In this document: positions 1 to 64,000 of the stretch, one piece after another
How positions within the stretch are numbered: position 1 is the stretch's first letter
Layout: each line of letters starts with the position of its first letter
Source: a virus
IMG/VR virus record: IMGVR_UViG_3300023174_009221
DNA length: 64,000 nt
Reading direction: 5' to 3' (one strand)
Translations under genes and position numbers: made by a program
Notes under the pieces: generated by a model
Databases searched by the model: none
What the model saw: the letters and a program-made list of their open reading frames with translations, nothing else
What the model was told of the DNA's origin: nothing

Positions 1-187
1 TAACCCAAGTTTCTTTTTTAATTTTATGAGTCTCGGTTTCTGATTCTTCAACTTGTTTGTTGAAATTTTTGTCATCATCTTTTGGAAAAAATGATTCTGT
101 TTTTGTGAAAGTTTGAAATTGAAAAGGGCTTTCAAATTGGCTCAGAAATAAATCTGATAGGTCAAATAGGTAATACTTTTTTCTCAT
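1..187 (-). CDS. Hypothetical protein, N-terminal part (runs off window start)
   Basis: Hand translation from ATG at 187: MRKKYYLFDLSDLFLSQFESPFQFQTFTKTESFFPKDDDKNFNKQVEESETETHKIKKETWV, open to base 1; TAnnTTTG promoter upstream. Confidence 0.7.
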   Translation of the reverse strand, partial: MRKKYYLFDLSDLFLSQFESPFQFQTFTKTESFFPKDDDKNFNKQVEESETETHKIKKETWV

Positions 188-216
188 AGTTTTAATTATT
201 TTTTAGTGCATATATT

Positions 217-255
217 CAAATTTAGGACCAAAACAAAAATACTGACAAATTGTCA
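217..255 (-). promoter_or_regulatory. Bacteroidota sigma-A-type promoter (-7 TAAATTTG, -33 TTTG) overlapped by palindrome TGACA-AAT-TGTCA
   Basis: caaattta at 217-224 and caaa at 246-249 (21-nt spacer); perfect palindrome at 243-255. Confidence 0.55.
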
Positions 256-288
256 TATAGTCAATTTAAATTAGAATGTTTCTAAATT

Positions 289-296
289 AATATATA
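289..296 (+). promoter_or_regulatory. Putative phage late promoter AATATATA
   Basis: Recurrent motif a few nt upstream of start codons (also at 9250, 13951, 17616, 23398, 35207, 38232, 40833, 48599, 48926). Confidence 0.55.
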
Positions 297-303
297 AATT
301 GCA

Positions 304-1044
304 ATGGATAAACTAAAAAGGCTATACAATTATCTGAAAAAGAATCAGCAAAAAAAAGTTCTTTTTTTAACAACATCCAATAGATGGAGCGGTGACAAAG
401 AATTACCAAAATCTTCAATTATAGCCGATGAATTAGTAAAAAAACTTGACTCCGAAAATATTAAATTGATTAATGTAGCCAAACTAAATATTTTTTCTTG
501 TGAAGGAAATGTATCTACCAAAAGGGGAAATACTTGTGGCCTAAAGCAAGCTAAGTTATTAGATAAAAAAAAGAATCCAACCGGTTCTATAAGATGTTGG
601 GCGGCTTTGAATAACAAATCAGATGAAATGTATGTAGTAGCAAATGCCATATTTGAAGCAGATATCGTTATTTTCTTTGGCTCAATTAGGTGGGGCAAAA
701 TGAATGCCATCTATACTTCTTTGGTTGAAAGACTGACTTGGTTAGAAAATAGACACACGACTCTAAAAGAATCTAATTTATTAAAAGATAAAGAGTGCGG
801 TGTTGTGGCGGTAGGTCACAACTGGAATGGCGAAGAATCAATTAAATTAGAAAAAGAAGTATTGAAATTCTTTGGTTTTAAAACACCAGCTCAGTTGTCA
901 TTTAACTGGCAGTATTTAAGAAACGCCAACGATGAATCAAAAGAAGGATATCGCCAAGAATTTGGTGACTTCTTAAAAGACTTTGATTTTGTCGAAACCC
1001 TACAGGAATCGGTAATTAGATTTATAGAGTGGTTAAAAAGATAA
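304..1044 (+). CDS. Flavodoxin-fold NADPH-dependent FMN reductase / iron-sulfur flavoprotein-like protein
   Basis: LFLTTSNR...S flavin-binding loop, Cys residues (C66, C78, C98), ADIVIFFGSIRWG segment. Confidence 0.7.
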   Translation: MDKLKRLYNYLKKNQQKKVLFLTTSNRWSGDKELPKSSIIADELVKKLDSENIKLINVAKLNIFSCEGNVSTKRGNTCGLKQAKLLDKKKNPTGSIRCWAALNNKSDEMYVVANAIFEADIVIFFGSIRWGKMNAIYTSLVERLTWLENRHTTLKESNLLKDKECGVVAVGHNWNGEESIKLEKEVLKFFGFKTPAQLSFNWQYLRNANDESKEGYRQEFGDFLKDFDFVETLQESVIRFIEWLKR

Positions 1045-1046
1045 CA

Positions 1047-1382
1047 CTAAGAAAGTTTATCTTTTAATCTGACAAGCTGAAACATTTTTTTAGCATTAAA
1101 TCCATGAAATTTCTGCATGTTGCACATAACCCAGTCAATGTCATTAATTCTTTTTTGACTATGTTTGATATAAGTTATACCATATCTTTCTCGAACTTTA
1201 TCAATTTCATCAAATTCTTTGTGATAGAGATCATCATAACTACAATCAGACTTATCAATTATTTTAATGAAATTATTAAGCCTGACTAACAATTCAAATT
1301 TAATATCATAAAAAGGTTTTCCACTGTTTAACATATCGATAATTTTTCTATCGACCATATCATTTATCTTCTCTTTTGTCAT
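1047..1382 (-). CDS. Hypothetical protein
   Basis: 111-aa ORF; TATATTTG (-7) element upstream at 1393-1400. Confidence 0.65.
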   Translation of the reverse strand: MTKEKINDMVDRKIIDMLNSGKPFYDIKFELLVRLNNFIKIIDKSDCSYDDLYHKEFDEIDKVRERYGITYIKHSQKRINDIDWVMCNMQKFHGFNAKKMFQLVRLKDKLS

Positions 1383-1431
1383 AATTTTAAAACAAATATA
1401 TCAAATTTTTCTTAGATAAAAAAATAAAAAG

Positions 1432-1797
1432 TTAATTTGATATGGCGCCTTTAATTATCAAATCTCTTCTAAGTGATTTAATCAGGTAAATTTCTTCTTC
1501 AAGTTGGTTAATTTTTTTAACATCGTCACTTTGATGACTAAGCAGAGTTAATAAATTTTTTACCTGTTTATTCAACAATTTCAAAGATAAAGGTTTTTTA
1601 TTATAATTTAGCCAATCCATTTTAATATAATTTGGCATTTGTGAAATATCAAATATTTTTTCATCCCATTCTTCTAAATAGTAGTAACAATTGTCTATTT
1701 CGGCAAGAATTAGCATTATATTTTTAATTTCAGACTTGTCAAAATCAGAAGTCACCACCACGGTTTTCCATGGTAGTAGATTAATTTCTCTTATCAT
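1432..1797 (-). CDS. Hypothetical protein with C-terminal RD-x-x-I motif
   Basis: 121-aa ORF coupled to the upstream gene; ends SLRRDLIIKGAISN. Confidence 0.65.
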   Translation of the reverse strand: MIREINLLPWKTVVVTSDFDKSEIKNIMLILAEIDNCYYYLEEWDEKIFDISQMPNYIKMDWLNYNKKPLSLKLLNKQVKNLLTLLSHQSDDVKKINQLEEEIYLIKSLRRDLIIKGAISN

Positions 1798-2404
1798 TTG
1801 AGTAATTATCTAAAAAGTCTATTTCTTCAGGAGTTAGTGCTGGTAAACCATATTGTGATATCTTATCAAGTAGTTCATCAATATCAAAAACTTTAGTCTG
1901 TTTGATTTCGTCTTGTTGAACCTCAGGTATGGAAAAGATAGGATTTTTAATTATTTCATCGATTTTATATCCGATTGACTTTTCAAAATCTTCTCTGTAA
2001 AAAATAAAACCTAATACCTCAATAATATCATTTATTTTTTTATTGTAAATTAGACATATTGACTTAATGATTTGCTCGATAATCTCGTTTTCAACTGAGT
2101 CAGAAGTGTAAAGACAAGTGGTATTTTGAAAAATAGCAATATCGTCTCTATCGATTAGATATATGATATCAACAAGACCATGGTTGACTAAATTGACCTG
2201 TATATAAACAGTGTCGTTCATTCTGGTCTTAAATTGAGACTCACCGGCTTTTATTCGACCAAGTGCTTCTATAAATTGATTTCTTTTGGAGTTTAAAGTT
2301 CTTTGGTTATCTATTGAAATTAGGCGCTGCATTATTTTTTTTGTTAAAAGTATACCAATTGCGATTCCAACAAAAAGTGACAATACTGCCGATATCCAAA
2401 TCAT
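1781..2404 (-). CDS. Membrane-anchored protein with DUF6576-like C-terminus
   Basis: N-terminal TM helix; C-terminal DIDELLDKISQYGLPALTPEEIDFL. Confidence 0.6.
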   Translation of the reverse strand: MIWISAVLSLFVGIAIGILLTKKIMQRLISIDNQRTLNSKRNQFIEALGRIKAGESQFKTRMNDTVYIQVNLVNHGLVDIIYLIDRDDIAIFQNTTCLYTSDSVENEIIEQIIKSICLIYNKKINDIIEVLGFIFYREDFEKSIGYKIDEIIKNPIFSIPEVQQDEIKQTKVFDIDELLDKISQYGLPALTPEEIDFLDNYSNDKRN

Positions 2405-2462
2405 AGACTATATATTTGTTTTATTACTTTAATATTTAAATATTTGGACATATTTTCACAGG

Positions 2463-3803
2463 CTATTTAAATTTCTTTTTTAATTCATTTAAATCAGAGA
2501 CATACATATCCTTTGGTTCAGTTTCTTCCATTTTCTTAATCTCATCTTTCTTTTCAATAAAATCTGCTTTTAGTTTGTCATACACCTCTTTAGTTAGTGA
2601 GTAGATAGGCATTCTAAGTAGATAATCGTATGAATTGTCAATTAAATCAAGTTTCATTTCTTCAACACCTTTAATAATTTCTGATTTTGCGACATTATTT
2701 ACCTTAAGTTTTTGGTCAATAATGGCTTTGATAAACTTGCCTCTATTAGAGAGAATCTTTAACTCCTGGTTCATTTTATCCAGCAAATGTCTTTTTCTTT
2801 TATCGTAATAAGTAAGTCTAAATTTGACAAAGTATTCAATTATTTCCTCTGAAGTTTCAAATATTTTTAACTTACCTGATTCATCAAGAGTCGAAAAAAT
2901 TTCAGTAGAAGATTCTTCTAATTTTAAGATTTTGATTAACTTTTCATCATCTAAATTTTCTAAATCAGCTCGTGTAAATTTAATTACATAATCAATATTG
3001 TCTTTGCAATTGTCATCATAACTAACGATTATCTTATCATCAACTAATTTGTCTAAAATATCTTCATATTTTTCATAAGTCATTGACGGTGGTAGTTCTG
3101 AAATCTTAACAGTTGATGTATTGACCTTTTTAAAGTTTCCTCTAATTATCCATCTTTTTTTATTTTCAGGATCTTGAATATACTGACCGGTAAAATTTGA
3201 TAATTTTGGTTTTATGAAACCAATTTTTTTTTGGTCTAAAACTCTAAGACAAGCATCAATAATGTCTTTGATGTCTCTATTTAAGACGTTTGAAGCAAAC
3301 CCCACAGCAATTCCAGAAGATCCATTTAACAAAACAGTGGGTATTATTGGTAAAAAATAATGCGGCTCAATCACTTCACCTTCTTCTTCTTTAAAATTTA
3401 ATAGTTCAAAATCTTTATAAATTAGTCTAAAATTTTGAGATAGTTTAGTTCCGATATATCTCGCGGCACCTGGTTGCGGAGACCTAAGCGAACCAAATTG
3501 CCCCTCTTCTTCTAAAAGCGGCGCATTGTTTTTGAATTTTTGAGCCATTGTGATAATGGCATTAGAAAGACTTGAATCCCCGTGATGGTAAAAACAATCT
3601 GACGCGACTTTACCGGATAATTGAAAAACTTTAAGTGTTTTTTCGGTTCCGGTTTTCCAAATTTGATTTGCAACGTGAATTATCTTTCTTTGTGTCGGTT
3701 TAAATCCGTCTATCACTGATGGTATTGCCCTACCTTCAATAACATACATTGCAAACTCCTTATACTCCTGTGATAAAAATTCAGAAATGCTCTTTTCCAC
3801 CAT
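2463..3803 (-). CDS. DNA topoisomerase II medium subunit (T4 gp52 / GyrA-ParC-like)
   Basis: RAIPSVIDGFKPTQRK, YHHGDSS, GQFGS...AARY catalytic Tyr, LLNGSSGIAVGF. Confidence 0.96.
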   Translation of the reverse strand: MVEKSISEFLSQEYKEFAMYVIEGRAIPSVIDGFKPTQRKIIHVANQIWKTGTEKTLKVFQLSGKVASDCFYHHGDSSLSNAIITMAQKFKNNAPLLEEEGQFGSLRSPQPGAARYIGTKLSQNFRLIYKDFELLNFKEEEGEVIEPHYFLPIIPTVLLNGSSGIAVGFASNVLNRDIKDIIDACLRVLDQKKIGFIKPKLSNFTGQYIQDPENKKRWIIRGNFKKVNTSTVKISELPPSMTYEKYEDILDKLVDDKIIVSYDDNCKDNIDYVIKFTRADLENLDDEKLIKILKLEESSTEIFSTLDESGKLKIFETSEEIIEYFVKFRLTYYDKRKRHLLDKMNQELKILSNRGKFIKAIIDQKLKVNNVAKSEIIKGVEEMKLDLIDNSYDYLLRMPIYSLTKEVYDKLKADFIEKKDEIKKMEETEPKDMYVSDLNELKKKFK

Positions 3804-3882
3804 AATTGATTATATAACTATTTATAATATTGTTTTTGAGGACTATATACTTGTTTAACCTAAACTAATTCCATTTTAAAGC

Positions 3883-4623
3883 CTATCTAAATCCAATTAC
3901 CACCAATCGTATTTCACCTGATAAGTCTTCGTATAAAAAAGAACAACTTTCGCAGAAGTCTCCGGTGTTGTAATAGTTAAACTGACCTGATCTATCGATA
4001 TCTGGAGTATGTATATGTCCAATCATTATACCATCACAGTCGACCTCTTTTACTTTTTTCATCGATAAAATTTTGAAATCATTTATAAAGGCGATGGCAT
4101 TTTTTACTCTGGATTTTAGATACTGAGATAGCGACCAATATTGTAGTCCAAATAATCTTCTTAATTTATTATAGATATTATTAATCTTAAAACTCATTTC
4201 GTATGCCCAGTCACCTAAAACATAAAGAAATGGGTGTAGTCTAATGAACCCGTCGAATTGATCTCCGTGGCAAATGTATATCTTTTCTCCAGAGGAGGTA
4301 GTATGGAAATATTGGTCACAGATTAAAATATTTCCTAAATTAATATTTTCTTCTTCAATTAAACCTCTAAGGTAATAGTCGTGATTTCCCAAAACATAAA
4401 CAACTTCCACTCCTTTTCTTGAAAATCTAAGTATCTTCTGAATAACAGTAGAGTGATCGGGTTTCCAATAAAATTTTCTTTTAATCGAAGTCAAATCAAT
4501 GAAATCTCCGACAATTACCAACTTTTCAAATTCATAATTTTTAAACACTTGTAATAATTTGTCTGCTTGGCATTTTGAAGTTCCAAGATGCACATCGGAT
4601 ATAAAAAGGGTTTTAATTTTCAT
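3883..4623 (-). CDS. Calcineurin-like metallophosphoesterase (LpxH / UDP-2,3-diacylglucosamine hydrolase-like)
   Basis: ISDVHLG, VGDFID, GNHD, HGD, GHIH motifs. Confidence 0.85.
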   Translation of the reverse strand: MKIKTLFISDVHLGTSKCQADKLLQVFKNYEFEKLVIVGDFIDLTSIKRKFYWKPDHSTVIQKILRFSRKGVEVVYVLGNHDYYLRGLIEEENINLGNILICDQYFHTTSSGEKIYICHGDQFDGFIRLHPFLYVLGDWAYEMSFKINNIYNKLRRLFGLQYWSLSQYLKSRVKNAIAFINDFKILSMKKVKEVDCDGIMIGHIHTPDIDRSGQFNYYNTGDFCESCSFLYEDLSGEIRLVVIGFR

Positions 4624-4759
4624 ACTCTATTTATTATTTAAATTTTTATAATTTAAGCCAATTTAACAGAGGAGTCTGATTATCTGATATAATAATAGAT
4701 ATTTCAAACAATTTTTTATTTTACTATAAAATATATGTTAAATAAAAAAATTAACTAAT

Positions 4760-5353
4760 ATGAAAGTAATGAATCTATTGAACTGGGAGTTCTCCGAAGG
4801 TCTGATAAAATCGGATAAAACAACTCGCATAACATCATCAGAAAATGATTTGGTTAATAGTAAAGTTTTTTACGAAGATTTAACAAAGCATGATGCAAAA
4901 TTAATAATAGGCAAATTCTGTTCAATATCCACCCGTGTCTCTTTTTTTTTAGGTGGAAATCATAACATCAAACGAATATCGACTTGGCTACCTGACCCTG
5001 ATATGAAATACGATGAAACCGGAAATTTGCTAACTAAGGGTGACATTATTGTTGAAAATGATGTTTGGATTGGCATGAATGTTATGATAATGTCTGGTGT
5101 CAAAATAGGCAGTGGCTCGGTGATAGGTGCCGGTGCGGTTGTAAGTCAAGATATCCAACCGTATAGTATCGTGGTTGGAAACCCTGCCAGAGTAATTAAA
5201 AAAAGATTTACAGATGAGCAAATTGATATTTTATTAAAAAGTGAATGGTGGAATTGGGATTTTAGTATTATACAAGAAAATTCCGAAATCATATTTGGCG
5301 AATCTTTTGAAAAATTTGAGGAGCTAACCAAGATTTATGAAATAGATAAATAA
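4760..5353 (+). CDS. CatB/Vat-family hexapeptide-repeat O-acetyltransferase
   Basis: IGKFCSIS, KGDIIVENDVWIG, VVGNPARVIKKRF, WWNW. Confidence 0.88.
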   Translation: MKVMNLLNWEFSEGLIKSDKTTRITSSENDLVNSKVFYEDLTKHDAKLIIGKFCSISTRVSFFLGGNHNIKRISTWLPDPDMKYDETGNLLTKGDIIVENDVWIGMNVMIMSGVKIGSGSVIGAGAVVSQDIQPYSIVVGNPARVIKKRFTDEQIDILLKSEWWNWDFSIIQENSEIIFGESFEKFEELTKIYEIDK

Positions 5354-5410
5354 AATTACAATTAGAGACCACCCTGATAAGTCAGTAGAAATTAAAAAAA
5401 TAATTAAAAA

Positions 5411-7156
5411 GTGAAAAAAATCGAAGACAAATATAAAGTTTTAGACCAAATAACACATATACTTTTAAGACCGCAGACATATGTAGGTTCTAATAAACCA
5501 AACACATCTATCAAAAATGTGATAGAAGAGGGTCAGGTAGTTCAAAGAGAAATTACATTTATTCCATCATTTGTTAAAATATTTGATGAAGTGGTTACAA
5601 ATTCAGTCGATGAAAATAAAAGAAATAAAAACCTAAATAAGATTGATATTTCAGTAGATGTTGAAAATAATACTATCTCAGTAAAAGATAACGGCGGAAT
5701 CCCAGTGGTAATTCATAAAGACCATAACCAGTATGTTCCAGAAGTTATTTTTGGAAATTTGATGTCAGGAAGTAATTACGATGACTCTGATGAAAGAACA
5801 GTTGCTGGATTGAATGGTCTGGGTGCTAAATTAACTAATGTTTTTTCACTGCAATTCACAATTTCAACTTGTGATGGTAAAAACCATTTTTTTCAGACTT
5901 TTTCAAATAATATGAGAGAAAGAAGTGTTCCAACTATTAAAAAGTCAAAAATAAACCACACCGAGATAAAGTATAAACCCGATTTATCACAATTTGGTAT
6001 AGATAAATTAGACGATGACCATTTTAAGATGATTGAAAAAAGAGTCTATGATTTAGCAGGAACAAATCCAGATATAAAATTCACATTTAATGAAACTAAA
6101 ATAAATTTCAACTCATTTGAAGATTACATCAAATTATACACACAAGACTATTTCTTTGAAGAAGCAAAAGATAAATCGTGGTCCGTTGGTATTGCACTTT
6201 CAGAAAATGGATTTTCGCATGTCAGTTTTGCTAACTCCACAGAAACTTATGATGGCGGAACACATGTTGATTACATTATCAATCAAATTATCACGGAGTT
6301 AAGAGCCTTCTTTACTAAAAGGCATAAAGTAGATGTTAAACCATCGGAGTTAAAACAACATATCTTTCTTTTTCTCAATTCAACTGTAATCAACCCCAGT
6401 TTTTCTTCACAGACAAAAGAAAAGTTAATCACAGAAGTTAAAGATTTTGGGTCTACTTTTGAGATTTCAAATAAATTAATTCAACAGATTCTAAAATCCG
6501 AAATTGTAAATTCGATACTCGATTGGATTCAACAAAAAAAATCAGCCGAAGACTCGAAATTACAAAGAGAATTAAATAAAAAACTATCAAAAATTAAAGT
6601 TGAAAAATTAATTGACGCTAAGGGAAAAGACCGTTGGAAGTGTCAAATCGGACTTTTTGAAGGGGATTGCCTACATGAGGATACTCTTATAAGAATTATA
6701 AGAGATGGTGATATTATAGATGAAAAAATTAAAAATATCAATACAGAGGATTTAGTCATTACTCACAATAATTCAATATCCAATATTTATTCTTTTACAA
6801 AAAAAATCAAAAAGAAAGCTGTTATAAAAACTAAGACTGAGGATGTTATTTGTAGCCATGAACATAAATGGTTCGTATATGATACCGAAAAAAATGAATT
6901 TTATTTTGAACTAACGAGTAAAATAAATAAGCAAAGACATAAGCTAGTAAAAAACTACTTAGCATTTACAGAATCTTTGATCGAAGTCAAAGAAAATGAT
7001 GGATATACATTAAAAATACTCTCTGGTGATATTATAGAAACTAATCCGGAACACAAGTTCGCTATATTCAACAAAGAATTAAATAAATTTGAAATGTTAG
7101 AATCTTTGAAAATAAAACCAGGTAAGCATTTTCTTATCAACACCTTCAAATTATAG
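5411..7156 (+). CDS. DNA topoisomerase II large subunit, N-terminal part (GHKL ATPase + transducer; T4 gp39-like), fused to N-terminal split intein
   Basis: HILLRPQTYVGS, EVVTNSVDE, DNGGIP, GLNGLGAKLTN; topoisomerase similarity stops at FEGD (aa 419), followed by Cys-initiated intein sequence. Confidence 0.95.
   Translation: MKKIEDKYKVLDQITHILLRPQTYVGSNKPNTSIKNVIEEGQVVQREITFIPSFVKIFDEVVTNSVDENKRNKNLNKIDISVDVENNTISVKDNGGIPVVIHKDHNQYVPEVIFGNLMSGSNYDDSDERTVAGLNGLGAKLTNVFSLQFTISTCDGKNHFFQTFSNNMRERSVPTIKKSKINHTEIKYKPDLSQFGIDKLDDDHFKMIEKRVYDLAGTNPDIKFTFNETKINFNSFEDYIKLYTQDYFFEEAKDKSWSVGIALSENGFSHVSFANSTETYDGGTHVDYIINQIITELRAFFTKRHKVDVKPSELKQHIFLFLNSTVINPSFSSQTKEKLITEVKDFGSTFEISNKLIQQILKSEIVNSILDWIQQKKSAEDSKLQRELNKKLSKIKVEKLIDAKGKDRWKCQIGLFEGDCLHEDTLIRIIRDGDIIDEKIKNINTEDLVITHNNSISNIYSFTKKIKKKAVIKTKTEDVICSHEHKWFVYDTEKNEFYFELTSKINKQRHKLVKNYLAFTESLIEVKENDGYTLKILSGDIIETNPEHKFAIFNKELNKFEMLESLKIKPGKHFLINTFKL
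6668..7153 (+). other. Split intein, N-terminal half (162 aa)
   Basis: Block A CLHEDTLI; block-B-like CSHEHKW and TNPEHKF; basic C-terminus, then stop. Confidence 0.9.
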
Positions 7157-7199
7157 AATAACCTTCAAAATTACATATTTTACTTCTAATACATAGAGT

Positions 7200-8519
7200 A
7201 TGATATATAACTATGAATATAAAGGAAGGATTTACAATTTCAATTGTAAAAGATTAGACAGAATAGATTCATCACTAAAAGTATCAATAAGAAGAAAACT
7301 CAAAATCCCGATAGGAAAATATTTGGATTATCTGGGTTTTGATATAGAAAAGTGTAGAGTTTGTAATTCTGGTTACCCACCTGTAAATATACATGTTGAA
7401 ATAAACAACAAAAGTCAAATTAAAATAAAAGGATTTTCATATAAAAAACTAATTTATTGCTATGGAGAAAATGAACATTGTCAAGGTATAAAAATGAATC
7501 CCAATTCATTTGAATTCATATCATTGGTTAATAAAGTATCATTGGAAGAGGCAAAAATATTACTAAAAAATAATAATGGAAGTCCATTCTATAAAGAAAA
7601 TCATAATTCTGAAAATTCTTACAAAGAGTTTCAATCTAGATCCGTTGATAACTATATAAAAAAATATGGAGAGGAATTAGGTAGACAAAAATATTTAGAA
7701 CACATATCTAAAATTTCTTTATCAAATAGTAGAGAAGGATATATACAAAAATATGGAGAAGATTTGGGAATTAAATTATTCCAGGAAGTATCAAATAAAA
7801 AAGATTCAATGTCTTTGGATTTCTTCATTAAGAAAAATAATGGTGATTTAGAATCAGCAATAACCGAATATGAATATAGATTATCTAAAGTAAATAACTC
7901 AATTAGTAACTTGATTAATAAATTTGGTGAAAAAGTAGGATTGGAAAAACATAAAATAAGAGTTGATAAGTATAGAAAAACCTTTGACTCAAATCCACAA
8001 AAAGAAAAAATAAATAAATCACGAGCTATTACAATTGATAATTTATTGAAAAAATACGGCGATATTGAAACCGCAACTAAAATTTATCACCAATGGTTAG
8101 AAAAAGTAACAGTTCCTTTTTGTGTCGCATCCAAAGAGTCATTAAAGATTTTTAATCCACTTATAGATATTTTAACCAGTAAATTAAATATAGATATTTC
8201 TGATATCTGTATAGGGAAACCAAATAAACAAGAATATTTCATAAAAGATAGTGATAAAATTTATTTCTATGATTTTACAATAAGAAGTAAGAAAATCATC
8301 ATTGAATACAATGGAGTTTTGTATCATCCAAAAAATGAAAATTCAACTTGGACAAATCCATTTGATATAAGTATTACTCCTGAAATAGCGTTTAAAAAAC
8401 AACAAGATAAAATAGAAACGGCAAAAGCAAATGGATTCAGGGTTCTAGAGATTTGGTCAGATGAGGAAAATAAATTAGAGAAGTGTTTGGAATTTATAAA
8501 AAATAATATTGATAAATGA
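7200..8519 (+). mobile_element. Free-standing homing endonuclease (Vsr/DUF559-like PD-(D/E)XK) between the split-intein halves
   Basis: CxxC, repeated K(Y/F)GE motifs, C-terminal YFYDF...IIIEYNGVLYH...GFRVLEIW; ATGA overlap with the next gene. Confidence 0.82.
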
Positions 8520-8650
8520 TAGTAGAGAATTTTTTAGAACTTATAGATATAGATTCAATTGATATCACAAATGAGTACGTGAACATGGTTGACATATCAG
8601 TTGATGTTGATCAATCTTTTCTGTTAAGCAATGGTCTCGTATCTCATAAT
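8516..8650 (+). other. Split intein, C-terminal half (45 aa)
   Basis: Acidic N-terminus, block F MVDISVDVDQSFLL, block G NGLVSHN followed by Ser(+1). Confidence 0.92.
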
Positions 8651-9238
8651 TCGGCAATTTCGGCTTTCAGAAAATACAGAACACCAGAAACAATGGGTGC
8701 TTTTGCACTTAAAGGAAAATTCGTGAATGTTTCAGAGATGACCAATCAAAAACTGGTCGGAAATGACGAAGTGGTTAATTTAATGGCATCGATTGGATTA
8801 AAACTGGGCCAAGAAATTACTCTCAAAGACCTTAGATACGGTAGAATTCTTTTTTACGTTGACGCTGACGCAGACGGTAACTCGATTGCTGGTCTGCTCA
8901 TTAACTTTTTTTACAAATATTGGCCGGATATGTTTGATAGAAAAATGATTTGGAAAGTAGAAACTCCAATTGTAGTTGCTATACCAAAATCAAAAACCAA
9001 AAAGAAATTACTTTTTTATACCCAAGCAGAGTATAATGAATGGGAAAAAACAAATGATGTCAAACAGTGGGAAATAAAGTATAAAAAAGGTTTAGCGGCA
9101 CTTGTCGATGACGAGTATCAAGATATTATTAATAACCCAAAAATGACCTTAATTACAAAAGACGAGGCTACGAAGCTATCACTTGAAATTTGGTTTGGAA
9201 AAAACTCAGATTTAAGAAAAGTAGAACTATTGAAATAG
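8516..9238 (+). CDS. C-terminal split intein fused to topoisomerase II TOPRIM C-terminal part (T4 gp60-like)
   Basis: After ...GLVSHN comes SAISAF; then LKGKFVN, LRYGRI, VDADADG (DxDxDG), YKKGL. Confidence 0.95.
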   Translation: MIVENFLELIDIDSIDITNEYVNMVDISVDVDQSFLLSNGLVSHNSAISAFRKYRTPETMGAFALKGKFVNVSEMTNQKLVGNDEVVNLMASIGLKLGQEITLKDLRYGRILFYVDADADGNSIAGLLINFFYKYWPDMFDRKMIWKVETPIVVAIPKSKTKKKLLFYTQAEYNEWEKTNDVKQWEIKYKKGLAALVDDEYQDIINNPKMTLITKDEATKLSLEIWFGKNSDLRKVELLK

Positions 9239-9249
9239 AAAAAAAAATT

Positions 9250-9257
9250 AATATATA
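9250..9257 (+). promoter_or_regulatory. Putative late promoter AATATATA
   Basis: 4 nt upstream of ATG 9262. Confidence 0.55.
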
Positions 9258-9261
9258 ACTA

Positions 9262-10359
9262 ATGATTAAAAAATGGTCAAATTTTATAAACGAAAATAAA
9301 CTTTATCTTTTTAACAGAAAGTTTAGAATATCATCTCTTATTGAATCCAAGATATATCCACTTAAACTTGTCAAAAAATGGATGTCTGAGTATGATTGTG
9401 ACCAGTTTGCACATTGTGTATTGGTTTCTAAATCTCCGATTACAAAAACCACAGATGTTAAGTATTTAATACAAACCACTTCAAGAGATATTTCAAATGT
9501 TAATTATTTTAACACATCGACAAAAAAATATGACGGGTATTTACCAGAAGATTCAAAACTAATAATCAATGAACAGGAGGTATTTCTTTATATTTTCAAA
9601 AAGAATTCGAATTTACAAAATAGGGCAAGACAAATACACGGTTTTATCTATGAAGGAGAAGTAAAAAATCTTAACGGTTTGGCTAAATTGAAAAAAACAG
9701 ATAAGTGGGACGCCGAAGGTGGTCTTGATAAATCCTATCTAACCAGAAGAATCGAGCAACAAAAGTCGGTAGAATTTTTCAATGGGTCAACCTATTTAGA
9801 CCTTGTTAAAATTGATGAGATATCGGGGTTCAAAGAATGTAACTGGGAATTAGTTCCACAAGGGTTTAAAGACCACCATAACTGGAGCATTAAATGCATG
9901 GCAAACAGGACCGATATCGAATTTGGAGACTTCAAAAGAATTTCAGGTTTAGAAAAAGATGGAAAAAAGATTAAAATTTTACATTCAAATGAACAAAATT
10001 TTATGATAGCAATTGGATTTCATGACGGGTCAGCAGATAAAAAAGTTTTAGTAGAGTATATAATCTGTATGCCGGTATCGATTTGGAAAACATTTCTTCC
10101 TAACTTACAGACTAAATTAGAGGATATCACAATGATGTATAATGATTTAGATCAACACAAATTAGTAGGTGAAAGAACCGAAGAATCTGAAAAAAATTGG
10201 CAATACTACACTTCAATCTATAAAGGAATATGCAGTGATACTCCAATTAAATTAAGATTTAAAAGAGACAGCAAAGGTCAACTTAGAATACAGTGCGCTA
10301 TGTCATTTACTAACTTTACTAACTTGGTTCTTAAATTACCCCACATCAGAATCGGATAA
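9262..10359 (+). CDS. Putative type II restriction endonuclease-like protein with capsid-targeting-like leader
   Basis: N-terminus MIKKWSNFINE; QIHGFIYE...KWD...SIK pattern resembling PD-(D/E)XK REases; directly upstream of an MTase. Confidence 0.5.
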   Translation: MIKKWSNFINENKLYLFNRKFRISSLIESKIYPLKLVKKWMSEYDCDQFAHCVLVSKSPITKTTDVKYLIQTTSRDISNVNYFNTSTKKYDGYLPEDSKLIINEQEVFLYIFKKNSNLQNRARQIHGFIYEGEVKNLNGLAKLKKTDKWDAEGGLDKSYLTRRIEQQKSVEFFNGSTYLDLVKIDEISGFKECNWELVPQGFKDHHNWSIKCMANRTDIEFGDFKRISGLEKDGKKIKILHSNEQNFMIAIGFHDGSADKKVLVEYIICMPVSIWKTFLPNLQTKLEDITMMYNDLDQHKLVGERTEESEKNWQYYTSIYKGICSDTPIKLRFKRDSKGQLRIQCAMSFTNFTNLVLKLPHIRIG

Positions 10360-10389
10360 ACTTTTTGTTAAATTGTATCTAAAAAGTCT

Positions 10390-11187
10390 ATGAAGAGAAT
10401 TCTAAAATCCGACTTAGATAAATTCTACACCAAGCAACAATTAGTCGAAGATTTAGTGGCTAAGTTTGATTTTAGTAAATATGATTTAGTCATTGATCCG
10501 TGTTGTGGAGCGGGTGCTTTTTACAAAAATATACCACACCACAATAAAATTGCAATTGATATCTTACCACACATAGATGGTGTTATTACAGCAGATTTTT
10601 TACAATGGGATTATAAAATGATTCTACAAGACCCCAGTAAAGTTTTAGTGTTATCAAATCCACCTTTTGGGAAACAGGGGTCAGTTGCTATGAATTTCAT
10701 TAAAAGGGCTAGTCTATTTTCAGATACCATTGCTTTTATCTTACCGATAAGTTTTGCAAAACCAAGTCAGAAAAATAAAATTCCAGAATATTTTCATTTA
10801 GAGTATGAAGAAGTATTACCTGAAGATTCGTATTTATTAGATGGGGCTTCATACCAGGTTAAATGTGTTTTTCAAATCTGGAAGAAATCCCACAAAAAAA
10901 GAGATAAGATTTTAGAAGATTCTAATATTGGATTTAGATATACAAAAGATAAAACAATTGCTGACTTAGCAGTAAGAAGAGTCGGTGTTTATGCCGGTAG
11001 GGCATTTACAGACTTAAATAAATCAGAACAATCTCACTACTTTTTGATCTTTGATGATAAATCTAAAATTAGAACGGTGATGGACTCTTTACATCAACAA
11101 AAGTGGTCTGATTTAGCCATTGGACCAAGATCTATATCAAAAGGTGAATTAAACAAATCTATAAATACCATACTAAATGATAAATAA
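10390..11187 (+). CDS. N6-adenine DNA methyltransferase (gamma-type motif order)
   Basis: DKFYT, motif I VIDPCCGAGAF, motif IV SNPPFG. Confidence 0.88.
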   Translation: MKRILKSDLDKFYTKQQLVEDLVAKFDFSKYDLVIDPCCGAGAFYKNIPHHNKIAIDILPHIDGVITADFLQWDYKMILQDPSKVLVLSNPPFGKQGSVAMNFIKRASLFSDTIAFILPISFAKPSQKNKIPEYFHLEYEEVLPEDSYLLDGASYQVKCVFQIWKKSHKKRDKILEDSNIGFRYTKDKTIADLAVRRVGVYAGRAFTDLNKSEQSHYFLIFDDKSKIRTVMDSLHQQKWSDLAIGPRSISKGELNKSINTILNDK

Positions 11188-11467
11188 ATACACAACAACC
11201 AGCACGGCAACTTATGGAACCAATATTCAATACGGACATAGTGGCAAAAAAACTTACCACGTCTTAGGTGAGAACGTAGATTTGAATGCAAGTTTCGAAG
11301 ATTCAATACTTATACAATTAATTTCAACTATTAATGTACTTGGAAAACCTTACTACGACCAGTTGAAAAAAAATAATTATAATTTTCCACAAGAATTAGA
11401 CGATTTTCTTGTAAAAAAGTTCAAAGAGTTAGAAAGAGATGATAAAATAAACCAGGTAATAAACTAA
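11177..11467 (+). CDS. Hypothetical protein with C-terminal RDDKINQVI motif
   Basis: 96-aa ORF overlapping the MTase stop. Confidence 0.7.
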   Translation: MINKYTTTSTATYGTNIQYGHSGKKTYHVLGENVDLNASFEDSILIQLISTINVLGKPYYDQLKKNNYNFPQELDDFLVKKFKELERDDKINQVIN

Positions 11468-11508
11468 GTAACTAATTGTTAATATAATATTAAAAATAAT
11501 TAATTCTT

Positions 11509-12480
11509 ATGATTTGCGACTTAATCATAGATGGAAATTACATACTTAGCCGTTTGGTTTTCACACTTCACAAAAACAATATACTCTATGGATCTCTTAT
11601 TAAATCTTTAGAATATACCATATCAAATTACAGAAAATGGTATCCATTTTCGAATATTTATTTGGTGTCTGATTCGAAAGAAAAATCTTGGAGAAAAAAA
11701 TTGACTAAAGCTTATAAGTCTAATCGAAAAAAGGACTCTGATATTGATTGGGGATTTGTTTATAGCTCTTATGATGAATTCAAACAATCGATTAAGGGAC
11801 CGGTGACTATATTTGAAGCACCACATGTTGAAGGAGATGATTGGATTTCATTCTTATCACATAAATCAAATCAAGAAGGCCGCTGCACCATAATTGTTTC
11901 AAATGACCACGATATTAAGCAAATTGTTAACTGGAGCTTAGACCCACTTTGGATTAATATAATGACCAATGAAATGCATAATAAAGAAAAACTTTTTATG
12001 CCAAAAAATTATCAAATTTTTATTTCAAATGTTAAAAATTTACCAAATGATGATATTTTTACACTCAACGATAACAGTGACTTTCTTACACTGCTTGATA
12101 GATTTTTAGACAAGTATGAGATTATCGAAATCGATCCGATAGAATCGTTAGTTGTTAAAATTATTTCTGGTGACCAATCAGATAACATTTCATCGGTTTG
12201 GTCGCAAGTGAAAAATGGCAAAAAAAGAGGGATAGGTTCTAAGGGAGCTAAGTCAATTTATCAAAATTATTTGACTGAGTTTGGTGAAGTAAATCTACTC
12301 GACCCAGATTTATATGAAAATATCGCGGATTTAATTTGTGAAAAGAAAAACATATCAAAAACTCAAATTGAAAAAATCGTCGAAAACATTATAAGTAATG
12401 TAAAACTAATTGACCTTAGATTGGATAATCTACCGGTAGAGATTATAGAAAAAATGGAATCTAAATTCAAAAATAAATGA
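11509..12480 (+). CDS. rnh: T4 RNase H-like 5'-3' exonuclease / flap endonuclease
   Basis: IIDGNY, SWRK...YKSNRKK, EGDD, SNDHD, GDQSDNI. Confidence 0.88.
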   Translation: MICDLIIDGNYILSRLVFTLHKNNILYGSLIKSLEYTISNYRKWYPFSNIYLVSDSKEKSWRKKLTKAYKSNRKKDSDIDWGFVYSSYDEFKQSIKGPVTIFEAPHVEGDDWISFLSHKSNQEGRCTIIVSNDHDIKQIVNWSLDPLWINIMTNEMHNKEKLFMPKNYQIFISNVKNLPNDDIFTLNDNSDFLTLLDRFLDKYEIIEIDPIESLVVKIISGDQSDNISSVWSQVKNGKKRGIGSKGAKSIYQNYLTEFGEVNLLDPDLYENIADLICEKKNISKTQIEKIVENIISNVKLIDLRLDNLPVEIIEKMESKFKNK

Positions 12481-12875
12481 CGATTGAAAATAATTTGTTG
12501 GCCATTACAAATGCCATGTTCAAAGATAGACAAAATTGGAAGTGGGTATCTAATGAGCAGAAAGAAGAATTTTTTTTTATTATCAATAGATTGCTGTCAA
12601 AAAGATTTGCAGAAAAGGCACAACTTTTGAATCATAAAAATATAAATAAAGCTGTAGGACTTGATCTTTGGTTTCAATTTTTGAAAAAATCACCTTATCC
12701 TTCTTGGATTTGGTCAAAATCAGAAAAAGTGTCACAACATATTTCCGAACAGGATTATATGTTGTTATTAACACATCTACAAATAAAAGATTCAGACCTG
12801 GATTATTTGATACAAAATCACCCAGATTTTATAAACGACGGACTTAAATATTATAAAAAACTAGAAAAACAATAA
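12477..12875 (+). CDS. Probable clamp-loader small subunit (T4 gp62-like)
   Basis: FFIINRLLS...AQLLN...WIWSK pattern; replication-gene context. Confidence 0.5.
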   Translation: MTIENNLLAITNAMFKDRQNWKWVSNEQKEEFFFIINRLLSKRFAEKAQLLNHKNINKAVGLDLWFQFLKKSPYPSWIWSKSEKVSQHISEQDYMLLLTHLQIKDSDLDYLIQNHPDFINDGLKYYKKLEKQ

Positions 12876-12888
12876 AATAAATATAACT

Positions 12889-13446
12889 ATGAACACAACC
12901 ACTGAAAATGTATCTCAAATGAAATGGTATATTGTTAGAGCACAATCTAACAGGGAAAAATCTGTTTCAGAAAGAATAATCAAAGAAGGAGAAAAAGGTG
13001 ACCTTATGGGCAAAATAGGTAGAGTTGTAATTCCAACCGAAAGGTCTTTCCATGTAAAAAATGGCAAAAAAGTTCAAAAAGAAAAAGTGATGTTTCCTGG
13101 ATACATCTTTGTTGAAACAAATGCTGTCGGTGAATTAAAGTTTTATCTTAAAGAAGTAAATGGAGCTACCGGGTTTTTGACTAACCGAGAAAAACAAATT
13201 CAATCATTATCAGAGTCTGAAGTAAATAGAATGCTTGGTATTCAAAAAGAAAAAGAAGAAAGTATTCAAAATTTTGATAGTTTTACAATCGGTGAAGAAA
13301 TAAAAATTTTAGATGGTCCATTTTCAGGTTTCATTGGAACTGTTGAAAGTTGTAAAGACCAGAAGATTAAAGTTGAAGTTAAAATATTTGGTAGAAATAA
13401 TCTTTTGGAGTTAAATACGCTTCAAGTTGAGAGACACCAATCATAA
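12889..13446 (+). CDS. nusG: Transcription termination/antitermination factor NusG
   Basis: KWYIV...SNREK, FPGYIFVE (NGN domain), GEEIKILDGPFSGFIG (KOW), VKIFGR. Confidence 0.93.
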   Translation: MNTTTENVSQMKWYIVRAQSNREKSVSERIIKEGEKGDLMGKIGRVVIPTERSFHVKNGKKVQKEKVMFPGYIFVETNAVGELKFYLKEVNGATGFLTNREKQIQSLSESEVNRMLGIQKEKEESIQNFDSFTIGEEIKILDGPFSGFIGTVESCKDQKIKVEVKIFGRNNLLELNTLQVERHQS

Positions 13447-13535
13447 CCAATTGGTTCTTTGTTGGAATATAAACCCATAAGTTAATTTAATTTTATTATA
13501 TATAACCAATGAGTCAAAAAAATTTATTTTAAACA

Positions 13536-13742
13536 ATGAGTCAATTCAAAGACAAAGTCGTTTATATTATGATTATCGGTGTAATGTCGATTTTAGGATT
13601 TATAGTTGTAGGTGACTTTACCGTAGCTTTAAGAGAAGGCCGGTCAGTAGATGAAAAAATTACAGACCTTCTGCAAGTAGTCATCACCGGGCTAATAGGC
13701 ATAGTTGGAACTTATTTCGGTTCAAGAAATAAAGAGAGTTGA
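13536..13742 (+). CDS. Small two-TM membrane protein (holin-like)
   Basis: Two hydrophobic helices, GTYFGS plus charged tail. Confidence 0.65.
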   Translation: MSQFKDKVVYIMIIGVMSILGFIVVGDFTVALREGRSVDEKITDLLQVVITGLIGIVGTYFGSRNKES

Positions 13743-13942
13743 TGTTTGGATGCCCGGTCTGTAGAACAAAACTTGCAATGGATTTAAAGTTTATCCTTAG
13801 CCAACCCGAATCGGTATGTCCAGGTTGTGGATTAATTTTTAATTTTAAAATGACAGATGAAATGAAGCAAGAATCATTGGAAACACTTAGAAAAATGGAA
13901 GAAATTAAGAAAAAAATGTCAAAAATTGCAAAATTTAGATAA
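13742..13942 (+). CDS. Small Zn-ribbon protein
   Basis: CPVC...CPGC; ATG overlaps the upstream TGA. Confidence 0.7.
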   Translation: MFGCPVCRTKLAMDLKFILSQPESVCPGCGLIFNFKMTDEMKQESLETLRKMEEIKKKMSKIAKFR

Positions 13943-13975
13943 TTTTTTATAATATATAAAAATAAAAATAAAAAT

Positions 13976-14587
13976 ATGGCAGATAATATCGCACAACAAT
14001 TCGCTGGATTACCAATCGAAGACCTAATTGTTCAACCATTAGTAGGCATGGCAAAAGGCCAAGCACAACTAAATGATGTTACTTGGAAATACATATCCCA
14101 AGTAGCGTTTACCACTCCAAAAGGCGGAGATGAAAATTCACCAAAGCAAGCAACTAGTTTAGATGTAACTCTTAACAGATATGTAACTAACCCAGACACA
14201 GGAAAGCAAGAATTGCAAGAAATTAATTCTAAAGTTCCACTTCTACCACTAGTTCCACTACCGGCTCTTTCAATTACAAGTGCTGATATCGAATTCTCTA
14301 TGGAAGTAAAACAAACAGATATTTCTAAAGATTCAACAGATACTTCAGCCGAAGCAAGTGCTGAGGTCTCAGGTGGTTTTTGGGGCATGAAGTATAAAGT
14401 GTCAATGAGTGGTAAAATTGCAACTCATAAAGAAAATACAAGGAGCACAGATAACTCTGCTAAGTATAATGTAAAGGTTCATGCTGAACAATTACCACCA
14501 ACTGAGGGTATGTTAAAATTATCAGATATGCTTCAAATGATGATGGAACCTTCAGTCGTTGCGACCGGTGATAACAAAAATGAATAA
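13976..14587 (+). CDS. DUF2589-family protein (long type)
   Basis: FAGLPIEDLIVQPL...AKGQAQL; VPLLPLVPLPALSI...IEFSMEV; TRSTDNSAKYNVKVHA...PTEGM. Confidence 0.8.
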   Translation: MADNIAQQFAGLPIEDLIVQPLVGMAKGQAQLNDVTWKYISQVAFTTPKGGDENSPKQATSLDVTLNRYVTNPDTGKQELQEINSKVPLLPLVPLPALSITSADIEFSMEVKQTDISKDSTDTSAEASAEVSGGFWGMKYKVSMSGKIATHKENTRSTDNSAKYNVKVHAEQLPPTEGMLKLSDMLQMMMEPSVVATGDNKNE

Positions 14588-14610
14588 ACAAATCTACTTT
14601 TTTTAGATAT

Positions 14611-14637
14611 AAAAAGGGACAATAAGTCCCTTTTTTT
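14611..14637 (+). terminator. Intrinsic terminator between the two DUF2589 genes
   Basis: AAAAAGGGAC-AATAA-GTCCCTTTTTTT directly abutting ATG 14638. Confidence 0.75.
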
Positions 14638-15108
14638 ATGTCTAAACTAAACATTGATGATTTACTAAGTGCTCTAAACGAAGCAGCTTTGGTTGCTAGA
14701 AGAATTTCCGAGAGACAGCATATTGATAACTTAGAGAATTACTTCAAATCAGACGGCACACCTGTTACTAAAACTTTCAAAGTTGGCGATAAAGATATAG
14801 TTATTCCACTCTATGTTTTGGCCGATCATTCATCAGTTGGATTAGATGAACTCGAAGTTGATTTTGAAGCTAGATTATTACTGGACCACGAAAAACAAGA
14901 TTCAGAAGTCAAAAAAGCTCTTTTAGGAAAAGATAGGTATCACAGTATTGGTTCTATCCATTTTGATTCTCAAAATAAAAAAGATTCAAATTTAGGAAAG
15001 GCTAAAATTAAGGTCAAGTTTAAAAAAGATGATAGACCAGAAGCTGTTTCAAGATTAGTAGACGACTTAATTCAAAAAATGGGAGATCCATCGATAAACA
15101 ATAAATAA
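14638..15108 (+). CDS. DUF2589-family protein (short partner)
   Basis: IDDLLSALNEAA...QH; IPLYVLADHSSVGLDELEVDFE; KVKFK...PEAVSRL. Confidence 0.72.
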   Translation: MSKLNIDDLLSALNEAALVARRISERQHIDNLENYFKSDGTPVTKTFKVGDKDIVIPLYVLADHSSVGLDELEVDFEARLLLDHEKQDSEVKKALLGKDRYHSIGSIHFDSQNKKDSNLGKAKIKVKFKKDDRPEAVSRLVDDLIQKMGDPSINNK

Positions 15109-15209
15109 TTAAATGTTCTCGAATTGGAATTGTTTTCTGTATCATAAATTCCCTAGTAATTCTGGTTCCGAGTTCAAAATAAATAATCTAAGTACTTTAT
15201 ATATAAGGT

Positions 15210-15937
15210 ATGAAATATCTTAAGAACTTCAAGTTATTTTTAATAACAGAGGCTAACGATGAAGAGATTTTAAAGCTGGAGAATGAAAAAAGAGTCCTAA
15301 ATGATGAATTCGACAAAAAAATGGATGATTTTTTAGGCGAGTATGCTGATGAGTTAGAAGAAGCCCAGGGAATTAAACAGGCCTTAGATGTGTTAAGAAA
15401 AGTGATCAAAAAAAAAATGGGGTGGTTAAGACATTCAAGCAGCTTAAAGGCACACTATCTTGTATGAAAAAACTCACGACTCTTGAGAAAAAAATAGCAG
15501 AACTGAAGGGTGAAAAATATGACTCAGTAGTTGAAAATATTTTAAATACAATAAAAGAAGCTCTGACACCCAAGAATCTAGCAAAAATAATTAATGGGAA
15601 AACCGAAGAACTCGAAATTGAATATAGTAAAAAAGCAGGAGGAGAAGCGACGGGTGAAATTAAAGATGTCAAAGTTTCAGATGATGGCACAGTCGAGGTA
15701 TCAATAGAAAATGATAAAGTAGGTATTGTTAAAAAAGATATAACCGAAATCACCGGCGGAGCGGATGATGAAAAAGAAGAAAAATCTGACAGTGTTGACT
15801 TAGTTCAAAAACTTAAAGAAATTAAATCTAAACAACCAAAAAATATAATAGCTTTCTTAAAAATATCTAAACTCTATTTAGATCCTATCAAAAATAAAGA
15901 ATCAATTCAAGATATTGAAAATATATTAAATAAGTAA
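15210..15937 (+). CDS. Capsid-leader-bearing protein split by a frameshift at an A10 run (ORFs 15210-15467 and 15422-15937)
   Basis: MKYLKNFKLFLITE leader; A10 at 15408-15417; the -1 frame continues open to 15937. Confidence 0.6.
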
Positions 15938-15954
15938 TACCGGTCGTATGAAGT

Positions 15955-16617
15955 TTATTTAATATTCAAGTTCATTGAATTTTTTTTGAAGATAAGATTC
16001 AAATCCGATAATTTAATCAATTTAACTTGGCATTTTGCTTTATCTTCAACATTTTCACCTATCCAAACCCATTGTTTTTTTGATATAAAAAGAACTTTAA
16101 AATAGTGAGTTGGTATTTTAATCTTACTATTACCCAAATATGTCTTATTCTTTTCATTGTAAATAACACCAGTTATAATCACAGCATCTGATTTATTTTT
16201 TTGAATGGTGTCTTCGACATCTGATTCGAGTTTTTGCCAAGTGTGTTCATTAAAATATTTAGCCTGTGGGGCTTGATTAAACATACTAAATGATCTTGAG
16301 TTTAGAAGAGAATCATATGTTGTGATATGAGATGGTGTTAAGTGCCCTTTATCATAGTTTGTATTGGTATAATACTTTTTTAAGTATTTACCAGTCCAGG
16401 TATCATCGAACCACTTATCGGATCTTGACCAGTTTCCCAATTTTTGAAATTCTTGATAAGTTATTGTGTGTTTAGAAACCAAAGTGCAGGTATCATCATC
16501 TAAATACAACACAATGTCTCCGTGTTGAATTTGTAACGAGTTTTTTACTGTGATTTTTTGAGATAAAAATAATCCAGAAATCAAAACAGCTGTAAAAGTA
16601 ATTAAATATTTCATCAC
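15955..16617 (-). CDS. DNA/RNA non-specific endonuclease (NucA/EndA type) with signal peptide
   Basis: YDKGHL, FSMFNQAPQ...FN...W..LE, IPTHYFKV; hydrophobic N-terminus. Confidence 0.88.
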   Translation of the reverse strand: MMKYLITFTAVLISGLFLSQKITVKNSLQIQHGDIVLYLDDDTCTLVSKHTITYQEFQKLGNWSRSDKWFDDTWTGKYLKKYYTNTNYDKGHLTPSHITTYDSLLNSRSFSMFNQAPQAKYFNEHTWQKLESDVEDTIQKNKSDAVIITGVIYNEKNKTYLGNSKIKIPTHYFKVLFISKKQWVWIGENVEDKAKCQVKLIKLSDLNLIFKKNSMNLNIK

Positions 16618-16654
16618 TCTATATATCAGTATTTGAATATACAGTTAGATTAAA

Positions 16655-17563
16655 TTAGGTCCCCCTATATCTTAATACAGCCAGATCTTTAGCCTTTGCT
16701 TCAATTTCAGTATCAAAATCAAGACCGAATGTTTGGATTTCTTCATAAATATAATCAGCATGAGCCGTTTGTTTTGAAGTGATGTCTTCTAAAGTTTTTG
16801 GAGAACTCATATGAGTTAGAGGTTTGACATCACCCCAAGTAGAAATAGCAAGTCTAAGAGCCTCTTCCATCGTTTGATCTTGTGGTCCGTAATTAAAATG
16901 GTGTTGGTCAAATACAATAGGAATTCCAATTTCTTTATGAACCCAGTCATATAGCATTTTTACCGAAAACTGATTAGGCGAATCATCATTCTCGATTGTT
17001 AGCCTTTTCTTACAAGAGTTTGATAGTAATTGAAAACTTTGGCAGAATTTCTTAGCAGCGTCGTAAGTCGTTGGTTTAGTGGTACCGACGTGAATATTGA
17101 TAGGATAATATGTTGTTTGTTCAAGACCAATTAAGTCCATAAGATAAGCATGTTGGTCTAGTTCAGCAATTGCTCGAAAAATAACTTCTTGTCTTTCAGA
17201 CGGCAACACGTTGAAAGGGCCAGGATGATACGAAAGTCTCATACCACAAGACTTAGCTTTATCTCCTATTTGTTTTAGTAAATCCTTTATGGTATTGAAG
17301 TTTGGAAGACTATCAAAAATATATTCAGACATCCAAGGAAAAGAATCAGAAGACATACGATAGACATAGATATTATTTTTGATATTCCAGTCGATTACTT
17401 TCAAAGTATCTTTAAGGTTTAGTATAATCAATTCAGAAACATAATCTAAACCTTTCAAATCAAAGGTTTTTCGAACCATTCCTCTATTTACCAATACTTG
17501 GTCTTTTTTTCTTTTGCCCACGTTTAGTGAGAGATTTATACAACAATACCCTATATTACCCAT
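16655..17563 (-). CDS. uvsE: UV damage endonuclease
   Basis: IGYCCIN, YRMSS, RLSYHPGPF, IENDD, FDQHH, HADY, EAKAKD. Confidence 0.93.
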   Translation of the reverse strand: MGNIGYCCINLSLNVGKRKKDQVLVNRGMVRKTFDLKGLDYVSELIILNLKDTLKVIDWNIKNNIYVYRMSSDSFPWMSEYIFDSLPNFNTIKDLLKQIGDKAKSCGMRLSYHPGPFNVLPSERQEVIFRAIAELDQHAYLMDLIGLEQTTYYPINIHVGTTKPTTYDAAKKFCQSFQLLSNSCKKRLTIENDDSPNQFSVKMLYDWVHKEIGIPIVFDQHHFNYGPQDQTMEEALRLAISTWGDVKPLTHMSSPKTLEDITSKQTAHADYIYEEIQTFGLDFDTEIEAKAKDLAVLRYRGT

Positions 17564-17567
17564 AATT

Positions 17568-17598
17568 CAAATATACAAAAGAAATCTATATTATCAAA
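17568..17598 (-). promoter_or_regulatory. Bacteroidota sigma-A-type promoter for uvsE
   Basis: TATATTTG (17568-17575) and TTTG (17595-17598), 19-nt spacer. Confidence 0.6.
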
Positions 17599-17627
17599 CT
17601 GCAATTATAAAAATTAATATATAAACT

Positions 17628-18224
17628 ATGAGTATAAGAAAATTCAAGCAATTTATCACCGAAGAGTTAAATGATCCACAGGAAACTTATATTAAGATGT
17701 TGCTAATGAATATTAGAGAAGAGATCAATTCTATATTTGAAGAAGAATCAGAAAATATACCCTCAGGTGAAAAAACAATTTCTCAGGCAAAATTAGATTC
17801 AAAAAAGAAAAAGAAAAAAACTCTTAAAGATCAGGGAATTACACTTGAAAGTAGTGAGATTTCTTTATATTCTAGATTATATGATTCACTTACAATAAAA
17901 TTTTCAGATAACTTAAGCTCCTGGTATTCAGTTATTATATTAATTGACCTAAAGGACGCGGCTCCAAAAGATCCAAAAAAAGATTTTAGAATGGAGGATA
18001 TAAAAAAAGCCACCATCAAAATTAGAAAATACGATTCCGATACCGATACTTTAATAAACTGGCTTAGCATGACTGTTGAAATCGAGAAGAAATCGGGTTG
18101 GAATTGGACTGTCAACAAAGATGATGAAAAAAAGAAACAAACTCTTACAACAGAGGATTTCATAACCTTTATAAAATCCGAAATTGATGGCCAAGATAAA
18201 AGTTTTCAAATAGAAACCGAATAA
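17628..18224 (+). CDS. Hypothetical protein with capsid-targeting-like leader
   Basis: MSIRKFKQFITEE; AATATATA at 17616. Confidence 0.7.
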   Translation: MSIRKFKQFITEELNDPQETYIKMLLMNIREEINSIFEEESENIPSGEKTISQAKLDSKKKKKKTLKDQGITLESSEISLYSRLYDSLTIKFSDNLSSWYSVIILIDLKDAAPKDPKKDFRMEDIKKATIKIRKYDSDTDTLINWLSMTVEIEKKSGWNWTVNKDDEKKKQTLTTEDFITFIKSEIDGQDKSFQIETE

Positions 18225-18253
18225 GGGAAACACCATAGATTAATAAATAATTT

Positions 18254-18769
18254 ATGTCAATAAATATTGTTTCTAGTCAGCAGATAGTAAATAACTTCAA
18301 AAATTGTAAACATTTTGTTAGAAGTTTAGGTTTAATCTCCACAGTCGATAAAAACGGAACTAGGATTTTCAATGAAAAGGACCGATTTGCTAGATTTTAT
18401 AATAGCTCGTATAACACAACAATATTTGCACAGGGTTATATTGGGGATATTAGATTTTATGTCGACCATATGATATTAGATAGGAATTTTGCAGTTTATG
18501 TTGGGGATAATTTTGAAGAGTTTGTTAATACTTATGACTTTGATTTAGTAGATAAAAAGGGTATAGATTTTTACATCGGACACCTGCTTAAATCAGCAGA
18601 AGAAGCCTATGAAGATAAAAAGAAAAATGACGAATTGAAAAAAATAGAAATTAAAAAAGGCGATGCTGATAAAATATCGCTAAATCCTGGCCAAGTTACC
18701 TATGAAGACTTAAAGGCTTATTTAGAAAAACAACAGGCAGAAAGGTATAAAAAGAATTTAAATTTATGA
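18254..18769 (+). CDS. Hypothetical protein
   Basis: 171-aa ORF coupled to the endolysin gene. Confidence 0.7.
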   Translation: MSINIVSSQQIVNNFKNCKHFVRSLGLISTVDKNGTRIFNEKDRFARFYNSSYNTTIFAQGYIGDIRFYVDHMILDRNFAVYVGDNFEEFVNTYDFDLVDKKGIDFYIGHLLKSAEEAYEDKKKNDELKKIEIKKGDADKISLNPGQVTYEDLKAYLEKQQAERYKKNLNL

Positions 18770-19782
18770 CGATAAAAAGGATTATGATGTTAAATATGTC
18801 AGGAGATGACATTAAATTATTACAGACTAAACTAAAAGACTTTGGATTCTATACCGGCAGATTAGATGGCATTTTTGGTCAAAACCTACTTGTATCGGTC
18901 AGTAATTTTCAAAAAGAAGTTAATATAAAAGCCGATGGAATTGTGGGTAATTTGACCTGGAATCAACTCGAACTCTATGCCAAAAAAGTAATTGACTTAA
19001 ATAGACCAAAATTTGTTGAAAAAGAAAGTAATAGAGTAAAAAATGATATACCAAATAAAATTTCATATGTAGGCGAAGGCGGTCTTATTATCTATAACAA
19101 TCTACTAAGTGAAGATGAGTATTACAAAGAAGAAACTAAAAAGAATACGATTTGGTTACACCACACAGCAGGCGGATCGAGACCTGACTGGACTATTGGT
19201 GGTTGGGAAAAAGATTTTCAAAAAGATGACTCAGGAAATACAAAACTTGATGAATTAGGAAATCCCCTGCCTCTTAAAGTTGCAACACATTTTGTGATTG
19301 GTAGAAGATCTTCATCTACCGATGACACTCTATGGGATGGAAAAATCTTAAAAGCAATAGATGAAAGATATTGGGCTTATCACTTAGGAATATCAAAAAT
19401 GAGTAAGAAATTAAATTCAGAATCGGTATCGATTGAAATTTGCAATTATGGACCACTAACTTTTAGATCCGGTCAGTTTTTTAATTATGTCAACAAAGTG
19501 GTAAAAGCTGAAGATGTCATAGAATTAGAAAAACCGTTCAGGGGTTATAAATTTTGGGAAAAATACACCGATAATCAAATTGAAAGTCTGCGAAAGTTGA
19601 TAATTTATATCCAATCTGTTTGGAATATCACCATAGACAAAGGCATTTATAATGAAGAGTGGTTTGAGTATGACGAGAAGTGGTTTTCTTCTGGTGGTCT
19701 TAGAAGTCACACCCAAGTCAGAACGGATAAATTTGATGTGTTTCCTCAACCAGAACTGATTAAAATGTTAAATTCCCTTTAA
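18766..19782 (+). CDS. Endolysin: peptidoglycan-binding domain + N-acetylmuramoyl-L-alanine amidase (Amidase_2)
   Basis: DGIFG...FQ...ADGIVG.LTW; WLHHTAG, SIEICNYG, SHT..R.DKFD. Confidence 0.88.
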   Translation: MTIKRIMMLNMSGDDIKLLQTKLKDFGFYTGRLDGIFGQNLLVSVSNFQKEVNIKADGIVGNLTWNQLELYAKKVIDLNRPKFVEKESNRVKNDIPNKISYVGEGGLIIYNNLLSEDEYYKEETKKNTIWLHHTAGGSRPDWTIGGWEKDFQKDDSGNTKLDELGNPLPLKVATHFVIGRRSSSTDDTLWDGKILKAIDERYWAYHLGISKMSKKLNSESVSIEICNYGPLTFRSGQFFNYVNKVVKAEDVIELEKPFRGYKFWEKYTDNQIESLRKLIIYIQSVWNITIDKGIYNEEWFEYDEKWFSSGGLRSHTQVRTDKFDVFPQPELIKMLNSL

Positions 19783-20022
19783 GATTTGATAAACTCTAAG
19801 TTTATCATCAGATGATAAGTCATCAAAAAGAAAAGGGTAATCAAAGTCGGAATCAAATAAGTGTAGAATAATATCACCTAAATCATCATCTATTTCAATT
19901 GTTTGATAGACACCAATTGAAAGCGGAAAATCTATTAATAATTCGTCATTTTGACCACAGCATAGCTCTATGATTAAAGATTTTATCTTTCTTTTAAGCA
20001 CTTTGTCAAATAATATTTCCAC
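19768..20022 (-). CDS. Hypothetical protein (likely GTG start at 20022)
   Basis: ATATATA motif just upstream of the GTG. Confidence 0.5.
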   Translation of the reverse strand: MEILFDKVLKRKIKSLIIELCCGQNDELLIDFPLSIGVYQTIEIDDDLGDIILHLFDSDFDYPFLFDDLSSDDKLRVYQILKGI

Positions 20023-20095
20023 TCTATATATATTTTTAGAGATAAATAGCATAAATTTTAAATGTTTCTAAAAAAAGATTTTTTATATATAGACT

Positions 20096-21334
20096 ATGAA
20101 ATTAAAAAAATTTATTGATTTCTTAACCGAAAGCAAAATTGAAGAATTAGTTTTAGAGTCAAAAGTAGTTTTATCAGATAGATTTATTAATCTTCTATCA
20201 AGAATGTCTTCAAATAAAGTAGCTCAGCAGCTAATTGATGTCAATTCAAAAGACTTTGCCACTCAGCATAACTATATTGACGTAACAGACAATAAAGAAG
20301 AATTATCATTTACACCTGATAGAAAAGTTCAGGAACTAATTGGAAATAAACCAGTTGTTTATGTGGTAGGAACAAGAAGGCAATTAACGCATAGTGATAC
20401 AAACGATGCGATATTTGACATCTTAGGATACGATAGATACCAAGATATTTGGAGACCCGAAAGTGGACAAAAAGGTCTAATAAAGGCCGAAACTGTTAGT
20501 CAACAATCTAATAAAGTGTTTGTGCTTTTTGAAGAACTAACTGACAGTGAAGAAAAGAGATTGGCAGTGCTAAACAAGGATTCACTATCAGTGTTGGAAC
20601 CAAATGATTCACATATCTGGAACACTTCTCGAAATCCAATAAGAGTTGGTAGACTAGTAAGGCCCCTCTTAAGAGCCGCTGGTGTCTCTGTTACGGACCA
20701 AGAACTTGAAGAATTTGTTAACCAATGGAAAGCTACTTATGATTTTGCATCAAATGCCCTAAATCAATTTGATATTGTACAAGGTGATGATATTAAAAAG
20801 TGGTATTGGTATGAAAATTACCAAGAAGGTGGAGGGTCAATGAATAACTCTTGTATGAGCCATGTTTCCAGTGAGTTAATGGATATATATGCAAAAAATC
20901 CACAAGTTTCATTGGTAATACTTTATTCTGATAAAGGTGAAATGGTAGGGGATAAATATGTATCAAAAAAAATTAAAGGACGTGCTATTCTTTGGGATTG
21001 TACTATTTTAGGCGGTAATGAAAAATTTATGGACAGAATCTACACAGTTCAAGATTCAGATATTGAACTTTTCAAACAGTTTGCTCAAAAAAATAAATGG
21101 TACTACAAAGAGGCCCAAACAATGGAGCCAAATGAAAAAATTACCAGAGGCCAGTCACCGGTTAAAGCAGAAATAACAGCAGAACTAGACTATGTAGATT
21201 TGGATTTTTATCCATATTGTGACACATTGTGTTACTTGTACCCACGTTATAAGATAATTTCAAATGTATATGACCAAAACCGTGATGTAAGAGTGCTTAG
21301 AACAACCGATGGTGAATATTATGACGAACCTTAA
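20096..21334 (+). CDS. Jumbo-phage hypothetical protein with capsid-targeting-like leader
   Basis: MKLKKFIDFLTES; NSCM...GRAILW...FMDRIYT...YPYCDT motifs. Confidence 0.75.
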   Translation: MKLKKFIDFLTESKIEELVLESKVVLSDRFINLLSRMSSNKVAQQLIDVNSKDFATQHNYIDVTDNKEELSFTPDRKVQELIGNKPVVYVVGTRRQLTHSDTNDAIFDILGYDRYQDIWRPESGQKGLIKAETVSQQSNKVFVLFEELTDSEEKRLAVLNKDSLSVLEPNDSHIWNTSRNPIRVGRLVRPLLRAAGVSVTDQELEEFVNQWKATYDFASNALNQFDIVQGDDIKKWYWYENYQEGGGSMNNSCMSHVSSELMDIYAKNPQVSLVILYSDKGEMVGDKYVSKKIKGRAILWDCTILGGNEKFMDRIYTVQDSDIELFKQFAQKNKWYYKEAQTMEPNEKITRGQSPVKAEITAELDYVDLDFYPYCDTLCYLYPRYKIISNVYDQNRDVRVLRTTDGEYYDEP

Positions 21335-21361
21335 TTAAAAGTAAACACACGCCACCCAGAT

Positions 21362-21394
21362 AAAAAAAACCCAGTCGAAAGACTGGGTTTTTTT
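21362..21394. terminator. Bidirectional intrinsic terminator
   Basis: A8-CCCAGTC-GAAA-GACTGGG-T7 between convergent genes. Confidence 0.85.
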
Positions 21395-21409
21395 ATTACA
21401 AAGTTAAAA

Positions 21410-23272
21410 TCAATTGACTTCTTCAAAATCAGCATCTTGAACTTCATCATTTCCAGTGCTGGTATTCTGAGTAGTTTCAGATTGATTTTTTGTTTGTTGA
21501 TAAAGACGAGTGCTAATTTCAGACCAAGTTTGATTAAGTTCAGATTGAGCTGTGTCTATTTTTTCTAAATCTTTTTCAGAGAAAGCAGACTTTAGTTGGT
21601 CTAATTTCGTAGTAAGATGAGATTTATCATCTTCAGTCAGTTGCTCAGAGAACTCTTTAAGTTGTTTCTCTGTTTGGAATATTAAAGAGTCGGCCGCATT
21701 TAGCTTTTCGGCTCTTTCTTTTTCTTTAGCATCTGCCTCAGCATTTGCCTCAGCTTCCTGTTTCATTCTTTCAATTTCTTCTTTAGATAATTGTGAGTTA
21801 CCTTCAATTCTGATATTATTCTCTTTTCCGGTAGCTTTATCTTTAGCAGAAACAGAAAGAATTCCATTTGCATCGATATCGATCGTTACCTCGATTTGCG
21901 GAACACCTCTCGGCGCTGGCATAATTCCCCCTAAGTGAAATCTACCAAGAGATTTATTATCCCGAGCCATCGGTCTTTCTCCCTGAATAACATGGATTTC
22001 AACTGAAGACTGATTGTCAGACGCAGTTGAAAATGTTTCAGATTTTCGAGTAGGGATTGTGGTGTTACTTTCGATTAATTTAGTCATGACCTGTCCCATA
22101 GTTTCAATACCAATTGAAAGTGGAAGCACATCAAGTAACAAAACGTCAGTAACGTTTCCAGTCATTACACCACCCTGGATAGTTGCGCCAGTAGAAACAC
22201 AAGTATCAGGATTTAGGGATTTAGAGGGTTTTTTTCCAAAAAGTTTTTCAAGTTTTTCTTGAACAAGTGGGATTCTAGAAGACCCACCGACAAGGAGAAC
22301 TTCATTGATTTGTGAAGTTTTTAACCCAGAACTCTTCAAAGCTGATTTAGATTTGTTGATTGTTCTTTCAATGATAGGATCAATCAACTGTTCGAACTTG
22401 GACTTTGACAACTGTCTAACCAAGTGTTTTGGTATACCATCAACCGAGGTGATGTAAGGTAGATTGATATCAGCCTGTGATGAACCAGATAATTCAATTT
22501 TTGCCTTTTCAGCAGCCTCGAACAATCTTTGATGAGCCATTGGGTCTTTTCTAAGATCCATACCTTCGTCTTTCAAAAATTCTTCAGCCATCCAATTTAC
22601 TACTTCTTCGTCGATTAGGGATCCACCTAAATCTAAGTCTCCGTCTGTTGATAAGATTTCAAATACTCCATCTGCGACATCAACAATAGAAAGGTCCATT
22701 GTACACCCACCAAAATCAAAGACAGCATATTTGTTTTCGGATTTTGAATCGACATTCAAAATAGCTGCCGTTGGTTCAGCAATAACTCTTTCTACCGTAA
22801 GACCAGCAATTTCACCAGCTAATTTTGTTGCTTGTCTTTCTTCTGAGTTAAAGTGAGCAGGAACCGTGATGATGGCTCTTTTCACCTCATGCCCAAGGAA
22901 ATCTTCAGCGGTTTTTTTCATTTTCTGAATAATCATAGCTGAAATTTCTTCAGGTGAGTAGGTCTTGTCATCGATTTGTATTCCAGGTCTTCCTTTCTGG
23001 TCAACAATTTTGTAAGGTCTTTTAAGGTGTTTAACTTGCTCATAAGTTTTACCCATCAAACGCTTAATGTTAAAAATTGTTTTTTCAGGATTAATCGTTG
23101 CTTGTCTTTTAGCTGGATCCCCTACTTTGATACCATCTTTTGTAAAAGCAACATAAGAAGGTGTGGTAAGGGCACCTTCTGAATTAGGAATAATTTTTAC
23201 TTCTGTTCCCTCATAAACAGATACGGCGGAGTTGTAACTCCCAAGGTCAATACCAATAATTTTTTCGTTCAT
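21410..23272 (-). CDS. dnaK: Hsp70 chaperone DnaK
   Basis: [55 protein letters not shown]. Confidence 0.97.
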
Positions 23273-23324
23273 ATTTTTTTATTTTTTATTATGCTATTGT
23301 CAAATGACGTGCCATTAATATTTT

Positions 23325-23339
23325 ACTGACATTATGACA
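23325..23339 (-). promoter_or_regulatory. Candidate operator ACTGACA-TTA-TGACA upstream of dnaK
   Basis: Resembles the 241-255 palindrome and lies the same ~55 nt from the start codon. Confidence 0.4.
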
Positions 23340-23420
23340 GTGTTATTGACACATACTACATTTATAGTATTCTATTAAAAAAGGTTTATTCAAATTTAAT
23401 ATATAAAAATAAAAATATTT

Positions 23421-23546
23421 ATGAGATATTTAAAATTATATGAAGATTTTGAAGCTAAAGCTATTTTAGAATCGGATTTTATTATAAATACACTTAATTA
23501 TTTAAAGAAAGGAGCTTTTAAGGCTAATCCATTGGTTTTTGATTAA
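23421..23546 (+). CDS. 41-aa micro-ORF consisting largely of a capsid-targeting-like leader
   Basis: MRYLKLYEDFEAKAILESDFIINTLNYLKKGAFKANPLVFD; AATATATA at 23398. Confidence 0.5.
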   Translation: MRYLKLYEDFEAKAILESDFIINTLNYLKKGAFKANPLVFD

Positions 23547-23591
23547 AATAAAAATACTTCTTTAGATTAGAGTTTTCAAATTAAAATAATT

Positions 23592-23876
23592 ATGAAATTT
23601 TTAAAAGAATTTTCTCTTTGGAATCCAATCATTAATAAAGACGTTGTAGAATTTATTGAAAAAAATAAAACACATCTTTTACATCTTTGGGATAAAGATA
23701 AATCTGAAGAAGAAAATATGCAATTTTTAATAAACTTATTTACCGAGTATCCAGATTTAATGAATGATACAACTGATTTAAAAAAAATAACAATACCACA
23801 ATCAAAAATAGGCTTAAAAAATGCATACCCTATTCTACAAAATATAGGAGGTGTTAGAGATTTTAGGAGTTTTTAA
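23592..23876 (+). CDS. Hypothetical protein (leader-like N-terminus)
   Basis: MKFLKEFSLW; 94 aa. Confidence 0.65.
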   Translation: MKFLKEFSLWNPIINKDVVEFIEKNKTHLLHLWDKDKSEEENMQFLINLFTEYPDLMNDTTDLKKITIPQSKIGLKNAYPILQNIGGVRDFRSF

Positions 23877-23890
23877 ACCCGGTATCCGCG

Positions 23891-24337
23891 TTATGAATTA
23901 GAAGTCAATGCTGGGTAGTTCTGAATTTTTAAAATGTAGTCAACAAATTCGTAGCTGTTCTCAGCGGATACTAAAATTCCCTTATCAATAACTGCTCTAA
24001 CGTCGTCTAAAATCTGGTCTAATTCTAACTTAAATTGTCCTATTTCATTTTGTTTTATGTTATAAATCACTAAATCCTTTATTTTTTCGATATCTGTAGA
24101 ATCCATGACTGGATCAAGAACCGGGTCCCAATTTTTTGACCGAAATGTCCAGAATTTGTGAACCGGATAACCGGGGCTATCATATCCATATGGGTGAACT
24201 TCTTCGCTGAAAGTTTCACCGGTGCATTTTACTATATCCCATTTATCGAATAAATCATACAGAAAATGTGATAGTGTGATATAATCTTCATTTGCTGACA
24301 GATTCTCAAATAGTCTGAAGTTATTTATATGTCTCAT
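23891..24337 (-). CDS. Hypothetical protein with capsid-targeting-like leader
   Basis: MRHINNFRLFEN; AATATATA upstream. Confidence 0.7.
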   Translation of the reverse strand: MRHINNFRLFENLSANEDYITLSHFLYDLFDKWDIVKCTGETFSEEVHPYGYDSPGYPVHKFWTFRSKNWDPVLDPVMDSTDIEKIKDLVIYNIKQNEIGQFKLELDQILDDVRAVIDKGILVSAENSYEFVDYILKIQNYPALTSNS

Positions 24338-24361
24338 AATTTTTATATATTAATTATCTTT

Positions 24362-25126
24362 TTAAGATAAACTACCCCGAAGTAACAAAACTGGCCCTTC
24401 TGTCCAAAATTGTTTTTTATTTTCTATTCTAAAGTCCTCATCATAGTTTAACACCTTAAAGCCCCTAACTTGGGGATTAAAGATATAATTATTAATAAAA
24501 TTAAAACAATCTTCACCAGTTATTGAATCCGGACTTTTTTTCAGATCATCACCACATCTTTCAATAAACGACCTGACGTCTTTTTTTTCTAAATTGAATT
24601 TTGAAATTTTATTTAATCTATTTTGTAGTGTGTCACCACCGACTTGTATCCAGGCAGGGAATAGTCCAATAGCATCTAAAAAATGTTCAACTAAATAAAC
24701 ATCTCCACCCCAGTCATCATCATCATTTCCAAAAGATTCCCAAATAGTTCTATAGGGGCAAATTGCAATTTTTACCCCGTCGAATGGAATGACTTCATAA
24801 ATAGCATCTCCGTAAGAACCAACGGCTCCTGGTGAACCACCAATAACACATCTATCGTATCTTGGATAATCTTTCCAACTCGGAAGATTAGACATTAACT
24901 CCAAGTGTAAATTTGTATCTTCAATTGAACTTCTAAAATCACCCAGTTTTGGATCCACAAAAACAAAGTCTCCTAAGTCAGGCATACCACGAAAAAGTTC
25001 ACTTTCGACACGAGTCCAATTTTTACAATTTTCTTTTCTGATTTTATCAAATTCCGACTCAGTAATAGTTCTGGATCCAAATCTACTATAATTTTCAAAT
25101 ACTTTATATTTCTTAAGCCACTTCAT
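24362..25126 (-). CDS. Hypothetical protein with capsid leader; possible ADP-ribosyltransferase-like fold
   Basis: MKWLKKYKVFEN; LFRGM...SYG..YEVIP; the fold assignment is tentative. Confidence 0.6.
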   Translation of the reverse strand: MKWLKKYKVFENYSRFGSRTITESEFDKIRKENCKNWTRVESELFRGMPDLGDFVFVDPKLGDFRSSIEDTNLHLELMSNLPSWKDYPRYDRCVIGGSPGAVGSYGDAIYEVIPFDGVKIAICPYRTIWESFGNDDDDWGGDVYLVEHFLDAIGLFPAWIQVGGDTLQNRLNKISKFNLEKKDVRSFIERCGDDLKKSPDSITGEDCFNFINNYIFNPQVRGFKVLNYDEDFRIENKKQFWTEGPVLLLRGSLS

Positions 25127-25385
25127 CTATTAGTTCTGCCAATTTTATATCTTTTTGGGTAATAATATCACCAGCATCGTGAGTAGATAATTTAAGTATT
25201 ACTTTGTTATAAGCCCAGTTTATTTCAGGATGGTGATTTTCGGATTCACATATTTTTGCAATTTCATTTATGAATTCTAATGCTTGCTGAAAATCACTAA
25301 ATCCAAATTCCCTTTGGAGTTTTCCATTGATTTCTGACCAGGTTTGGTTTGATTCAAATAATTTATAAGGTGTTAGGTGATTCAC
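25113..25385 (-). CDS. Pterin-4a-carbinolamine dehydratase (PhhB/PCD) with capsid leader
   Basis: LQREFGFSDF..A..F, ENHHPEI, LSTHDAG..T.KD..LA; leader MNHLTPYKLFES. Confidence 0.88.
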   Translation of the reverse strand: MNHLTPYKLFESNQTWSEINGKLQREFGFSDFQQALEFINEIAKICESENHHPEINWAYNKVILKLSTHDAGDIITQKDIKLAELIDEVA

Positions 25386-25388
25386 TAA

Positions 25389-25802
25389 TTATATATTAAA
25401 AAATACAACTAAATTTACAATTTCCTGTTCACCCAACAAATCATAATCTTCTTCGTCTATTTCAACCTCGATTCTTTCAGGGTCACCAACAAAAACGACT
25501 CCACACTTGAACCATCTATCATCTAAGTAAGATTTGATTTGTAGAAGTTCATGTTTTACGTCCGATAATTTAAAATATGGACTTGAATATCCTGTTCTTT
25601 GACGCTGTATAACAAAACCAGGCATCGGCTCGGTTATTAAAAAAGATTTTGCAATTACATCATCAGCCACTCTTACCCGATATCCGTCATACTGTAGATC
25701 TAAAAATGTTTGTAAAATAAAAACCTCGTCTTCTCTAAATTGTTGAAGTTTCTGATTTGACAAATTCTCATTAAATTTTACAAATGTCCTTAAACTCTTC
25801 AT
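25389..25802 (-). CDS. Hypothetical protein with capsid leader
   Basis: MKSLRTFVKFNEN. Confidence 0.7.
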   Translation of the reverse strand: MKSLRTFVKFNENLSNQKLQQFREDEVFILQTFLDLQYDGYRVRVADDVIAKSFLITEPMPGFVIQRQRTGYSSPYFKLSDVKHELLQIKSYLDDRWFKCGVVFVGDPERIEVEIDEEDYDLLGEQEIVNLVVFFNI

Positions 25803-26575
25803 CTTTTTATTAAATTTTTATTCCAAATAACCAAACCATAGGTATCAAATTCTGGACAATAAAAACCATCTGCTCTTTGTAAAATAAAATCTCTCACCCC
25901 TTCATCATACATAGCGTAATCATCAGACAGTGCAATAATTGTCATATCATCTAACTGGAAATCATCTTCTCCACTGTATCCAGGATTATCTCTATAATGT
26001 GTGATGCAATTATCTGTTGTGCAAAAATATGAACCCCTATCAACATCATATTGATTAATATCTGATACACCCCATTCCATTTCATCTTCTTTGCTGTCAA
26101 AACTAAAATATGCTTTTTTTAAACAGTCATACATTTCGGTCTTTTTGAAATCCACCCATTTAATAAACTCTACTCTTTTGTCTGCGGCTCTAACCGTTGC
26201 CCAATGAGGAAATTCATCTAATATTTCATATTCCAAATATCCCCATTTAGAATAATCTTCTGGTGTTAGAATTAAATAATCATCTTCTGTATTCTTAGTA
26301 AATTGTTTCACCGAGAAGTCAATAATTTGTCCATCAATCATAGGAGCAATGTGAGCTTCTCTATCTGAATCAAAATAAACTATTTCGACATCTATTGATT
26401 TTGACTTAGACCAGTTATAAAATTCTTTTGTAAACCAAGAACAATTTGCCTTTTCTTTATCAAAAGGCTTACCTAATCTCAGGTCATATTGATAGGAATA
26501 TTCATCTAAGAATTGATTTGCTAAAGAATCTAAATTTTTGAATTCAAATAATTTATATGTTTTTAAGTGTCTCAT
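25799..26575 (-). CDS. Capsid-leader protein with papain/transglutaminase-like Cys-His-Asp pattern
   Basis: MRHLKTYKLFE; ANCSWF...AHIAP...IIDFSVKQF. Confidence 0.6.
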   Translation of the reverse strand: MRHLKTYKLFEFKNLDSLANQFLDEYSYQYDLRLGKPFDKEKANCSWFTKEFYNWSKSKSIDVEIVYFDSDREAHIAPMIDGQIIDFSVKQFTKNTEDDYLILTPEDYSKWGYLEYEILDEFPHWATVRAADKRVEFIKWVDFKKTEMYDCLKKAYFSFDSKEDEMEWGVSDINQYDVDRGSYFCTTDNCITHYRDNPGYSGEDDFQLDDMTIIALSDDYAMYDEGVRDFILQRADGFYCPEFDTYGLVIWNKNLIKR

Positions 26576-27384
26576 TTTACAGATTTAAGTTTCAAGTTTT
26601 TTGTCAAAGATTTCATTTTAAGATATTTATCTTCATCTTCACCGACCAAGTCTAATGTTTGTCTATTTATTTCTGCATCACCAAAATAAATTGGAATACC
26701 CCCTTTATAATAAGGATTACCATTTATCATTTCAATGGGTAATTCAACTTTTTGATTCTGAGACCAACCTACTATTTCACAGGTTTCATCTTGTATAAGT
26801 TTTTTCCAAATAGCCTCTTTTGATTCAGGTGTTTGTGTATCATCACTATAAAGCGGAATATTCAATTCTCTAACAAAACCTTTATATGTTGATATACCTA
26901 ATCTTTTAATACCTAACTTTTTTATCAGATGCCAGTTAGAACCAGTTGTGGCTACTTTGACACCATCTTCAAAATCTTTAACAACTATTGCAAAAATAGG
27001 ACTTCCTAAATTATATTTTTCAAATAAACCAGTAGCTCTACTCTCAATATCTTCTGGTAATTGATATCCTGATGGTTTGGAATCACAGAATTCTAAATTC
27101 ACCCCATTCAAGTGTGTAAAAATAATTCCTCTTCTTTCACTTTCAAATCTAAAATAAGATCCAGATAAACCACCTTCTAAATTCCACTTCTTAACTAACT
27201 TAACACCAGTTGCTGAAATTTCTGACTCATAATCACCTTCCCTAAAAGAACCTTCACAGACATCATAAACCCACAACAACATAGGAAGTACATATCCGTT
27301 TTTATCGGAATTACCTAACGATGGCCAACTTGGCATATTAATAATTTCTTCTAAGATAAATTCTGAATAATTTTTAATCTTCAT
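26572..27384 (-). CDS. Capsid-leader protein with GNAT-like C-terminal region
   Basis: MKIKNYSEFILEE; RLGISTY...LYSDDTQT...IWKKL. Confidence 0.6.
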   Translation of the reverse strand: MKIKNYSEFILEEIINMPSWPSLGNSDKNGYVLPMLLWVYDVCEGSFREGDYESEISATGVKLVKKWNLEGGLSGSYFRFESERRGIIFTHLNGVNLEFCDSKPSGYQLPEDIESRATGLFEKYNLGSPIFAIVVKDFEDGVKVATTGSNWHLIKKLGIKRLGISTYKGFVRELNIPLYSDDTQTPESKEAIWKKLIQDETCEIVGWSQNQKVELPIEMINGNPYYKGGIPIYFGDAEINRQTLDLVGEDEDKYLKMKSLTKNLKLKSVK

Positions 27385-27420
27385 AACTCTATATATAAAA
27401 AAAAGAGTTAAAAACTTATC

Positions 27421-28704
27421 TTAATTATCCTCTTCAAAATCCTGCGGTTCTCTAAAAAATAGCGTCGAGTCTTTACTCTTTAACCATGCTCTGGCTATTT
27501 CTAACCTCTTTGTCTTATCCCTTAACCACTCAACTACCATTTCATAAGGCTGACATCTTTTTAGAGACCTTTCATAGAATTCAATATCTTCATAAATATC
27601 CAATATCTCTTCTTTGGACATTGATTTAAGTTTTTGGGCTTTATCCATATTCATAACAAATCGAAAATTAGAATTTGTTTTATTACCAGAAGCGTAGTCT
27701 TTTTTAGACAAACCAGATTCAACATATTCTTGATATGTCAATTGTATTTCATCTACTTTATCTTTTAATGTCTTTTTCACAATAGAGATTATCTTTTGAA
27801 TTCTCAAATGTGTTTCTTTTTCATCTTCTGTAATTTGAGAAACTACATCATCAATTACATCATCTAAGATATATCCAATAATAATATGTTCTCTATAAAT
27901 ATCATTTGTATAAATAGAATGTAGATTTCTATACCAGTCGGTTTTAATCTTAATCATTTGACCATTTTCAAATTGAACAACCCAACCTTCTTTATCAACT
28001 TCTGATTTAGATTTTTCAATCAAATCTTCTAGTGTGCACACATCTTCGAATTGAGCAATCTTAATTGAACCAATTTTATCTAAGTGGTCTTTTATATCAA
28101 TATGTTTTCCAGTCTTATTATCCCTAAGTCGAAGAAGTATAAGTTCTTCTTTTGGGTATCTCAGAACTATACGGTTTTGAGGAGATACATATTCAAAAAT
28201 AGGGACTATATCACCATCTAAACAAAAATTCACGAATGCCCTAACATCAGGATTTGTTTTGTAAATTCTATTAATTCCATTTGCTTGGGTATTATCAAAT
28301 CCCATTTTTGATTTACCTAATATTTCACCATTAGGTAACTTTATAAATGTCGCAATTGATCCATCTTCTTTACCATTAACATATCTTATTTTATAGTCTT
28401 TAACAACAGAATACATTGAATCAGCGACCTGATTTAAGTTAAAGAACTTTTCAAGTAGCACGTATCTATTATAAAGACTACCATCTTTATTGAAGACAAA
28501 AGTAAGACCTCTCATTTCAAAACCTTTAAGTTTTGGCTGTTCGAAAATAGGTGCTTTAAAATCCGAATACTGAGCAAGTCTATAATTGAAAATAGAAACA
28601 CCAAAACCATTTACTTCAATTTTTGTTTCATAGAAAGGACTATCGACATATTGACATAATGCGACGGCCTGTTGATAAGACGGTATGTGATAACTCTTTT
28701 TCAA
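27421..28704 (-). CDS. RNA ligase (T4 Rnl1-like)
   Basis: EMRGLTF, EKFFNLNQ, motif I KEDGS, FEYVSPQNRIV, EGWVV, KIK. Confidence 0.9.
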   Translation of the reverse strand: MKKSYHIPSYQQAVALCQYVDSPFYETKIEVNGFGVSIFNYRLAQYSDFKAPIFEQPKLKGFEMRGLTFVFNKDGSLYNRYVLLEKFFNLNQVADSMYSVVKDYKIRYVNGKEDGSIATFIKLPNGEILGKSKMGFDNTQANGINRIYKTNPDVRAFVNFCLDGDIVPIFEYVSPQNRIVLRYPKEELILLRLRDNKTGKHIDIKDHLDKIGSIKIAQFEDVCTLEDLIEKSKSEVDKEGWVVQFENGQMIKIKTDWYRNLHSIYTNDIYREHIIIGYILDDVIDDVVSQITEDEKETHLRIQKIISIVKKTLKDKVDEIQLTYQEYVESGLSKKDYASGNKTNSNFRFVMNMDKAQKLKSMSKEEILDIYEDIEFYERSLKRCQPYEMVVEWLRDKTKRLEIARAWLKSKDSTLFFREPQDFEEDN

Positions 28705-28733
28705 TTTTGGGAAGATGCCAACAAATTTAGTGA

Positions 28734-29366
28734 TTATTTTTTGATTTTACAAGGACTACCCCAAGCAACAACACCATCTGGTATATCCCTTGTGACTATT
28801 GAACCGGCTCCGATAACTACGTTTTTGCCGATAGTTACACCATTTAATATTTGACTACCCATTCCGATAGTGGTTGATTCACCGATGTAACAATGACCTG
28901 CTATATTACATCCGGGGTTGATAGAAACATAGTCAGAAATTTGAGTGTGGTGACCAATTGAAGAATTTCTATTGACTGAAACAAAATTACCTAAAGTTGT
29001 TTGAGCAGCAATTGAAACTCCGCAATTTATAAGACAACCCTTACCTAATTGCGATGTTTTAGAAATGTTGAATCCGTTGTGTATAACGCTGATAAATCTA
29101 TCGCTATCATAAATTTGTAAACTTTCAATAATCTTTTTTTTAAACTCTGGCTTATAAAGACCAAGAATCCAACTATTATAATCAAAAATATTAAGTTTAC
29201 TTAGAAAATTTAATCTAAAATCAGGATGTTCTACTTTAGATATTATTGGCAAGTCTAAATTGTTAAATATAGTAATGTCTTCAGAAATTCCAGAAGAGCT
29301 CAAGTTGTCCAATATCATTGTGATGATATCTTCTCCTTTACCTAATATGAGTAAATCTGTTTTCAT
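28734..29366 (-). CDS. NeuD/PglD-type sugar acetyltransferase
   Basis: Hexapeptide repeats, SIGHH, IGAGSIVTRDIP...GSPCK. Confidence 0.85.
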   Translation of the reverse strand: MKTDLLILGKGEDIITMILDNLSSSGISEDITIFNNLDLPIISKVEHPDFRLNFLSKLNIFDYNSWILGLYKPEFKKKIIESLQIYDSDRFISVIHNGFNISKTSQLGKGCLINCGVSIAAQTTLGNFVSVNRNSSIGHHTQISDYVSINPGCNIAGHCYIGESTTIGMGSQILNGVTIGKNVVIGAGSIVTRDIPDGVVAWGSPCKIKK

Positions 29367-30171
29367 ATCCTAAATTTCTAAATTCTTTCGAGGTCATTGT
29401 TGATAAATCCAATTGTTTCATAATTATATGAATTCTTTTAATTAAATCTGAATTAGTTGCTTTTTCACCCCGTCTAAAAAGAAGATTATCTTCTAAACCT
29501 ATTCTAATTCCATCAAAATCAATTAGGCCGTAAATATTACTCCTTAATTGTTGACTTGCGATACCACCAACAGTTGTTATACAATTTGTAGGTAAAGAAC
29601 TTTTTATATTAGCAACTGAGAAAATGTCTGACTGACAGTTGTAGAGATTTCCCAAAATTACGTTAAAATAATAAGGGGGCTTTACCAACCCCCTTTTAAT
29701 TAGGTTGTTTGCCATATTAATCATCCCAGTATCAAAACATTCAAGTTCAGCAATCACACCCCACTTATTCATTTGTTCAATAAGTGACAAAATCATTTCC
29801 GGTTGATTGATCGATGCACCAGTTTGAAAATTCAAAGATGATAGTGTAAGCGATGCCATATCAGGCCTTAGTTGTAAAACTTCAGACCTTTTTTCTAATT
29901 CAGGAAAATTCCTACCAGATAATGAAACACAAATTACAAGTTCTGGGCAAAATTTTCTAATACCTTCTACAATTTTTGAAAAATGTTCCACTTTGTAAGT
30001 ATTTTGTAGATTCTCATCTCTTGCATGGAGATGAACTAAAGTTATACCTAATTCATTTGCCTCCACAACAGATTCTATAATTTCGGTTGAAGATAACGGA
30101 GCAAGCGAGTTTTGTCTGGTTGTTTGTGTACCAGTAGGAGTGAAATTAATTATTTTCGCCGAAGAACTCAA
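29338..30171 (-). CDS. Beta-keto acid cleavage enzyme (BKACE/Kce, DUF849)
   Basis: INFTPTG, VHLHARD, PDMASL, ELECFD, RIGLEDN. Confidence 0.9.
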   Translation of the reverse strand: MSSSAKIINFTPTGTQTTRQNSLAPLSSTEIIESVVEANELGITLVHLHARDENLQNTYKVEHFSKIVEGIRKFCPELVICVSLSGRNFPELEKRSEVLQLRPDMASLTLSSLNFQTGASINQPEMILSLIEQMNKWGVIAELECFDTGMINMANNLIKRGLVKPPYYFNVILGNLYNCQSDIFSVANIKSSLPTNCITTVGGIASQQLRSNIYGLIDFDGIRIGLEDNLLFRRGEKATNSDLIKRIHIIMKQLDLSTMTSKEFRNLGYENRFTHIR

Positions 30172-31108
30172 TTAGTGAATATTTTTTTATTGAATTTTTA
30201 AAATCTTCTGTTATATCAAAATCAGTAGGAGTAGTTGTGTCAATAGTTAAACTCAAATTCTGAATACTTTCAATATCACCAATTTCAACTATCCGATATT
30301 CGTTAACCTCAACAATTTCTCTAATAATAAACTGATTGAATTTTAATTTTATCTCTCGAGAACTATTAAATAAATTTAGATAGAAAAAATAAATTTTATT
30401 ATCTGATTGATTATAACAAAAACACCAGTTCAAATTTTGTGAAGGAAATTTTTTTGTTTCTACTTTCTCTTTGACGATACTACTATCGATAAAAAGGGGC
30501 TTTCCTGCTTTTTGAAAAATATATTTAGTAAATATTTCTAAAGGGTTCAGATTATTTTCTTTGATTAATTTTGTCATCACCGACCTATTGTAATTTGCAA
30601 ATAAATAGGGTAGACTATGCACTCTAAACGATTTAAGACCACCTAATATCATATCTGAATTGTGTTTTAGAGTATAAAAAACAGAGTCATAATTCTCTAA
30701 AAATATTTTATGATTGTAAAAAATAGAATTATCTTTGATAACGTAGTCATATTCAACATGATAGATTCTTTCATAATTATATATCTTTGCTAAGTTAGAA
30801 ATAGCAGAAAACATTCTATAGATAGAAAACCCATAAAATGGTGTTTTCTTTAATAATTTTGTTTTAAGAAGATGAGTTTTAGAGACATGGTATTCAAAAT
30901 GTTTAAGCTCAATGTCATCTGAAAGTTCATTTAAGTGGTCAAAAATATAATAATGACATTTTTGTTGTATTTCAAGTGGTATATGGCTATGACTTATTAA
31001 GGCAATATCAAAATTGTCTCGGGGTAGACTATCAACGCATTCTGATAACCTATCCAGTTGTTCTTTCGTTGGACAATAAGCCGTTACAAAAATTAAATCT
31101 CTATTCAC
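30146..31108 (-). CDS. Glycosyltransferase-like protein
   Basis: VTAYCP, LISHS, YHVEYDY (DxD-like); co-transcribed with a sugar acetyltransferase. Confidence 0.5.
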   Translation of the reverse strand: MNRDLIFVTAYCPTKEQLDRLSECVDSLPRDNFDIALISHSHIPLEIQQKCHYYIFDHLNELSDDIELKHFEYHVSKTHLLKTKLLKKTPFYGFSIYRMFSAISNLAKIYNYERIYHVEYDYVIKDNSIFYNHKIFLENYDSVFYTLKHNSDMILGGLKSFRVHSLPYLFANYNRSVMTKLIKENNLNPLEIFTKYIFQKAGKPLFIDSSIVKEKVETKKFPSQNLNWCFCYNQSDNKIYFFYLNLFNSSREIKLKFNQFIIREIVEVNEYRIVEIGDIESIQNLSLTIDTTTPTDFDITEDFKNSIKKYSLIEFFGENN

Positions 31109-31499
31109 TGAATAATTTCTTTAATTTAATATCTCTTTCAACTACCGATTTTTTATTAGAACCATAAACCCCTTTATAAGAAAATGTTAATTTACAGTCC
31201 CATTTATCCACGTTTCTTACATTATACCCAAGAAAGTCTTTATCCTTTTCTATTTTTTTATCAATCAATTTACAACCTTCAAAAACCCACCAATAGTAAT
31301 TAGATTTTGAAACGTATATATTTTCCGGGACTTCTTTAATATGTTGTAGAAATTCTAAGTCATCTCCGAATTTTTCAATGTTATCATAAATATAATAACA
31401 GAGATCCAAAGTAATTGTATCTCTTTTTTTTAATTGAGAGATTTTTTCAGGAAACCCCCAATTTAATCCAATTTTTTTATCATCTAAATATACATCCAT
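31101..31499 (-). CDS. Hypothetical protein with C-terminal RDIKLKKL motif
   Basis: 132-aa ORF in operon. Confidence 0.7.
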   Translation of the reverse strand: MDVYLDDKKIGLNWGFPEKISQLKKRDTITLDLCYYIYDNIEKFGDDLEFLQHIKEVPENIYVSKSNYYWWVFEGCKLIDKKIEKDKDFLGYNVRNVDKWDCKLTFSYKGVYGSNKKSVVERDIKLKKLFSE

Positions 31500-31500
31500 T

Positions 31501-31917
31501 CTATCCGACTAATTTATCTAAATTTTTATTTCTATTTATAATGTTGTCGCCACCAAGTAGTTTCTTTACAGATTCCACTCCGAACTTATATGTTGTTTTT
31601 GAATTCAGGTCGATTGCAATTACTGGGTATTTTCTATTTTTTGTTTTAATGTCAGTAATTTCGTATTTGCTACCTCGATATGTAAATTCCATTCCGATAA
31701 CATTTTGCGTAAACCCAATAGATTTACAAGTCCTTTCCATAATACCGTCAATTTTATCATTCTTTTCTAAAGTCTTTACAACAAAGGAATTTTGATATCT
31801 TTGAGCCGTAAAGGAAATAGAACCGAATTCAAATTTGACATTTTCTTCCGTCTCAATATGAGCAACTGCCGCTTTAATCTTTTCTTGAATTCTAAGCACT
31901 TTATCTCTTGTTATCAT
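31501..31917 (-). CDS. Hypothetical protein with C-terminal RNKNLDKL motif
   Basis: 138 aa; KNRKYPVI motif. Confidence 0.7.
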   Translation of the reverse strand: MITRDKVLRIQEKIKAAVAHIETEENVKFEFGSISFTAQRYQNSFVVKTLEKNDKIDGIMERTCKSIGFTQNVIGMEFTYRGSKYEITDIKTKNRKYPVIAIDLNSKTTYKFGVESVKKLLGGDNIINRNKNLDKLVG

Positions 31918-31924
31918 AGTTATT

Positions 31925-32113
31925 TTAATCTAGTGAATCTTTAGCTGCTTGATATTGTTTTTCTGAAAGAAATTTAAGACTGCGGCCAGCGACCTCTACT
32001 TTTTCTAAGTATTTTGAGGTTTTGAGTTGTTTTTTTAAGGAAAGAAGAAAAGTATTATCCCCAGTATATGCTCTTAGTTTTTTGTTGAGTTCGATTTTCT
32101 CTGTGATGTCCAT
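31925..32113 (-). CDS. Hypothetical protein
   Basis: YTGDNTFLLSLK...LSEKQ; host-type promoter upstream. Confidence 0.65.
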   Translation of the reverse strand: MDITEKIELNKKLRAYTGDNTFLLSLKKQLKTSKYLEKVEVAGRSLKFLSEKQYQAAKDSLD

Positions 32114-32130
32114 ATTAAATTAACTTTCTA

Positions 32131-32162
32131 CAAATATAATGTTATTATCAGTAATTTTCAAA
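32131..32162 (-). promoter_or_regulatory. Bacteroidota sigma-A-type promoter
   Basis: TATATTTG at 32131-32138 and TTTG at 32159-32162, 20-nt spacer. Confidence 0.6.
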
Positions 32163-32225
32163 TTTTAATCAAAAAAACTTTATCCCCAAATTATCATATA
32201 AAATAAAAAAAAATATTAAATAGAT

Positions 32226-32717
32226 ATGGAAATAACTCTACAGGCCGACGAGCTGATAAAAAGGTGCGTCTGGGACAACTATGTATATTACGTTGTTGGA
32301 TCAGAAAAGGAATCGGAAAAAATACTAAAAGAAAATCAAATCATCAAACTCTCTGAAAGAGATGCGCTCGTTATAGGTTTACTTAAAGTAATTGAAACCG
32401 ATAATTTAATTCATAAGTTCAATACCTACGTAGTTGAAATTCTATCCAATAAATCGATACAATCACCTCAAAAAGAGTATCTTTTAATTAGAAAAAAAAC
32501 TTTTGATGCAGCGGTGGATAAATTTTTAGATAAATTTCCAAGCTATTGGCAACCTACAACTTCTTGGAGTATCGCACTTAAAGAACTTAAAATCTGTATA
32601 GATGAAATAAAAAATGAATTAGAAAAATTAGAAATTCACAAAATTGTTGATAAAAACATAACCTATGAATTTTATAACTCTAACAATATAAAAAAACTAC
32701 TCAAATTTAATTACTAA
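32226..32717 (+). CDS. Hypothetical protein
   Basis: 163-aa ORF, first gene of the grpE operon. Confidence 0.7.
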   Translation: MEITLQADELIKRCVWDNYVYYVVGSEKESEKILKENQIIKLSERDALVIGLLKVIETDNLIHKFNTYVVEILSNKSIQSPQKEYLLIRKKTFDAAVDKFLDKFPSYWQPTTSWSIALKELKICIDEIKNELEKLEIHKIVDKNITYEFYNSNNIKKLLKFNY

Positions 32718-32719
32718 TC

Positions 32720-33205
32720 ATGACTGAAAAGAAAAATAAAAAATCTAAAACCGAAAACATCACTCAGACCACTGACTCATCTGAAACAATATCAACCTTA
32801 GAATCAAGTTTAAGAGAATCTACCGAGAAATATTTACGGCTTTCTGCCGAATTTGAAAACTATAAAAAAAGGGTTCAAAAAGAAAAAGAAGAGTTAGTCA
32901 ATGGCACAAAGGTTAAAATGCTGCAATCAATTCTTGATATGGATAATGATTTAAGTTATGCCGTAAAATCTTCTAAAGAGGTAGGAAGTGGTCTAAAATT
33001 AATTATCACCAAGTTAGACACCTTTTTAAAATCTCAAGGTATAGAACCTATTCAAACCGAAACTTATGACGAAGAATTACATGAAGTTCTTTCTATTATA
33101 AAAAGCGATAAATCAGGAATAGTAGATGTGGTAAGCAAAGGCTACACCTTAAACGGTAAACCTTTTAGATATCCTAAAATAATTTTATCTCAAGGTGAAC
33201 AGTAA
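32720..33205 (+). CDS. grpE: Nucleotide exchange factor GrpE
   Basis: YLRLSAEFENYKKR, YDEELHE, KGYTLNGKPFRYPKI. Confidence 0.92.
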   Translation: MTEKKNKKSKTENITQTTDSSETISTLESSLRESTEKYLRLSAEFENYKKRVQKEKEELVNGTKVKMLQSILDMDNDLSYAVKSSKEVGSGLKLIITKLDTFLKSQGIEPIQTETYDEELHEVLSIIKSDKSGIVDVVSKGYTLNGKPFRYPKIILSQGEQ

Positions 33206-33779
33206 ACCAAGTTTCTTTGAGATTCACAAAAACGAATCTTATAAAAATGCCCTAATTGATTCATTGACTGGCGGAATTACCGACCAGTGGATGGATTATT
33301 TTGAAATGACCTTAAATTATGTCATTTCTGAAAAGTATCATCTTTTTAATAGGAAAGAATTTTTAGGCTCATTCTACGAAGATGAAGATGAAACTCTGGA
33401 CTTAATTCTACCCACAATTAGAAGAGTTTTTGCAAAAGTTTTTGTAAGTCCACCAGGAATTTTTAGCTCACATGAGACTATACTTTCACTGATGGGTAAT
33501 ACGGGTCAAGAAAATAATTCTAAAGATTATAAATCCGACGCAAGACTGGAACTTTTTAGATTACACTATGACATTGATGAATTTATTGACTATTTAATAG
33601 AAAAATTATTAGAAAACAAAAATTGTCTTAGTAAATTTGAAAATATAGACAAGACCTCGACAACATTAGAAATTATTGTTGATAATTACATTGGAAAATT
33701 AGTAAAGTTGGTATCAGAATCTGAAAATATCTCAGAAGAAATCAGAGACTTAAAGTTAAAAAGAACCATAAAGCAGTGA
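33195..33779 (+). CDS. Hypothetical protein with C-terminal RDLKLKRTI motif
   Basis: 194-aa ORF in operon. Confidence 0.65.
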   Translation: MNSKPSFFEIHKNESYKNALIDSLTGGITDQWMDYFEMTLNYVISEKYHLFNRKEFLGSFYEDEDETLDLILPTIRRVFAKVFVSPPGIFSSHETILSLMGNTGQENNSKDYKSDARLELFRLHYDIDEFIDYLIEKLLENKNCLSKFENIDKTSTTLEIIVDNYIGKLVKLVSESENISEEIRDLKLKRTIKQ

Positions 33780-34090
33780 CAGATTGGTATATTGAAATAT
33801 CTGAATCGGCTCCTCTAAACTTTAAGAGCGATGATTATCTAGCAGGGGTGATAGACACAGCTAAACCATTTATGGATTACTTTTGTGAAAGGTTAACAGA
33901 GTTAAGTGATTGGAAATTAGAAGAAGCACATAGAATATTTAAAGAGATTATAGAAGAAATGCCAATTATGAGCTCGACAATTTCTGAAAATGAATTTTGG
34001 ATTAATTACAATAAGTGGGTTACAATTAGACTAACTGAAACCACTCAACAGATATATAGAGATTCCAAAATAAAACAAATATTGGCATAA
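33776..34090 (+). CDS. Hypothetical protein with C-terminal RDSKIKQIL motif
   Basis: 104-aa ORF in operon. Confidence 0.65.
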   Translation: MTDWYIEISESAPLNFKSDDYLAGVIDTAKPFMDYFCERLTELSDWKLEEAHRIFKEIIEEMPIMSSTISENEFWINYNKWVTIRLTETTQQIYRDSKIKQILA

Positions 34091-34111
34091 AAATTGACAA
34101 ATTAATAAATT

Positions 34112-35182
34112 ATGAATAAAGACTATTATAACATTTTAGGAGTTGATCGAGGTGCTACTGAAGAAGAAATCAAAAAGGCTTACAGAAAATCAGCGCTTCA
34201 ATACCACCCAGACCGTAATCCAGATAATCCTGAAGCCGAATCAAAATTTAAAGAAGCAGCCGAAGCGTATGATGTTCTTTCAAATCCAGAAAAGAAATCA
34301 AACTACGACAAATTTGGAACTGCTGATCCAAATCCATTTGGCGCAGGCGGTAATCCATTTGGCGGATTTGGCCACGGCTTTTCAATGGATGATATCTTTT
34401 CACAATTTGGTGATATATTCGGTGGTGGATTTGGAAATTCAAGACAAAAAAAGACCAGAAGAGGTGGTGATTTAAGATTAAAGGTAAATTTGACAATTTC
34501 TGAAATTTTGACAGGTTGTAAAAAGAAAGTTAAATATAGAAGGCAAAAAAATTGTGAGTCTTGTAACGGAAATGGCGGATCTGATGTTAGAGATTGCTTA
34601 CCCTGTTCAGGTAGGGGAACTAGAATTGTAATTCAAAATACACCGTTTGGTCAAATGAGACACGAAAGCACTTGTCCGGATTGCGGAGGCAATGGAAAAA
34701 AAGTTGCCAAAATTTGTCAACAATGTCAAGGCGAAGGTACAAGATCAGTCGAACAAGTAGTAGATATTGACATACCAGCAGGAGTTTCAAGTGGTATGGC
34801 ACTTTCAATGCGTGGATATGGAAACGACATTAAGGGTGGAATACCGGGTGATCTGCAAGTGATTATAGAGGAGCTAAGAGAATTTTGGTTTCAGAGAGAC
34901 GGTGGCAATTTAATAGTCGAAAAAGAGATATCAGTAATAGACGCAATCGTTGGGTCACATATTAAAGTCAAAACACCACACGGAATGATACCAATTACAA
35001 TTGAACCAGGGACCACACACGGTAAATCAATTCGAGTTAGACAAAAAGGTGTCAATGATATAAACTTAGGATTAGGTGATTTAATTGTTAATATTAAAAT
35101 ACACATCCCAAACAACATCACACTTGAAGAAAAATACCTCCTACAAAAACTACAAACATCAAGAAATTTTGTAGTCGAATAA
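34112..35182 (+). CDS. dnaJ: Chaperone DnaJ
   Basis: J domain with HPD, G/F region, four CxxCxGxG repeats. Confidence 0.97.
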
Positions 35183-35233
35183 CTGAAATTTTCTATTGCT
35201 AGATTTAATATATAGATTAAATATATTAAAGTC

Positions 35234-36034
35234 ATGGCAGATACCAATGGATATGATGACGTGTATGTACCTTATCAAGGAGGCTACACAATCGAAGAAT
35301 TTATAGACCAAATTCAAACTGAGTTAACTATTGCTTGTGCACTTCCAAAGACACTACCAGACGCATCAATAAGACAAATCATCGAAAATAAATGCTTACC
35401 TTATTTTTATCGCAGATATCAATATGCGGTTCAAAAAATGTATTTTTTAATTCAAAAGGAAGCCTTTTTCACCGAAGAGTTCACCAGATATAATTATGTT
35501 AATGTCCCATGTGAGATACAATCAGTCATCTATCTCTATGAAGTCAGAGGGGCTTCTTTGTTTCAATTGGGTATAAACACGCCAAATCTTTCGGTAAACT
35601 TGGGGGTAACAAACCAACCTTACCTATCATCTTATGTGACAACAATTGGAGAATTAGGGGTTTATAAAACCTTATTAGACAATATGTCAGATATGTTAAA
35701 CCAGTTAAACAAATATACACTGAAGCATCACTTTAATCAGCTAAATCACAGGATTCATATTTTAACAAATGTAAACTATGATGTAATTATGGAGGCTTAC
35801 GCTAATATACCAAGAGAGAATTTATTCAAAGATGATCTTTTTTACAGACATGTTTTAGGAAATTCAAAAATTATGTTAGGGAACTTAGTAGGCAGATATG
35901 ACTTCACGCTTCCCGGTTCGGTGAAGATAAATGCGGCTGATTTAGTAACTCAAGGAAAAGAAGATGTTCAGGCAGTTGAAGATGAAATAAAAGGCCAATC
36001 AGATTCGGCTTGGTTCTATTTAGTGAAAAAATAA
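35234..36034 (+). CDS. Neck/head-completion protein (T4 gp13-like)
   Basis: C-terminal LGNLVGRYDFTLPGSVKINA resembles the gp13 LPGGV motif; late motif at 35207. Confidence 0.6.
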   Translation: MADTNGYDDVYVPYQGGYTIEEFIDQIQTELTIACALPKTLPDASIRQIIENKCLPYFYRRYQYAVQKMYFLIQKEAFFTEEFTRYNYVNVPCEIQSVIYLYEVRGASLFQLGINTPNLSVNLGVTNQPYLSSYVTTIGELGVYKTLLDNMSDMLNQLNKYTLKHHFNQLNHRIHILTNVNYDVIMEAYANIPRENLFKDDLFYRHVLGNSKIMLGNLVGRYDFTLPGSVKINAADLVTQGKEDVQAVEDEIKGQSDSAWFYLVKK

Positions 36035-36061
36035 ACATTATCAACATCTAAAATAAAATAA

Positions 36062-36637
36062 ATGTCGATGAGATATTTATTCATAATATTGATAGCGACA
36101 CTTTGTGTGTCCCAGGTTTTTTCTAAGCCACCAGATTCATTAAAGACAGAAGACTCAATCTTAGAAATTGCAGTTGTTAAGGAGTTAAATCAGCTTAGAA
36201 GTCAAAATAATTTGTCTAATTTTGTTTTTTCTAAAACATTAAAGCAGTGGATATCAGATTCAATAACTGATTACAACATCAGATATGGCGTCAATAAATA
36301 CTTTTTGATAAATGGAATAAATGACAGCGTCAATAATCTACTATTAACTGAACTCCAAAACTCGGTAAAAAAGAATCCGCTATTTTCAGAAATAACTGAT
36401 GTTTTTATTGATCGACATTATGAAATGATTCTGCTGTTAAAATCACCGACTGCGGCCAAGATATCTGACGAATGGATTGTAAATCAACTTTTATCACATA
36501 TCAATTACTTAGATATTTTTAGATTGAAATTATTAGACCACTACGGAAATCCGGCACTTATTTCCTGTTCAATAAAACGAGAGGGAAAAAATCAACTGTC
36601 TGTAGCAATAAATATAGTTGTCTTGGGTTATTACTAA
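36062..36637 (+). CDS. Secreted/membrane protein, CAP-domain-like
   Basis: Signal peptide; ELNQLRSQNNL. Confidence 0.5.
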   Translation: MSMRYLFIILIATLCVSQVFSKPPDSLKTEDSILEIAVVKELNQLRSQNNLSNFVFSKTLKQWISDSITDYNIRYGVNKYFLINGINDSVNNLLLTELQNSVKKNPLFSEITDVFIDRHYEMILLLKSPTAAKISDEWIVNQLLSHINYLDIFRLKLLDHYGNPALISCSIKREGKNQLSVAINIVVLGYY

Positions 36638-36667
36638 AACAATTTACGATAATTTTATATAAGATTT

Positions 36668-37291
36668 ATGGAAAAAAATTTACACAAATATCAATATAGG
36701 GTTAGTAAAAAAGAAAGGCAAAATAAATACGGTCAACTTTCACCTGTGTTATGGTTTACCGGACTATCAGGCTCAGGTAAATCAACAATAGCCAATGGAG
36801 TAGAGTCAAAACTTTTTGAATTGGGTTATAAAACTTATGTACTCGACGGAGACAACATTAGAATGGGTCTTAATAAAGATCTTGGATTTTCAAATGAAGA
36901 CCGAAAAGAAAATATTAGAAGAATTTCAGAAGTCGCACAGCTTTTTTCAGATTCTGGAACACTAACTCTAACTGCCTTTATTTCACCATTTATCGAAGAT
37001 AGGGATCAAGCCAGAGAAATTATTGGAACTAATTTTATTGAAATATATGTTAGCGCCTCACTTCAAAGCTGCGAGTCAAGAGACCCAAAAGGGCTCTATA
37101 AAAAAGCTCGACTTGGTGAAATTAAAAACTTTACCGGAATTGACTCACCGTATCAGGCACCCGATTCACCGGAGATTGTTATAGATACAGACACCCTAAC
37201 AATTGAACAATCAGTTGATTTAGTTATCGAATACTTAGTTAATCAAAAAATAATCAAAAATTTAAAAATTACAGAAAATGGAATGGTCTAA
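36668..37291 (+). CDS. cysC: Adenylyl-sulfate (APS) kinase
   Basis: [37 protein letters not shown]. Confidence 0.96.
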
Positions 37292-37748
37292 AATTAATCA
37301 CGGTGGTCAGCCCACTAACAACCCAGATAAAAAAAGAGCAATTTTTATTGGTAGATACCAACCTTATCACTGGGGTCATATCGAACTAGTAAATCAAAAA
37401 TTAAATGCTGGAGTTGCGGTTTTAATTATGGTAAGAGACATTGAACCAGATGAAAAAAATCCGTTCACAACTCAACAAACTTGTGATATGATTAAAAAGT
37501 ATCACAAATCAAAAGGAGATGATGTTGAAGTTATGATAATTCCTGATATAGAATCAGTTAATTATGGCAGAGGAGTTGGTTATGAAATTAATGAATTCAC
37601 ACCACCAGACAATATTGGATTTATCTCTGCCACTAAAATTAGAGACTCGATAAAATTAGGAGATGACAATTGGAAGCAAATGGTTGATGATTCAATACAG
37701 GGGGACATTGTGAATTACTTAATGTCTTCTGAAAGTCAAACTATTTAA
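37278..37748 (+). CDS. HxGH nucleotidyltransferase (cytidyltransferase-like), possible minimal ATP sulfurylase
   Basis: [29 protein letters not shown]. Confidence 0.75.
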
Positions 37749-37772
37749 TAATTTTTTTACCACCTTAAATCA

Positions 37773-38219
37773 ATGTCTAAAAAAGAGAACAAAACATATC
37801 AAATTAGGTTTAACACTAATTCAAAAGACGATTCATCGAGATGGCGTTTAATTGAAAATGGAAAAGAAATTATAGTCGGTGATATCATAGTTGATGGTCA
37901 TACTAAAACGACTAAGGATTGGATCGAAGAAATTGGTGATTGGAAGTGGCATATTTCATGCGTTGGTAATTGTGTGATAAAAAATAATGTGGCACATATC
38001 ACAACGATAAAACAAGAATCAACCATTGTTAGGCATATCTTAAAAACAATTTCTTATAGATTTGTTGGAACAATCACCACTGTTTCTGTTGCCTACTCAC
38101 TTGGGGCTTCTATTGAAATGTCTTCGCTTTTAGGAGTTGGTGAATTAGTTCTAAAGCCGGTCCTTTATTTTTTACACGAAAGAGTTTGGTATAAATACCT
38201 TTCAATAAAGAAAAAGTAA
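37773..38219 (+). CDS. Protein with C-terminal DUF2061 membrane domain
   Basis: RHILKTISYRFVGT...LYFLHERVW. Confidence 0.75.
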   Translation: MSKKENKTYQIRFNTNSKDDSSRWRLIENGKEIIVGDIIVDGHTKTTKDWIEEIGDWKWHISCVGNCVIKNNVAHITTIKQESTIVRHILKTISYRFVGTITTVSVAYSLGASIEMSSLLGVGELVLKPVLYFLHERVWYKYLSIKKK

Positions 38220-38258
38220 AAAATATAATTTAATATATAAAAAAAATTAAATTATACC

Positions 38259-38726
38259 ATGTCTGATATAAGATCGTCTTTTTACGAAGCAATAAATAAG
38301 GCAAATACACAAAAACCGAAACCTCGTCCAAAAAAAGTTAGACCGGTTGAAAAAATTTCTTTAGAAGAACAAGTTAACCTTATCTTAAACGAATCATATT
38401 CAGCGTTAATAGATACCAGCATTGTTATTAATAACCAACCTCTTATTGATTGGCTTTGGGAAAAAACAAAGCTTGATGAAAAAGAACAACTAAGAAATCA
38501 AAAAATTGAAGAGGAATTAAAATTAATCAACGATCTAAGGGAAGTTGCTAGAAAAGAATGGAGAAACAGAATGAGAATGTTGGAATTTACAGCATTCAAT
38601 CCTTCGGCCGCCGCTGCTGCGGCATCATCTTCGGCTGGTGCGGGTGGAGGCCGATTAGTCATTACCGTTGACCCATCAACTAATACTTATGTAGTCGATG
38701 ATTACGTCGATAATTACCTTGTATAA
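38259..38726 (+). CDS. Hypothetical late protein with Ala/Ser/Gly linker
   Basis: AAAAAASSSAGAGGG; AATATATA at 38232. Confidence 0.65.
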   Translation: MSDIRSSFYEAINKANTQKPKPRPKKVRPVEKISLEEQVNLILNESYSALIDTSIVINNQPLIDWLWEKTKLDEKEQLRNQKIEEELKLINDLREVARKEWRNRMRMLEFTAFNPSAAAAAASSSAGAGGGRLVITVDPSTNTYVVDDYVDNYLV

Positions 38727-38769
38727 ACTCATTACCAAAGTTTTGGTGAATTAAAAATAAATAGTAAAA

Positions 38770-39003
38770 ATGAAAATTACTTTACAAAATCCGAAGAAAG
38801 TTGTTTTACAAGAAGAAAAGAGTAAAACAGTTTCAACACTAACAGTTACAAGAGTGGTTGACTTACCGAAGAAGAAAATTGTAAGAGCATTCGTAGAAGA
38901 AATCGAAGGTCCTATTACACTTTGGGAAGGCGCAGCTTATGATGCAGCTGGCCAGTGGACTGATTCTGATGTTCAAGCTAGACTTACTCAATTGTACTCT
39001 TAA
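38770..39003 (+). CDS. Small hypothetical (possibly virion) protein
   Basis: LWEGAAYDAAGQWTD; followed by a terminator. Confidence 0.7.
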   Translation: MKITLQNPKKVVLQEEKSKTVSTLTVTRVVDLPKKKIVRAFVEEIEGPITLWEGAAYDAAGQWTDSDVQARLTQLYS

Positions 39004-39018
39004 TATTGAAGCACTTTC

Positions 39019-39052
39019 AAAAAAGGGTCTCATTTTTATGAGACCCTTTTTT
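39019..39052 (+). terminator. Intrinsic terminator
   Basis: AAAAAAGGGTCTCAT-loop-ATGAGACCCTTTTTT. Confidence 0.8.
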
Positions 39053-39103
39053 TGTTTTAAACAAATAAATATTCACTTATATAATAATAAAAAAATTAAT
39101 TTA

Positions 39104-39979
39104 ATGTATTCAATCTTCCATGTAGAAGGAGGTATAGGAAAAAATATCTTAGCAACCTCTGTAATAGAATCACTCAAAAAATCAGATCCAGAAAGAGAAA
39201 TTATCGTAGTAACGGCCTGGCCTGCTGTTTGGTTCAACAATCCAAATATCTCTCAAATTTATCCACTTGGTCAAGTGGCTAACTTTTATAAAAAATTTAT
39301 TAAGAATCAAGATGTTAAAGTATTTAGACAAGACCCCTATCACACAGAAGACTATATTCTAAATAGAAAACACTTAATAAATATCTGGTGTGATTTGATT
39401 GGGGTAGAAAATAAATCACAAGGTCCAAATTTACACTTCTCACCACTTGAATTACAAAGTGTTCAATTAAAAATGTTAAGCGGTGCTCAAAAACCAATAT
39501 TCTTACTACACTCAAATGGCGGAGGCCAAAGTGGTAGACCTTACTCTTGGTACAGAGATATTCCAATTCAAAATTTACAAGATATTGTAGAATACTTTAA
39601 AAACGATTACCATATTTATCAAATTGGATATGAAAATCAACTAATGATAGAAGGGTGTCACAGATTAACATTAGACACTAGAGAAATTTTAGCAAGTGTT
39701 ATATTTTGTAGAAAAAGATTACTGATTGATTCCTTTTCTCAACACGCTGCTGCTGCGTTGGGTCAAAAATCAGTTGTGTGTTGGGTTGGAAATAAACCAG
39801 AAGTATTAGGTTACGCATCACATATTAATGTGGTTCCAAACATTGAGCCAAAATTTGATACGCTACACTCTTCGTATCTAGATGACGCTGATATCTCAGG
39901 AAATCCAATTCAATTTCCATACGATAGACTCAAAATCTTTGATTCAAATGAGATAATAAATAAATTAATAGAACTATGA
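39104..39979 (+). CDS. GT9/heptosyltransferase-like glycosyltransferase (start reassigned to ATG 39104)
   Basis: GGIGKNI, VWFNNP, IDSFSQHAAAALG..SVVCW. Confidence 0.75.
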   Translation: MYSIFHVEGGIGKNILATSVIESLKKSDPEREIIVVTAWPAVWFNNPNISQIYPLGQVANFYKKFIKNQDVKVFRQDPYHTEDYILNRKHLINIWCDLIGVENKSQGPNLHFSPLELQSVQLKMLSGAQKPIFLLHSNGGGQSGRPYSWYRDIPIQNLQDIVEYFKNDYHIYQIGYENQLMIEGCHRLTLDTREILASVIFCRKRLLIDSFSQHAAAALGQKSVVCWVGNKPEVLGYASHINVVPNIEPKFDTLHSSYLDDADISGNPIQFPYDRLKIFDSNEIINKLIEL

Positions 39980-40782
39980 GAGAAATTCATTTCATTAGTG
40001 GACTACCAAGAAGTGGCTCTACATTACTAACAAATGTTCTTTTACAAAATCCAAAATTTGCGACAACAGCAACTTCTTCTCTTTTAGAATTTCTTCTTCA
40101 AATTAGAGACAATTGGAATAAATTAGAAGGACATAAAGTTTATCCAGATGGACAAGATAAATGGTCAGTCATTAGATCAATAATGCAAAATTATCATAAA
40201 ACGGATAAGAATATTATTTTTGATAAAAACCGTGGATGGACTACACATATTGAGTTTGTAGAAAAAGTTACTGGTAAAAAACCAAAAATTATCGCGTGTG
40301 TAAGAAACTTAGAAGATATATGTTCATCTTTTGAGAAATTGTTTAGAAGAAATAGAGCCGATGGTGAGATACATGGTGAATTTTCAAATCCAAAAATGAA
40401 AACCATCGATGGTAGGGTTGAAGTTTGGGTTGCTGACGAAGGTGTTATAGGAAGACCGTATGTTTCATTACTCGATACTCTGCAACGCGGACTGGGTGAT
40501 AGAATTTTAATTTTTCCATACGAAGAATGGACAGCTAATCCCGAGATGTGGTTTAGAAAATTGTATGATTTTATTGGAGAAGATTATTTTCAACATGATT
40601 TTAATAATATAGTTCAAACCATTAGAGAAAATGACGCTGGTTATGGCTGGGGAGAAAATCTCCATGAATTAAGAACCGGTAAATTAGAATATTTAAAATC
40701 TGACGCCACAAAAATATTAGGAGATATTTGGCCAAAAAAACTACATAATACCGAATTTTGGAAAAAAATGAAAAAATCCTAA
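39976..40782 (+). CDS. Sulfotransferase
   Basis: 5'-PSB loop SGLPRSGSTLL, DKNRGW, VRNLEDICSSF (3'-PB). Confidence 0.9.
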   Translation: MREIHFISGLPRSGSTLLTNVLLQNPKFATTATSSLLEFLLQIRDNWNKLEGHKVYPDGQDKWSVIRSIMQNYHKTDKNIIFDKNRGWTTHIEFVEKVTGKKPKIIACVRNLEDICSSFEKLFRRNRADGEIHGEFSNPKMKTIDGRVEVWVADEGVIGRPYVSLLDTLQRGLGDRILIFPYEEWTANPEMWFRKLYDFIGEDYFQHDFNNIVQTIRENDAGYGWGENLHELRTGKLEYLKSDATKILGDIWPKKLHNTEFWKKMKKS

Positions 40783-40859
40783 CCCAAAGTTAGGATTTTT
40801 TTATTTTTTATTTTTTTTGAAATTAGACTTTTAATATATAAAAAAAATTAAATAAAATT

Positions 40860-43367
40860 ATGTCACTAATATTAAGGCAAGTAAAAGGTAGTAAATTGAC
40901 CATTCCTGAAATGGACGACAATCTCACCTACTTAGAAAGTTTAGCTCTTTCAAATAGCGGAAGCAATTACGCACAAACCGTAGGAACTCAGCAAGTTATA
41001 TCAGACGGTGATACAGGTACAGTTGTTAGTGTATCTATAACTGTAAACAACCACCCAGTATTAGTAACCGTAACAGGAGATGCTAATAATCTTGCAGCAG
41101 CTTCTTTCTGTAGATTACAGCTTTATAGAGATGGTGGTCCAATTGGAAATGTAGTTCAATGTGAATCATCTGCAGCAAATGAAAATGTTCCCTATTCGAT
41201 TTCTTATGTCGATGAACCAGGAACTGGAACATTTACTTATACATTAGAAGCAATCCAAGTTTCTGGAGGTAATTTCCAATTTGGTGAAGTTAATGGACCA
41301 GTTATTTCAGCAATTGAATTAGTAGTAGGAACTGGTTCTGGCTTTGAAGAAAACAACAATTCTGTAGTCGACTCAACTTATTCTAATACAAAAGGTGGTG
41401 AATATAACACTATTTGTTGTTCGTGCAATTCCACAATAATCGGTGGTAGTAATAATGAAATATTAGGAAGTTACTATAATTCTGTCTGTGACAGTGGAAT
41501 TTTCGGAGGACGTAATAACACCATCTGTGACTCGGAACAATCTGTAATTATTGGTGGATGTGATAATGAAATATGCACAAGTGATAATTATAATGCAATT
41601 ATAGCTGGATGTTATAATAGAATTTGCGGAGGTGTTGATTATTCAGCTATCGTAGCAGGTGCTTGTAACGTAATTTACGGTGATGCTGATGCTGATTACT
41701 CAGCTATTTTAGCAGGTTGTTACAACCAAAACTGTTACTCAGAATATGGTGTTATATTAGGAGGTGCTTGTAACCGTTTATTGGATAATAGTGATTACAG
41801 TGGAATTCTAGCTGGATGTTGCAACACAATTGAAAACGACTCTTGTAATAGTGCTATTGTAGCGGGTTGCTACAACTGTATTTGTGGGAATAATGATGCT
41901 TCTGCAATTTTAGCTGGTTGTGCAAACCGAATCTATAGTAATTCAGACCAATCTACATTAGTGGGTGGATCTTACAATCGTATTTATAACAATAGTCAAA
42001 ATTCATCAATTATTGCGGGTAGAGATGCTTGTATTCAAGATTATAGTTGCAACTCTACAATATTAGGAGGTTATGATAACTGTATAACTTGTAATTCTTG
42101 TAACTCGGCTATAATAGGTAGCTATGATAGTTGTATGTGTTTAAATGTTCAAGGTTCTTCAATTATATCAGGTGACGATCATTGTATGAGAGGTGGTTTT
42201 TCTTATTTCACATTAGTAACTGCACCATACACACAGTATTGCACTACAGGATTTGTATGTGCTAGTTCAATGTTAGCAGGTTGTGATAATAGAATCACAA
42301 ATGAAGTAAGAAACTCTGCGATAATAGGCGGTAGAAATAACGACATCTGTGGAACAGTTTGTCAATATGACCAATGTACTAGTTATACTTGTCAAACATG
42401 TAATTCAACAATTATTGGTTCAAAATCTACATTAATTCACAACTCTTGTAATAGTAGTATAATAGCAACAAGTGAAGGGGCTATACTTTGTTCTAATTAT
42501 TCATCAGTTATAAGTTCAAAAGGATATTACTACAACTGTTCATACATTGGAGGATCTGACAGGTCTACAATAATGTCATCATATCTGTCCAGAGTAATTA
42601 ATTCAAATCAAGCATCTGTAATATCGACATCAGATTATACTTGTATTTGTGATGGTAATTCAGTTGCAATAATCGCTGCTAATGAAGGATGTATCAACAA
42701 TTCAAGTAGATCTGCTATATTAGGTGGATATGATGGATGTATCAATAATTCTAACAATACATCAATTTTAGGCGGAACATACAATATTTTAGTAAATACT
42801 TACAACTCAAGTGTTATTGGGGGTTATGGTAACCACATATGTTGTAATTCAAATGACTCTTCAATTTTAGGTGGTAGAAATAATAGGATAAAAAATTACT
42901 CTAATAAATCTTCAATAGTTGGAGGTAGTTCTAACAGTATATGTAATAATTCTTCTTACTCATCAATTATAGGTGGTCAAAACAATCAAATTAAAGACTT
43001 TTCAAACTGTTCATCAATTATAGGTGGTGGTAGTCATATAATTACTTATGGCTCTAATTGCGCAGGTATCATAGGTGGTAGAAACAATACAATTAGCGAC
43101 TCACAATGGTCATCAGTGTTTGGAGCGGTTGACTCTTGCATTTGTGGTTCAACAGGTTCTATGATATTTGGTGGTAGCTGTAATGCTATTGTTAATACTG
43201 ATAATGTTATCTTAATTCCTACATTGACTACAGCTACTTTCTCTTCCGGTAATTTTGATAAGTGGAAACTTGGAAAAACAGCTTCTGGGGCTGTTAGTTT
43301 GGATGCAAATCAATACATAGAAGTAGAGATAAATGGTATCGTTTATAAGTTAGGAGTAGTATCTTAA
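40860..43367 (+). CDS. Cys-rich repeat tail-fibre-like protein
   Basis: N-terminal LILRQVKGSKLT.EMDDN; dozens of S(S/A)I(I/L)(G/A)GxxNxI repeats rich in Cys; late motif at 40833. Confidence 0.7.
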   Translation: MSLILRQVKGSKLTIPEMDDNLTYLESLALSNSGSNYAQTVGTQQVISDGDTGTVVSVSITVNNHPVLVTVTGDANNLAAASFCRLQLYRDGGPIGNVVQCESSAANENVPYSISYVDEPGTGTFTYTLEAIQVSGGNFQFGEVNGPVISAIELVVGTGSGFEENNNSVVDSTYSNTKGGEYNTICCSCNSTIIGGSNNEILGSYYNSVCDSGIFGGRNNTICDSEQSVIIGGCDNEICTSDNYNAIIAGCYNRICGGVDYSAIVAGACNVIYGDADADYSAILAGCYNQNCYSEYGVILGGACNRLLDNSDYSGILAGCCNTIENDSCNSAIVAGCYNCICGNNDASAILAGCANRIYSNSDQSTLVGGSYNRIYNNSQNSSIIAGRDACIQDYSCNSTILGGYDNCITCNSCNSAIIGSYDSCMCLNVQGSSIISGDDHCMRGGFSYFTLVTAPYTQYCTTGFVCASSMLAGCDNRITNEVRNSAIIGGRNNDICGTVCQYDQCTSYTCQTCNSTIIGSKSTLIHNSCNSSIIATSEGAILCSNYSSVISSKGYYYNCSYIGGSDRSTIMSSYLSRVINSNQASVISTSDYTCICDGNSVAIIAANEGCINNSSRSAILGGYDGCINNSNNTSILGGTYNILVNTYNSSVIGGYGNHICCNSNDSSILGGRNNRIKNYSNKSSIVGGSSNSICNNSSYSSIIGGQNNQIKDFSNCSSIIGGGSHIITYGSNCAGIIGGRNNTISDSQWSSVFGAVDSCICGSTGSMIFGGSCNAIVNTDNVILIPTLTTATFSSGNFDKWKLGKTASGAVSLDANQYIEVEINGIVYKLGVVS

Positions 43368-43383
43368 TAGATAAAAATATAAC

Positions 43384-43414
43384 AAAAAACCCAGTCAAAT
43401 GACTGGGTTTTTTT
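43384..43414. terminator. Bidirectional terminator, same stem as 21362-21394
   Basis: A6-CCCAGTC-AAAT-GACTGGG-T7. Confidence 0.85.
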
Positions 43415-44429
43415 ATTTGTTAAATCTTGAAAAAGCATTTTGAGAAATTACTTCAAATCTTACTTCTCCAACAAAATCTTTTAAGGTTCTACTATCTGTA
43501 TATGACATGGCAGAACGCAAATAATCGGTAAAGTTTTCAGTCCAACCAGATAGTTTAGAATCAACTTTATTATATTTAGTGATTCCTTCTCCGGTTTTTA
43601 ACTCAGCTCTGTTCCAAGATTTTTGAACTTCTTTAGTAGACATCCCTCTGTAATATTTATAGACTGGCATTCCAGCATCAAAAGCCTGGAGCGCTTTTGC
43701 AGAATCGACTTGATAATATTGATCTTGTGAGTCTTTCATAAAATTCTCACCACAACTTTCTAAACATTTATTAAAGATACCACCAAGCATTACATAGTCG
43801 GCACCAAGAGCCAAGGCTTTGATAATCTCTGAATAGTTCCTAAAACCACCATCTGCGATAATTTTTGTTGGACTATCATAAGCGGTTTTGAAGTAAGCAC
43901 ATTCTTCTATAAGAGATGCCATCGGATAATGTATGGAAACATTGGCAGAGGTCGTACAAGCCGAACCTCCACCAATACCCGCTCTTATATAATCGACGCC
44001 TATTTGACAATACTTAAGATAAGTATCCGGGTTGGCGATATTCCCTACCATTAACTCAATTTTGTCACCCCAAGTTTCTTTAATTAATTTAGCAGTATCA
44101 TAAAGCTTTTGCATATGTCCATTTGCGACATCAATCAGAACCTTTTTAGGCAGTGTGGATTTTTTATCCATAAGTTCAATTATTTCATCTAATCCATATG
44201 AATAAAAGTAGTTTTCATTTCTTAAATCTGAAAACTTTATATGACGAGGAAGACAGATATTAATATTATTACTTTGAAAATGTTGAATATTAGTATCGTC
44301 AATTACTTTGTCCATAGGTGCTGTGAATAGAGGAAGCATTCCACTATAAGTTGGTTCAATTTCTTTTCTTGAAGAAATGCTACTTAGTGATTCAGGGACA
44401 ATTGAGATGTCGTTCCAGTCGAATTTCAT
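43413..44429 (-). CDS. IMP dehydrogenase / GMP reductase family (no CBS domain)
   Basis: TAPMD, IDVANGH, GIGGGSACTT, IIADGG, KALALGADYVMLG, YRGMST. Confidence 0.9.
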   Translation of the reverse strand: MKFDWNDISIVPESLSSISSRKEIEPTYSGMLPLFTAPMDKVIDDTNIQHFQSNNINICLPRHIKFSDLRNENYFYSYGLDEIIELMDKKSTLPKKVLIDVANGHMQKLYDTAKLIKETWGDKIELMVGNIANPDTYLKYCQIGVDYIRAGIGGGSACTTSANVSIHYPMASLIEECAYFKTAYDSPTKIIADGGFRNYSEIIKALALGADYVMLGGIFNKCLESCGENFMKDSQDQYYQVDSAKALQAFDAGMPVYKYYRGMSTKEVQKSWNRAELKTGEGITKYNKVDSKLSGWTENFTDYLRSAMSYTDSRTLKDFVGEVRFEVISQNAFSRFNK

Positions 44430-44444
44430 AAAATTATTAGACTT

Positions 44445-44759
44445 TTAATAAAAAATATATCTATCGGATTCTTTAATACAATATACAGATATAGGATAAA
44501 GTCTGATTTCATTTTGGTTTTGTTCATCAATTAGAACTCTTAAAGTTCCGTCAATCACCTCGTCATTCAAAATTTTACAAGTTGTGTTGTTTAGACCACT
44601 GAAAATTGACCAATTGATATCATCTTCTGGTGTGATGGATAAAAAGTGTTGTTTACCAATTATTTTACCACCAAAACCATCTCTAAAATAAGCCTCTTCG
44701 ATAAGTGTTTGGATTTCTTCAGTTTTTGATAGCTCTACTTTGATTTCGTATTTTACCAT
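44445..44759 (-). CDS. Hypothetical protein
   Basis: 104-aa ORF. Confidence 0.65.
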   Translation of the reverse strand: MVKYEIKVELSKTEEIQTLIEEAYFRDGFGGKIIGKQHFLSITPEDDINWSIFSGLNNTTCKILNDEVIDGTLRVLIDEQNQNEIRLYPISVYCIKESDRYIFY

Positions 44760-44842
44760 TTTAATTAAGTTTATAATCTTATGTTCTATACCCTATGATT
44801 AAAAAGTTTATAAACTTTTAGACATAAATTTGTAAAACATCT

Positions 44843-45703
44843 ATGTCTATTACATACTACAACGAGTCTTTCGAAGGTTCTCAAAAATATATTACACCAG
44901 AATCAGTAGACCTTTTTTTCTTAGATCCACCTTACTTTATAAGTGGTAGGTCAAAAAATCCAGATTTAGAAACCGGAATTAGGCAAGATTGGGACTGTCA
45001 GTGGAAAAGTGTCGATGAATATAAAACCTGGACTAAATCATACCTACAATTAGCCTACAATCAGTTAAAACAGACAGGTTCAATCTATGTTTGTATTAGT
45101 TGGCAACATTCACCTATCATTCACCAGACTCTACAAGAAGTAGGATTTAATGTTATTAATAGAATTACCTGGAAAAGAGATAAAGGCAGAGGTGCTAATA
45201 AAAACTGGAAATCCATGCACGAAGATATTTTCTTTGCTACAAAAGATAAAAATAGTTGGACTTTTAACATAGATAATGTTAAAATTAAAAAGAATGTTGT
45301 AGCTCCATACCGAAATGCTGATGGCACACCAAAGGACTGGTGGGAAGATGAAGACGGAAATAAAGTTCGTTTAACTTATCCTGGAAACCTGTGGGATGAA
45401 TTTTGTGTTCCGTATTGGAGTATGATAGAAGTAAAGTCATATGCAAAGACCAAAAAAACCCCACAAAATACACTGATAAAACACAATACACAAAAACCAA
45501 AAGACTTAGTTAAAAGGGCTATTTTAGCTTCTTCTAACCCAGGAGACTTAGTATGTGATTATTTCTCTGGAAGCGGAACCACAGCCATTGCTTCAGAAGA
45601 ATTAGGTAGAAACTCAATTGTTTTTGATGTCAATAAAAACTGCATTGAAATGTTAAAAACAAGAATGCAAAATGAATTGACACGGTCCAATTTTAATATA
45701 TAG
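44843..45703 (+). CDS. DNA methyltransferase, beta class (N6A/N4C)
   Basis: DPPY, HNTQKP, DYFSGSGTT. Confidence 0.92.
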   Translation: MSITYYNESFEGSQKYITPESVDLFFLDPPYFISGRSKNPDLETGIRQDWDCQWKSVDEYKTWTKSYLQLAYNQLKQTGSIYVCISWQHSPIIHQTLQEVGFNVINRITWKRDKGRGANKNWKSMHEDIFFATKDKNSWTFNIDNVKIKKNVVAPYRNADGTPKDWWEDEDGNKVRLTYPGNLWDEFCVPYWSMIEVKSYAKTKKTPQNTLIKHNTQKPKDLVKRAILASSNPGDLVCDYFSGSGTTAIASEELGRNSIVFDVNKNCIEMLKTRMQNELTRSNFNI

Positions 45704-45706
45704 AGT

Positions 45707-45788
45707 GTAACCGGTGGACAAAAGTCCCTATTTAGGACCGGTATAGTTTTGGCTATAGAAAAAGGGGAATTCGCTACTCCCCTTTTTC
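45707..45788 (+). ncRNA. Candidate small structured RNA ending in a terminator hairpin
   Basis: AATATATA at 45695 with no ORF after it; ACCGGT/ACCGGT closing stem, GGAC/GTCC hairpins, TATAG/CTATA hairpin, 11-bp GAAAAAGGGGA/TCCCCTTTTTC stem. Confidence 0.4.
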
Positions 45789-45801
45789 GCTTTTATACAC
45801 C

Positions 45802-47481
45802 CTAAAAAGTTTGATTTTGTAATATCATTTCGAATTTGATTTTACCACAATCCCATATTTTATTTATATCTAACTTAGACTCTGATATACCAGTTCTTGA
45901 TTTTCTATATCTGGATTTATGTATTTTTTTATCACCAACAACATACTTATAATCAGGATTTGAGTTATGAACAACCATAAATTTCAATTTATTATATAAA
46001 GAGCCGTTTGACCAGGAATTGTCAGCGTAACTGATAATTCTTTTTGGTTGTCTAGTTGATATGAAATAAGACAATAATTTAGAGGCTCCGCCAATGACGT
46101 TGTGGTTTAACTTATTGCAAAATCTAGATAAATTCCAACCTCCTTCTTCCATTTTATTACGACCCTCAAAATAATCAAAAGTCATTATCGATACCAATTC
46201 ACCACCATAGAATAGACCAATTCTAATAATAGATTTATCACCGCCCTGTAAATGATTTTTTTCTAAAAACTTATTAGATAATTTACTGTCTAAAATTTCC
46301 TTTACTTCACATTTTCTAGCAAATATTTTATTTTTTATCAATCCTATAAAATTTGTAATCTGTGATTCCAATATGTCTCTCTTATAAACCCAATCATCTT
46401 CCCATATGTGTATAATTTGAATACCTCTGTTCCTAAAGTGATTAGTTTTATTTATATGATACCACTTACCCTTAAAGACCTCAGAATGCCAATAGATTCC
46501 ATTAAATTCAAATCCTATACCTAATTCTGGTAGATAGATATCTATTTCTAAACCATCTCTATAGTTTCTAATAACCTCACCACAATAGACTGACTTAATA
46601 AAATTCAACAATTCAGATTCTCTTAATGAAATCAATCCAGATATTGGGTTACAAATTGTACAGAGTGGAAGATTTAATTTATAACGATGATAATAGTTGT
46701 CATATTTTATCTCGAAGTTATGCCCCACGTCACATTTCAATAAGTAAAGAGAATTTGAAATATACTTTATAAAATTTGGATCTTTCAATATCAGAGTATT
46801 TTCTTTATCAACACCAGATGATTTATAGTTGTCTACTCCCCATCTCTCTATATTTGTTTTTTTAATTTTATTTTGTATTTCACTGGACATAACTGGGTGT
46901 GTGTATCCCCATCTTTCTAAGTTTGTTTTTCTGATTTTATCTTTGATTATCTCGGCCTGAAAAGGATTTGCCACACCCAGTCTGGATTTATTGACTTTTT
47001 CTTTTTTATCTTTGACCTGTTGTAACTTTGATGGGTTATCAACGCCCCATTTATTTAGAAATGTCTCCTTAAACTTTTTATTAATAAGTTCATAATCTAA
47101 ATATTTTTTTGATTTTTTTATTTTTTCTATTACTATCTCTGCCTTAGATGCATTATCTACGCCCCATTTGTGTAAACAAGTTTCTTTATAATTTTCTAAT
47201 TTTTGAGACACCAGTTCTGAGTCACTATTTGAGCATTTTTTTGAGCAATAAATTCTATAGCCCCTTTTATAGGATAAAAATTTTACTTTTGATTTACAAA
47301 CTTTACAAATACCCTCGTTGGCACTCAACAAATATATTTTTTCAGATATGCTACTTCCTGGTCTATTTTCTAGAAAATTATAAAGATTTGGTAGATTAAA
47401 AATTACCCACGACTCTTTAACGGAGTGTAGGTTTATCTTTTCCAAATAAATCAGATATTCTTCCTTTGTAACATCATTCAT
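45802..47481 (-). mobile_element. Free-standing putative homing endonuclease (Zn-ribbon, WGVDN repeats, Vsr-like nuclease, C-terminal domain)
   Basis: CKVC...YCSKKC, several KWGVDN-like repeats, EIDIYLPELGIGFEFNGIYWHS, HIWEDDW, NHLQG...LSRFC, IWDCG. Confidence 0.78.
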
Positions 47482-47582
47482 AATATATATATTATAATAA
47501 CATCTCTACCCGCGAAGAAATTGAAAAAGAGTATAAAACAAAACAGTATTTATATAATATATAACCTAAATAAAAATAATAA

Positions 47583-48542
47583 ATGAAAGAACACATACTA
47601 ACTGAAAATCCAAATCGTTTTGTACTTTTTCCACTAAAATATAATGATATCTGGGAACTTTATAAAACTGCTGAGCATTCATTTTGGACTGCCGAGGAAA
47701 TTGATTTAGTTCAGGATTTAACAGACTGGAATGAAAAATTAAATGACGATGAAAGACATTATATTAAACATGTTTTGGCTTTCTTCGCGGCCTCAGATGG
47801 AATAGTTAACGAAAACTTAGCCGAAAATTTTCTAAAAGAAGTCCAATATCCCGAGGCAAAATGTTTTTATGGTTTTCAAATAGCTATTGAAAATATCCAC
47901 TCTGAAACCTATTCTCTTTTAATTGATACTTATATCAAAGATTCATCTGAGAGGGACTATCTTTTTAATGCTATTCAAACAGTTCCAGCTGTCACTAAAA
48001 AAGCACAGTGGGCTCTTAAATGGATTAGTTCAGAATCTTTTGCTGAAAGAATAATTGCTTTTGCGGCAGTGGAAGGAATTTTCTTTTCTGGTTCTTTCTG
48101 TGCGATTTTCTGGTTAAAGAAAAGAGGTCTGATGCCGGGTCTTACATTCTCTAATGAGTTAATTTCAAGAGATGAGGGTCTTCATTGTATGTTTGCCTGT
48201 TTACTACACAACAAACACATTCAAGCTAAAGTCACCGAAGAAAGAATCAAAGAGATTATCTGCGAAGCTGTAGAAATTGAAAAAGAATTCATCACAGATT
48301 CTCTTCCAGTCGCACTGATTGGAATGAATGCAAAACTTATGCAACAATACATTGAATATGTTGCAGATTTTTGGCTTACCGAACTTGGTTGTCAAAAAGT
48401 TTACGGAGTTGAAAATCCATTTGATTTTATGGAAATGCTATCTTTACAAAATAAATCAAACTTTTTTGAAAAGAGGACCTCTGAATATCAAAAAACATCA
48501 GATAGAACAATTGATTTTGAAAATCTCGATGAGGATTTTTAA
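47583..48542 (+). CDS. nrdB: Ribonucleotide reductase class Ia beta subunit
   Basis: [53 protein letters not shown]. Confidence 0.96.
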
Positions 48543-48566
48543 CTGTTTTTTTCTTTTTTTTTGTTT

Positions 48567-48594
48567 AACCCACTTAATTTTAAGTGGGTTTTTT
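48567..48594 (+). terminator. Intrinsic terminator after nrdB
   Basis: AACCCACTTA-loop-TAAGTGGGTT-TTTT. Confidence 0.75.
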
Positions 48595-48610
48595 ATTTAA
48601 TATATACGAT

Positions 48611-48898
48611 ATGAAGATATTAAAATTTGCAGAGTTTGAATTAAACGAGTCTTTACCACGTAAAAAGACTGTCGATCAGTGGAATAAACTTAGAAGGATG
48701 ACAAAAGGTGTCGATATAGGTGACCGTATATCTGACTTAAACAAACAGGGAGCAAATATCCAATATTATCAGAATCCAGTAGATACTGGGATTGAATCAT
48801 ATGAAGATTATGAAGAGCATAATAAAAAGTTTGTTCCAAGTTGGAACTTAAAAGGAATGTTGTCTCCGTTTTCTGGTGAAGGGAAAAAGAAGTCATAA
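48611..48898 (+). CDS. Hypothetical protein with capsid leader (start reassigned)
   Basis: MKILKFAEFELNES; AATATATA at 48599. Confidence 0.7.
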   Translation: MKILKFAEFELNESLPRKKTVDQWNKLRRMTKGVDIGDRISDLNKQGANIQYYQNPVDTGIESYEDYEEHNKKFVPSWNLKGMLSPFSGEGKKKS

Positions 48899-48937
48899 AA
48901 AGATATAAATAATTCCGATTGATTTAATATATACTAA

Positions 48938-49342
48938 GTGAAATACATTAAAATATTTGAGAATTTTCTTACTACATCAGAGATAGAATCTATCTTTTGG
49001 GACTTAAAAGACAATGGATTTACTATTGATATTCACGATTTTAAAAATATTGACCAATATCTAATTGGAATAAAAAAGTTTGAAGGTTACTTAAGACCAT
49101 TTTTGATAGACTCTGAAATCATCAGTTCTATTTTAACTTTGGAAAGTTTCGCAGAGGAGCAAGGATTCAAAATTTCTAACATTTCAATAAATCATCCCTA
49201 TCATAAACAAAGTTCAAGAGACGTCACCATTTCAGATGGGGCTTTTTTTGTCAAAAGTGTGTATGGTCCACCTTTTCAACCAGAAAGGGTAAAAGTCGAA
49301 GATAAAGTTATGTGGATATCTATAAAATTAGAGAAAATGTGA
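48938..49342 (+). CDS. Hypothetical protein with capsid leader
   Basis: MKYIKIFENF; AATATATA at 48926. Confidence 0.7.
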   Translation: MKYIKIFENFLTTSEIESIFWDLKDNGFTIDIHDFKNIDQYLIGIKKFEGYLRPFLIDSEIISSILTLESFAEEQGFKISNISINHPYHKQSSRDVTISDGAFFVKSVYGPPFQPERVKVEDKVMWISIKLEKM

Positions 49343-49424
49343 AGGAATTAAAGATGCTTAGTCAGAGTAGAGAAGAGTTGGAATTCGCATAGGTATTTAT
49401 CCTGGTTAGAAAAAAAAGGTATAG

Positions 49425-50285
49425 ATGAAGAAACTAAAAAAATATAGCATATTTCTAGAGTCTTTTCGAAAAGACACAGCAGTTTCGCGTGAATATTCTA
49501 TATTTGATTGGTTTGAGGATTTGAAAAGAGATAATTGGAATGCTTCAAATATTGAAAGACATAAAATATGGACTGAACATTTTATTGGCGAGGGTTGGTG
49601 GGATAAAATCACATCACATGTTGATAAAATATTTAAAGCTTTATCAGAAGTAAATATTAGACACATCAAAGATGCTATGCTAGAAGTTTTTGATACTCTA
49701 CCAGAACAAAAAAGTAGAAATATTTATACCGCCATTTTAAATGGAGACTATGAAAGAATTGATGATTCTAATAATTTTAAATTCAACGGCACTATGCCAA
49801 TTATGGATTTAAATGATAAAAATAGAAAAGATTATGTAATCATAAGTATTCTAATATCAATGGTCCATCCAACCCTTTACTATTCTCGTTTCAAAGAAGA
49901 TGCGGTATTAAGAGATACTAAAGAAAGTGAATATGTAACTGACCAGAGATGGCAATGTCAGAATTTTGACTTTGAACAATTTCATAAAACAGGACATCTT
50001 AGAGACTATGAATTTAGTAAAGTTCAAAAGTATTCACCTAAAAATGTCCTTTCAATGTATAGACCAGGTATAGTTATAAACATTGGTGGATGGGGTTCTG
50101 ATTCAAGATACACTGGTGAAATGTATTTAGATGATTTAGAAGCTGCACTAGACGCGGTAATTGAGGTTGTAGAATCAGAGGTTGATTACGAAGAAGTTAT
50201 TTGGCCATATACAAGAGGTGAGAGACATTATGACACATCAAAACCTATATATGAATATGATTTAAAAATATTACTTAAAATGTGA
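49425..50285 (+). CDS. Hypothetical protein with capsid leader
   Basis: MKKLKKYSIFLES. Confidence 0.72.
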   Translation: MKKLKKYSIFLESFRKDTAVSREYSIFDWFEDLKRDNWNASNIERHKIWTEHFIGEGWWDKITSHVDKIFKALSEVNIRHIKDAMLEVFDTLPEQKSRNIYTAILNGDYERIDDSNNFKFNGTMPIMDLNDKNRKDYVIISILISMVHPTLYYSRFKEDAVLRDTKESEYVTDQRWQCQNFDFEQFHKTGHLRDYEFSKVQKYSPKNVLSMYRPGIVINIGGWGSDSRYTGEMYLDDLEAALDAVIEVVESEVDYEEVIWPYTRGERHYDTSKPIYEYDLKILLKM

Positions 50286-51025
50286 TGAAGTATATAAAGT
50301 CATATAAATTATTTGAATCTGTTAGTAAAATACAGTTTCCAACATATACAGAGTTACATGATTTCTTTATAGAGTTAGAAGATGATGAGATAACTAAATT
50401 TAACTATAATAGTAGTGCCGAATCGCTCAGCAAATTCATTGACGGTGGATATCTTTTCTTTCCACAAAGATGGGATAGAACTATTCAATCACAACTCTAC
50501 TTTGATATGTCTTTTAGAGAAGACTATTTAAATCATAAACCAAAAGAACTAATGGGTGAAACTTGGAGTGAATTTTTTTTGGATCCTCTGACTTTTCCCG
50601 ATAAAAAATTCCTTAGAAGAAGAACTGAATGTATACATTTGGACGATGTAGAACAAAGTGTGACAAATGTAAAACAGCTAGGCCGAAAAGAAAAAACCTT
50701 CAAAGAATTATTTATAGAAGAAATTGAAAAAGGTAATATAAAAGCTTATCCTTTTATTTATATGACATTTGATATATTTCTACCAAAACATTTAGACAGG
50801 GTTATAGAAAGACTAGAAATGGTTTATGAATCAACTGGTTTTAGACCACTTTATGGATTCTGGGAAGAAGATTATGTAGATGAAAATAACGATGGTGTGG
50901 TCACTTTTATAAACTCAAACTTGTGTTTGGTAAATGTTTCGGATGAAGAATATAAAAATCTTATTAAGATATTTGATGATCATAATGTTGATAAACAAGT
51001 AACGAAACATTTTTTAAATCAATGA
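50285..51025 (+). CDS. Hypothetical protein with capsid leader
   Basis: MKYIKSYKLFES; ATG overlaps the upstream stop. Confidence 0.72.
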   Translation: MKYIKSYKLFESVSKIQFPTYTELHDFFIELEDDEITKFNYNSSAESLSKFIDGGYLFFPQRWDRTIQSQLYFDMSFREDYLNHKPKELMGETWSEFFLDPLTFPDKKFLRRRTECIHLDDVEQSVTNVKQLGRKEKTFKELFIEEIEKGNIKAYPFIYMTFDIFLPKHLDRVIERLEMVYESTGFRPLYGFWEEDYVDENNDGVVTFINSNLCLVNVSDEEYKNLIKIFDDHNVDKQVTKHFLNQ

Positions 51026-51182
51026 TGTAATCTCTATATTTATACCAATAGAGAAAGAAGAATTACCTTTAATTATAGTGAATTTCTACAATAATTATCT
51101 TAAATATAAACAACTTTATTAATATAAACGAATATAATCTTTATCAGTTAAATGACTGAATATTAAAAAATAAAAAGCAATT

Positions 51183-52154
51183 ATGGCAAATGATGAAATG
51201 GATGACCTATTTAATGGCGGCTTAGACAGCAAAATGAGTTTTTTGAACGAACAAAAAACAACAACAAACAACGACGGTATCTACCGAGTTGACCTTTCAA
51301 AATGTAAGGATAAAAAAAGAGGTTGGAGATCTGTGGTAAGATTATTACCAAATCTAACAAAAGAGGGCAAAGTAGGAGAAAGCGCAATCGAGAAAGTGAC
51401 ACACTATGTCGATATCAAAAACTCTAAAGAGTTGAGCGGATGGTTTGATAGTCCTAAAAACTTCAACGAAAAATGTCCACTTACAGACCTTTACTACACT
51501 ATGCAGAATTCTAAAAATGCAATTCTTATGGAAAAGTCAAAAATGTTGAAGTATTCTAAAAAATACTACTCTTATGTTTTGGTTTTGGAAGACGAACAAC
51601 AACCAGAATTAGTCGGTAAAATTATGATTTTCCAATATGGAAAAACTATCAAAGACAAAATCATGGCTGAGAAAAACGGAGAAATCTCTGGAGTTCCTTG
51701 TAATGTATTTGATCTTTCAGCTGGTAAAGATTTTGTTCTTGTAGTTAAAGAAATTCAAACCGGTGACGAGACTTACCCAGACTATAAAATGAGTATGTTT
51801 AAGCCAGAAACTTCTTCACTTCCTATCTACTTTAAAGAAAAGTCAGTTTTCAAAAATGCACCACTTGTAGATGGAAAAATTGAATCTTCTGTTCAGGCTA
51901 AAATCAAAGAATTTTTACTTGATAGAGACCACGATTTAGAAGAATTTTCAGCTAAAAAACTTACCGAAGAACAACAAGCTAAAATTACCGAGATTACAAA
52001 CTATTTGACCGGTAAAGCTTCTTCGTCTTTTTCAGGTTCAAAATCTGAATCTAAACCAACTCAAGATGATTTTGATTTTGAAGACAATTTCTCATCTTCT
52101 AATCAAAATCCGGCTGTAGAAAGTGAAGAAGATGACTTTTTTGGTGACTTTTAA
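51183..52154 (+). CDS. Single-stranded DNA-binding protein (T4 gp32-like)
   Basis: VRLLP, CPL, YVLVLEDEQQPELVGKIMIFQYGKTI, GKDF, YPDYKMS, acidic tail EDDFFGDF. Confidence 0.88.
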   Translation: MANDEMDDLFNGGLDSKMSFLNEQKTTTNNDGIYRVDLSKCKDKKRGWRSVVRLLPNLTKEGKVGESAIEKVTHYVDIKNSKELSGWFDSPKNFNEKCPLTDLYYTMQNSKNAILMEKSKMLKYSKKYYSYVLVLEDEQQPELVGKIMIFQYGKTIKDKIMAEKNGEISGVPCNVFDLSAGKDFVLVVKEIQTGDETYPDYKMSMFKPETSSLPIYFKEKSVFKNAPLVDGKIESSVQAKIKEFLLDRDHDLEEFSAKKLTEEQQAKITEITNYLTGKASSSFSGSKSESKPTQDDFDFEDNFSSSNQNPAVESEEDDFFGDF

Positions 52155-52179
52155 TTAGCCAAAAAAAAACAACATCGAC

Positions 52180-52210
52180 GAAATCCCACAAATTTTTTGT
52201 GGGATTTTTT
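52180..52210 (+). terminator. Intrinsic terminator after SSB
   Basis: AAATCCCACAAA-loop-TTTGTGGGATTT-TTT. Confidence 0.75.
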
Positions 52211-52268
52211 GTTAATAAACAACAAATCGGGTTTATATAATATAACCTATAAATAATTTCCAAAGAAA

Positions 52269-53162
52269 ATGAATTTAGCAAATAAGACTTTTAAGAACAT
52301 CAAAACTGGTGAAGTTATCAAAGTTATAGATTCTTTTGAAGATATAGCAATTCTTGAAAATAAAAAAAAGATGAGCGTCACAGAACTGATAAACTCAAAT
52401 CTTTTTACAGAAGAAATTGATCCTAACAACTTTTTCAACAATCAAAATTCGTATAACCTTTTGGCCGATAAGATAAAAAATATACCAACTGATATGATAA
52501 AAGATGAAGACGGAACGACTCCAATTTCAACAAATATTTACGATGATAACTTCAAACCACTAACTAATGAAAGCGCAATTATCTATTCTTCTGAAGAAGA
52601 TGAAAAAGAAGAACTAATTAGAAAATACAGTCTTAAAGAAGGTTCCACACAACAAGTTAATAGACAAAATGAAGTATTTCAAAAAATATTAGAAGAAGAC
52701 AGACAATCCGACATAAAATCAGAACCGGTCAAATATCAACCACCGGTTTTACAACAAACAGAAGACCCTATTATTTCAATGTTTAAAAGGGCAAAAAAGA
52801 GTGTTGAGTTTAGTATGTCGATAAGTATTGAAAATAAAATACCAAGACTTGATTTTATTGAAATGATGGAGGATTCTTATGATATCTCTATGATTGATTT
52901 TTTAGCCGATGAGTTTACAAAAGAAATCTTACTTGATCCTAAGTTCATTCAACAACAAATTAAAAATAAAATCACAGAAATGGTTTATAGTAAACCAAAA
53001 TCAGATTCACAAATTACAGACTCAGTCACTACTTCTTATGAAAATGTAGTAAATTCACAAATCACAGATTCGGTGACTACTGTAAATACCAACACAGAAA
53101 AAAAACCTACCCCAAAGCCTAGAACTACAAGGGCAAAAAAACAACCGGTGTCAAATGATTGA
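52269..53162 (+). CDS. Hypothetical protein with duplicated SQITDSVTT motif
   Basis: 297-aa ORF; repeat at 53007-53081. Confidence 0.72.
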   Translation: MNLANKTFKNIKTGEVIKVIDSFEDIAILENKKKMSVTELINSNLFTEEIDPNNFFNNQNSYNLLADKIKNIPTDMIKDEDGTTPISTNIYDDNFKPLTNESAIIYSSEEDEKEELIRKYSLKEGSTQQVNRQNEVFQKILEEDRQSDIKSEPVKYQPPVLQQTEDPIISMFKRAKKSVEFSMSISIENKIPRLDFIEMMEDSYDISMIDFLADEFTKEILLDPKFIQQQIKNKITEMVYSKPKSDSQITDSVTTSYENVVNSQITDSVTTVNTNTEKKPTPKPRTTRAKKQPVSND

Positions 53163-53547
53163 TGAGAATTTTATTCAAGCTGCTATAAAAATAAGAAGAC
53201 AATATCTAAAACTTATTAATAACCTAAATTTTTATAAAACACAAGCAAATAAAGTGCTTTCTAATCTACAGGATATAATTGAAAAATTAGAAAACATATC
53301 AAAAAATGTTGATTCGGACCCAAATTCAGAAGCCACGTCAGCAAAATTAGTTGAAGTACTTAAAGATCTTGAAAAAGAAGGAAATCAAGTAAATCAATTA
53401 ATTGACCCTCTCAACACAGAAATTGAAAAATTAGCCATTGAAGAAAAAGAGCTTTGGAACAAAATCAAAGAAAAACACTCAAATATATCAGATAATCAAA
53501 TTATTGAGTATGTAAAATTGCGACTTGCTGAGCAAAATCTTCAATAA
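53155..53547 (+). CDS. Coiled-coil hypothetical protein
   Basis: 130 aa, heptad pattern. Confidence 0.7.
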   Translation: MIDENFIQAAIKIRRQYLKLINNLNFYKTQANKVLSNLQDIIEKLENISKNVDSDPNSEATSAKLVEVLKDLEKEGNQVNQLIDPLNTEIEKLAIEEKELWNKIKEKHSNISDNQIIEYVKLRLAEQNLQ

Positions 53548-53590
53548 TAGAAACGGATTCAAATTTTATATATAAAATAAAAATCTATTA

Positions 53591-55732
53591 ATGGCTAAAT
53601 TATCAAAATTTGTTAAAGTTGATAAAAACGTCCTGTTAGAATTCGTTTATGACGAAGATAATAATATAAGTGAGTCTTATGAGATTTTAGTCAACTCAAA
53701 AGAAAGAAGACAATCGTATTTAGCCAATCCTAATTCAGCAACAAATAATATTCAGGGCAATTCCCTTTTTGCATTAGATAAATTGTCTAATAAATTCGGA
53801 AAAATAAACACCTCTCAATATAGTTTTTTACAAATAAAAAATTACTCATCAACCGCTCCTATCAGACATGATAGGCTGGTGATACACTTACCTATCAATT
53901 GGACATTTGGTGAGTATCTTGGATGCTATGTCAGAATTTATACATTTGATACACTAAATCAGAAAACCTATGATTTAAGTAACTATTATTTCGATATGAG
54001 TGACTCGGCTCAGGCATATCTGTTAAACTTTACATCACCTCCTCTGCTTTTTCAAGAAAAACTTTGGGGCAAAAGCCTCACAATAGATTTTCCAGCAGCC
54101 TCGGCATTATCACAACAAAGAACAGGTAGTCTACCAAAAGTAAATTCAATAAATGCCAATTTGACATCAGGTTCAGGTGTGAGTTTAACATCACCGGTAT
54201 TTATAGATTTTCACTTTATTCTTAACTTACAGACTATAAACGCGGTCACTACCTATACGCTTTCTGCCCCAACAACCGTTTCAATACCACAAACCCCAGA
54301 ATTTGAAAATTTAGGCCTTAAAATACAACACTCATCTAACGGTGATTACTTTGAAATTTTTGGAACTTATAACGGAAATATTGCCGAATTCAAGCAATTT
54401 ATTGACGATTCTGTCTATACCGGCCACCGATATTATGTAATCTATCAAATAACGACATTTGAACAAAACATCAGGGGAAAAACACTGACAGTTGAAGTTA
54501 AAGAAAGCTTTAACGAAACTGTTGATTTTAGACCAATAATTAAATTTTCCACGACTACAGCGATTATTGATGTAGAAATGAGGTTAATTGACTCAGTTGA
54601 TGATAGTTATATCACTCGTAGGGCGACTTATGGAATGCTACAAGACGAAGTTTCAAGATACGCCTTAAAGCTTATTAAAATCAACCTTAAAAATGCAAAC
54701 AAACCTAAAATCTATAATATCAAAAACGCTATTGACCCAAGTTTAGTAGGATTTTCAAACTCAATGGGTAAATTAAATCTTAGTAGAAGGCTACCACCAA
54801 TACCTATGTCGTTACCGGTAACAACAAACTCTGTATTATCGGGTAATAGTCAATTGGTAAGTAACCCAGTTGATACTTCTACCGGTCTAATTACAAACGC
54901 TACGTCAATGATATCACCAACAACTCTCACTGCAAATCCCGGTCTTTCAGTTGGTCAATCTGAATTAGCCTCAACCATGATTGACTTACAAAATACAACA
55001 CCGGCCTCTGGAACAACTATACAACAAATTCAAGTTGATAGACCAATTCTATATGATAGAGCCAATATTGTAACAAAATCAGGAACAGGTCCACTGACCA
55101 GTGGTTCAGAAAAGTATTTTCCAGAAGGCACTCTTAAAATTACAATCAGATCAGTTGGTGACACTATTCTTAAATTTGACATCGCAAGAGATGTCAACGG
55201 AGGGGGCGGAAATTCTCAAAAAGTAGATATATTTAATTTATCAGGATTCACTGATATAAGTTTTGTAATCAAAAACGATAGTAAAGAAGTAAATATTCCA
55301 GTAACAACAGAATTAGGAATAGATTCCGTTAATCTTAAACAAGGTAAAATAACTTTCAAGATTCCAGAATCTAGATATCAGGAAATTAAATCAATCTGGT
55401 CACAAGGAAACAAAATGTTTTACATAACAGCAAAATCAGCAGGTAGTAGGTTTTCTATTTACTCAGGACTTTATGAAGTCTCTGATAGCCCACAACAACA
55501 GCAACAACTAGAACAAACATCTCAACAAATTTCAAATAACCCAACTTCAACGGCGTCTGGTCAAACTGCGACAGCTGCTGGAACGATTTCATTAGATCCG
55601 GGTATTTCAGCCCCAAGTACCGTAGTCGATACCAGTGGAACTACCGCAAAAGTGCCAGCAAAAGAACAGGCACCTACTCCGAAACCTACCGGAAATAAAG
55701 ATTATCTTGATAAATCAAATAAAGTTCAATGA
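53591..55732 (+). CDS. Large putative virion structural protein
   Basis: 713 aa, beta-rich with S/T/P/Q low-complexity linkers; TATATATA upstream. Confidence 0.6.
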   Translation: MAKLSKFVKVDKNVLLEFVYDEDNNISESYEILVNSKERRQSYLANPNSATNNIQGNSLFALDKLSNKFGKINTSQYSFLQIKNYSSTAPIRHDRLVIHLPINWTFGEYLGCYVRIYTFDTLNQKTYDLSNYYFDMSDSAQAYLLNFTSPPLLFQEKLWGKSLTIDFPAASALSQQRTGSLPKVNSINANLTSGSGVSLTSPVFIDFHFILNLQTINAVTTYTLSAPTTVSIPQTPEFENLGLKIQHSSNGDYFEIFGTYNGNIAEFKQFIDDSVYTGHRYYVIYQITTFEQNIRGKTLTVEVKESFNETVDFRPIIKFSTTTAIIDVEMRLIDSVDDSYITRRATYGMLQDEVSRYALKLIKINLKNANKPKIYNIKNAIDPSLVGFSNSMGKLNLSRRLPPIPMSLPVTTNSVLSGNSQLVSNPVDTSTGLITNATSMISPTTLTANPGLSVGQSELASTMIDLQNTTPASGTTIQQIQVDRPILYDRANIVTKSGTGPLTSGSEKYFPEGTLKITIRSVGDTILKFDIARDVNGGGGNSQKVDIFNLSGFTDISFVIKNDSKEVNIPVTTELGIDSVNLKQGKITFKIPESRYQEIKSIWSQGNKMFYITAKSAGSRFSIYSGLYEVSDSPQQQQQLEQTSQQISNNPTSTASGQTATAAGTISLDPGISAPSTVVDTSGTTAKVPAKEQAPTPKPTGNKDYLDKSNKVQ

Positions 55733-56328
55733 GATTAAATAGTCAATCGTCACAGTTCATTTTTAACCTACCAAGTGATTTTCTACCAAGAGAAATAATA
55801 GAAAGTTACAATCCAATACTTGAAAAGAACTGGATTCAATATGAAGATATCATATCGTATTTAAATTCGACGATAAAAAGTGTCAATTTTCCAGGTCTTT
55901 CTTTTGATATGCCAAAACAAATTTTAATGAGAGGCAAAGAAAGGCAATATAAACCGGCTAAAAACCCTCAAGACATCACAACATCTCACGACCTAACAGT
56001 GACTTTTAGAAGCGTGGATTCTGACTTGAATTACTGGTTGATGTTTGATATTATCACAAAACACTATTTAGATGTTGTAAATTTATTTGTCTATCCATTT
56101 TCTATCACTTGCGTGGATATTCACCGAGATGCTATTTATGTAATTAGATTTTATGAGATTATATTAAAAGCTATGTCTGAAAACACATTTAATTACTCGA
56201 TGCAAAAAATATCGTCTAAGGAATTTAACATCACTTTTCACTTTAATTTTTATGATATCGAATTCCTGCTAGATCAAAGCAAAGTTATATCTCTAAAAGA
56301 AACTCCGATTATAATTCAGAGGATTTAA
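55729..56328 (+). CDS. Tail tube-like / baseplate tube-initiator protein
   Basis: IKSVNFPGLS...DLTVTF...FNITFHF pattern resembling gp19/gp54/gp3-fold proteins. Confidence 0.5.
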   Translation: MRLNSQSSQFIFNLPSDFLPREIIESYNPILEKNWIQYEDIISYLNSTIKSVNFPGLSFDMPKQILMRGKERQYKPAKNPQDITTSHDLTVTFRSVDSDLNYWLMFDIITKHYLDVVNLFVYPFSITCVDIHRDAIYVIRFYEIILKAMSENTFNYSMQKISSKEFNITFHFNFYDIEFLLDQSKVISLKETPIIIQRI

Positions 56329-57191
56329 TTAAAATCTTTGATGATTTCTACTAATTTTTCCGCTCTTTTAAGATAGGTATGATCTTTCTTGGCTCTATTA
56401 TATCCAGCTTCGGCAATAATCATTCGTTCATTATCATTTAAGAGATAGTATTTAATTTTTTCATCTAGCTCTGTCAAATTTCTATAAACGACTATTTCTT
56501 TGTCTATCTCAAAAAGATTTTCAATACCAGGAGTCCAGTTGGTGACAAGTAAAGTTTTACATCCACAAGTTTCAAATGTCCTATAATTTATATCGTCAGC
56601 TATATTACAATTCAGATGTATTTTATAAGAGTTTATAGCCCGGACCATATCATCACCTATTACAAAAATATCCTTTTTTATATTATATTTATCGAGTGAA
56701 TCAATAACATGACCTCTATTAAGAATGTTGCCACAGAAACCAACATCGACTGTTTTCTCGATGGTCATCGGATACATCAAATCATCTGGATATGAATTAG
56801 GAAACCAATAAGATTTTTTACATAAATTTTCAAAATACGGCAAATACCGCTGTGTTGAATTGAGGTGTATATCTATATTTAACAGCTGGCAAAGTTGTAA
56901 ATGTTGTTGTAAGACGCAATGGCTATCAATGGACCAAAATATTTTTATTTTTTTACTTTCTGAGATTTCTTTTAATGGCATCCAACTCGAGGTGTAGTTT
57001 TCTATAATAAAGATAACATCTGCCCATTTTTCTATCTCAAAAAATGGTGTGTTGAATTCATCATAGTTTAGACCCCATACTTTAGACTCAACGCCATCAA
57101 TTTTAGATAGAGACCTGTGTAGATTTAGAGATTCTCTAAAATTTTTATTTTTCTCATGCCTTCCGGCTTCCTGTATTATTACTATTTTCAT
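56325..57191 (-). CDS. CgeB / Glyco_trans_1_2 glycosyltransferase
   Basis: SYKIHLN, NYRTFE, IAEAGYNRAKKDHTY..RA. Confidence 0.85.
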   Translation of the reverse strand: MKIVIIQEAGRHEKNKNFRESLNLHRSLSKIDGVESKVWGLNYDEFNTPFFEIEKWADVIFIIENYTSSWMPLKEISESKKIKIFWSIDSHCVLQQHLQLCQLLNIDIHLNSTQRYLPYFENLCKKSYWFPNSYPDDLMYPMTIEKTVDVGFCGNILNRGHVIDSLDKYNIKKDIFVIGDDMVRAINSYKIHLNCNIADDINYRTFETCGCKTLLVTNWTPGIENLFEIDKEIVVYRNLTELDEKIKYYLLNDNERMIIAEAGYNRAKKDHTYLKRAEKLVEIIKDFN

Positions 57192-57197
57192 TTTAAA

Positions 57198-57761
57198 TCA
57201 TTTATAAAGATATATAGTCACGTCATTTGGTAAATAGTCATGTCTTATGGCAAATTTATTAGATAATTGTTCAATTATTTCTATCAACTCACCTGTTGAG
57301 ACATACTTCATATCACTATCTTTCAGACCAGTTGTTAAATTTGACAAAAAGTTAATTGATAGACCCCTTTCACACATGCACCACATTTGTCTTATAATAT
57401 CGTCGGTATTTTGTTTCCAATTTTCATGGAAGCAAAAAATACCAGAAGCGATTATCCAATCAAATTTATCATTCATCTCGAACAAACTTTTTTGAAAGAA
57501 TTTTTTGTCTGGGTATTTTCTACTAGCTATGGTTATCGCACTTTCTCTGAGATCTATACCGGTATAATTTTCTATAAATACAGAGGCGTCTCCGTATCCA
57601 CAACCAACATCTAAAACAGAGTCTTCGACCTTAATACCTATTTCCAATAAAACTTCCAATCTTTTTGATTGTGAGTATAAACTACCCCATCCCAAAGATT
57701 TGACATCATCTGTATTGCCAAACTTTTTTTCATAAATGTTATTTAAAAAATTAGAATCCAT
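57198..57761 (-). CDS. Class I SAM-dependent methyltransferase
   Basis: SLGWGS, VLDVGCGYG, YTGID, IRHDY. Confidence 0.85.
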   Translation of the reverse strand: MDSNFLNNIYEKKFGNTDDVKSLGWGSLYSQSKRLEVLLEIGIKVEDSVLDVGCGYGDASVFIENYTGIDLRESAITIASRKYPDKKFFQKSLFEMNDKFDWIIASGIFCFHENWKQNTDDIIRQMWCMCERGLSINFLSNLTTGLKDSDMKYVSTGELIEIIEQLSNKFAIRHDYLPNDVTIYLYK

Positions 57762-58587
57762 TAATCAATACATCTTCTTTCTTGACACCATCATCATTGA
57801 AAATATATTTAACAATAGGCTCAATTAAATGGTAGTTATCACCAAATGGTCTAAGAAAATTACATAATACATATTTGTCATTTACCAACATATTTTGATC
57901 TATTGCCCACCAAGATCTATCAATCCAATATTTATGAATATCGACACCTCTTTCAATAAAGCAATATTGTTCTTCGTCTAAACCATGATTATGTAATAAT
58001 ACACGCCATAATGACTCATCTGAAAATCCTTTCCAGCCGGATAAATCGGGTATATTATCAATTGATTCTTTATGATCAAAGACTTTAATTCCACACCAAG
58101 ATTTAAATAAATCCTCATCAGATAGATTATGTGGATTTACAATTTTTTGAAACAGAAAAGATTCACCGGTGATATTACTTATCGGAAATTTACCTTCATC
58201 TGTCCCGTTGCCTTTATACACTTCTCTTCCAATAAACAATAGCTTACCAACTTCTCTTTTGGATAACCTATCAATTACAAAGTTTTGCTGCAAAGGTATA
58301 GTATCGATATCCTCAATCATACAAATTTCTTGTCCAAATCTACCAGCTAAGATGTGTCTTGCCATTTTAGCAAGATTTGGAGTAGGAATTCCATCAACAA
58401 TAGGAAATAAATGCACATCTCCGTATTTTTTTATCCTTTTTATTAAATCATCATCTTCGATTCTATCGGTAACAAAAGCTAAAGAAATTTTTACTTTCGG
58501 AAAATATTTCTCCCAAGATTTACAAACTATGGGCCAAAAGTCGATGAAGTGCGAATCATCAGAACTTACTATCACTCTGTCAAACAT
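57751..58587 (-). CDS. Glycosyltransferase-like / nucleotide-diphospho-sugar transferase
   Basis: FIDFWPIV, MIEDIDTIPL (DxD), SDE. Confidence 0.6.
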   Translation of the reverse strand: MFDRVIVSSDDSHFIDFWPIVCKSWEKYFPKVKISLAFVTDRIEDDDLIKRIKKYGDVHLFPIVDGIPTPNLAKMARHILAGRFGQEICMIEDIDTIPLQQNFVIDRLSKREVGKLLFIGREVYKGNGTDEGKFPISNITGESFLFQKIVNPHNLSDEDLFKSWCGIKVFDHKESIDNIPDLSGWKGFSDESLWRVLLHNHGLDEEQYCFIERGVDIHKYWIDRSWWAIDQNMLVNDKYVLCNFLRPFGDNYHLIEPIVKYIFNDDGVKKEDVLINGF

Positions 58588-58588
58588 T

Positions 58589-59155
58589 TTAAATTTTATT
58601 TTTTATTATATCAATTATAGGTTTTTTTATCATTTTGGTTTCTTGTTGAAATTCGACTTTTATATTATTAATATAAAATTTTTCTAATTCTAAATACTTT
58701 CTACCGGAAATACCGGATATGTAAGTTGTTGCTCCGTTTTTCAAACATATATCAACTAGTCTATCCGAGGACTTTAAAATAGTTGGCTCATCAAATACTA
58801 TATTAGTTTTTATTTGTAGAATATCTCTTATTTTGAGAATAATTTTAGAGTTAGTTTCTGACAAGTTATCACCGACGCAATCGTCAAACAAATCCAAAAC
58901 ATTTCTATATCCAGGTAACATATTTTTAATTCTTAACCAATCTTTTTCGTAGTTCAAATATAACTTTTCAGTGATTGGTTGAAGACCTTTATTGACAGAC
59001 ATAGTATACCATTTATCACCTATATTAAATCTATTTTGATAATTATTTTTTTCAAATTGACAATGTTTAAGAATAACAAAAGTATCAGAATCTTCCATTT
59101 TTTGAAAAAATGGATAATAAGGAAAAAAATTAGGCTGATGTATAGAGATTGTCAT
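58589..59155 (-). CDS. WbqC-like protein (start reassigned to ATG 59155)
   Basis: IHQPNFFPY..FF.KM, YQNR, RLVDIC...YISG..G..Y. Confidence 0.85.
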   Translation of the reverse strand: MTISIHQPNFFPYYPFFQKMEDSDTFVILKHCQFEKNNYQNRFNIGDKWYTMSVNKGLQPITEKLYLNYEKDWLRIKNMLPGYRNVLDLFDDCVGDNLSETNSKIILKIRDILQIKTNIVFDEPTILKSSDRLVDICLKNGATTYISGISGRKYLELEKFYINNIKVEFQQETKMIKKPIIDIIKNKI

Positions 59156-59159
59156 ATAT

Positions 59160-59990
59160 TTAAACTGTCTTATAAAAATCAATTAAACTATCAAATAGAT
59201 ACTCAGGTTCTATATCAGAAACGTTATCAGTTTCAAATACATATTTGTAATTTATACCCTTTTTTGTAAAAATATTATTTTCTGGAAATTTCTCTAAATC
59301 TGATTTTATACCATACATAAAAATAGGAGTCTTCTCAGAATTCATCACGTTTAAAAAAACTGAACCACTTACATTGTAAATTACAAATTTCGAAACAGCT
59401 TGAAGATTCAATTGTGTCTTAATATCCGGTCTGATTATATAATTGACTTTGGTTAAATCAGATTGAAAATTATCATTAAATAAAACCACATTTATTTCAA
59501 ATCCAACAAACTGTTTAATTATTTTTTCCAAAAAAATATTAAATTTATTTATGTTGTAGTTTCTGTGCTCATGAGTAGTGTGTATTCTTGGAAACAATGT
59601 AATAATATTTTCATTTTGATTCTTTTTTGTATTCAAAGGCGGATATTTTCCGAAATCACCAGTCAAATCTAGTTTAATATCAAGTGGATAATCATTGAAA
59701 ATTTTTCTTCTATGGTAAACATTGAAACCATCATTTTCATATTCACCTACTAATTTATTTATATCCTCATCTGACATTGTGTTAAGACTATCACTTCTAT
59801 CGAATTTAGAAAGGAACCACTCTGGAATTTCAACAAATTTGTCTACAAAATCCTCATAAAAAATTTTACTTTCTTTATACGAACAAACATATAAGGTTTC
59901 GAAATTACTTCTTAATTTTCTTAAAATACCCTGGAATGAAATTATCTCGTATCCAAATTCCCCAGTAAATAAAAAAAATGCTTTTTTCAT
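59160..59990 (-). CDS. Hypothetical glycosyltransferase-like protein
   Basis: GEFGYE, HRNY; glycan-cluster context. Confidence 0.55.
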   Translation of the reverse strand: MKKAFFLFTGEFGYEIISFQGILRKLRSNFETLYVCSYKESKIFYEDFVDKFVEIPEWFLSKFDRSDSLNTMSDEDINKLVGEYENDGFNVYHRRKIFNDYPLDIKLDLTGDFGKYPPLNTKKNQNENIITLFPRIHTTHEHRNYNINKFNIFLEKIIKQFVGFEINVVLFNDNFQSDLTKVNYIIRPDIKTQLNLQAVSKFVIYNVSGSVFLNVMNSEKTPIFMYGIKSDLEKFPENNIFTKKGINYKYVFETDNVSDIEPEYLFDSLIDFYKTV

Positions 59991-59992
59991 TT

Positions 59993-60751
59993 TTAAGCCT
60001 CTAAAAATTTATTTATGTAGTATGATAAAGTCAACTTTTCGAAATCATATTCTTTATTAATGATTTCAAAATATTTTTCCTCTAAAAAATTTGAATTTAC
60101 TTGTTGCCAATCATCAATCCAAAGAATAGGTAGGTTTTCAAAATCTTTCATAGCAACACACCTTTTTACTATCGGAATTGTTCTCAAATACAAACTCTCC
60201 CATATTCTATGTGTATCTATTCCGTTTCCACGAGGACAAAGAGTAAATTTGTGATTGTATATATTATCTATATAACTTGAGTGACCTTCATTTGTTCTAT
60301 CATAGACAGTTGTAGTGGTCCAGATTTCTTCGGAAAACATTTTTCTAACCATGCTTCTTTCAGATAGATAAGTCTCGTCACGAAAACCAATATAGCATAA
60401 ATTTTTAATAATTTTTTTATCTTGATTCTTTTCAATTATTCGGTCTAAATTTCCTATGATTTTATCATGTGAGAACGAAGGCATTCCTATTGGCATGGCT
60501 AATATTCTATCAGAAATCATATTTAGATTCTGACCTATCATAAGTTTTAACTCGTCTTTAATTAAAAAATTAGATTCATTTATTTCCCAATCACCACCCC
60601 CAATAAAAACTTTTTCATAATCTTTATCATATCTATTGTAAACTATATCGTCTACTTTAATCCAGGGAACATTTATCTGTGATAAAAGCATTAGAAATCT
60701 ATCCCATTCGATTATTTCTTCTTTTATGATGTAAAATTCTTGTAATTTCAT
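59993..60751 (-). CDS. Exostosin/GT47-like glycosyltransferase
   Basis: HKFTLCPRGNGIDTHRIWESLYLRTIPIV. Confidence 0.8.
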   Translation of the reverse strand: MKLQEFYIIKEEIIEWDRFLMLLSQINVPWIKVDDIVYNRYDKDYEKVFIGGGDWEINESNFLIKDELKLMIGQNLNMISDRILAMPIGMPSFSHDKIIGNLDRIIEKNQDKKIIKNLCYIGFRDETYLSERSMVRKMFSEEIWTTTTVYDRTNEGHSSYIDNIYNHKFTLCPRGNGIDTHRIWESLYLRTIPIVKRCVAMKDFENLPILWIDDWQQVNSNFLEEKYFEIINKEYDFEKLTLSYYINKFLEA

Positions 60752-60753
60752 AA

Positions 60754-61311
60754 TTAAATATTAAACCAATTTTTAAAGGACTCGAAATCGAATTCCCTAG
60801 CATGTAAATACCACCTTTGTTGACCATCATTATAATTGTTATATTCCATACATAACCAACCATCTTCAAATTTGATTAACTCTATACCATGTTCGTCACA
60901 TATAGACTCGGTGTCTTTATTCCACTTATTAAACGGAGGGATAAATACTTTAGCATTTACCAAACTAGCACTTGTTAATATACTAAGCTCCTGAGCTTCC
61001 TTTGTGAGTAATCTATGATCCACATGAATTAATCCATGTGAAGCCATAATAGCCTTATCATGCAACTTTGGTATACCGGCTTTATCAACTCGATAAAATA
61101 TTCTGTAATCAGAATGCGCGTTGTATATTTTAGGGAAAATTCTTTGTTTTGAAATATCACTTTTCTCATTAGACATATCATTTACCAAAGGAGAAACTCC
61201 CCAGAGAACTTTACAATCCGGAAATCTATCGAATAGAAAATCCGTCATGTCGTTTACTAATTTCATATCTGCGTTAATACAAACATCATCAAATCTAAAT
61301 ATTTTACTCAT
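60754..61311 (-). CDS. Polysaccharide deacetylase-like (NodB fold)
   Basis: FRFDD, ASHGLIH, FIPPFN. Confidence 0.7.
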   Translation of the reverse strand: MSKIFRFDDVCINADMKLVNDMTDFLFDRFPDCKVLWGVSPLVNDMSNEKSDISKQRIFPKIYNAHSDYRIFYRVDKAGIPKLHDKAIMASHGLIHVDHRLLTKEAQELSILTSASLVNAKVFIPPFNKWNKDTESICDEHGIELIKFEDGWLCMEYNNYNDGQQRWYLHAREFDFESFKNWFNI

Positions 61312-61985
61312 TATCCTATTATATTTTTAATTAATTTCCAGTGATCTGGATGTCTTTGGTCATTTTCATCATAAATTTCACCTACAAATTGATAATCAAT
61401 TCTGTCGGTTGGAAACGGTTTAGTTTCGCCACCATAGTTAAGACCAAACTCTGAGTGCTCAAAAGCGTATTCTTTTAAAGAAGGGTATATCTGTGATAAA
61501 AAATCTTGGTCACATCCTTTCTTCGAATATCTATTCCATTCCGCTATTGAATTAGACAAATTTGATTCCCTTAAGATACCCCTTCGACAACCCCACATTC
61601 CACCTAATATAGGAACTGTATGATAAGGGTGGTCTCTCATAATATGAATGTCTTTATCGGACTTTAACCACTCATCTATGGCAAAAAACTCCCTGTCTGT
61701 AAATCTACTATCACAATCTCTTGAAAGAAAAATATCAACTTCTGGATCTTCTACAGCCCAGAATCTCCAAAACATGCCGTGAAAAGAATCTTTAGAATCC
61801 ACTAACACAACTTCAACACCATCACCTTTAATCGTTTCAATGAGTTCTTGATTGCAATTTTTATCTATATAAAATCTGCAAATCCAATCTGGAAAGTATT
61901 TTTTAACACCTTCAATATTTCTGATTGCACCAACCCAATACATTGGGTGATCTCCCCATAGAGAATAGGCTACGACATTTTTCAC
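61311..61985 (-). CDS. Glycosyltransferase-like protein
   Basis: YSLWG...Y..GAI.N, GMFWRF, SRDCDSR, HIMRDHP.H, ILGGMWG, DQDFL. Confidence 0.7.
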   Translation of the reverse strand: MKNVVAYSLWGDHPMYWVGAIRNIEGVKKYFPDWICRFYIDKNCNQELIETIKGDGVEVVLVDSKDSFHGMFWRFWAVEDPEVDIFLSRDCDSRFTDREFFAIDEWLKSDKDIHIMRDHPYHTVPILGGMWGCRRGILRESNLSNSIAEWNRYSKKGCDQDFLSQIYPSLKEYAFEHSEFGLNYGGETKPFPTDRIDYQFVGEIYDENDQRHPDHWKLIKNIIG

Positions 61986-62722
61986 TCTAAAATTGATTTA
62001 ATTTTCTGAACCACACCATCAAATCTAGACTTGTTTGTCATTTTATGCAGTGGTGATACTACCCGGTCTACCCATCTTTCTCTTTGGTGCCACATATGAA
62101 TTATAGTGTTGTTTAACAAATTTGTTGTTTGAAACTCCTCGCCAAAAACTGGCTCTAAATAATGAAACCTACACCCGGCTTCTTTTAACACCCACATAAA
62201 ATCATAATACGGTTCAGTTTCAGGCTTCCAAATCAACCCAAGGGGTTTTCCAGAAGATCCGAACTCCATATCCCATTCATAGTGCGAATGGTTCTTTTTT
62301 TCATACGGGTATTCTTCGATCCACTCACTTTTGAATTGACAAACTGCTGTTCGGTTGTTCCAAGAGTCAATACATTTTCTATTCATTATCATAAAAAATG
62401 AATTAAGAGCCATGTGATTTCCACTTCTATACTCAAAATGGCCGTCTGGTGGTCCGGCTATATCATAGTTGTTATCGGTCATATATTGAATCAAATTGTG
62501 AATTTCATCTGCTGATGTGATAAAGCAATCTTCATCAATATGAACATACCAATCGGCTTCATAACTTTTAGCAAAATCTAACCATTGATACCAAACAGTA
62601 AACCAACCAGATCTACCATCAAATTTGACTATATGTGATTCTCGGAAAAATTTTCTAATACAAGCTGACTGAAGCTCCTGTATATCAGAAAATGTGGAGG
62701 TGGTGAAAAATACTATCTTCAT
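61982..62722 (-). CDS. Glycosyltransferase-like protein
   Basis: VHIDEDCF (DxD), EPYY, HMW. Confidence 0.6.
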   Translation of the reverse strand: MKIVFFTTSTFSDIQELQSACIRKFFRESHIVKFDGRSGWFTVWYQWLDFAKSYEADWYVHIDEDCFITSADEIHNLIQYMTDNNYDIAGPPDGHFEYRSGNHMALNSFFMIMNRKCIDSWNNRTAVCQFKSEWIEEYPYEKKNHSHYEWDMEFGSSGKPLGLIWKPETEPYYDFMWVLKEAGCRFHYLEPVFGEEFQTTNLLNNTIIHMWHQRERWVDRVVSPLHKMTNKSRFDGVVQKIKSILE

Positions 62723-62730
62723 TTAATTTT

Positions 62731-63324
62731 TTATTTTTTTATACCCCAGAAATATAAATCACAGTGTTTCGTCTCAACTTCGAATCTATAGGAAGAAAAT
62801 ATTGCATCAACATCAATGCAATTTCTGACATCTTCTTCTGTTACGTTTCTATAATACTCAGAATCCCAGTCTTCTCTGAAAACATTTGGCATAGTTATCC
62901 AATTTTCAGCAGAGTTACCTTGTGATGTTACAAGTTTTTCTCTATCTATCTTATCCTGTGTTTTAGTCCCGTGAATAGGTCTACCTGTAGTTGCGCAAGT
63001 AAATATTAAATACCCACCGGGTTTTAACATTCTAACAGCGTTCTGTATACTTTCTTTATAAAACGGATTGTGCTCCCAACACTCACAAGATATAATAGTA
63101 TCAAATGTTTCATCCGGTGCATCGTATTCGTTTGCAGGACAAACAACATCAACTCCTTTTCCTGGACCTATGTCCAATCCAGTAAAGTCGCAATTATCAA
63201 ACCAAGGTTTTTCGTTTCCATTAACATCAAATGATCCAATGTCTAAAACTTTACAGTTTGTAAATGCAGATGGGAATTCTTTTTTTATTCTGTCTAAATA
63301 ATCTTTTTGTTCTTTATGTGCCAC
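62731..63324 (-). CDS. SAM-dependent methyltransferase (type 11)
   Basis: VLDIGSFDVNG, G.GVDVV, FDTIISCECWEH, LKPGG. Confidence 0.85.
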   Translation of the reverse strand: MAHKEQKDYLDRIKKEFPSAFTNCKVLDIGSFDVNGNEKPWFDNCDFTGLDIGPGKGVDVVCPANEYDAPDETFDTIISCECWEHNPFYKESIQNAVRMLKPGGYLIFTCATTGRPIHGTKTQDKIDREKLVTSQGNSAENWITMPNVFREDWDSEYYRNVTEEDVRNCIDVDAIFSSYRFEVETKHCDLYFWGIKK

Positions 63325-63372
63325 TCTTTTTTTGTTTTTTATATTTTAATTTTAATAAGGTACAAGACTAAG

Positions 63373-64000
63373 TCATATTTTAATTCTTTCTTCTACCGGT
63401 AATAATTTTCTCCTATTCCAAGTTATTTCATCTTCTTTCCACTTTTGATTATAAGCCCTATCTGCTTCATCTGAGTTTCTTTTACCAGCTGCATAGTGAA
63501 GATGTTCGAAAACCGTCTCGTCGTTTAATCTATCATCATAAAGTAAGCCCAAATCTTTTAAGTTATTATATAACTCACAATCTGAGAACATATGATTGTA
63601 AGAGGGGTGGTAAATTACGGAGTTTAACTTTTTTAAACAACCCCAAGTCATAATAGGAATTGTAATAGCCGGATGTAACATATTAGAAGAATCCGGTAAT
63701 TGATAACCATCTCTAACCATAAGACCAACATCTCCCATTTTTTCAAATTTATTTATTAAATAGGTGTCCCAATTTTGAGGAGCTAAAAAATCATCAGAGG
63801 CAAAAATAACAATATCACTTTCATCTACTACACCCATTTTAATTCCTAAATTAGAAGAAAGTTGATAAGAAGGATAACAAACACCAATCTTATTGGTGTT
63901 TAGAGTTATTATATAATCGTTTTTCAAATAATCTCTTAAATTATCAGCATGTTCCACCCAATTAACGGCGACATATGTTTTTATATTGTCTGGCGCATCA
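63373..64000 (-). CDS. GT2-like glycosyltransferase (5' end beyond window)
   Basis: IFASDDF, YHPSYNHMFSD, FEHLHY. Confidence 0.75.
   Translation of the reverse strand, partial: DAPDNIKTYVAVNWVEHADNLRDYLKNDYIITLNTNKIGVCYPSYQLSSNLGIKMGVVDESDIVIFASDDFLAPQNWDTYLINKFEKMGDVGLMVRDGYQLPDSSNMLHPAITIPIMTWGCLKKLNSVIYHPSYNHMFSDCELYNNLKDLGLLYDDRLNDETVFEHLHYAAGKRNSDEADRAYNQKWKEDEITWNRRKLLPVEERIKI

What the first reader, a model, noticed from the sequence alone, without database searches (positions are those of the whole stretch)
23398..27400. Cassette of unrelated enzymes sharing a capsid-targeting-like N-terminal leader (injected effector cocktail)
Seen: eight consecutive ORFs here begin with an M-(K/R/N)-x-x-(K/x)-x-(F/Y)-x-x-F-x(0-2)-E-like leader (MRYLKLYEDFE, MKFLKEF, MRHINNFRLFEN, MKWLKKYKVFEN, MNHLTPYKLFES, MKSLRTFVKFNEN, MRHLKTYKLFE, MKIKNYSEFILEE). 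So do 9262, 15210, 17628, 20096, 48611, 48938, 49425 and 50285. The bodies are unrelated: a pterin dehydratase, a Cys-His-Asp papain/transglutaminase-like protein, a GNAT-like protein and a possible ART-like protein. Replication and metabolism genes lack the leader. Established: T4 IPI-III and Alt use such leaders. Inference: a modular tagging system lets the phage recruit arbitrary enzymes into the head for delivery at infection (host takeover or anti-defence).
Basis: partly seen in the sequence, partly recalled or inferred. Interest (0 to 1): 0.8.

Follow-up and report, generated by a model that had tools for sequence, protein, structure and literature searches.

The report
Capsid-loading tag in a megaphage
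A giant uncultured phage starts about one gene in six with the same 8-12-residue peptide, which looks like the tag phage T4 uses to load proteins into its head and then cuts off, so these genes are probably a large, changeable protein cargo; no virus particle has been examined.

Summary
All eight ORFs at 23421-27384 and the eight others named start with M-[KR]-x-[LIV]-[KRN]-x-[FY]..F..E. The whole 165-kb record has 18 strict matches among 184 N-termini, against 0.25 expected. About 33 genes match if a one-residue-shifted variant is included.

The bodies are mostly unrelated. Synonymous codons vary freely, so selection acts on the peptide. An equally AT-rich related phage (PTm5) has none.

The window belongs to the huge-phage clade around LR745206 (635 kb), where 88 of 921 genes carry the tag. 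That clade has T4-type head genes: a Gp23-family capsid protein and an S77 (gp21-like) protease fused to a scaffold.

The leader ends (KLFE|S, FNE|S) recur at conserved domain boundaries of that protease-scaffold protein, and a related I-N-E-N site lies in the capsid protein's N-terminal piece. LFES and IFES also occur in T4's own gp22. AlphaFold leaves exactly the leader unfolded. The leader stays N-terminal through domain shuffling.

Best reading (about 0.6): a T4-like capsid-targeting propeptide. Packaging, cleavage and injection are unmeasured, and the head genes are not on this contig. This scan has noted analogous leaders in other uncultured T4-type phages. Novelty: new variant of a known kind.

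The parts
23398..23405 (+). TAATATATA-type promoter box, 15 nt before the ATG at 23421
   Evidence: the same box precedes portal, protease-scaffold and capsid genes in LR745206
23421..23546 (+). 41-aa ORF with leader MRYLKLYEDFE
23592..23876 (+). 94-aa ORF with MKFLKEF (first half of the leader only); an orthologue sits next to dnaK in relative L007
23891..24337 (-). 148-aa ORF with leader MRHINNFRLFEN; no family match
24344..24351 (-). promoter box 6 nt before the ATG at 24337 (near-leaderless mRNA inferred)
24362..25126 (-). 254-aa ORF; leader MKWLKKYKVFE at 25094-25126; body in phrog_12810 with a weak ART-like fold
25113..25385 (-). 90-aa pterin-4a-carbinolamine dehydratase, GTG start, leader MNHLTPYKLFES in place of the family's usual N-terminus
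   Evidence: Pterin_4a, E 2e-26, residues 11-89 on profile 13-91
25390..25397 (-). promoter box 4 nt before the GTG at 25385
25389..25802 (-). 137-aa ORF with leader MKSLRTFVKFNEN; no family match
25799..26575 (-). 258-aa ORF: leader MRHLKTYKLFE, then domain A (about 14-133, papain/NlpC-P60-like Cys-His fold), then domain B (134-258)
26572..27384 (-). 270-aa ORF with shifted leader variant MKIKNYSEFILEE; no family match
27390..27397 (-). promoter box 5 nt before the ATG at 27384; likely start of the 270/258/137-aa overlapping gene run
9262..10359 (+). 365-aa ORF with shifted leader MIKKWSNFINEN; box 4 nt upstream
15210..15467 (+). 85-aa ORF with leader MKYLKNFKLF
17628..18224 (+). 198-aa ORF with shifted leader MSIRKFKQFITEE; its LR745206 orthologue keeps one (MKIRKYIEFITED)
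20096..21334 (+). 412-aa ORF with shifted leader MKLKKFIDFLTES; two paralogues elsewhere in the record
48611..48898 (+). 95-aa ORF with leader MKILKFAEFELNES
48938..49342 (+). 134-aa ORF (GTG start) with leader MKYIKIFENF
49425..50285 (+). 286-aa ORF with leader MKKLKKYSIFLES
50285..51025 (+). 246-aa ORF with leader MKYIKSYKLFES

Best explanation
The shared N-terminus is a detachable capsid-targeting propeptide of the T4 kind. This is inference throughout; no step has been measured.

Proposed mechanism:
1. The genes are transcribed from, or downstream of, the phage's own TAATATATA-type promoters. The head genes use the same promoters.
2. The first 7-10 residues form a basic, amphipathic stretch, with hydrophobic or aromatic residues at positions 4, 7 and 10 and Lys/Arg between them. 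This stretch gives the protein affinity for the assembling prohead core.
3. In this clade the core is built from one protein that fuses an S77 (T4 gp21-like) protease to an acidic scaffold. The scaffold has about eleven 14-residue repeats, NIxYSEY[IL]AENLDK.
4. When the protease is activated inside the prohead it cuts after the Glu that ends the leader ([LIV]-[FN]-E | S/N). It cuts the same kind of site in the scaffold and in the capsid protein.
5. The mature proteins stay in the head with the DNA and enter the next host with it.

The cargo here would include a pterin dehydratase, a papain/NlpC-P60-like Cys-His protein, a possibly ART-like protein and many small acidic orphans. Because the tag is short and positional, new cargo can be recruited by placing any domain behind it. 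That fits the cassette turnover and domain shuffling seen between relatives.
For: 1. The tag is real, strictly N-terminal and a peptide-level signal.
- Enrichment is given under the observation check.
- In LR745206 the hexamer [FY]K[LIV]FE[SNA] is N-terminal 15 times and internal 0 times.
- Synonymous codon use at most fixed positions (K2, K5, L4, Y7, E, F10) equals genome-wide use, for example AAA:AAG 51:18 against 51:18 expected.
- Half of the leader genes have no promoter box within 45 nt, and at least 80 genes with the 4-7 nt near-leaderless layout lack the tag.

2. T4-type head machinery is present in the clade.
- The closest complete genome, LR745206, shares a 1053-aa structural protein at 64.6% identity.
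- It encodes a Gp23-family capsid protein (E 6.8e-26) and an S77 domain.
- The S77 domain aligns to T4 gp21 with both catalytic motifs in register: GELNHP/GEFDHP and VSSRG/VSSRA (hhalign E 1.2e-4; invariant H72 and S127/S128).

3. The cleavage motifs agree.
- T4 gp21 cuts after L/I-x-E, and T4 IP propeptides are 10-19 residues long. IPIII residues 4 and 7 serve targeting; residues 8 and 10 serve processing (PMC9026906).
- 79 of 80 leaders in LR745206 have Glu at positions 8-14. The next residue is S in 36, N in 10 and A in 8.
- The protease-scaffold protein has an invariant V-L-N-E-S-L-G at the protease/scaffold boundary.
- At the end of its repeats it has G-G-K-[LV]-[FN]-E-[SN], which alternates F and N exactly as the leaders do.
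- Its repeats carry [IL]-A-E-N.
- The capsid protein has a conserved [ILM]-x-E-N at about residue 45 in five huge phages and PTm5.
- T4 gp22 itself contains IFES, LFES and LAEN, and T4 gp68 contains INEN.

4. The leader is not part of the folds. AlphaFold gives pLDDT below 50 for residues 1-11 of the 254-aa protein (rest 88 mean) and for residues 1-10 of the 258-aa protein.

5. The tag is modular.
- In 28 orthologues at 48-75% identity, L4, Y7 and E11 are at least 90% conserved. Some orthologues have a second copy of the ..[LI]FE.. end.
- The 258-aa protein's two domains occur elsewhere as leader+B, leader+A+dehydratase, leader+dehydratase+A, leader+Zn-finger+A and leader+A+exonuclease. The leader is always first.
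- The sister contig L007 has a different set of leader genes at the same place beside dnaK.

6. Co-regulation. The ATATATA box precedes portal, protease-scaffold, capsid and fibre genes, and 40 of 88 leader genes.

7. T4 precedent. Diverse internal proteins share only the CTS (PMC3012670). The CTS is MKTYQEFIAE (PMC8442874).
Against: - No virion proteome, cleavage assay or packaging assay exists, and the whole clade is uncultured.
- The window's own 165-kb record (CheckV 56% complete) holds no capsid or protease gene. The head machinery is inferred from relatives.
- About a third of leaders end x-F-E (for example MKYLKTFES), where P3 is not hydrophobic. That fits the L/I-x-E rule less well.
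- 88 tagged genes in one genome is far more than any known virion cargo.
- 87% of the bodies are acidic (median pI 4.8), unlike T4's basic internal proteins.
- LR756501 has the same scaffold repeats but few leaders. Lak-A1, PAU and PTm5 have Gp23-family capsid genes (PAU and PTm5 also an S77 match) but no leader. The tag is therefore not an obligatory partner of this head machinery.
- The ATATATA box also precedes nrdB and about 190 other genes. It does not prove late timing.
Confidence: 0.6

Rival explanations
1. The leader is a shared docking peptide for some other common partner, not the capsid. Candidates are a chaperone, an adaptor for timed degradation, or a localisation factor in the infected cell. 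It is never packaged.
For: The peptide is basic and hydrophobic, which in general terms is what Hsp70 binds. A phage dnaK lies directly beside the cassette in the window (21410-23272) and in the relative L007. The bodies are small and acidic, like typical host-takeover proteins. The tag is flexible and exposed.
Against: Phage Hsp70 does not co-vary with the tag. LR756500 has the tag but no Hsp70. LR756501 and Lak-A1 have Hsp70 but few or no tags. This reading also does not explain why the tag ends in the tetrapeptides found at conserved boundaries of the protease-scaffold protein and in T4 gp22.
Confidence: 0.2
2. The conservation is a nucleic-acid signal. It could be a translation-initiation region for near-leaderless mRNAs, an operator for a RegA-like translational repressor, or a recombination joint that spreads promoter-plus-first-codons cassettes.
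For: About 24 leader genes in this record have the TAATATATA box only 2-7 nt before the start codon. Cassette content differs between relatives exactly at leader boundaries.
Against: Synonymous sites are free. Replacements are conservative at the amino-acid level (K/R, L/I/V, F/Y). Leader genes inside operons, without a box, keep the tag. At least 80 genes in LR745206 have the same near-leaderless layout and lack the tag.
Confidence: 0.07
3. The leader is only a relic of common descent. In this reading all tagged genes derive from one ancestor whose N-terminus happened to be retained, without present function.
For: A few tagged genes are true paralogues.
Against: Most bodies share no detectable similarity, and some belong to unrelated cellular families such as Pterin_4a and GATase. 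The tag is kept at over 90% at key positions while bodies diverge to 48% identity. It is re-placed at the N-terminus after domain rearrangements. It persists in phages whose structural proteins are only 29% identical.
Confidence: 0.05

Closest known systems
Phage T4 capsid targeting sequence (CTS) on internal proteins IPI, IPII, IPIII (and the short propeptide of Alt), removed by prohead protease gp21
   Same: - A short N-terminal peptide on proteins with otherwise unrelated bodies.
- It starts M-K, with key hydrophobic or aromatic residues at positions 4 and 7.
- It ends in hydrophobic-x-Glu followed by a small or polar residue.
- The phage lineage has an S77 protease and a Gp23-family capsid protein.
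- The cargo loci are hypervariable between relatives (PMC9026906, PMC3012670).
   Different: - The consensus differs: MK[YH]LKx[FY](K[LI]F|N)E against MKTYQEFIAE. There is no demonstrable homology.
- About 33 tagged genes lie in this 165-kb piece and 88 in a 635-kb relative, against a handful in T4.
- The cargo is mostly acidic, not basic.
- Protease and scaffold are one fused protein with 14-residue repeats.
- Nothing has been measured.
Propeptides of head and ejection proteins in phiKZ-like giant phages (phiKZ gp175, 201phi2-1, SPN3US), cut after Glu
   Same: Giant phages load many proteins into the head. A diverged gp21-type protease trims them C-terminal to Glu, sometimes at redundant sites (PMC9026906). 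Some orthologues here also have a doubled leader end.
   Different: The propeptides of those phages are long and dissimilar from one another, with an S/A/G-x-E logo. They are not one short common tag. The phages here belong to a different, Bacteroidota-associated huge-phage clade.
Analogous shared leaders noted by this scan in other uncultured T4-type phages (for example MIKLKDLLKE in a marine lineage; AI notes e1-3862018, e1-5961333)
   Same: The same idea: one short leader ending in a protease-type site on many unrelated small proteins.
   Different: The leader sequences and phage lineages differ. Those notes are unchecked here and are not independent evidence.

Membership tests
T4-type capsid-targeting propeptide system | The phage encodes a gp21-family (Peptidase_S77) prohead protease and a Gp23-family capsid protein | tested here: met
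   Met in the closest complete relatives. LR745206: S77 20 bits (below cut-off), but hhalign to T4 gp21 gives E 1.2e-4 with the His and Ser motifs aligned. PTm5 and PAU are over the cut-off. Gp23 E 6.8e-26. The window's own incomplete record holds neither gene.
T4-type capsid-targeting propeptide system | A short N-terminal peptide (about 7-19 residues) ending in hydrophobic-x-Glu | tested here: met
   79 of 80 LR745206 leaders have Glu at 8-14. The KLFE, K[IV]FE and [IL]xE subtypes fit L/I-x-E. The FNE subtype has F at P3. The xFE subtype fits less well.
T4-type capsid-targeting propeptide system | The same peptide on proteins with unrelated mature parts | tested here: met
   BLAST of 35 bodies finds only three small paralogue groups. 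The Pfam families differ.
T4-type capsid-targeting propeptide system | The same cleavage motif in scaffold and capsid protein of the same lineage | tested here: met
   VLNES and GGK[LV][FN]E[SN] boundaries and [IL]AEN repeats in the protease-scaffold. [ILM]xEN at about residue 45 of the capsid protein. These are predicted sites only.
T4-type capsid-targeting propeptide system | Tagged proteins are present in proheads or virions | not testable with these tools
   No cultured member and no proteome.
T4-type capsid-targeting propeptide system | The leader is removed by the prohead protease after the Glu | not testable with these tools
   Needs mass spectrometry or an in-vitro cleavage assay.
T4-type capsid-targeting propeptide system | Sequence homology of the leader to the T4 CTS MKTYQEFIAE | tested here: inconclusive
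   Shared: M-K start, hydrophobic residue at 4, aromatic at 7, terminal Glu. Ten residues are too few to show homology.
Pterin_4a (PF01329) for 25113-25385 | Pfam match above the gathering score | tested here: met
   E 2e-26, 92.3 bits against a cut-off of 26. Residues 11-89 lie on profile 13-91.
Papain / NlpC-P60-like Cys-His fold for domain A of 25799-26575 | Fold match plus a Cys at a helix start and a His on a strand | tested here: inconclusive
   Foldseek top hits are MepS, PMT C3, SseI and other NlpC/P60 enzymes, at E 0.014-0.07 and probability up to 0.96. C45 starts helix 45-58 and H75 lies on strand 75-80.
ADP-ribosyltransferase fold for 24362-25126 | Fold match and catalytic motifs | tested here: inconclusive
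   VIA-align: Arr Z 5.2; PARPs, Tpt1 and AvrPphF ORF2 Z 3-4. All are below the level that separates true from chance matches. Invariant R46 (in F-R-G), S67 and E111 could fit an R-S-E pattern.

The most novel reading that the evidence does not exclude
A widespread clade of 460-640-kb phages of Bacteroidota devotes about a tenth of its genes (around 90 per genome) to proteins addressed to the capsid by one short tag. The tag docks on the 14-residue acidic repeats of a fused protease-scaffold protein. If so, these phages inject a large, rapidly changing arsenal of enzymes and small acidic proteins with their DNA, and the tag lets that arsenal be read directly from sequence.
Probability: 0.4. Interest if true: 0.8.

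Novelty: new variant of a known kind. Interest (0 to 1): 0.6.

Why it matters
If the tag works as in T4, it is a sequence-only marker for virion cargo in phages that nobody can grow. It would pick out about 33 candidates in this fragment and about 90 in each complete relative. These would be the first proteins to meet the host, so they are prime candidates for anti-defence and host-takeover functions.

It would also show that the T4 head-loading trick scales to a tenth of a proteome. It would explain why these cassettes turn over by swapping bodies behind a fixed tag. It could offer a second, orthogonal packaging tag for engineering.

The protease-scaffold protein has more than 4,000 cluster representatives in public metagenomes, so the clade is common.

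Tried and rejected
- Complex prediction of the protease-scaffold (alignment A2, residues 1-470) with the 254-aa leader protein (A1) gave 'no answer' (score 0.00, controls not run). This is no evidence either way.
- Direct searches of the phage collection with the cassette DNA and with the 258-aa protein found nothing useful.
- Single-protein scans of IMG/VR found only one close sister contig.
- PHROGs and Pfam gave no family for most leader proteins.
- Foldseek on the 254-aa model found nothing significant.
- The ESM Atlas gave only unnamed viral clusters.
- No paper holds these leader strings, and none links capsid targeting with huge phages.
- Rejected: AT-rich composition as the cause. PTm5, at 30% GC, has 0 of 295, and shuffles agree.
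- Rejected: a leaderless-mRNA translation signal.
- Rejected: a client tag for the phage Hsp70.
- LR756501 was read over its first 400 kb only. It has about 10 loose matches among 531 genes and no sharp consensus.

Full report
**What the window is.** The window is the reverse strand of bases 69276-133275 of a 165,275-bp virus record with 31.6% G+C. CheckV rates the record 56% complete. A 1053-aa structural protein elsewhere on the record is 64.6% identical to one in LR745206.1, a 634,780-bp uncultured phage. It is 60.9% identical to LR756502 and 26-39% identical to LR756501, LR756504, LR756500, the Lak phages, PAU and PTm5. In PTm5 the homologue lies beside the head-completion and neck genes. 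The window is therefore part of a huge phage of the Bacteroidota-associated clade.

**The observation.**
So do the eight other starts it named.
- One ORF, 23592-23876, has only the first half of the motif.
- A strict core, M-[KRN]-x-[LIV]-[KRNT]-x-[FY], is found at 18 of 184 N-termini of the record, against 0.25 expected. It follows only 2 of 762 internal Met.
- A variant shifted by one residue, such as MKLKKFIDFLTES or MKIKNYSEFILEE, brings the total to about 33 genes. That is about one gene in six.
- In the window the back-translated core occurs 10 times, against 0.94 in shuffles.
- A 30-nt version gives 10 hits in this record, 8 in a 63-kb sister contig and 26 in LR745206. It gives 43 in LR756502, 26 in LR756504 and 14 in LR756500.
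- The same pattern gives 1 in LR756501, 1 in Lak-A1 and 0 in PAU and PTm5. Reversed controls give 0-1 per strand.
- PTm5 has the same base composition and no recurrent N-terminus among 295 genes. AT-richness is therefore not the cause.

**The signal is in the peptide, not the nucleic acid.**
- The codons vary synonymously.
- In LR745206, codon choice at K2, K5, L4, Y7, F10, the Glu and other positions matches genome-wide usage. Only Y3, F7 and a small Ser sample depart modestly.
- Replacements are K/R, L/I/V and F/Y.
- About 24 leader genes here have a TAATATATA-type box 2-7 nt before the start codon.
- Leader genes inside operons keep the tag without the box.
- In LR745206 at least 80 genes have the same near-leaderless layout without the tag.
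- The motif is never internal: 15 N-terminal and 0 internal copies of [FY]K[LIV]FE[SNA].

**The bodies.**
- BLAST of 35 bodies, leader removed, finds only three small paralogue groups.
- Pfam names Pterin_4a for 25113-25385 (E 2e-26). Elsewhere on the record it names a GATase domain, a BSD2-type zinc finger and an AbiEii-like domain.
- The 254-aa protein folds confidently (pLDDT 88). Its structural matches are weak and mostly ADP-ribosyltransferase folds (Arr Z 5.2, PARPs Z 3-4). This is inconclusive.
- Domain A of the 258-aa protein resembles NlpC/P60, PMT-C3 and SseI-type Cys-His enzymes. Foldseek gives E 0.014-0.07 with probability up to 0.96.
- The GNAT-like claim was not tested.

**The tag is a separate module.**
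- AlphaFold gives pLDDT below 50 for residues 1-11 of the 254-aa protein and residues 1-10 of the 258-aa protein. That is the leader and nothing else at the N-terminus.
- In 28 orthologues of the 254-aa protein (48-75% identity), L4, Y7 and E11 are at least 90% conserved. Several carry a doubled end..YSLFERFSKENKIFEN...
- The two domains of the 258-aa protein recombine freely in other phages. The forms seen are leader+B, leader+A+pterin dehydratase, leader+dehydratase+A, leader+zinc finger+A and leader+A+exonuclease. The leader is always first.
- The sister contig has a different set of leader genes at the same site next to dnaK.
- None of the eight cassette genes has a homologue in LR745206. 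Leader proteins that do have one are more diverged than other genes (median 39% against 54% identity), and the homologue usually keeps a leader.

**Head machinery.**
- The record itself has no Gp23 or S77 match.
- LR745206 has a Gp23-family capsid gene (E 6.8e-26).
- Just upstream it has a 707-aa protein whose first 165 residues are an S77 domain.
- hhalign to T4 gp21 gives E 1.2e-4, with GELNHP/GEFDHP and VSSRG/VSSRA in register. The His and Ser are invariant in 24 homologues.
- The rest of that protein is a scaffold with about eleven repeats of NIxYSEY[IL]AENLDK, an acidic stretch and a C-terminal domain.
- More than 4,000 cluster representatives of this protein exist in public data, on contigs of up to 591 kb.

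**Cleavage motifs.**
- T4 gp21 cuts after L/I-x-E. IP propeptides are 10-19 residues long. IPIII residues 4 and 7 serve targeting and residues 8 and 10 serve processing (PMC9026906). The CTS is MKTYQEFIAE (PMC8442874).
- 79 of 80 leaders have Glu at positions 8-14, followed by S, N or A.
- The protease-scaffold has an invariant V-L-N-E-S-L-G at the protease/scaffold boundary. This aligns with the I-T-E-S site near the C-terminus of T4 gp21.
- At the end of its repeats it has G-G-K-[LV]-[FN]-E-[SN]. This site alternates between LFES and LNES just as the leaders do.
- The capsid protein has a conserved [ILM]-x-E-N near residue 45 in six phages.
- T4 gp22 contains IFES, LFES and LAEN, and T4 gp68 contains INEN.
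- These are predicted sites. None has been mapped.

**Timing.** The ATATATA box precedes the portal, protease-scaffold and capsid genes in LR745206. In this record it precedes the fibre and neck-adjacent genes. It also precedes nrdB and many other genes. Co-expression with head genes is therefore plausible but not proven.

**Rivals.**
- A phage-Hsp70 client tag is disfavoured, because Hsp70 and the tag do not co-vary.
- Nucleic-acid signals are disfavoured.
- Pure descent is disfavoured.
- A different common partner cannot be excluded.

**Weak points.**
- Nothing has been measured.
- The head genes are seen only in relatives.
- The xFE subtype fits the protease rule poorly.
- The cargo is acidic (87% with pI below 6).
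- The number of tagged genes is unprecedented.
- Relatives with the same kind of head genes lack the tag.

**Verdict.** This is a new variant of the T4 capsid-targeting principle, on a much larger scale, in an uncultured megaphage clade. This scan has noted analogous leaders in other uncultured T4-type phages. No paper on this leader was found.

Noticed in passing
At 25106 the genome-file version turns codon 7 (TAT) of the 254-aa leader gene into TAA. The intact version is the one found on 13 public contigs.
   Followed up: partly
L046:1522-3435 (LR745206 198546-200669); alignment A2: The prohead protease (S77) is fused to the scaffold in one 707-aa protein. The scaffold has about eleven 14-residue repeats, NIxYSEY[IL]AENLDK. 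The core of the repeat, YSEYIAE, is strikingly like residues 4-10 of the T4 capsid targeting sequence, YQEFIAE. This hints that the T4 tag may mimic a scaffold segment.
   Followed up: partly
window 23398-23405, 24344-24351, 25390-25397, 27390-27397 and many others: A TAATATATA-type box occurs in two spacing classes: 4-7 nt before the start codon (near-leaderless mRNA) and about 17-27 nt before it with an A-rich leader. Other genes carry host-type TAnnTTTG boxes.
   Followed up: partly
window 25799-26575: The 258-aa protein is made of two domains. Across metagenomic relatives these appear alone or fused to a pterin dehydratase, a zinc finger or a 3'-5' exonuclease. Domain A looks like a papain/NlpC-P60-type Cys-His enzyme.
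   Followed up: partly
window 21410-23272: A full-length phage Hsp70 (DnaK) lies next to the cassette. It is present in most huge-phage relatives and Lak-A1, but absent from LR756500, PAU and PTm5. DnaJ-like genes lie at 34112-35182 and elsewhere on the record.
   Followed up: partly
window 27421-28704: A T4 Rnl1-type RNA ligase (PF09511, E 3.7e-17) flanks the cassette.
   Followed up: no
L004:4482-6428 (record 61482-63428): A flavodoxin/FMN-reductase-like gene is interrupted by an intein with a LAGLIDADG domain.
   Followed up: no
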